A stretch of DNA of 28,309 nt, from IMG/VR virus record IMGVR_UViG_3300035492_000070, one strand, 5' to 3'. The DNA is from a virus (lineage: Duplodnaviria > Heunggongvirae > Uroviricota > Caudoviricetes). This document shows positions 1 to 28,309 of the stretch, piece after piece. A model generated the notes under the pieces. That model was not told the origin of the DNA. It worked only from the letters and a program-made list of their open reading frames with translations, and searched no databases. The translations under genes and the position numbers were made by a program. Every line of letters begins with the position of its first letter. The first letter of the stretch is position 1.

Positions 1-73
1 GACCTGTCAAGAAAAAGTTTCTACCCGCCTTAATAGAGTCGTACGCATATTGCTGTTTATCATTTAAAATCAT
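1..73 (-). CDS. 5' end (24 codons) of a probable SF1 Dda/Pif1-like helicase, runs off the window
   Basis: Manual translation MILNDKQQYAYDSIKAGRNFFLTG(P..) resembles the 'LNxxQ..A...I..G.N.FLTG' lead-in to Walker A of Pif1/Dda/RecD helicases; AGGTG RBS upstream. Not in the ORF track because it is truncated. Confidence 0.55.
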   Translation of the reverse strand, partial: MILNDKQQYAYDSIKAGRNFFLTG

Positions 74-91
74 ACCAATTCACCTATAACG

Positions 92-113
92 AAAAGGAGG
101 GCTATTCGCCCTC
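92..113 (-). terminator. Possible intrinsic terminator overlapping the stop codon of the RyR-domain gene
   Basis: Minus strand GAGGGC-GAATA-GCCCTC followed by CTTTT; short stem and short U tract. Confidence 0.45.
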
Positions 114-485
114 AGGTAACAAAATCAATTTCATTCGATCTACAGTAGCACCGAACAGGTAATCTTTACTTCTTTGCTCTTGTGGTAGATCCTTATAAGG
201 AACCATACAAGGATGACGTTTCGTTTCAGGGTCTTTCACTGGACCGTAAATCCAACCGTCTTTGACTTTGTCCTTCATCCAGTTCTTGTGCATATCTTCC
301 GGTGTGGCATTACTATTCTCAAGACGGAACAGTACGCCGCTATAAGAGGATTGTTTCATATGAGCAGGAGCTTCTTCCCAAGCAGGAATGCTCATATCAC
401 CTAAAGATTCACAATACGCCTTGTTTACAGAATGTGCAACTTGAGCAATAAAGTCAAATGTCGCAATCATTTCTTCATTAGTCAT
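102..485 (-). CDS. Stand-alone RyR (ryanodine receptor repeat) domain protein
   Basis: HKNWMKDKVKDGWIYGPVKDPETKRHPCMVPYKDLPQEQRSKD matches the RyR repeat signature H..W...K...GW.YG...D...K.HP..VPY..L...E+.KD. Confidence 0.75.
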   Translation of the reverse strand: MTNEEMIATFDFIAQVAHSVNKAYCESLGDMSIPAWEEAPAHMKQSSYSGVLFRLENSNATPEDMHKNWMKDKVKDGWIYGPVKDPETKRHPCMVPYKDLPQEQRSKDYLFGATVDRMKLILLPEGE

Positions 486-891
486 TTTTAGGAACTCCCA
501 TTTGGTATTTGCTTACTAAGTTCCATTGGTCTTTTTCTGCAAACTTCACTACTTTGACAATATTTGCATGACCCATAGGATCTAATTTAGATTGATCGAC
601 AACTTTTAATAAATTCCAGTCAGCTAACATTTGAGCAATTCGATTTCTACGGGCATAATCACCGTCGCTAATGTCTGTACGGAAACCATCAAGAGCCAAC
701 ATTTCTTTAAAATGACAAATATAATACTTTCCTTTCTTGTGTAAGATATGAGCCGATTGGTTCAAAGTTTTTTCGTTACGACTTGCTACGCCCATTCGAG
801 TTAAGGTTTCTTTAATTTTACGGAAACCATTCACTTCGTCAACTGGCAGTACCTCGATCATCTGTTCAATAATATCATCCGCCCTAATCAT
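478..891 (-). CDS. regA: RegA translational repressor
   Basis: FRKIKETLTRMGVAS..KTLNQSAHILHKKGKYYICHFKEMLALDG..RRNRIAQMLADWNL is the T4 RegA signature; position after gene 62 is conserved. Confidence 0.92.
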   Translation of the reverse strand: MIRADDIIEQMIEVLPVDEVNGFRKIKETLTRMGVASRNEKTLNQSAHILHKKGKYYICHFKEMLALDGFRTDISDGDYARRNRIAQMLADWNLLKVVDQSKLDPMGHANIVKVVKFAEKDQWNLVSKYQMGVPKND

Positions 892-1352
892 CTTTTTCTC
901 CCGCCTTGTTCATACAAGGACTCAATTAATTTAATTTCATTTTCGTTAAGCAGCTTTAAATATTCTAAAGCTTTTACTCTACTTATACAGTAATGTTTCA
1001 TTAGAAGTTCTAAAACTTCTTTGTTGCTATTGTCCTGTTTAGCCCATTTACCGTAACGCTTCCTCTTCGGAATTATATAGTAATAGAAATCATGGACCAT
1101 TTCTTTAGAGCAACGCCAATGCTTGTTCATTTCATTTGCAACCATTATAGTGTCCTGGTTTTGCGATAAAGCACGGTTAATCATGAACACTGTAAATTCA
1201 CGCTCAGTTGAGTCATTAAACAAATAGTTCTTATCAGAACATAAGTCACTTACAAAATCAAACAGACCGACTTTTTTAGGTGCCTTTTCTTCATTAGCCA
1301 CTTCAGCTATTTTACTACCGTCAAGAGTTACTGTCATGGCATCACCTATCAT
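888..1352 (-). CDS. gp62: Clamp loader small subunit gp62 (start may be the ATG at 1337, preceded by AGGTGA)
   Basis: FMINRALSQNQDTIMVANEMN..HDFYYYIIPKRKRYGKWAK..YCISRVKALEYLKLL; lies between 44 and regA. Confidence 0.85.
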   Translation of the reverse strand: MIGDAMTVTLDGSKIAEVANEEKAPKKVGLFDFVSDLCSDKNYLFNDSTEREFTVFMINRALSQNQDTIMVANEMNKHWRCSKEMVHDFYYYIIPKRKRYGKWAKQDNSNKEVLELLMKHYCISRVKALEYLKLLNENEIKLIESLYEQGGRKR

Positions 1353-2293
1353 TTAAAGTTCACGTTGATCATTAGATTAACACAAAGAGCCGCAATATGT
1401 AACTCCTTATCGGGAACGACATGATCATACCGTTGATAATCTTCCAAAATTAAAATCGCCTCTGGAATAGAATCAGGAACAACCAAATCCTTCAAGTTAC
1501 GATATAAACGAGTATACAGGTTAGACAAGTCATTGCCTGCATTATCAGCACACCATTGACGTACATCTTTGAAAGATTTTGCCTTCAAAGACTTCACAAG
1601 GTTTTCCATACTTACTTCCTGTAAGTCTAATAGAATACCTTCATCAATTTCACCGGCGCGGGCGTATTGTTGCAACTGACCTAAAATTCTACGGTTGTCA
1701 GGGAAGAATTTAGTGATTAATGCAATAACAGCACGTTGATTGAACTTGACATTTTCGTTATTAAGGATTTCGGTTACACGGGCAAAGAACATTGCTTGTA
1801 ACTTAGGCATTTCTTCTTTTGAAATATCAAAAGAGATATGGACACTACGACTAAAGATAGCATCAATAATACGGTTAGGGTAGTTGCACGTTAAGATAAA
1901 TGAACACGTCTTACTGTATGCTTCCATTGCATGGCGTAAACCACGTTGAAGTGCATCACTCATACCGTCTGCTTCATCTAAAATGATACATTTACCATTA
2001 TCAGAGAATGAAACAGTTGAGGCAAATTCTTTAATCTTTGTACGAAGTGTATCAATACCTGTTTCATCAGAACAGTTGATCACGATCCAATCAACCCCTA
2101 GTTCATGACATAACGCCTTAGCAGCAGTAGTTTTACCTGTACCTGGACCGCCACTCAATGCAATATTTGGAATATGGCCGGTACTAATAATATTCTTAAA
2201 TTCGGTTTTAATCGACTGTGGTAGAATACAGTCGTCTATTTTACGAGGGCGGTAACGTTCTACCCAGAGAGGTTCAGTTTTATCGAATTGCAT
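1349..2293 (-). CDS. gp44: Clamp loader large subunit gp44 (RFC-like AAA+)
   Basis: LWVERYRP, Walker A GGPGTGKTT, Walker B IILDEAD, IIDAIFSR sensor region, FFPDNRR. Confidence 0.95.
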   Translation of the reverse strand: MQFDKTEPLWVERYRPRKIDDCILPQSIKTEFKNIISTGHIPNIALSGGPGTGKTTAAKALCHELGVDWIVINCSDETGIDTLRTKIKEFASTVSFSDNGKCIILDEADGMSDALQRGLRHAMEAYSKTCSFILTCNYPNRIIDAIFSRSVHISFDISKEEMPKLQAMFFARVTEILNNENVKFNQRAVIALITKFFPDNRRILGQLQQYARAGEIDEGILLDLQEVSMENLVKSLKAKSFKDVRQWCADNAGNDLSNLYTRLYRNLKDLVVPDSIPEAILILEDYQRYDHVVPDKELHIAALCVNLMINVNFK

Positions 2294-2318
2294 ACATCAC
2301 TCCAATTCATAATTATTC

Positions 2319-2350
2319 AAAAAGGGGCAGGTAAAACATAAACCCTGCCC
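2319..2350 (-). terminator. Stem-loop/terminator between gene 45 and gene 44
   Basis: Minus strand GGGCAGG-12 nt loop-CCTGCCC followed by CTTTTT. Confidence 0.55.
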
Positions 2351-2384
2351 AAGCAGCACACACACACGAGGTTAGAACTACATA

Positions 2385-3074
2385 TTAAGCGAATGTAGAG
2401 TTCGCGTCAAGTGAAACCCAAAAGGTCTTATTACCGTTCTGTACTTTAGAAATCTTCTTAGAAGATATTTCAAATTCACAGTCACCATCTAATACAGTCA
2501 GTGCATCTGTTTTGTAGAACAGTTCAAATGTATCATTTGACTCACCAACTTCAATAGAGAAGCCGTTGGTGTCATCGCCTGAGCCATTATTGCGATCAAA
2601 AGCTGACAGGTAAATTTTGCCATCAACTGTACGGAAACCAATGTATTCCAGTTTCAGTGTCTGCGCTGCGCCCATAACGGCTTTTAATTGGCCTGCATTT
2701 ACATTGACAGTCACATCAGTTGAAGGAAGTTTGAAATCTTTCTCGAAGTAAGAGTTGATTAAGTTCTCAGCACCGTCAACATACTTCAATTTCTGACGAC
2801 CATCTTCAGATTTAACGGTAACGAATTTATCATTACTGAAATCCAGTGTAGGTGCATCAAACAACGATAATACGCTAATAAACTCACGTAAATCATAGAT
2901 ACAGAATGTACGAGGGAATGCAGTTTCCATATTTGTAATTAACGCGATTGTTTTAGTTTCATTGACAGAGCGTAACTCAGTCTTTCCACCTACAATTTTC
3001 AGCGTCTGGTTAATAGGATAAAGGCTCTTAAGAGTGTCGATATCCGCTTTGCTTAATTTAATTTCACTTGACAT
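2385..3074 (-). CDS. gp45: Sliding clamp gp45
   Basis: KLSKADIDTLKSLYPINQTL..FPRTFCIYDLREFISVLSLFDAPTLDF; 229 aa; immediately upstream of 44-62-regA. Confidence 0.9.
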   Translation of the reverse strand: MSSEIKLSKADIDTLKSLYPINQTLKIVGGKTELRSVNETKTIALITNMETAFPRTFCIYDLREFISVLSLFDAPTLDFSNDKFVTVKSEDGRQKLKYVDGAENLINSYFEKDFKLPSTDVTVNVNAGQLKAVMGAAQTLKLEYIGFRTVDGKIYLSAFDRNNGSGDDTNGFSIEVGESNDTFELFYKTDALTVLDGDCEFEISSKKISKVQNGNKTFWVSLDANSTFA

Positions 3075-3091
3075 AATAAAGCTCCTTTGCT

Positions 3092-3874
3092 TCAGGTTTT
3101 TGGTTTTTCATACTTATATGATGATGGAATAGTAAACACAAACTCATCCATGACGCGCATAATGGATAAATGGTTACCGTACACACACCCAGAGTCTATG
3201 TTGTAGACTTTGGCTCTATTTCCTAATTGTAACTGTTTCTGTTCACTCATGTCAAGAAACTTCCATGATTGGTGTCCATGAACATGAATAATATCTTGTT
3301 GAATATGCTTGAGCAGTTCAAACCGAGTAGATTCGGAATTAAACATGAAGTCACCTAGACTACGCAAATGAATTTCCTCATTAGCACCTAACCATCCATT
3401 CTTATTGAAATTGCGTATAGGCGAATGACTGAACAGTAATACCTTACCTGTAGATTCATCTACCAATTCCATAAAAGGTATTAAAGAACGCATATATGCT
3501 TTAATACTGTTCTTGCATTTGTCTCTGAATGTTTCAAACAGGGCATGAGTAACCACACGAGAATTTTCTTTGCATTCACGGTGTCCTAATTGCTCTTGTA
3601 GGAAATACCATTCGTGGTTTCCCATTAATTGAAAGTCGACGAATAGTTCTGAAAGCCGAAGAGTTTTAATTAAATCAGGACCACGGTCAATCAAATCACC
3701 TAATTGGACAATGTAAGACATCTTCCCTCTGCGTTTGGCATCTTCACGACACCAAAGAATTGCAGACTCAAACTCTTCGTGACACTGATGAATATCGCCT
3801 ATTGCATAAACTTCATGACGGTTACTATCAAAATGCTGAGTTAATTTCCATGTAATATGGTTTAAAGGGTCCAT
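3092..3874 (-). CDS. Calcineurin-like metallophosphoesterase (Pnkp/ApaH/Prp-type)
   Basis: GDIH, GDLIDRGP, GNHE, SH, HGH and IDSGCVYGNHLS motifs; AAGGAG RBS 6 nt before the ATG. Confidence 0.85.
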   Translation of the reverse strand: MDPLNHITWKLTQHFDSNRHEVYAIGDIHQCHEEFESAILWCREDAKRRGKMSYIVQLGDLIDRGPDLIKTLRLSELFVDFQLMGNHEWYFLQEQLGHRECKENSRVVTHALFETFRDKCKNSIKAYMRSLIPFMELVDESTGKVLLFSHSPIRNFNKNGWLGANEEIHLRSLGDFMFNSESTRFELLKHIQQDIIHVHGHQSWKFLDMSEQKQLQLGNRAKVYNIDSGCVYGNHLSIMRVMDEFVFTIPSSYKYEKPKT

Positions 3875-4386
3875 TCTTTACTCCTTGCAGTACGAACTTC
3901 TTCGTAAGATTGACTTAACTCAATAAACCTTTTGTTAGCAGTCGATATAAATGCGTCTACGAACGCATCAGTGCTGTTCATGTAGGTATCATAGTGCCTA
4001 CGTATTACTTCTTCAGGGATGTTGATAGGCTGAGTTTTAGCACGATTCTCGTTACGCTTAATCATTTCCTCTATTGAAGGTGGTTGAATTGATATACAAA
4101 CAACCTCGACATTGTACTTATCAGCTAGTGCAAGGTATTCTTTACAATCACGAAACTTTAAATTGGTTGCATTGACTACTGTATACAGACAACCATTCTG
4201 TAAACGCAATTCTAAGATTTGACGGAGTGTATCAAACACCAAAGCATTTCTCGATTGATCGGAAATTGATCCAGTTAACATTCCACGAAACTTGTCACTT
4301 GACAATACGTTATGTTGGTAGAAATACTTTTCACAGTAGGTATCTTTACCTGAACAGGTTGTACCTCTCATAAGATATAAAATCAT
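3862..4386 (-). CDS. P-loop kinase resembling the bacterial Pnkp kinase domain (AAA_33-like)
   Basis: LYLMRGTTCSGKDT, VLSSDKFR, DQS..VFDTLRQILELRLQNG..VVNATN, MIKRNENR parallel the Clostridium-type Pnkp kinase domain. Start placed at the ATG at 4386 rather than 4407. Confidence 0.78.
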   Translation of the reverse strand: MILYLMRGTTCSGKDTYCEKYFYQHNVLSSDKFRGMLTGSISDQSRNALVFDTLRQILELRLQNGCLYTVVNATNLKFRDCKEYLALADKYNVEVVCISIQPPSIEEMIKRNENRAKTQPINIPEEVIRRHYDTYMNSTDAFVDAFISTANKRFIELSQSYEEVRTARSKEWTL

Positions 4387-4390
4387 AAAC

Positions 4391-4588
4391 TTACCACCCA
4401 TTTCCAATTGAAGTGACGAACACGATGATTGATAAAAACAAGAGTGTTAAAACTCTGTAAAATGCTTTGTTTAACTTAGGCAATGTATAGTCAAATAACC
4501 ATACACCTAGTTTTAAACAGGTTAACATGATACATACCCAAAGTAGAATTGCGAAAATTGCTAATGATGTAGTTGCTACTAATCCCAT
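4391..4588 (-). CDS. Small membrane protein, first gene of the early operon
   Basis: Two hydrophobic segments; AGAGGA RBS 7 nt before the ATG at 4588; directly downstream of a consensus promoter. Confidence 0.55.
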   Translation of the reverse strand: MGLVATTSLAIFAILLWVCIMLTCLKLGVWLFDYTLPKLNKAFYRVLTLLFLSIIVFVTSIGNGW

Positions 4589-4618
4589 GATATAATCCTC
4601 TTTCTTCACTGTGCCTAT

Positions 4619-4647
4619 ATTCTATTAGCTATTAGGTCAAATGTCAA
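4619..4647 (-). promoter_or_regulatory. Sigma70-type early promoter for the leftward operon
   Basis: Minus strand TTGACA-17 bp-TAGAAT. Confidence 0.8.
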
Positions 4648-4727
4648 GAGATTTTTCAGAATCTGCAATAGTGAGTGAAACGAACGAGGTTAGCCCTTAT
4701 AATTAATAACGAGTGAAACGAGTGAGG

Positions 4728-4756
4728 TTGACAGAATCAAAATTTTCTTATATAAT
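4728..4756 (+). promoter_or_regulatory. Perfect consensus sigma70 promoter, rightward
   Basis: TTGACA (4728-4733), 17 bp, TATAAT (4751-4756). Confidence 0.75.
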
Positions 4757-4850
4757 AACGAGCGTAGCGAGTGAGGTTAACTTCTTTCTAATCTTTTTCT
4801 TATTTTCTATTTTTTATATTCTTCTTCTAACCTCGTTCGTTTCACTCACT

Positions 4851-4878
4851 ATTATATAAAGGATTTTGATCTTGTCAA
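4851..4878 (-). promoter_or_regulatory. Consensus sigma70 promoter, leftward, facing the 4728 promoter
   Basis: Minus strand TTGACA-16 bp-TATAAT, with an A/T tract upstream (TCTTTTTCAAAAAGA at 4881-4895). Confidence 0.68.
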
Positions 4879-5041
4879 GCTCTTTTTCAAAAAGATTTTA
4901 ACCAGTTAACCTCACTCGCTACGCTCGTTATTAATTATAAGGCCAGAGCTTGTAGGATCGAGCCAGTCAATACGAAACATGAAGTTAATATCAAGGTATT
5001 ACACAATCAAAGAAATCCTTAGAATTGTTTCTAGGGCGTTT

Positions 5042-5049
5042 AATAAATA
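5042..5049 (+). promoter_or_regulatory. Probable T4-type late promoter (AATAAATA)
   Basis: One-mismatch TATAAATA about 30 nt upstream of the ATG at 5080; AAGGAG RBS follows. Confidence 0.55.
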
Positions 5050-5079
5050 GTTTGATACATTTCATAAGGAGAATTCGTC

Positions 5080-5889
5080 ATGTATGAACTTCAACTACTA
5101 AGCAACACTTCGTTTGAGTTATACAGCGAATTTTCTATTCCTGTTGGTACCTCATTAATAATCACCAACAACACAACATCAATAGTTTTTGTGAATCAAC
5201 ACGAAGAAGGCGAATCTTCTGCCCCTTACCCTTTATGGCCAGCTCAAACTGCTCTTGTTCATGGTATGGAAGATGAACTTGTTTGGGTGAAAGGTTCTTC
5301 CAATGGTAAAATTCTTGTTCAAGAACTTACCAATACAATCACACCTTTTACAGCAGTTGAGTTAGCACAAGATTTGTATACATCAACCGTAGAAGGTTTT
5401 AGGCGTATACGAGTAGACGTAGGACAAACTGGATTTTTTGAAGGTAGAGAATTCCGAACATTCAAAGACCTTTCTATACCATCAGGTAGCACATATACCG
5501 TCAAAGTTGTTGTAAATAGAAACACAATTTTATGGAATACTTCTTTAAGTCTAGAATCAGGTGGACTGAAATTAAGCACTGTTGCAGGTGGAAGTGATAT
5601 TGACCCTTTCACTACAAGTTTACCTAGAATACCTAAAAATCGAATGACATTTGCGCCTGTTGTTGAACCCTTAAATACAATTCAAGAAGGCGGTACTATG
5701 GCGGGCGGTACTGTAATTGACGTGGTTAGACTTTCTACAGCAAGTTCTACAACACAAAGATCTTCTGTTGGTGGGTCGGTTGCTGACGAGAGGGGTGTAT
5801 CGCCCGGTGTGTATTACTTTGTGTTCCAAAATACATCAAATAGTGATGTTGCCGGTACATTTCATATGTTCTGGGAAGAACGACTATAA
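5080..5889 (+). CDS. Hypothetical protein, likely late/virion-associated, beta-rich
   Basis: 269-aa ORF with strong RBS and late-promoter-like box; S/T/V/G-rich composition. No family recognised. Confidence 0.65.
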   Translation: MYELQLLSNTSFELYSEFSIPVGTSLIITNNTTSIVFVNQHEEGESSAPYPLWPAQTALVHGMEDELVWVKGSSNGKILVQELTNTITPFTAVELAQDLYTSTVEGFRRIRVDVGQTGFFEGREFRTFKDLSIPSGSTYTVKVVVNRNTILWNTSLSLESGGLKLSTVAGGSDIDPFTTSLPRIPKNRMTFAPVVEPLNTIQEGGTMAGGTVIDVVRLSTASSTTQRSSVGGSVADERGVSPGVYYFVFQNTSNSDVAGTFHMFWEERL

Positions 5890-5892
5890 ATA
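5885..5892 (+). promoter_or_regulatory. T4-type late promoter TATAAATA
   Basis: Exact consensus overlapping the upstream stop codon, 35 nt before the gp8 ATG. Confidence 0.8.
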
Positions 5893-5926
5893 AAATTAAT
5901 ACAATATTGGCTCTTTGGAGAGAACA

Positions 5927-7240
5927 ATGCCTAGCATTATCAACAACCCTTTAAGAATTTTGAACGCAGATGCTCTGGTTACTCGATTAGCCAAAGAGCC
6001 TGCTTATCTTTTCATTGGCAAAAACACGCCTTGGCCCGATGAAGAAATGCCTAACCTTATTATCGACTCAACAGAAGAAAAGATTGAGTTGTATAATAAT
6101 CTATTGGCGGTAAAAAGAATTGATCCGTCGAATATTTCATCGGTGATCCCAAGAGTAAATTGGACATCAGGTGAGATTTACGATTCATTTGACCACCGAC
6201 AAAATATGGTTGATGGTAGAGATATTGATGGTAGAAAATTCAACTTCTATGTTATGACAGATGAGTTTAATGTCTATAAATGTCTAAGCAATAACGGTGG
6301 TGTACCATCTACAATTAGGCCTACGTCACAGCAATTAACGCCTTTCTATACCCCTGATGGATATGCTTGGAAATTCATGTATACCATCAGAGCAAGTGAC
6401 GTATTCAATTTCTTAACTTCTGAGTGGATGCCTGTATATACACTACAAGAAAACGACGGTTCTTCTCAGTGGCTGGTCCAAGAGAATGCTATTCCGGGTG
6501 GGATTCACGATATTAAAATCAATAGCCGTGGTTCAGGTTATGATACTGTAAATTTACCAACTGTTCAAATTACAGGTAATGGCACAGGCGCCACTGCTAT
6601 TGTCCAGGTTAACTCGGTTGATGGTGGTATTGATAGAATTTTAATTACTAATCCTGGTTCAGGTTACACTCAAGCAACTGTGACTATATCCGGTTTAAAT
6701 ATTACCCCTGCTTCAACAACTGCTATCTTATCCCCTATTAAAGGCCATGGCAAGGATGCAGTGCTAGAGTTGGGTGGTACACATAAAATGATTAAAACCA
6801 CTCTTAACGGTCAAGAAGATGGTAAATTCCCTATTACTTCGTTTAGACAGGCAGGGATTATATCAAAACCGATTTCTTCGACTGATGTTGGTACTAGGCT
6901 AATCGTCAATAACACCAATGGATTCAGTGTAGGCGATACAGTGAACGGGTCCTTATCAGGTGCAAGTGCCATTGTGCGTTTAATTGAGGTAGATTCTAAT
7001 ATTGTTTGGTTATCGAATGTATTAGGTACATTCAGTCAAAGTGATACACTCACTAACGGTATAGTTTCATCCAACATTAATAGAGTATTTTCTTCTGTAA
7101 AATTACCTTTAATTGTGCCAGTGGCTGCTGCTTCTGAAATTGAATACGGTTCAGGGAATTTATTATATCAATCAAACCGTGTATTAATTAACCGTGGTGC
7201 TGATCAGTCAGAAGAAGTTAGAATGGTTATAACGTTCTAA
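5927..7240 (+). CDS. gp8: Baseplate wedge subunit gp8-like
   Basis: VIPRVNWTSGEIYD, FYVMTDEFNVYKCLSNNGG, PDGYAWKFMYTI, and C-terminal YQSNRVLINRGADQSEEVRMVITF. Start set at ATG 5927 (GGAG RBS) instead of TTG 5915. Confidence 0.82.
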   Translation: MPSIINNPLRILNADALVTRLAKEPAYLFIGKNTPWPDEEMPNLIIDSTEEKIELYNNLLAVKRIDPSNISSVIPRVNWTSGEIYDSFDHRQNMVDGRDIDGRKFNFYVMTDEFNVYKCLSNNGGVPSTIRPTSQQLTPFYTPDGYAWKFMYTIRASDVFNFLTSEWMPVYTLQENDGSSQWLVQENAIPGGIHDIKINSRGSGYDTVNLPTVQITGNGTGATAIVQVNSVDGGIDRILITNPGSGYTQATVTISGLNITPASTTAILSPIKGHGKDAVLELGGTHKMIKTTLNGQEDGKFPITSFRQAGIISKPISSTDVGTRLIVNNTNGFSVGDTVNGSLSGASAIVRLIEVDSNIVWLSNVLGTFSQSDTLTNGIVSSNINRVFSSVKLPLIVPVAAASEIEYGSGNLLYQSNRVLINRGADQSEEVRMVITF

Positions 7241-7248
7241 ACTAAATA
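7241..7248 (+). promoter_or_regulatory. Late promoter variant ACTAAATA
   Basis: Intergenic, 33 nt before the ATG at 7281; the same variant recurs before three other late genes. Confidence 0.65.
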
Positions 7249-7280
7249 GAACAATATATTTTATAAGAGAGAAGGCTTAA

Positions 7281-10200
7281 ATGGTAGACACTAGCATTGC
7301 TCCATATTTTGACGATTACGAAGCAGGTAAAAATTACCATAAAATGCTTTTTGTTCCTCGTCGTGCTGTTCAGGTAAGAGAGTTGAACCAACTCCAGACT
7401 ATGTTGCAAGAACAGGTCAAAAGGTTTGGTAATCATGTATTTAAAGATGGTTCAATGGTCATTCCAGGCGAATTTAATTATGACCTGAACTTTGAATATG
7501 TTACTGTTTCAGGTCTAAACTTTAATGACATTCTGCCTTTTTTACAGAATAACACCGTTGAGTTGGTTGATGGTTCTGGTCGTGTTGCTAAGGTAATTGA
7601 ATATGCCGAAAACACTCTAACTGACCCTGTTACATTCTTTGTTCAATATACAGACAATAATGACAACGATACTGCCAGGTTTGTTAATGGTACAACATTA
7701 ACTCTTAAAACGTCTTTGGGTGTTAATATCACGACAATGACTGTTCTAGGTACAGGTCAAGGTTCTGTTTTTACTGTTGAAAACGGTATTTACTTTATTA
7801 AAGGCAACTTCATTCAGTCGAACTCTCAACGTATTGTCATTTCAAAATATACGTCTGTGCCTGATGCTATTGTTGGTTTTAGATTAAATGAAAATATCGT
7901 TACCTATTCAGAAGATACTTCTCTATTAGATAACGCTAACGGTACTACCAACTTCAACGCAATCGGTGCCGACCGTTTAGAAATGAAGCTTGTTTTAGAA
8001 TCTTACCCTTCTGGTTCAACGTTCGATAGAGAAAACTTTATTGAATTGGCTGTATTTGAACAAGGTGAACTGAAACAACAGGCTCGTACTCCTGATTATT
8101 CTATTTTAGAAGAGACTTTAGCTCGTCGTACATTTGATGAGTCAGGAGACTATACTGTTTCTGCTTTTGGTTTAACTGTTCGTGAACATTTGAAATCAGG
8201 CGACAACAACGGTTTGTATCCTGCTCCTCAGGGCGATTCTTCTAAGTTCGTAGTTGGTGTTGAACCTGGTAAGGCCTATGTAAAAGGTTTTGAAGTTGAA
8301 AATATCTCGACTCAATACGTAGAAGTGGAAAAAGCTAGAACAACCGCTGTAGAAAATAACTCAGCATTCACTGCTCCTGTTGGCAATTATGTGTTGGTAT
8401 CTTCTCCGAACACCATACCTAATTCAAATGAACACCAGCAAATATCTTTCTATAGTGGTACATTTATTTCTCCGGGTAGTGTTCCTTCGGGTACTGTTTT
8501 GGGTACTGCTAGAGTTAAGTATGTGTCGTTCAACGCTACGAGTGATATATTAGCACTCTACTTGTTTGATGTTAAGAATGCCGCTGGGTTGAATGATTCT
8601 AGTTTCTTGGCTAATGCACAATCAGTATACTCTGCTGGCTCGCCTTCGTTTACCGCTGGATTAGAGTCGGAATTAATTGAGTCTATTAACTACTCTAACA
8701 TTTTCAGATTACCTGTGTCTAATGTCAAGAGTTTATTAGACGGTTCCGTATCAGATACTTCTTTGTCGGTGTTACGTCAATACCAAGCAACCGCTGATAC
8801 CAACGGTACGATCGTATTAACTGCTGGTACAAATGAAATTTTTGCTACACCTACCACTTCAAATTCATGCGCTGCGTTAGGCGGTGATGTCGTTGATATC
8901 TCAACTATTGCGGTATTGGGTGGTATTCCATTAGGTAAAACTTTAACAATCAACTTTGGTTCGGGTAATGCATCTCTGCCTGTCAGGGTTAGCACTCAAG
9001 TAGTTAAACAAATCGCGGCACAAAGAAGCAAAGTGTTGACTCCTAGAACCATCACAAGAACTCCTGCTCAGTTCGTAGGCAATCGCTTATCGTTAGGTAG
9101 AGCGGATGTCGAAAAGTTGACATCTGTAGTTATGGGTGGTGTGGATATTACCAGTTCATTCAAATTAGTTAAAAACGATACTCTTGAGTCATATGGTATT
9201 TCTTATATTGAGTTATTACCTGGACAAGCAATGCCTAGTGCTGATGTAACAATAAATTACCAATATTTCTTACATGGTACAGGTGATTTCTTCTCGGTTG
9301 ATTCTTACTCGGGTATTAACTATGAAGATATTCCTAAAGTTCGCATTAATAACCGTGATGTCAGCCTAAGTGATGTTCTTGACTTTAGACCGCGTATAAA
9401 CGACGCAGGTACAGGTTACACTGGGACAGGCGGTACTGTAACAGAGGCACCGGTCCCTTTCACTGTTATTCGAGCTGATGTTGAACACTACTTACCAAGA
9501 ATTGATAAGGTGTTTGTAACATCAAAAGGTTCTTTTGGTGTTGCTAAAGGCGTACCTAGTATTTCACCTGTAGAACCGACTACACCTGATAATTCAATGG
9601 TCATCTATAAATTAGATGTGCCTGCATATACTGCCTCTGTTAATGATATTCAAGTTCAATATATTAATAACCGCCGGTATACCATGCGGGATATTGGTAA
9701 GTTAGAAAATCGTATTTCTAACCTTGAATACTACACGACCTTATCTTTGTTAGAAACCGAGACAGAGGCAATGCAAGTCATTGACCCACTGACCGGTTTA
9801 AATAGGTTCAAGAACGGTTTCATTGTTGATAATTTTGTTGATCATAGCGTAGGCTCATTCACTTTACCTGAATATAAGTGCTCAGTATCAGGTGAGTTAG
9901 CAGAGCTACGTCCAGAATTTACTTCCGATTATATCGACTTTCAATTCAATGTAGGTGGGTCTAGCGGGGTAACTCGTAAAGGTCAGTTGATTACCTTACC
10001 GTATACCGAAGTAAACTATCTTAACCAAACACAAGCAAGCAACACTATGAATGTGAACCCTTATGCGGTTTATATGTGGGGCGGTAGTGTTACTTTAACT
10101 CCATCTAGTGATGTTTGGTTTGATACTGTATATACTGAACCTGAAGTAACTTTCCGTGTATTCAATAACGGTAACTTATCGCAAGCATGGAACTCTTGGT

Positions 10201-12194
10201 CAACCAACTGGTTAGGTGTATTAGAACGAGATGGTGTTGTTTCTAGAGAAGAGCGTATCGGCGGATTCGTTGATATGGGTCCTATCGTTACCACTACTAC
10301 CACAACCAATACCGCTGTTGTGGGAGATAGAGTAGTAAATCGGTCAGTTATACCTTTCATGAGATCAATTGAGGTAAGGTTCAAAGGTGAAGGTTTATTA
10401 CCTAAGAGCCGTGTATATGCGATTTTTGATAATGTAAACGTTTCTGCTTTCTGTAAACAGGACGGTAAGGCTTATGGTCAAGCAATGTTCACTGATGCAG
10501 ACGGTGAAATTAGCGGTACATTCTTAATCCCGAATAACCAAACAGCAAGGTTCAGAACAGGAACAAAACAATTCACATTAATTGATAACCCTGCAGGTGA
10601 CAAGGTTACATCTGTATCTTACGGTGACGCTGACTTTACTGCTAATGGTACAGTGGTAACAAGAACCCAATCCATTACCACTACACAGAATATCGTTCAA
10701 ACAGTTCAACCTAGAATTAGATTCGTTGATCCTTTGGCACAGTCATTCTTGGTTGATAAGAACGGCGGCTTGTTTGTAACTAGCATTGATGTATTCTTTG
10801 CATCTAAAGACCAGTCTGTTCCTGTTACAATGGAAATTCGTGAAATGGTTAACGGTTATCCGGGCAGAACCGTTATTCCAGGCGGTAAAGTGTTACTGAA
10901 ACCGTCACAAGTCAGTGTTTCAAGTAATGCTTCTTTGAATACAAGATTCACATTCCCAAATCCAGTTTATTTGATGGAAGGCCAGGAATACTGTTTTGTT
11001 CTGTTATCGAACTGTAACTCATATAATGTCTACATTGGTACAATGGGAGAAAGGGTTGTTAACTCTAATGCGTATATCACCAAGCAGCCTTATGTTGGAG
11101 TATTGTTCAAGTCACAGAACAACTCTACTTGGACCGCCGATCAAAACTCGGATATGAAATTTGCGATCAATATCGCAAGATTCCAAACAGGTGTGAACGG
11201 TGTAGCACAATTTGTGAATGGTTATCCTCAAAGTGTGGTACTAGATAATAACCCTCTGACATCAGTGGCTTCTAGTAATGTTATTAACGTTACATTCAAA
11301 AATCATGGCTTAGTAACAAGTGCATTAGTTTCTTTGAGTGGTGTGTCTACTGCGCCAGGTATCCCATTGGCAGAGTTAAATACTAACCATGAGGTGACAG
11401 TTATAGACAATGACAATTTTACAATTCAAGTAACCACGAATGCTAATGCATCGGGTACGTTTGGTGGTAACGCTGTTCAGTGTTCTAAGAGTGTGATTAT
11501 TGATACCTTACAGCCTGTTTCAGAACATTTGGTGTTTGAAGGAACTGATGTAACTTGGACTTACCAGGGTATTACAGGCAAATCGTTAGATGGTATTGAA
11601 ACACCATATATTCAAACTGATGCGTTTAGTGTAGCAGTAAATAGAAATACTAACTTGCCATTCCCTCTTATGATATGTAATGAGGTAGATGAACAAGCTA
11701 AGATTCCGGGTAAATCGGGTGTGATTACAGCGAATATGATTACATTCAACGAAAACATTTCGCCGGTAATTGACTTAGATAGAATCGGTTTAATCACTGT
11801 ACATAACAGAATTAACAATCCTAATTCTTTAAATGAATTGAATGCTAATGGTGGGAATGCCGAGGCAAGATATATCACTAATGTAGTTGGGTTAACCGAA
11901 TCAGCTAATTCGCTAAAAGTGTTTATTGATGCAAATAAACCACAAAATGCAGATATTAAGGTGTTCTATCGTACAGGTAACAGTACAGAAGAAGTAAGTG
12001 CTAAATCTTGGTTAGAGTTAACCACAGTCAAGGCACTAACCACTGTTGACTTGAACACTTTTGTCGAGGCAGAATACGGTGTTGATAATATCACAAACTT
12101 TAGTTTTTACCAATTCAAGATTGTGTTGTTGTCGGAATCTTCATCAGTTATTCCTAGAGTTAAACGTCTGCGTGGTATAGCGTTAGGTACTTAA
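7281..12194 (+). CDS. Large virion structural protein, DUF4815/VrlC-like (baseplate/tail-associated)
   Basis: N-terminus APYFDDYE..KNYHKMLFVPRRAVQVRELNQLQTMLQEQVKRFGNHVFKDGSMV, RYTMRDIGKLENRISNLEYYTTLSLLE and DPLAQSF are characteristic of this family; 1637 aa. Confidence 0.8.
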   Translation: MVDTSIAPYFDDYEAGKNYHKMLFVPRRAVQVRELNQLQTMLQEQVKRFGNHVFKDGSMVIPGEFNYDLNFEYVTVSGLNFNDILPFLQNNTVELVDGSGRVAKVIEYAENTLTDPVTFFVQYTDNNDNDTARFVNGTTLTLKTSLGVNITTMTVLGTGQGSVFTVENGIYFIKGNFIQSNSQRIVISKYTSVPDAIVGFRLNENIVTYSEDTSLLDNANGTTNFNAIGADRLEMKLVLESYPSGSTFDRENFIELAVFEQGELKQQARTPDYSILEETLARRTFDESGDYTVSAFGLTVREHLKSGDNNGLYPAPQGDSSKFVVGVEPGKAYVKGFEVENISTQYVEVEKARTTAVENNSAFTAPVGNYVLVSSPNTIPNSNEHQQISFYSGTFISPGSVPSGTVLGTARVKYVSFNATSDILALYLFDVKNAAGLNDSSFLANAQSVYSAGSPSFTAGLESELIESINYSNIFRLPVSNVKSLLDGSVSDTSLSVLRQYQATADTNGTIVLTAGTNEIFATPTTSNSCAALGGDVVDISTIAVLGGIPLGKTLTINFGSGNASLPVRVSTQVVKQIAAQRSKVLTPRTITRTPAQFVGNRLSLGRADVEKLTSVVMGGVDITSSFKLVKNDTLESYGISYIELLPGQAMPSADVTINYQYFLHGTGDFFSVDSYSGINYEDIPKVRINNRDVSLSDVLDFRPRINDAGTGYTGTGGTVTEAPVPFTVIRADVEHYLPRIDKVFVTSKGSFGVAKGVPSISPVEPTTPDNSMVIYKLDVPAYTASVNDIQVQYINNRRYTMRDIGKLENRISNLEYYTTLSLLETETEAMQVIDPLTGLNRFKNGFIVDNFVDHSVGSFTLPEYKCSVSGELAELRPEFTSDYIDFQFNVGGSSGVTRKGQLITLPYTEVNYLNQTQASNTMNVNPYAVYMWGGSVTLTPSSDVWFDTVYTEPEVTFRVFNNGNLSQAWNSWSTNWLGVLERDGVVSREERIGGFVDMGPIVTTTTTTNTAVVGDRVVNRSVIPFMRSIEVRFKGEGLLPKSRVYAIFDNVNVSAFCKQDGKAYGQAMFTDADGEISGTFLIPNNQTARFRTGTKQFTLIDNPAGDKVTSVSYGDADFTANGTVVTRTQSITTTQNIVQTVQPRIRFVDPLAQSFLVDKNGGLFVTSIDVFFASKDQSVPVTMEIREMVNGYPGRTVIPGGKVLLKPSQVSVSSNASLNTRFTFPNPVYLMEGQEYCFVLLSNCNSYNVYIGTMGERVVNSNAYITKQPYVGVLFKSQNNSTWTADQNSDMKFAINIARFQTGVNGVAQFVNGYPQSVVLDNNPLTSVASSNVINVTFKNHGLVTSALVSLSGVSTAPGIPLAELNTNHEVTVIDNDNFTIQVTTNANASGTFGGNAVQCSKSVIIDTLQPVSEHLVFEGTDVTWTYQGITGKSLDGIETPYIQTDAFSVAVNRNTNLPFPLMICNEVDEQAKIPGKSGVITANMITFNENISPVIDLDRIGLITVHNRINNPNSLNELNANGGNAEARYITNVVGLTESANSLKVFIDANKPQNADIKVFYRTGNSTEEVSAKSWLELTTVKALTTVDLNTFVEAEYGVDNITNFSFYQFKIVLLSESSSVIPRVKRLRGIALGT

Positions 12195-12195
12195 T

Positions 12196-12411
12196 ATGGT
12201 AACTTTGCATAAAGTTGAAGGGTACAAGGGTTTGCGGAAGGATTCGCAAACCGGTGCCGTAATCAATACAGATAAAAGCGCTTTAATGCAGGCCAAAGAA
12301 AGAAAGGCTGCGATATTAGCGGAAAAACAAAGAGTTTTGAATTTAGAAAAACAAGTTGAAGATCTAACATTATTGGTTCAACAACTGTTAAATAAGGAAT
12401 CTAATAAATGA
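12196..12411 (+). CDS. Small hypothetical protein with C-terminal coiled coil
   Basis: KVEG..L.+D..TGAVINTD then an amphipathic helix; I recall this type of ORF following DUF4815 genes in T4-like phages; tightly packed with its neighbours. Confidence 0.65.
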   Translation: MVTLHKVEGYKGLRKDSQTGAVINTDKSALMQAKERKAAILAEKQRVLNLEKQVEDLTLLVQQLLNKESNK

Positions 12412-12947
12412 GTCAAGTGTTAACACCTAGAGATACCTTTAGACAATGGTATGAAAAGATTAATGCTATTGTAACAGGACAAGATTTCGGCAGCACGGGT
12501 TTTTATTACGACCCTTCTCAGGATGATGGACTTACCGTATCTGTATTGTCGGGCAATGTCAGGTCAGGATCTGTAGTTGAGGTGTTGCCTGACTCAACGT
12601 TCTTGCTACCCGCTAGCACCATTTCGGTGTTATGTGTTTATAAAGGGATTAGTCAACCTGCGGACTTTCGATTATATACAGCAGGTCAACTACCAGAGTA
12701 TGACGTCATCCCGTTATGGGAATTTATTACCTCTGATAACAGTGTCGTTGAATACACTGACCTAAGAACCGCATTCGTTATGAGTGGTTCAGGAACACAG
12801 CAACGCGGTATTCTGTTTATGGACAAAACCATTGACCAAGATTATACCGTAGACGCCAATAAAAATGCTTTATCGGTTGGCCCTATTACCGTATTAGAAG
12901 GTGTAACGGTAACCGTCGATGGTTCTTCTGAATGGGTGGTGGTATAA
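12408..12947 (+). CDS. Probable virion structural/fibre-associated protein
   Basis: N-terminal DTFRQWYEKIN and C-terminal TIDQDYTV..KNALSVGPITV..GVTVTV..SEWVVV resemble motifs of phage structural proteins; ATGA and TAATG overlaps with its neighbours. Confidence 0.6.
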   Translation: MSQVLTPRDTFRQWYEKINAIVTGQDFGSTGFYYDPSQDDGLTVSVLSGNVRSGSVVEVLPDSTFLLPASTISVLCVYKGISQPADFRLYTAGQLPEYDVIPLWEFITSDNSVVEYTDLRTAFVMSGSGTQQRGILFMDKTIDQDYTVDANKNALSVGPITVLEGVTVTVDGSSEWVVV

Positions 12948-13684
12948 TGGATAGAGCAGGATTTTCAGAATATTGCTTAAGAAAGCTGGGTAAACCTGTT
13001 ATTAACATTAACGTAGCGCCCACTCAGATAGAAGATCGTATTAATGAGGCCATTCAAGTGTGGCACGAAAAACATTTCGACGCAACAGAAAAAACATGGG
13101 TAGCTTATCGTTTAACAGAGCAAGATGTTCTTAATGGTTATATTACCATGCCAAACGATATTCATATTGTAGACCAATTAATCCCAATGTCAACAATTTA
13201 CAAGGAATATGGTTCTGACAGTTTATTCAGTTATCGTTATCAATTTATGATACAGAACATATCCCCTTTCATGCCGTTGGACACCTTGAACTACTATATG
13301 ACCATGCAGAACATTAATGAGGTTAATGACCTTGTTAACACAACTGAAAGGTTTGAGTTTACGAAGCATAAGAATAAATTGGTAGTGTATAAAGGACTAG
13401 AGAACATGAAGGTCGATGATCTTTTATGTTTTCATGTATATAAGAAAATTGACCCTAACACAGATGAATCTGCGTGGGAAGATAAATGGTTACGCCAGTA
13501 TGCTACCGCTTTGATTAAACGACAATGGGGTGAGAACCTTAAGAAACACGGCGAGATTCAGTTGTTAGGTGGTGTAACTGTTAACGGTCAACAAATTTTC
13601 GATGAAGCGATTCAAGAATTAGAGAAGCTGGAAACCGAGTTAAGAGAAACCTATGAGGAACCAGTATCTTTTTTTGTAGGATAA
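12947..13684 (+). CDS. gp13: Neck protein gp13
   Basis: EYCLRKLGKPVININVAPTQIEDRINEAIQ..W+RQYATALIKRQWGENLKK..LLGGVTVNGQQIFDEA..EEPVSFFVG. Start at ATG 12947 (TAATG coupling). Confidence 0.92.
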   Translation: MDRAGFSEYCLRKLGKPVININVAPTQIEDRINEAIQVWHEKHFDATEKTWVAYRLTEQDVLNGYITMPNDIHIVDQLIPMSTIYKEYGSDSLFSYRYQFMIQNISPFMPLDTLNYYMTMQNINEVNDLVNTTERFEFTKHKNKLVVYKGLENMKVDDLLCFHVYKKIDPNTDESAWEDKWLRQYATALIKRQWGENLKKHGEIQLLGGVTVNGQQIFDEAIQELEKLETELRETYEEPVSFFVG

Positions 13685-13731
13685 GTAACTGTTTTTAGTT
13701 ACAAAAGAGGTTCGTAACTGTTTTTAGTTAC
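13685..13731. repeat. 18-bp direct repeat GTAACTGTTTTTAGTTAC, each copy a hairpin
   Basis: Copies at 13685-13702 and 13714-13731. Confidence 0.9.
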
Positions 13732-13743
13732 GAACCTCTTTTT
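13703..13743. terminator. Bidirectional intrinsic terminator between convergent genes
   Basis: 17-bp perfect stem AAAAGAGGTTCGTAACT / AGTTACGAACCTCTTTT, 6-nt loop, A tract on the left and T tract on the right. Confidence 0.85.
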
Positions 13744-13745
13744 GT

Positions 13746-14033
13746 TTAGAAACTATAAAATCCCATTTCGCCGGCTACACCTACATATCCACCATGTTTG
13801 TTTAACCATGGTTGTAAGTTAAAAGCCACTGTCCAACGACCCCAGGACGGTACGTAAAAAACCACGTAGTCAACTGTCTTTGTTGTGTTAGCGTCAAAGT
13901 ATTGTGCTAACTTTTTAGATACTTCCTCGGCTACCTTTTCTGCGCGGGCCTCTGTTGCGTAATTTTTACAAGGGCTTTTGTTTTCTGTGCGGTACTTTTC
14001 GATACGAGCTACTAAAGATTTGATAATGTTCAT
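13746..14033 (-). CDS. Hypothetical 95-aa protein, antisense early gene inside the late cluster
   Basis: Has its own promoter, an AAGGA RBS and a terminator; no family recognised. Confidence 0.75.
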   Translation of the reverse strand: MNIIKSLVARIEKYRTENKSPCKNYATEARAEKVAEEVSKKLAQYFDANTTKTVDYVVFYVPSWGRWTVAFNLQPWLNKHGGYVGVAGEMGFYSF

Positions 14034-14073
14034 AATGTAGTTTCCTTTTCACGTTGTTTGTTTAACTGTTCTT

Positions 14074-14102
14074 ATTATAAGAGATGGTTAGATATACGTC
14101 AA
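14074..14102 (-). promoter_or_regulatory. Strong sigma70-type early promoter with AT-rich UP element
   Basis: Minus strand TTGACG-17 bp-TATAAT; A/T tracts at 14107-14133. Confidence 0.85.
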
Positions 14103-14140
14103 CAACTTTTTTTAAATTATTTTGAAAATTTTTCACATTC

Positions 14141-14148
14141 ACTAAATA
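14141..14148 (+). promoter_or_regulatory. Late promoter variant ACTAAATA for gene 14
   Basis: Sits right after the antisense insert, 28 nt before the gp14 ATG. Confidence 0.68.
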
Positions 14149-14175
14149 GATAATAACCCTTAACAGGAAACAGCT

Positions 14176-14802
14176 ATGCTCAACCCTTACCACTCACATT
14201 ATACAGCAACGAACGAGCAAGATTTGACCGACTCCTTAATCATCGAGGCGATACAAGCAAAGGGCCTAGAAATTAAATACATGCCTCGTACGCATAACAA
14301 CTATAACGCTCTTTTCGGTGAAGACCCAACATCATCATTTGAATCGTGTACCTCAATTGAAATGTATCCAGCAGATGTTTCTGGTTTTGGTGGAGACGGT
14401 GAGTTAATGTCTAAGTTTGGTTTAGAGATTAAAGACACTGCAACATTTATTCTTAACAAGACCAGGTTCAAACAAGAGTTTCCGGATATGGTTCGCCCTA
14501 AAGAGGGCGACTTGTTATTCATGCCTTACACTAATGCAATTTTAGAAATTAAGTTCGTTAACCATGAAAGTCCATTCTTTCAACAAGGTAGACAATACGT
14601 TTATGAACTAAAAGTAGAAACGTTCGAATTAAGCCATGAAGAGTTTATAACAAATGACACTGAGATTGACGGTTTGATTGGTGACCTATTAGATTTTGAT
14701 TCAGAAATAGAAACCGAGAAATACGGCGATAACGATGTATTGGAAACTGAATATGAACCTAGTACATCTTTTGATCCTGCTAATCCTTTTGGAGTGAATT
14801 AA
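14176..14802 (+). CDS. gp14: Neck protein gp14
   Basis: EQDLTDSLIIEAIQAKG..KYMPR..LFGED..GFGGDGELMSKFGLEIKD..RPKEGDLLFMP..PFFQQG..YELKVETFE. Confidence 0.92.
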   Translation: MLNPYHSHYTATNEQDLTDSLIIEAIQAKGLEIKYMPRTHNNYNALFGEDPTSSFESCTSIEMYPADVSGFGGDGELMSKFGLEIKDTATFILNKTRFKQEFPDMVRPKEGDLLFMPYTNAILEIKFVNHESPFFQQGRQYVYELKVETFELSHEEFITNDTEIDGLIGDLLDFDSEIETEKYGDNDVLETEYEPSTSFDPANPFGVN

Positions 14803-14803
14803 G

Positions 14804-15490
14804 ATGGCGGTATTAGAGAATCATTTTTACCATAAGACAATGACATTATATGCGGGTATTTTCGGCTCTATATTCAACGAGATTAAAATCAAACGAGATA
14901 ACAATAAGCTTATTAAGGTTCCTATTGCATATTCGGCGAAACAGCGGTATGATGTTAGAAACGAACAAAACCCTGACCCTAATTCAGTTCGTTACAAAAT
15001 GCAACTACCTCGCCTAGGGTTTCGTTTAATTGGCTTTCGGAAAGATAGCGACCGTATCACCAATAAAATGATTCGTATCAGGGAAGACTATGATACGATT
15101 GCTGATGGTGTTCAAACTCAATATAACCGTGTTCCATTTATATTCAGCTTTGAGTTAAACGCTAAAACAAAAACACTTGATGATATGCTACAAATCATAG
15201 AGCAGATTGTAGTTTATTTCAACCCATCTTTAACCGTCAACGTTCTAGACAACCCGGATTTAGGCCATGACTCTGCTGTATTGGTCAAATTACTTGACTC
15301 GGGCCTAGATCAAATGTTCGAAGGTTCCTTTGAAATGGAACAGGTAATTGAAACCACAATGCAATTTGAGTTAGAGGGTTGGTTATATCTACCTACTAAC
15401 AATGTCAAAGTCATTAAACAGATTGACATTAACTATTTTGATTTGGATAGACCTGAATTGTTACTAGAGTCTACAAGGATTACAGAATGA
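14804..15490 (+). CDS. gp15: Tail sheath stabiliser/completion protein gp15
   Basis: HFYHKTM..FGSIFNEIKIKR..KVPIAYS..LPRLGF..RVPFIFSFEL..DDMLQIIEQIVVYFNPS. Confidence 0.9.
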   Translation: MAVLENHFYHKTMTLYAGIFGSIFNEIKIKRDNNKLIKVPIAYSAKQRYDVRNEQNPDPNSVRYKMQLPRLGFRLIGFRKDSDRITNKMIRIREDYDTIADGVQTQYNRVPFIFSFELNAKTKTLDDMLQIIEQIVVYFNPSLTVNVLDNPDLGHDSAVLVKLLDSGLDQMFEGSFEMEQVIETTMQFELEGWLYLPTNNVKVIKQIDINYFDLDRPELLLESTRITE

Positions 15491-15966
15491 GTAAAACAAA
15501 TTTCGAGAAACGCCTGGATCAAATAATTAGCGCAGAGGGTGATATCTCTGCCGCTTTAGATGAACTCGAAGGAGAGGAGCCTAGACAACTTCCTGAAGTC
15601 GTAGAATTTGATCATGTTCCTTCCGTTGTAGAAGAAGGTGAGTCAATTTCAAAAGATACTGTTGATGACTATAAGTTTGTTCGCAATGTGTTATATGGTC
15701 TTATCAATAGAGGCGCAGTTGCTTTAGAAGGTTCTTTAATGATTGCTAGGGAATCTGAGCATCCTCGTGCATACGAAGTCTCATCGAACATTATGAAAAC
15801 ACTGGCAGATGTATCAAAGGATTTAATAGCATTACAAGAGTCAATTAAACCTAAGTCTAAGGTTAATGTGGGTAAACAAATCAACGTTCAAAATAATTTT
15901 GGTGATAATAAACCAGAGTCAATCAGCGACGCAAAAGATATTAGCAAAATGCTAGATGAACTATAA
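15487..15966 (+). CDS. gp16: Terminase small subunit gp16
   Basis: DDYKFVRNVL..ARESEHPRAYEV..L..LQ; lies directly before gp17. Confidence 0.88.
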   Translation: MSKTNFEKRLDQIISAEGDISAALDELEGEEPRQLPEVVEFDHVPSVVEEGESISKDTVDDYKFVRNVLYGLINRGAVALEGSLMIARESEHPRAYEVSSNIMKTLADVSKDLIALQESIKPKSKVNVGKQINVQNNFGDNKPESISDAKDISKMLDEL

Positions 15967-15977
15967 GGTGTATTGTA

Positions 15978-17684
15978 ATGGACTATCCTTTTGACGTAGC
16001 GGATTTTATTAGGAACAATAAAGATCTAGTTAAGAAGTTTCTTAAGAAGAATACTTATAAACTTCATTTTCCTGATTTTATAACCGATAAAGACCATTGG
16101 TACCAAAATAACCCAATGATCATTCGAGCTGGTTGTAATTTTGAATATAACGATTTACAAAAATTAGAATATATCAAGTGCATGAAAGATGTCGTGTATT
16201 TCACTAAGAAGTACATCAAAATCATTTCTATTGATGATGGTATAATTCCATTTAACCTATACCCATTTCAAGAAGACTTGTTGAAATTATATCAAAGTTC
16301 ACGCTTTGTGATATCGATGCAGGCGAGGCAAACAGGTAAAACTCAAACTACAGCAGCATTCATTCTTCACTTTATCACATTCATACCGTCTAAGACTGTT
16401 GCTATATTAGCAAACAAGGCAGCACAAGCAAGGGAAATATTACAGCGGATCCAGATGTCATATGAATCGCTGCCCGCGTTTCTAAAGCGAGGAGTTAGAA
16501 CATATAACAAAGGTTCAATGAAGTTTGATAACTTGTCAGAAGCGTTCTGTGCAGCTTCTAGCTCTAGTTCCATTCGAGGTCGATCAATTTCACTGTTATA
16601 TATTGACGAATGTGCCTTCTTGAAGAATGACATGGAGTTTTATGAATCTACGTATCCAACGGTTTCATCAGGTAAAGAATCCCGTGTAATTATTACTTCT
16701 ACTCCTAATGGTGCACGTGGCTTATTCTACAAATTATGGATGGAGTCTGTTGCCAATATCAATACGTTCGTTCGAATGGAAGTGCCTTGGTACTTAGTTC
16801 CAGGCAGAGACGAAAAATGGAAAAATGAACAAATAGCGAATACCAGTATAGAGCAATTCAACCAGGAACACGGTTTGATATTCCGAGGTAGCCAGAACTC
16901 GTTATTAAGTTCCGATACGTTGGCTCGTTTACCTGTATTCAAGGTCATAGAAAAACATGGTGACTTGAAAGTGTATACTCAACCTAAAGAGGGTCATTCT
17001 TACTTTATTACTGTTGACACTTCACGAGGTTTAGGAAAAGACTACTCAGCCTTTATTGTTTATGACATTACAAAGGCACCATATGAAATTGTAGCTGTTT
17101 ATAGAAATAATCGTATTTCTCCAATGGTTTATCCTCAAGTTATCAGATCGATAGCAGACAAGTATAATAAGGCCTATGTAATGGTTGAGATTAATGACAT
17201 AGGTGAACAGGTTGCTTCTATACTCTACTACGACTTTGAATATGAAAACCTGTTAATGTGTTACAGTGAAAAGAGTTACCAAACCATAGGCTTCGTTAAA
17301 GACGCTCGTTTAGGGGTTCGTACTACTGTTCAAGTTAAATCTATTGGTTGTTCTACCGTCAAGACTATGATTGAAACTGATAAACTAATTCTAAAAGACG
17401 AAGATGTTATTTCTGAATTTGGTACGTTTATTCCTAAAGGTAAATCATATGAAGCTGATAGCGGTGCGAATGATGACTTGGCTATGTGCTGTGTTTTATT
17501 TGCGTGGGCATCAGTTCAAGACTATTTTATCGATTTGGTAAACCGTGATATTAAGAAAGATATAAGAGAAAGTCTTATAAACGAAGCAATGGAAGATTTA
17601 ATGCCGTTCGGTTTTATTGAAGATGGTGTATTTGAATATTCGGGCGTAACTCAACCTTTAGGTGATAATTGGGGCGTTATTTAG
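15978..17684 (+). CDS. gp17: Terminase large subunit gp17
   Basis: LYPFQ, ARQTGKT (Walker A), LLYIDE (Walker B), TSTPNG, nuclease VDTSRGLGKDYS and NDDLAM. Confidence 0.96.
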   Translation: MDYPFDVADFIRNNKDLVKKFLKKNTYKLHFPDFITDKDHWYQNNPMIIRAGCNFEYNDLQKLEYIKCMKDVVYFTKKYIKIISIDDGIIPFNLYPFQEDLLKLYQSSRFVISMQARQTGKTQTTAAFILHFITFIPSKTVAILANKAAQAREILQRIQMSYESLPAFLKRGVRTYNKGSMKFDNLSEAFCAASSSSSIRGRSISLLYIDECAFLKNDMEFYESTYPTVSSGKESRVIITSTPNGARGLFYKLWMESVANINTFVRMEVPWYLVPGRDEKWKNEQIANTSIEQFNQEHGLIFRGSQNSLLSSDTLARLPVFKVIEKHGDLKVYTQPKEGHSYFITVDTSRGLGKDYSAFIVYDITKAPYEIVAVYRNNRISPMVYPQVIRSIADKYNKAYVMVEINDIGEQVASILYYDFEYENLLMCYSEKSYQTIGFVKDARLGVRTTVQVKSIGCSTVKTMIETDKLILKDEDVISEFGTFIPKGKSYEADSGANDDLAMCCVLFAWASVQDYFIDLVNRDIKKDIRESLINEAMEDLMPFGFIEDGVFEYSGVTQPLGDNWGVI

Positions 17685-17697
17685 AATTAGTGGAAGT

Positions 17698-17705
17698 TAT
17701 AAATA
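17698..17705 (+). promoter_or_regulatory. T4-type late promoter TATAAATA
   Basis: Exact consensus, intergenic before gp18; GAGGA RBS follows. Confidence 0.85.
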
Positions 17706-17746
17706 AATTATAATTCTATAGTATCTAACCAAATGAGGAAACACAA

Positions 17747-19348
17747 ATGGCATTATCTCCAGGCGTATCTTCAGTTGAAAGAGACTTAACCTTTAATATT
17801 CAAAGTATTACTTCGAATGCAGCTGGTTATGTAGGTCTTTTCAACTGGGGCCCAGCAGAAGAAATTATCCAAATCACCACTAACGAGTCAGAATTGGTTC
17901 GTCGTTTTGGTCAACCGGACTCTACCACCTCACCATTCTTTCATGCCGCTGCCAACTATATGTTGTATAGCGTACCTTTGAATGTTGTGCGTGCATTGGG
18001 TCCTTTAGCATTAAACGCAATTTCAGCTGATGTTATTACTGCTAACATTGATCCTGTTCTAGTTAAAAACGATTCCGACTACGAAGGTCAATTATTCACC
18101 GGTATCTCTTTCATTGGTCGTTATGCAGGTGAATTAGGTAACTCAATCAAAATCTCTATTGCCAACAGCACGGGTTTTAGCACATGGCAATATGCTAGTT
18201 TGTTTGATTATGCGCCTGGTAGTACAGACGTATTCAACGTGGTTGTAATTGACGAAGATGGTGCTATTACTGGTACTGCAGGTTCGGTTATTGAGCAATA
18301 TGAGTTAATGACTTTAACCGAAGGCTCAAAGAAAACTGATGGTAGTTCTGCATATTTACCTGAAGTTCTAAAAGTGCAATCACAATTCGTATTAGTAGGT
18401 GACGTTAGCGCAATCTCTTTAGTGTCAGGTACATACGAAGTTTCGTTGGCAGGTGCTGTCGATGATAATGATGTTGATACAGCAGACTTTATCTCTTGTT
18501 GGGATTTATTCAACAACGAAGAAGAAGTTGAGTTGGTACGGGTGTTTACATCATTCAACCCAACCACAGCCGTAACTCGTGCAATTGATGTTTGCGATAG
18601 TCGATTAGATGCTGTTGCTTTTAACGCTCCTCGTTTAGTTGATGTATATAACAACCCTGACCGAGTTGAAGACATTCGTGCATATTTCAACGTTGACATC
18701 AATAAACCATCAAGCTATGCGTTCAACGTAGATAACTGGAAACTGGTTTATGACAAATACAATGACAAGAACATTTGGATTCCTTGCGATTCTGATGCTG
18801 CTGGTCTTCATGCCCGTGTCTTTGTACAAGCTGAACCTTGGTTCTCTCCAGCAGGTTTGAATCGTGGCCAGTTAAAGAACGTTATTAAACTTGCTTGGTC
18901 AGCCAACAAACCACAACGCGATGTACTGTATCCAAACAGTATTAATAGCATTGTAGCGTTTGCAGGTGAAGGTACCGTGTTATATGGTGATAAGACTGCC
19001 TTGCGTGCGCCTAGTGCGTTCAGTCGTATTAACGTTCGTACTCTATTCATTGTTATCAAGAAAGCAATCAGCAGAGCTGCCCGTTATCAGTTATTCGAGT
19101 TGAATGACTTTATCACACAATCATTATTCCGTAATGCAACCGATCGTTATTTAGATGATGTTGTTGCGCGTCGTGGTATTATTGATAAACGTGTCGTATG
19201 TGACTCGACCAACAATACTCCACAGGTAATTGATAGTAACGAGTTTGTCGGTGACATATTTGTAAAACCTAGTCGCAGCATTAACTTCATTCGCTTGAAC
19301 TTCGTTGCGGTTGGTACAGGAATTAGTTTCGAAGAGTTGGAGGGTTAA
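17747..19348 (+). CDS. gp18: Tail sheath protein gp18
   Basis: MALSPGVSSVERDLT..FNWGP..PWFSPAGLNRG..LYGDKT..FSRINVRTLF..FELND..DIFVKPSRSINFIRLNFVA. Confidence 0.96.
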   Translation: MALSPGVSSVERDLTFNIQSITSNAAGYVGLFNWGPAEEIIQITTNESELVRRFGQPDSTTSPFFHAAANYMLYSVPLNVVRALGPLALNAISADVITANIDPVLVKNDSDYEGQLFTGISFIGRYAGELGNSIKISIANSTGFSTWQYASLFDYAPGSTDVFNVVVIDEDGAITGTAGSVIEQYELMTLTEGSKKTDGSSAYLPEVLKVQSQFVLVGDVSAISLVSGTYEVSLAGAVDDNDVDTADFISCWDLFNNEEEVELVRVFTSFNPTTAVTRAIDVCDSRLDAVAFNAPRLVDVYNNPDRVEDIRAYFNVDINKPSSYAFNVDNWKLVYDKYNDKNIWIPCDSDAAGLHARVFVQAEPWFSPAGLNRGQLKNVIKLAWSANKPQRDVLYPNSINSIVAFAGEGTVLYGDKTALRAPSAFSRINVRTLFIVIKKAISRAARYQLFELNDFITQSLFRNATDRYLDDVVARRGIIDKRVVCDSTNNTPQVIDSNEFVGDIFVKPSRSINFIRLNFVAVGTGISFEELEG

Positions 19349-19351
19349 TAG

Positions 19352-19879
19352 ATGGCTAGTATTGCACAATTTAAAGCAGCTCTTCGTGGTGGTGGTGCAA
19401 GAGCCAACCGCTTTGAAGTGTTGGTAAACTTCCCGGCATTCGCTGCTGGGGCTGATACAATCCGTAAAACCCCGTTCTTGTGTTCTTCTGCACAATTACC
19501 GGGTTCTACTTTAGGTGTTATTGAACAACCATTCCGTGGTCGTGTTCTAAAACTGGCAGGTGACCGTGTGTTTGATGAATGGGAAGTTACATTCGTCAAC
19601 GATACAGACTTTGATATCCGTAACGCATTTGAACGGTGGCACAATGGTATCAATGGTTATAACTCAAATACTGGTTTGACTGTTCCAGATGAGTATATGG
19701 TTGAAGTTACCGTTTACCAGTTAGACAGTAACGACAACAGAATCAAAGAATATACTTTGAAATTGGCATGGCCTACTGTTGTTGCCCCTATCGAAGTTGG
19801 TCAAGATCAAACAGACCAGATTGAATTGTTCTCGGTCACATTTGCGTACTCGGACGTAAACAATGGGCAGTCGACCTAA
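19352..19879 (+). CDS. gp19: Tail tube protein gp19
   Basis: FKAALRGGGARANRFEV..AQLPGSTLG..FRGRVLKLAGDRVFDEWEVTFVND..FSVTFAY. Confidence 0.95.
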   Translation: MASIAQFKAALRGGGARANRFEVLVNFPAFAAGADTIRKTPFLCSSAQLPGSTLGVIEQPFRGRVLKLAGDRVFDEWEVTFVNDTDFDIRNAFERWHNGINGYNSNTGLTVPDEYMVEVTVYQLDSNDNRIKEYTLKLAWPTVVAPIEVGQDQTDQIELFSVTFAYSDVNNGQST

Positions 19880-19886
19880 TAGGTCA

Positions 19887-19921
19887 ACTAAATAAAAGAA
19901 AGGTGGGATATTCTCCCACCT
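19887..19921 (+). promoter_or_regulatory. Late promoter ACTAAATA followed by a leader hairpin before gene 20
   Basis: ACTAAATA at 19887-19894; AGGTGGGA-TATTC-TCCCACCT at 19901-19921, then AACTTTT. Terminator for gene 19 or a 5' stabiliser. Confidence 0.6.
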
Positions 19922-19943
19922 AACTTTTAGAGGATGATACTTA

Positions 19944-21458
19944 ATGGCAATGTTTGACTGGCTTAAAACCAAAAAGATAGCGGACGAACCGTCGAAAGAT
20001 GCTTTGTCTAACCAAATCGCTACTTCTTATGATGATGGTGCATTGAATTTAGAGAATGCTGTTAATAACTTCATTCTTAACTTTGATTGGTCTGCTAACT
20101 CACAGGCAGAATTGATTGACAAATATCGAGAAATTGCAAACTTCAATGAAGTTGATTATGCGATTGAAGATATTATTAACGAAATGGTTTCATTCTCAGA
20201 AGATGAACAACCAGTAACACTTAATCTAGATGAACTAGAACTTTCTGATAAGGTAAAAGAACGCATTCATGAAGCATGGGATAAAATATGTGACCTTCTC
20301 GCATTAAAGGACACTATTCATACCAGAGCTCGCAATTTTTACACTGATGGTCGGTTGGCTTATCAAAAGGTTGTAGACAAGAATAAATCTAAACAGGGTT
20401 TGCTTGGTATTGTAGAACTTGATCCTAAGTTCGTAACTAAAGTAAGGAATATTCAATACTCGCCTGATAATAAAACTATCACGAGCATTGATGAATATTT
20501 CATTTACGACGAAAAGACTAAAACTGAAAATACCAAGAACCATACAAAAACGACACAGAATCATTACAAGCAAGCATTGCAGTTATCTAAAGAATCTTTG
20601 ACTTATGTTACGTCTGGGTTAATTGACCCTAAAACAGGTTATGCTATTAGTTGGTTACATAAAGCGGTAAAACCCGCTAACCAATTAAGAATGATGGAAA
20701 ACTCATTGGTTATATACCGTATTACACGGGCACCAGAACGTAGAGTGTTTTATGTAGATGTGGGTAATTTACCTAAATCTAAGGCAGAGAATTACTTAAA
20801 CAACCTGAAAAACTCATACCGTAACCGTATGACGTATGATCCAGAAAACGGCTCGTTTAAAGATGCTCGTCACTTAATGACAATGCAAGAAGATTTTTGG
20901 TTACCTCGTACAGGTAGTGGTAAAGGCACAGAGGTTTCTACTTTACCAGGGGGCGCTAACTTAGATTCAATTGAAGACGTATTATATTTCTTAAAACGTT
21001 TATACAAATCATTGAATATTCCATTGTCGCGTTTAGAAGACAATTCAATGATGTCATTGGGCAGAAGTGCAGAAATCAACCGTGACGAATTAAAATTCTC
21101 TAAATTCGTTTCAAAGATTCGTAAACGTTTTAATATGATGTTCCGTGACCTATTAAGAACAGAATTGATTTTATGTAATGTTATTAAAGACGATGAATGG
21201 AATGACATTGAAAATAAAATCAGTTTCAAATACGCACAGGATATGTATCTTGAAGAACGTAAATTCTTTGAGATGATGAGAGACCGTATTGAGTTAGCTA
21301 AAGATATGGAACAGTATGTTGGTAAGTATTATAGTCATAACTTCATTAGAAGCAAAATCCTCCAACAAACAGACTTAGATGTCAAAGAAGAGGATGACAT
21401 GATTACCAAAGAAGTTTCAAACAAACAATTTCAACCAAAAGAAGAAGAATTTAATTAG
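19944..21458 (+). CDS. gp20: Portal protein gp20
   Basis: YREIANFNEVDYAIEDIINE..WLHKAVKPANQLRMMENSLVIYRITRAPERRVFYVDVGNLPK..EDFWLPR..GTEVSTLPGG. Confidence 0.97.
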   Translation: MAMFDWLKTKKIADEPSKDALSNQIATSYDDGALNLENAVNNFILNFDWSANSQAELIDKYREIANFNEVDYAIEDIINEMVSFSEDEQPVTLNLDELELSDKVKERIHEAWDKICDLLALKDTIHTRARNFYTDGRLAYQKVVDKNKSKQGLLGIVELDPKFVTKVRNIQYSPDNKTITSIDEYFIYDEKTKTENTKNHTKTTQNHYKQALQLSKESLTYVTSGLIDPKTGYAISWLHKAVKPANQLRMMENSLVIYRITRAPERRVFYVDVGNLPKSKAENYLNNLKNSYRNRMTYDPENGSFKDARHLMTMQEDFWLPRTGSGKGTEVSTLPGGANLDSIEDVLYFLKRLYKSLNIPLSRLEDNSMMSLGRSAEINRDELKFSKFVSKIRKRFNMMFRDLLRTELILCNVIKDDEWNDIENKISFKYAQDMYLEERKFFEMMRDRIELAKDMEQYVGKYYSHNFIRSKILQQTDLDVKEEDDMITKEVSNKQFQPKEEEFN

Positions 21459-21469
21459 GAGATATAACA

Positions 21470-21721
21470 ATGTCTGATATTCAAACCTTTATCACCGAAG
21501 CCAAGCAAGGTAAAGTTGTAAGTGCAATTGAAGCTATCAAAGAAGCCCTTTCTGTACAGGCTCGTGAAATTGTTCAAGGGTCTTTAGAAGAAGCTGCCAC
21601 TCAGTATGGTCTTCAAGTCGAAAAGAAATACATGAAGGAAGAAGACGAAGATATGGACAAGGAAGAAGGCGAAGACAAGGAAGAAAAAGAGGAAGATGAA
21701 GAAGATTCTGAGGACGAGTAA
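21470..21721 (+). CDS. gp67: Prohead core protein gp67-like
   Basis: 83 aa with a highly acidic C-terminus, positioned between 20 and 68; FITE-A is a candidate gp21 cleavage site. Confidence 0.7.
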   Translation: MSDIQTFITEAKQGKVVSAIEAIKEALSVQAREIVQGSLEEAATQYGLQVEKKYMKEEDEDMDKEEGEDKEEKEEDEEDSEDE

Positions 21722-22504
21722 ATGACCACAGAAAATATCACTGAAGCGAGGTTGATCACCAAGGTCAATGCTCGCGGAGAAAAACGTAGAAGCGCAGATA
21801 ACGAATGTTACGTTTACGGCTTGTTTAGAGGAAACGGTGAAATATTCTATATAGGTAAAGGATCCAATGGTCGGGTGCTTGTACATTTTAAAAAATCAAA
21901 TAATGTCCATGTTCAAAGAATTATAAATTCTGATAAAAATGTATATTTTAAAATAATTGATTGGAATTTAAGTCATGATGTTGCTTATGAATTAGAGGCA
22001 CTATTAGTGGAAGAAATAGGCAGATCTGATTTGAAACAAGGTCCTTTGGTTAACTTTACACAAGGTGGAAAGGGAACAAAAGGATGGATCCCCGATGAAG
22101 TTGAAATAAAAAGAAGGAGCGATTATAGAAAGAAAAATCCTCCTATTCTATCAGAAGAATCTAAGAAACGCATTTCTGAAACTTTGAAAGCAAGAGCAAA
22201 AAAATACGATAACAGTTTCAAAGGTAAAAAGCATAGTGATTTAACTAAGAAACAAATGTCGATTAATCATGCAAATTTTTCTTTGTGGCGACACCCTAAA
22301 GCAAAGAAAAATTTGTGGGTTAAATCTTTAGAGCTATATGATATTTGGCTATTAATGAATAAACCTAATGCGCATATGATGTGTATTAGAATGGAAGTGA
22401 AGTACGAAAATACTTATATGTCCATAGTAAATAAGTTTAAAGAAGGATGGGTACCTAAAGAAGATTATGAATTCTTAGATTGGTATAAGGCAACTAAAAT
22501 ATGA
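21722..22504 (+). mobile_element. Free-standing GIY-YIG-like homing endonuclease with NUMOD3 motifs, fused to a gp68-like N-terminus
   Basis: YVYGL..FYIGKG..R..H; ELEALL..LVN; NUMOD3-like LSEESKKRIS and FKGKKHSDLTKKQMS; first 23 aa duplicate the gp68 start; AT-rich relative to flanking genes. Confidence 0.85.
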
Positions 22505-22770
22505 ACCAAGTTATTGAAGAAGCTAGAATAATCACAAAAGTCAACTCCAGAGGCGAGAAAAGAAGAAGGATCCGTTGCAGGCCCGGATACAAGCTAAATG
22601 ATACCGGTACTTCATGTGTACCAATTACAGGCTCGGAAAAGGCGACTAAGCGTAGAGCCATTCGTAAAGCTCTTAGAACAAAACGTTCTATGGGCAAAGG
22701 CTTTCAAATCCGAGTTAAAAGAAAAAGACTAAAAGCGTTAAGAAAACGCAAAGCATACGGGTTGAAATAA
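22501..22770 (+). CDS. gp68: Prohead core protein gp68-like
   Basis: Very basic 89-aa protein ending KRLKALRKRKAYGL, immediately before gp21. Confidence 0.8.
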   Translation: MNQVIEEARIITKVNSRGEKRRRIRCRPGYKLNDTGTSCVPITGSEKATKRRAIRKALRTKRSMGKGFQIRVKRKRLKALRKRKAYGLK

Positions 22771-22772
22771 TC

Positions 22773-23405
22773 ATGGCTAAGCTATTATTCGAATCAAGTT
22801 TTCAAGTTGAGTCTTTACACGAAAATACCCCTCACGGTAAGCAGTTATATATCGAAGGGATTTTCGCGCAGGCCAACGTTAAAAATGGTAATGGTAGAAT
22901 GTATTCACGTTCTGTCATGGAACAGGCTGTTGATTCATACAACGAATCGTATGTCAAAAAACGCCGTGCCTTAGGTGAGCTAAATCACCCTGACCGCCCT
23001 TTTGCTGATCCTGCCGAAGCCGCTATTCTTATTGAATCGTTTGAAATGCAGGGTGATAACGTAATTGGTAAAGCTAAGGTATTGAATACACCTAAGGGAC
23101 AAATTATCAAAGGTCTCTTAGAGGGTGGATTCAACTTGGGTGTATCTACTCGTGGTTTGGGTTCTTTGGTAGAAAAGAACGGGGTCAAGCACGTTCAGAA
23201 TGATTTCATGTTAACTGCTGTTGATGCTGTTGATATGCCATCTGGGCCTAATTGCTATGTGAATTCATTGTATGAATCTACATGGGTAAATAAGAATGGT
23301 GTATGGGTCCATGTAAACGAACAACAAAATATCCAACCTATTGATGAATCGTTAGCTTTAGAGTGGATTGAAGATTTTGTCAAAAAACTAAAAGGTAATA
23401 AGTAG
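22773..23405 (+). CDS. gp21: Prohead protease gp21
   Basis: LYIEGIFAQANVKNGNGRMY..ALGELNHP..IGKAKVLNTPKG..GVSTRGLGSL..DAVDMPSGPNCYV. Confidence 0.95.
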   Translation: MAKLLFESSFQVESLHENTPHGKQLYIEGIFAQANVKNGNGRMYSRSVMEQAVDSYNESYVKKRRALGELNHPDRPFADPAEAAILIESFEMQGDNVIGKAKVLNTPKGQIIKGLLEGGFNLGVSTRGLGSLVEKNGVKHVQNDFMLTAVDAVDMPSGPNCYVNSLYESTWVNKNGVWVHVNEQQNIQPIDESLALEWIEDFVKKLKGNK

Positions 23406-23418
23406 TTTTTTGAATGTT

Positions 23419-23426
23419 TATAAATA
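23419..23426 (+). promoter_or_regulatory. T4-type late promoter TATAAATA
   Basis: Exact consensus, intergenic before gp22. Confidence 0.85.
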
Positions 23427-23461
23427 AATTTACATCGTAACAAAACTGAGGATAAAGTCAA

Positions 23462-24196
23462 ATGTCAGAACATATCAAACAACTGTTCGAAGGACAAGAC
23501 CTTTCAGATGAGTTTAAAACTAAGGCCTCTGCTATTTTCGAATCAGTTCTAGAAGAAAAGACTGCTCAGATTCGCGAAGACTTAGAAAAAGAACTGACTG
23601 AATCGTATGAGTCTAAAACTGCTACTCGCGTTAAAGAGCTGGAAGACCTGACTGAACGATACATTCAGACTGAGGTTGTACCGCACTTCGAGAAATTAAT
23701 GGATGCTGCTATTACTGAATGGAAAGAAGAGAACGCTATTGCTCTTGCTAAAGGTGCTAAAGTTGAATTAGCCGAATCTTTCCTAGCCGGTATGGTAGGC
23801 CTGTTAGAAAACCATAATATGTCATTATCAGCCGAGAAGTTAGATGCTCTGGATGAAATGACCAATAAAGTTGCCGAATTAAATGCTAAGATTGATGAGA
23901 TGAAAATTCAATCAATTGAGTTAGCAGAACAAAATCGTAAACTGGTTAAAGAGTCTTTAGTTAAAGACGCCACTGCTCAATTAAGCGATGTTCAGAAAGA
24001 CAAGCTGGCTCCTGTTGTTGAGAAGTTAGAGTTCAAAAACGAAGAACAGTTTACAGGTGCTATCAAATCTTTAATTGAATCTTATTTCCCGGTTAATACT
24101 AATGTTGAAACAGAAGTGTTACCTAAGCCAATTAAAGAAGAAGTAGCAAAACCTAAAACGTATGCCACTTCATTAATTGAACAAGCATTACGGTAA
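23462..24196 (+). CDS. gp22: Prohead scaffold protein gp22
   Basis: LFEGQDLSDEFKTKASAIFE..WKEENAIAL..AESFLAGMVGLL..LSDVQKDKL; helical and acidic. Confidence 0.9.
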   Translation: MSEHIKQLFEGQDLSDEFKTKASAIFESVLEEKTAQIREDLEKELTESYESKTATRVKELEDLTERYIQTEVVPHFEKLMDAAITEWKEENAIALAKGAKVELAESFLAGMVGLLENHNMSLSAEKLDALDEMTNKVAELNAKIDEMKIQSIELAEQNRKLVKESLVKDATAQLSDVQKDKLAPVVEKLEFKNEEQFTGAIKSLIESYFPVNTNVETEVLPKPIKEEVAKPKTYATSLIEQALR

Positions 24197-24209
24197 GATT
24201 TACCAGTTT

Positions 24210-24217
24210 TATAAATA
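24210..24217 (+). promoter_or_regulatory. T4-type late promoter TATAAATA
   Basis: Exact consensus before gp23; TAGGAG RBS. Confidence 0.87.
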
Positions 24218-24258
24218 ATTTTAACTCAATAAAGTTGAATTCCTTAGGAGATTACAAA

Positions 24259-25542
24259 ATGGCAGAATTGCTAAAAGAAGAAATCCAGAAACTGATCGAA
24301 AGCGAGTCTTTCCCTAAGATCACTTCTGATTACCGTAAAAAAGTTACCGAGTCAGTATTGGCTAACCAAATCAATTACCTGAACGGTGTTAACGAAAGTA
24401 CCGGTGCTCCTACTAACCAGACTTCTGGTGTAGCTAACTGGGACCCAGTATTAATTAAAATGGTTCGTCGTTCAATGCCTCAACTGATGGCGTTTGACCT
24501 GATGGGCGTACAGCCAATGTCTGGTCCTACTGGTTCAATCTTCGCAATGCGTGCTCGTTACACCAATCAAACTGGTGCAGAAGCTCTGTTTGACGAAGCT
24601 AATTCGGCGTTCTCTGGTACCGGCGCACAAGCAGGCGATACTTCAGGTTTCGCCGCTGATGCTTTCGGTGTAGGCGATCCAGCCGCTGCTACCACTTACG
24701 GTACTGCAATGACCAAAGCCGCCGGCGAAGTTTTAGGTTCAACTGGTAACCCAGCTTGGGCAGAAATGGCATTCAGTATTGAACGTGTTGACGTTTCAGC
24801 GAAAACTCGTAAACTGAAAGCTCACTTCAGCCGCGAACTGCAATATGACATGAAGAACATTCATGGCTTAGATGCAGAGACTGAACTGGCTAACATTCTG
24901 TCTACTGAAATCACCGCTGAAATCGACCGTGAATGTTTACGTACAATCAACGTAGCTGCTCAATTAGGTGCTCAAACCGCCGCTGTTCCAGGTTTGTTTG
25001 ACGTAGCTGCTGACAGTGATGGTCGTTGGTTAGTAGAACGCTTCAAAGGTCTGTTGTTCCAGATCGAAATTGAAGCTAACGCAGTTGCAAAAGCTACCCG
25101 TCGTGGCCGTGCTAACCGCATTGTTTGCTCTAGCAACGTTGCCTCTGCACTGAACATGGCTGGCGTATTAGACTACAACCCAGCTCTGGCTGCTACTCTG
25201 GTTGTTGACGATACTGCCCAAACCTACGCAGGTGTGCTGTTAGGTAAATACCAAGTATTCATCGACCCGTATGCCACTGTTGACTACGTAACTGTTGGTT
25301 ACCGTGGTAGCAATGCTTGGGACGCTGGTGTATACTTCTGTCCGTACCTGCCGTTAGAGATGTACCGTACTGTTGGTCAAGATACTTTCAACCCAATCGT
25401 CGGTTTCGCTACTCGTTACGGCGTAATTGCTAACCCATTCGCTAGCCACACTGCTTCAGGTGCTAAGACTGGATTGGGCCTTGGTTCTGGGGAAAATCAG
25501 TACTTCAGAAAAATGGCTGTTCGCAACATCACTGGCGTATAA
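24259..25542 (+). CDS. gp23: Major capsid protein gp23
   Basis: DPVLIKMVRRSMPQLMAFDLMGVQPMSGPTGSIFAMRARY..EMAFSIERVDVSAKTRKLKA..ELANILSTEITAEIDRE..FYCPY-like YFCPYLPL..GFATRYG. Start at ATG 24259 after the RBS. Confidence 0.98.
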   Translation: MAELLKEEIQKLIESESFPKITSDYRKKVTESVLANQINYLNGVNESTGAPTNQTSGVANWDPVLIKMVRRSMPQLMAFDLMGVQPMSGPTGSIFAMRARYTNQTGAEALFDEANSAFSGTGAQAGDTSGFAADAFGVGDPAAATTYGTAMTKAAGEVLGSTGNPAWAEMAFSIERVDVSAKTRKLKAHFSRELQYDMKNIHGLDAETELANILSTEITAEIDRECLRTINVAAQLGAQTAAVPGLFDVAADSDGRWLVERFKGLLFQIEIEANAVAKATRRGRANRIVCSSNVASALNMAGVLDYNPALAATLVVDDTAQTYAGVLLGKYQVFIDPYATVDYVTVGYRGSNAWDAGVYFCPYLPLEMYRTVGQDTFNPIVGFATRYGVIANPFASHTASGAKTGLGLGSGENQYFRKMAVRNITGV

Positions 25543-25559
25543 TCAATATACGAATCGAC

Positions 25560-25585
25560 AAGCCCGCTTTAAAGCGGGCTTTCTT
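25560..25585. terminator. Palindromic terminator after gene 23, probably bidirectional
   Basis: Perfect 22-bp palindrome AAGCCCGCTTTAAAGCGGGCTT followed by TCTT, between convergent genes. Confidence 0.85.
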
Positions 25586-26138
25586 ATATCACATATTTCT
25601 TATCATATAAAGTTAAAGCCTTTGATATAGAATCATTAGTTTGTGTTGCTACCTCTTCTGGTAATATGTTTAATTCGTTAATATAACGGTTTAAACCAAT
25701 TGAGCAGAATGATGCCGGAAACTTCTTAGTTTCCCAAAACCCGTGCTTAAAATTTTGAGATATATTAACATTAAAACCAATATCATGAAACCAATATTTA
25801 AAGGTTTCGTTAGTTAACTGTACCCAGAAAGGAATTCTTATAGTACGATATCCCATATTAGAGGCAATTTCTTCTTTAACAATATCACTGAGTATAACCA
25901 TTGTATCTCTGTAATGTTGGTCACCGTCAAACTCTATATGATATAAAGGTTTTGTATTTCCTAGATTATCAATCACATCAATTAAAAAGTCAAATCTTCT
26001 TTTTGTGGGTAATGCTCGAACCTCTCTTCTAATTGAATAGAAGTCTTGATTGAAAATATCGGATAAAACTTTCATTAACTTATCTTCAGTTAGATATCCT
26101 TCATAATTAGTTTCTATCATAATATGTTGTACCTTCAT
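25584..26138 (-). CDS. PD-(D/E)XK / DUF559-Vsr-like endonuclease, probable mobile endonuclease gene
   Basis: RRFDF..IEFDGDQHY..D..KE..A..GYRTIRIPFW. Start likely ATG 26138 or 26120, because the ORF-track start at 26216 overlaps the gp3 gene. AT-rich and antisense. Confidence 0.72.
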   Translation of the reverse strand: MKVQHIMIETNYEGYLTEDKLMKVLSDIFNQDFYSIRREVRALPTKRRFDFLIDVIDNLGNTKPLYHIEFDGDQHYRDTMVILSDIVKEEIASNMGYRTIRIPFWVQLTNETFKYWFHDIGFNVNISQNFKHGFWETKKFPASFCSIGLNRYINELNILPEEVATQTNDSISKALTLYDKKYVI

Positions 26139-26152
26139 AGTCGATTTTACGT

Positions 26153-26182
26153 AGTTTAAACTATAACTATGTAAATAGTCAA
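26153..26182 (-). promoter_or_regulatory. Possible sigma70 promoter for the antisense endonuclease
   Basis: Minus strand TTGACT-18 bp-TAAACT. Confidence 0.4.
26170..26177 (+). promoter_or_regulatory. Possible late promoter TGTAAATA for gp3
   Basis: One-mismatch consensus 28 nt before ATG 26205; AAGGA RBS. Confidence 0.5.
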
Positions 26183-26204
26183 TATCTTTACTAAGGACTA
26201 TTTC

Positions 26205-26705
26205 ATGACTGCTCATTTTAATCCAGCTAAATCTACCCGTTTTCTTTTAACGGTAACCAACAAACCTGACTTCACGTATCGCGCCCAAACAGCATCAATA
26301 GGTTCAATTAACCTTGGTGCTGCCCCTTTTCCTATGGGTCCACTTGATGCAAAAGTGCCAGGCAATCGGTTAGATTTTACACCTTTGACTATTCGTGTTA
26401 TAATTTCAGAAGAGTTGAGTGAATGGATTAACATCTATAAATGGATGAATGAGATCACCAAGACAAATGACTCTCATTTAGAATCTACAGAATACTCTGA
26501 ATTAACTGTACTAAATTCGCAGAACGTGCCTGTTGTTAAGGTAATATATAAAGGATTATGGCCTACTGTATTAGGTGACTTGCAGTTTAGTATAGTTGAC
26601 GATGAAGTGACTCTATTCACAGACGTGACGTTTGAATATGATAGTTACGATATTGAAATCGTAAAAACCGGAGAGCGTATTAAGTATGGGAATGAAATTA
26701 GATGA
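26205..26705 (+). CDS. gp3: Tail tube terminator/completion protein gp3
   Basis: NP....F.L........+..Q...I..I.LG.......PG..L.F..L.+..II.E.L..W..IY.WM; W P..LG.L.F; follows gp23 as in T4-like cyanophages. Confidence 0.78.
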   Translation: MTAHFNPAKSTRFLLTVTNKPDFTYRAQTASIGSINLGAAPFPMGPLDAKVPGNRLDFTPLTIRVIISEELSEWINIYKWMNEITKTNDSHLESTEYSELTVLNSQNVPVVKVIYKGLWPTVLGDLQFSIVDDEVTLFTDVTFEYDSYDIEIVKTGERIKYGNEIR

Positions 26706-27162
26706 GCTTAAAGAACTGAAGATTGAAATTAACCTTCGGTATGAGCAAGTAAAAGAGGAAATTAAACCTCAACTGGTTATTGATACGCATCGACTGGATG
26801 ATGAGTCTCTACGAACTCCTCAACTTTTCGGTGCATGGATGTCTGTTCTATCAGATGAAGGTATTAAACTTAAACAACTTCTCAATCTACAAAAGAAAGC
26901 CTACTTAGAGCGTTGGCGTTATTATAACGGAACACAGACAGACAAATACTATCATGAATATGGCATCATTCATCAGAAAATTTTAAAAACTGATATTAAT
27001 GTTTACCTTGATGCCGATGATTATCTGTGTGAAATAAAAGAAATAGTCGAAATTCAAGAACAGTTAGTTAACTTGCTTGAACGATCCATTAAAGAAATAG
27101 GCAGCCGTACATTCCATATTAAAAATGCTGTGGAGTGGAGACGTTTCGAAGCAGGTAATTAA
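26686..27162 (+). CDS. uvsY: Recombination mediator UvsY
   Basis: LDDESLRTPQL..WRYYNG..LKTDINVYLDAD..RTFHIKNAVEWRRFEAG. Confidence 0.88.
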   Translation: MGMKLDELKELKIEINLRYEQVKEEIKPQLVIDTHRLDDESLRTPQLFGAWMSVLSDEGIKLKQLLNLQKKAYLERWRYYNGTQTDKYYHEYGIIHQKILKTDINVYLDADDYLCEIKEIVEIQEQLVNLLERSIKEIGSRTFHIKNAVEWRRFEAGN

Positions 27163-27180
27163 CTCCTTTCCTTTCTTTTC

Positions 27181-27217
27181 GCTTCCTAGTTGACTAAATA
27201 ATAGAAAACTAGGAGGC
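27181..27217 (+). promoter_or_regulatory. RBS-sequestering hairpin with a late promoter in its loop
   Basis: GCTTCCTAGTT (27181-27191) pairs with AACTAGGAGGC (27207-27217), which contains AGGAGG; the loop holds ACTAAATA (27193-27200). Confidence 0.78.
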
Positions 27218-27220
27218 GCT

Positions 27221-27607
27221 ATGCGTTCACTATCTAACTTCATAAATGATACCGAAGAAAACATCATAATCCCAGGCGGATTTATGATTCCTCGGTCACA
27301 GATGCCTCAAATAAATGATATTGATTCATTTCTTAGATTACTAAATCGTTTAGAAATTAAATATGAAATATCACCTACAAGTTTGCGCGCAATACGGCCT
27401 CTTCAATCAATGGTTGATATTAATAAAATTTTAACCATGAAAAATCTGAATATTGATAAACCTGTAATTCTATCAAAAGAGAATTTCCTCTTAGACGGCC
27501 ATCATAGAGTTTTTGCTATGATAGAAAGAGGTTATAAACAAATAAATGCTATTAAGGTTAATTTAGATATAAACAAATTATTTCAATTATCACAAAATCA
27601 TTTTTAA
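27221..27607 (+). CDS. ParB/Srx-like domain protein
   Basis: IPRSQMPQI..RPLQS..KPVILSKENFLLDGHHRVFA; DGHHR is the ParB-N/sulfiredoxin motif. Confidence 0.75.
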   Translation: MRSLSNFINDTEENIIIPGGFMIPRSQMPQINDIDSFLRLLNRLEIKYEISPTSLRAIRPLQSMVDINKILTMKNLNIDKPVILSKENFLLDGHHRVFAMIERGYKQINAIKVNLDINKLFQLSQNHF

Positions 27608-27617
27608 GGTCTATTAA

Positions 27618-28309
27618 ATGTTTGATATTATCATTACCCCTATAAATGAAACATTCATTAGAATACAATGTAGAGAACCTTTTATGGAACTTGAGTTGTC
27701 TGATAGATTTTCATTTAAGGTTGCCAATGCTCAGTTTGACCCTCGTGTGCGGGCTGGTCGTTGGGATGGTGTCAAGCGTTTATATAATAGAACACACAAA
27801 AGAATTCATAAAGGGTTATTATTCGAAGTTCTTAAATTTTGTAAGAAGTTGGATTATAAGGTTAGTGTTGATCCTTCTCTGTTACCTAAACCAGGTATTA
27901 GTATGAAAGACCTGGTAGAGATTACAGAAACATTCATTCAACCACACGATAAACAAAAACCAATCAAGCCTTACGACTATCAATATAGCGCCGTTCATCA
28001 TATGTTAAATGCAGGTAGAAGTATTTGTTTGGCAGCGACTTCTGCAGGTAAGTCATTGTGTATCTATATGGCTGTGCGTATGTATCAAATGGCAGATGAA
28101 CTACAAGGTAGAACCATTATCATAGTTGTACCATCAATCATGTTGGTTGAACAGTTATACTCTGACTTTGAAAACTACTCCAATTACCCAGGTTCTAAAT
28201 GGAATACCAGTACATTTTGCCAAAAGATTTCAGGCAAGTACGGAAAACAAGTAAACAAACAGATTGTCATTACAACGTGGCAATCATTAAAGAATATGAG
28301 CCCTGCTGT
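27618..28309 (+). CDS. uvsW: UvsW SF2 helicase, 5' part, runs off the window
   Basis: Manual translation MFDIIITPINETFIRI..ELSDRFSFKV..GRWDGVKRLY..PYDYQYSAV..AATSAGKSL..IVVPSIMLVEQLYSDF..ITTWQSL; open to the window end. Confidence 0.92.
   Translation, partial: MFDIIITPINETFIRIQCREPFMELELSDRFSFKVANAQFDPRVRAGRWDGVKRLYNRTHKRIHKGLLFEVLKFCKKLDYKVSVDPSLLPKPGISMKDLVEITETFIQPHDKQKPIKPYDYQYSAVHHMLNAGRSICLAATSAGKSLCIYMAVRMYQMADELQGRTIIIVVPSIMLVEQLYSDFENYSNYPGSKWNTSTFCQKISGKYGKQVNKQIVITTWQSLKNMSPA

Follow-up and report, generated by a model that had tools for sequence, protein, structure and literature searches.

At the locus studied here, in a T4-like phage, five copies of a 25-nt core lie between positions 4667 and 4933 of the window, by which we mean the whole 28,309-nt stretch of DNA analysed. 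Gene directions diverge on the two sides of the array, in agreement with the strand switch proposed in the initial annotation. The leftward genes are RegA, gp62, gp44, gp45, a phosphatase and a kinase, and the rightward genes are a 269-aa ORF followed by a gp8-like baseplate gene. The array itself is overlapped only by a 48-aa GTG ORF (4713-4859). The features are as follows.

4619-4647, minus strand: sigma70 promoter without the motif, 11/12, adjoining the first leftward ORF
4667-4691, plus strand: core of copy 1 (c1); dyad 4671-4685, tail GAGGTT 4686-4691
4675-4703, plus strand: rightward promoter PA, GTGAAA-17-TATAAT, 10/12; -10 box directly 5' of c2; type II module, GSCCTTATAATT followed by AATA
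4705-4729, plus strand: core of copy 2 (c2); dyad 4709-4723
4728-4756, plus strand: rightward promoter PB, TTGACA-17-TATAAT, 12/12 consensus; type I module; -10 box overlapping c3 core positions 1-3
4754-4778, plus strand: core of copy 3 (c3); dyad 4758-4772, with the mini-hairpin heptamer GCGTAGC
4783-4827, no strand assigned: spacer of 45 nt, 87% pyrimidine on the plus strand, about 16-20% GC
4829-4853, minus strand: core of copy 4 (c4), reverse complement of c1; dyad 4835-4849
4851-4878, minus strand: leftward promoter PC, TTGACA-16-TATAAT, 12/12 consensus; type I module, homologous to PB across the whole promoter
4908-4932, minus strand: core of copy 5 (c5), reverse complement of c3; dyad 4914-4928, with GCGTAGC
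4934-4939, minus strand: PD, TATAAT -10 box directly before c5; type II module, weak -35
5042-5049, plus strand: T4-type late promoter AATAAATA, 38 nt ahead of the first rightward gene (5080)

The mirrored five-copy array described initially was borne out, with three copies on the plus strand followed by two on the minus strand (+ + + - -). Its degenerate motif has five occurrences in the 28.3-kb window where 0.07 would be expected, and none of 100 shuffles reached five. The cores are also GC-richer than their surroundings, as had been noted (about 48% GC versus 32-33% in the surrounding 400-nt bins). We recovered the perfect 27-bp inverted repeat between c1 and c4 (4667-4693 with 4827-4853). 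The repeat between c3 and c5 is likewise perfect but extends over 30 bp rather than the 29 bp given before (4753-4782 with 4904-4933), and direct reading of the aligned c2 and c5 modules, flank included, gave the same 34/38 match.

A contig of 700 nt assembled from a second tar-pit sample independently confirmed the arrangement; it spans 4546-5245 with 0 differences. Over 4666-4925, a wastewater contig differs by 14 substitutions and one 10-nt insertion (about 95% identity). No strand-changing joints were present in the contigs aligned to the array, contigs being prone to drop rare variants. Breaks of Logan contigs within the array are attributed to the repeated 35-mer and low depth, not to an alternative arrangement. 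Terminal inverted repeats of a miniature transposon were ruled out, as the pairs are interleaved and lack a target duplication.

The repeat unit takes in the -10 box of a promoter and, for c3 and c4, the whole promoter. A sigma70 -10 box abuts four of the five copies; the exception is c1, which has the same sequence as c4 and lacks a usable -10 box of its own (TGCAAT). The motif always reads on the RNA-like strand of its promoter, and in the four promoter-coupled copies the dyad is centred on the non-template strand at about +2/+3. The arrangement is mirrored, with two rightward promoters on the left facing two leftward promoters on the right across the 45-nt tract. PB and PC are the only 12/12 promoters in 1-15000, and 11/12 promoters at 4647 and 14102 are without the motif. 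Promoters in general do not carry the motif, as the one at 4619-4647 shows. The rightward genes carry their own TATAAATA-type late promoters; therefore PA and PB are not needed by them, which leaves rightward sigma70 promoters with no early gene to serve. Judged from the sequence, the view that the array comprises five copies of a promoter-coupled module with a hairpin-type core is well supported.

The 25-nt core reads A1A2T3A4 - R5Y6 G7A8 G9Y10 G11N12A13 R14C15 G16A17 R18Y19 - G20A21G22G23T24T25, also written RYGAGYGNARCGARY-GAGGTT. Positions 5-19 make up a strand-specific 15-nt hairpin or dyad with Watson-Crick pairs 5:19, 6:18, 9:15 and 10:14, tandem G.A at 7:17 and 8:16 in a 5'-YGAR-3' context (the 'CGAG block') and a G-N-A triloop on top. 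The GAGGTT tail that follows is invariant. All variable sites of the core lie in pairs 5:19, 6:18 and 10:14, with loop position 12 as the sole exception. Pairing is kept in 28/28 cells (100%), three of the four pairs show compensatory change, and none of 500 shuffles matched this. Compensatory change was absent from slid-register controls, and a null that searched every register gave P = 5.5e-5 (P = 3e-4 with the observed clustering). In the wastewater relative, c2 and c4 are altered solely by T10>C, A12>T and A14>G, by which pair 10:14 is kept. The covariation rests on few independent events, namely two switches recombined into four haplotypes. An organization as two 9-nt direct-repeat half-sites was ruled out, as c1 and c3 break the direct repeat while keeping the dyad.

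The initial annotation had interpreted the inner blocks as shuffled between copies and suggested gene conversion among them. The blocks do vary, but they are paired, and compensatory change within a 15-nt dyad fits better than mere mixing. The variable 'blocks' thus appear better explained as compensatory base pairs of a local dyad, although short-patch conversion may spread the variants. Together, compensatory covariation and the invariant tail suggest that the core itself is under selection. Conservation probably does not extend to the long perfect inverted pairs as such: the c1/c4 pair is seemingly not kept, because the inner block of c4 has switched in the wastewater relative and at most two unlisted differences are left for c1.

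Local hairpin energies calculated with nearest-neighbour parameters were 0 to -1.5 kcal/mol, no better than those of shuffles, and ViennaRNA returned about 0 for the 25-nt cores in both DNA and RNA modes. These near-zero ViennaRNA energies are not decisive, because the parameters appear to omit the special stability (a bonus) of the GNA triloop and CGAG block. The predicted stability of the hairpin rests on motifs from the literature that lie outside the energy model. In c3 and c5, C10-G11 T12 A13-G14 sits within GCGTAGC and gives a loop-closing C:G pair; the T:A pair that closes the loop in c1, c2 and c4 is rated weaker than C:G in the literature. The array as a whole is predicted to fold as a nested quasi-palindrome (z = -6.75), in keeping with the cruciform-forming capacity suggested earlier. 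No Rfam 15 family reached its gathering score; only plant miRNA-precursor models scored below threshold (29 and 27.6 bits versus 60 and 211), which we regard as an artefact of the long inverted repeats.

The spacer between the facing 12/12 promoters starts 5 nt past c3 and 2 nt past c4. Of all 45-mers in the window, only two are less stable (top 0.08%), and none is richer in pyrimidine on the plus strand; a leftward transcript across it would be about 87% purine. We consider 4783-4827 a candidate unwinding or R-loop tract. Cumulative GC skew, which had been proposed as a check, does have its minimum at the array, but this signal is confounded with the switch of coding strand.

About 54 kb away, a second strand switch has at least one more copy of the module (a partial sixth copy), which likewise faces inward. 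There, L148 begins with the reverse complement of the -10 box and a copy-2-type core, and a dCMP deaminase gene lies 112 nt further on. The 35-mer at 4695-4729 (c2) is common to the array and this second locus, and the unitig of the shared 35-mer has about 2x depth. The motif is not scattered as a generic element, since it occurs only at the two strand-switch loci in the roughly 56 kb examined. In relatives that share the gene order, neither junction has the array; thus, the element does not count as conserved and essential. No match came from exact or tight motif scans of IMG/VR and the JGI metagenomes, a loose scan of IMG/VR yielded single chance matches only, a DNA search of a phage collection with 4400-5300 as query found no match, and cluster look-up of the flanking proteins returned no close relatives. 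The 28-bp 'phage-specific promoters' annotated in pf16 bear no relation to the motif.

An origin-type role at the strand switch, as first suggested, is plausible and constitutes our leading reading, though not in the form of iterons. We tentatively interpret the array as a putative transcription-activated bidirectional replication origin resembling T4 oriF/oriG, in which a displaced-strand hairpin and GTT would mark the primase start; we regard this as a serious possibility rather than a probable one. Host RNA polymerase would fire inward from the consensus early promoters, and transcription over the easily melted tract would open it or leave an R-loop. The displaced non-template strand could then fold into a mini-hairpin that resists coating by single-strand binding protein, and the invariant tail would offer a candidate T4-type primase start (5'-GTT). 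A 5-nt primer begun opposite T24 would finish at G20, flush with the base of the hairpin. The left copies (plus strand) would prime leftward synthesis and the right copies (minus strand) rightward synthesis, so that forks would depart in the direction of the flanking genes.

Several observations speak against an origin. Converging promoters overwind the DNA between them, which opposes simple unwinding; T4 oriF and oriG, which we examined, contain no comparable or repeated hairpin-plus-GTT module; and the array is lacking in the relatives that share its gene order.

Alternatively, the module could act in RNA. The hairpin and the Shine-Dalgarno-like GAGGU would then function in the 5' leaders of early transcripts (stability, processing, or binding of ribosomes or proteins), with overlapping antisense RNAs from the face-to-face promoters controlling early leftward expression or silencing rightward read-through into the late genes. 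The constant match between motif strand and RNA-like strand would be expected under this explanation, and the covariation suits pairing in RNA as well as in DNA. The pairs proposed here are exactly those in the RNA fold of c3, the leader of each promoter is matched by a perfect or near-perfect complement further downstream, the array as a whole folds with z = -6.75, and the expected start of type II modules (core 5-7) places the hairpin at the extreme 5' end. For PB and PC, however, the -10 box ends at core 3, and standard -10 to +1 spacing would put the start at core 9-11, inside the hairpin, yielding an RNA without its 5' half. GAGGU is not followed by a start codon, c1 has a perfect core without a usable promoter, and the c1/c4 long-range complementarity is apparently lost in the wastewater relative. 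With the near-zero folding energy of the RNA hairpin (0 to -1.5 kcal/mol) and the lack of an Rfam family match also counting against it, we consider a leader element somewhat unlikely.

The position of the dyad could also reflect a double-stranded operator, in which a dimeric regulator of phage or host binds the 15-bp imperfect palindrome near +2/+3 and switches the strong early promoters off or on during infection. The interval from -5 to +10 of sigma70 promoters is a classic repressor position, the site has dyad symmetry, and the sites are multiple and clustered, with the same module at a second control region. Yet the changes from A:T to G:C and from C:G to T:A fit base pairing and not the reading of two equivalent half-sites by a protein, and mixed, non-complementary combinations were not seen. 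The invariant non-Watson-Crick positions (the YGAR tandem G.A and the GNA loop) match known single-strand motifs, and the conserved asymmetric flanks give the site an orientation. A candidate regulator was not found, and the neighbouring ORFs have orthologues in relatives without the array. We judge an operator to be unlikely.

The duplicated modules might instead be a mobile or recombinogenic promoter cassette of the PeSL type, or invertible segments, with no dedicated cis function beyond promoter activity and with inverted pairs that are by-products or inversion sites. Whole promoters are indeed duplicated (-35, spacer and -10 in c3/c4), the type II flank is common to c2, c5 and the second locus, and the array is lineage-specific, missing in syntenic relatives. 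The block switches of the wastewater relative could be short-patch conversion from c3 and c5, and the array resembles PeSLs, which mediate shuffling in T4-type phages (PMC2839356, PMC4122927). Against this, no terminator-like stem-loop with a T-run is present in 4300-5300, two loci were found in about 56 kb instead of dozens in hyperplastic regions, no recombinase is known in the sequence examined, and compensatory covariation and the invariant tail indicate that the core itself is selected. We find a cassette of this kind quite improbable.

Strict iterons, which the initial annotation had favoured and at which a dedicated initiator would bind repeated duplex sites and melt an adjacent origin, are very improbable: clustered repeats do adjoin an A+T-rich tract at a strand switch, and T4 oriE with its iterons and the very small proteins RepEA and RepEB is a precedent, but T4 iterons are direct repeats with a strict 24-nt period, whereas the copies here are irregularly spaced (38, 49 and 79 nt), mixed in orientation and locked to promoters (four of five fused to a sigma70 -10 box), their covariation favours pairing over protein reading, and an initiator gene was not found.

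Returning to a transcription-activated origin, a more specific proposal is that each module is a self-contained origin unit new for T4-type phages: an early promoter with a CGAG-block/GNA mini-hairpin at +1 of the non-template strand, then a GTT spaced for a 5-nt primer, with mirrored copies launching two outward forks. This form of the idea is doubtful. If true, it would provide the first sequence-defined priming signal at an origin of the T4 family and would account for the start of the second (retrograde) fork. Origins of the T4 family have little definition in sequence terms: those of T4 share no common motif, what the oriE iterons do is not settled, and the part of primase in early initiation is unclear (PMC3016281). 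The element is compact and sequence-defined, and its natural compensatory mutations indicate which pairs matter. Should the origin reading fail, there would still be an unusual small non-canonical hairpin under selection at the start of a consensus host-type promoter, which would bear on how phages tune and time early transcription. The element might also be of use as a portable, strand-specific module of DNA structure.

Among known systems, the PeSLs of T4-type phages combine near-consensus sigma70 promoters with stem-loops and bring about shuffling (Arbiol et al. 2010, PMC2839356; Comeau et al. 2014, PMC4122927). The array is alike in repeating a strong, near-consensus sigma70 early promoter as a cassette with a stem-loop, and in being lineage-specific and variable among related phages. 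The stem-loop of PeSLs, however, is a transcription terminator, whereas the array hairpin lies at the transcription start and has no T-run. PeSLs are also numerous in hyperplastic regions, in contrast to the two strand-switch loci (about 56 kb) that hold the array copies.

The predicted hairpin combines features of two kinds of stable DNA structure. CGAG blocks form thermally stable DNA hairpins by NMR (PMC10085684), and as in the CGAG hairpins of the AUTS2 promoter, core 6-9 over 15-18 gives 5'-CGAG-3'/3'-GAGC-5' (C:G, sheared G:A, sheared A:G, G:C); c1 and c4 have a T:A variant that still satisfies the Y-GA-R rule. The AUTS2 repeat comes from a human promoter and has been studied in vitro alone, and the phage array has a single predicted block per hairpin. 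GCGNAGC mini-hairpins melt at 70 C (Tm, N = T), are poorly bound by SSB, and are found at phage priming sites and N4 promoters (PMC13037366; PMC4496689). The array shares a small DNA hairpin with a 5'G...3'A triloop with the early promoters of N4, the complementary-strand origins of G4, St-1 and alpha3, and ssiA of RSF1010 (PMC4496689, PMC13037366), and as in other GNA mini-hairpins its stem positions are free to vary if pairing is kept. The GNA triloop and covariation were found throughout and C:G closing in c3 and c5 (T:A in c1, c2 and c4), all as predicted structure with a nearest-neighbour energy of about 0. The array hairpin differs from these systems in its added CGAG block and in the T:A closing of the three other copies, and it occurs in a dsDNA phage with no known single-stranded stage. 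In N4 the hairpin belongs to the template strand and is placed at -11 of a promoter for the virion polymerase, whereas that of the array belongs to the non-template strand, at about +2/+3 of a host sigma70 promoter, and no virion RNA polymerase was seen in the sequence examined. With G4-type origins the array shares a primase start triplet immediately 3' of the hairpin; gp61 synthesizes 5-nt primers, for which 5'-GTT and 5'-GCT serve as start sites (PMC10187150).

[quoted passage not shown] Its iterons, GTTGAAGGTAAT, are 12-nt direct repeats with a strict 24-nt period inside gene 5. The array resembles oriE in its short repeats, the neighbourhood of a baseplate gene near a strand switch and an early promoter (on which oriE depends), consensus sigma70 promoters being present at the array. 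It differs in that its copies are non-coding, mirrored (three forward, two reverse), promoter-fused and internally paired, and that their spacing of 38, 49 and 79 nt is not that of evenly spaced direct repeats.

The likeness to oriF and oriG is closer in layout, these origins consisting of a promoter and an A+T-rich unwinding element with an R-loop (PMC3016281). They use single MotA-dependent middle promoters, in contrast to the four face-to-face early-type promoters found here (-35 present, not MotA-type), which comprise two with 12/12, one with 10/12 and one further TATAAT. In both cases a promoter with a sigma70-type -10 box is directly followed by an A+T-rich, easily melted tract, here 4783-4827, in a functional unit of about 100 bp near a switch of transcription direction. 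The RNA-like strand downstream of the -10 box is purine-rich in T4 oriF, as would be a leftward transcript across the tract of the array.

Region 4660-4945 contains a 25-nt core in five copies (c1 to c5), which bears out the mirrored array of three forward and two reversed copies reported in the initial annotation.

Cores of the array
4667-4691, + strand, c1
4705-4729, + strand, c2
4754-4778, + strand, c3
4829-4853, - strand, c4
4908-4932, - strand, c5

The perfect 27-bp inverted repeat of c1 and c4 was confirmed, as was the one of c3 and c5, whose length we measured as 30 bp instead of the 29 bp given previously. A degenerate form of the motif occurred five times in a scan of the window (0.07 expected), always at 4660-4945. 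In a second tar-pit sample, a contig of 700 nt spans 4546-5245 with zero differences, and a wastewater-metagenome contig matches 4666-4925 at about 95% identity, so an assembly artefact does not account for the arrangement. The known distribution of the array comprises one tar-pit phage lineage and the wastewater relative.

The phage is a T4-like myovirus with Pseudomonas phage pf16 as closest named relative (gp44 69% identical). Left of the array, the minus strand carries a small ORF and genes for a kinase, a phosphatase, gp45, gp44, gp62 and RegA; to the right, the plus strand carries a 269-aa ORF and genes for a gp8-like baseplate protein and other structural proteins. The same divergent layout is found in pf16 and metagenomic relatives, with short intergenic regions from which the array is absent. 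The kinase (AAA_33) and metallophosphatase are separate adjacent ORFs (3092-4407, - strand), like pf16 gp126/gp127, and together look like a split polynucleotide kinase/phosphatase or an RNA-repair pair. Next to regA, a 127-aa protein (102-485, - strand) carries a RyR domain (PF02026). A 34-nt segment of the 269-aa ORF (5292-5325) recurs with 4 mismatches in additional contigs from both tar-pit runs (9.5 kb and 2.9 kb), which suggests that the genome has a paralogue or a diverged second copy at another place. In a relative (contig L124), a perfect 24-bp inverted repeat (5340-5363 and 5701-5724, 337 nt apart) lies in a tRNA-like cluster upstream of the 269-aa gene homologue; its sequence is unrelated to the array motif.

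Whereas composition predicts about 17 occurrences of NATAAATA in the window, there are just five, always on the plus strand; the site at 5042 lies 38 nt before the gene starting at 5080. The five sites are a clean set of predicted T4-type late promoters for the plus-strand structural genes.

Putative late promoters
5042, 5885, 17698, 23419 and 24210, + strand, NATAAATA, 25-49 nt before plus-strand structural genes

Alignment of the flanks across copies separated two module types: c3 and c4 have a whole promoter in common (TTGACA..ATCAAAAT..TATAT followed by AATA), and c2 and c5 have GSCCTTATAATT followed by AATA in common.

Sigma70 promoters from the promoter scan
4728-4756, + strand, 12/12
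4878-4851, - strand, 12/12
4675-4703, + strand, 10/12

Apart from the two 12/12 sites, 1-15000 has no perfect-consensus promoter. The motif is absent from the 11/12 promoters at 4647-4619 and 14102, and thus does not belong to promoters in general. The former, on the minus strand, serves the first leftward ORF, whose start is probably the ATG at 4591 (AAGAGGA before it) rather than the listed GTG at 4609. The array promoters stand face to face, rightward ones on the left and leftward ones on the right, and the two strongest are separated by a 45-nt tract (4783-4827) with 87% pyrimidine on the plus strand; only two other 45-mers of the window are less stable. In the wastewater relative (run X3), 10 extra nucleotides (AAAAGATTTG) follow 4889, in the interval from the leftward 12/12 promoter to c5; this insertion looks like a near-tandem duplication about one helical turn long.

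Only core positions 5, 6, 10, 12, 14, 18 and 19 vary, giving four haplotypes (c1/c4; c2, also at a second locus; c3/c5; wastewater c4).

Pairs in the core dyad (positions 5-19)
5:19, A:T or G:C
6:18, C:G or T:A
10:14, T:A or C:G
9:15, invariant G:C

All 28 cells of the core alignment are paired, and in three of the four pairs both members vary. None of 500 shuffles equalled the observed covariation, and compensatory change was zero in every slid register. Since the structure was picked post hoc, we also used a null simulating two random mutation events on the core with all registers searched, under which at least three covarying pairs arise with P = 5.5e-5 (3e-4 with the observed site clustering imposed). 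What had been described as shuffled blocks are thus compensatory pairs. The wastewater triple substitutions (4714/4716/4718 in c2, 4840/4842/4844 in c4) are both exactly T10>C, A12>T, A14>G. After this switch the wastewater c4 mismatches the window c1, for which at most two unlisted differences are left, suggesting that the local dyad is probably what is conserved and not the long perfect inverted repeats; this step leans on the difference count and is weaker than the others.

Invariant G7 A8 lies opposite G16 A17, a tandem G.A in 5'-Y-GA-R-3' context, which with pairs 6:18 and 9:15 is, by its sequence, a 'CGAG block', an NMR-defined element giving thermally stable DNA hairpins (PMC10085684). 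The loop is G11-N12-A13, and positions 9-15 of c3/c5 (GCGTAGC) belong to the GCGNAGC mini-hairpins, which have a Tm of 70 C for N = T, bind SSB poorly and are found at G4, St-1 and alpha3 priming sites, RSF1010 ssiA and N4 early promoters (PMC13037366). N4 promoter hairpins likewise require a C:G closing pair and 5'G/3'A loop bases and tolerate pairing-preserving stem changes (PMC4496689). The motif strand would be the stable form, as C/T mismatches and a TNC loop are expected on the complementary strand, and with respect to the neighbouring promoter it is without exception the RNA-like, non-template strand. Core folding energies (ViennaRNA) were 0 to -1.5 kcal/mol, no better than shuffles; physical stability of the hairpin is an expectation from the literature, not a result.

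We tentatively favor a T4 oriF/oriG-like origin, with inward transcription and hairpin/GTT priming. T4 oriE, oriF and oriG lie near strand switches, oriE needs an early promoter, and oriF and oriG consist of a promoter and an A+T-rich unwinding element, acting via an R-loop (PMC3016281). Here, inward transcription would open tract 4783-4827 or leave an R-loop there; the predicted transcript of the leftward 12/12 promoter over the tract is about 87% purine, and purine-rich RNA downstream is partly true of T4 oriF as well. The mini-hairpin would fold in the displaced non-template strand. The primase gp61 makes pentaribonucleotides from 5'-GTT or 5'-GCT starts (PMC10187150); the invariant tail G20-T25 would give a GTT start, and a 5-nt primer from T24 to G20 would end flush at the hairpin base. 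Left plus-strand copies would prime leftward and right minus-strand copies rightward synthesis, so that forks depart co-directionally with the flanking operons. Such an origin would account for rightward sigma70 promoters though no early gene follows, and for the perfect core of c1 without a usable -10 box.

The covariation is also compatible with an RNA leader hairpin with SD-like GAGGU and antisense control, but transcripts of the two strongest promoters would be expected to start inside the hairpin, and we consider this reading doubtful. A double-stranded operator, to which we give slightly less credence, would suit a site over -5 to +10, but leaves unexplained both substitutions that change identity while preserving complementarity and the match of invariant positions to single-strand motifs.

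The second locus, at another switch of gene direction, was reached via a relative's dCMP deaminase, and only one edge of its array was recovered. Contig L148, from the same run, begins with the reverse complement of CCTTATAAT + TAATAACGAGTGAAACGAGTG, a type II module (-10 box directly before the core) of the copy-2 type. The module lies 112 nt ahead of the deaminase gene (plus strand) and faces away from it; its orientation is inward-facing, as in the window. Two genomic copies are confirmed by a 35-nt unitig (4695-4729) whose depth is about double that of its flanks. ArfA-family (alternative ribosome-rescue factor, Pfam) ORFs of about 50 aa lie near the deaminase in this phage (L148, 2261-2413) and in a relative from another run (L150, 963-1106). 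With one mismatch allowed, the dyad pattern occurred nowhere else in the approximately 56 kb read (window, L144, L152), so it sits at two strand-switch loci only and is not scattered as a generic element. A 913-aa protein encoded on L144 (9048-11789) has a domain of the ADP-ribosylating exotoxin type (PF03496) and may be an Alt-like ADP-ribosyltransferase that modifies host polymerase.

Duplication of whole promoters and relatives without the array would fit a mobile promoter cassette like the promoter/stem-loop (PeSL) cassettes of T4-type phages (PMC2839356, PMC4122927), or an invertible segment; this is improbable, given that 4300-5300 has no terminator hairpin, only two loci are occupied in the approximately 56 kb read and the core shows constraint of its own. 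Iterons in the strict sense, bound by an initiator protein as initially proposed, are very improbable, as spacing and orientation do not fit: the T4 oriE 'iterons' (GTTGAAGGTAAT) keep a strict 24-nt period inside gene 5 (L154 4927-5058; T4 79426-79557). These fall on a repeat of the coding sequence itself, a possible reason why what they do at oriE has stayed unclear.

We found no such module described in the pf16 paper (PMC5587285), the PeSL papers or the T4 origin review (PMC3016281), nor in Rfam or combined full-text literature searches. R-loop origins, mini-hairpin initiation signals and promoter cassettes are known ingredients; their combination appears to be new, as does finding a non-canonical hairpin that covaries right where consensus host promoters start.
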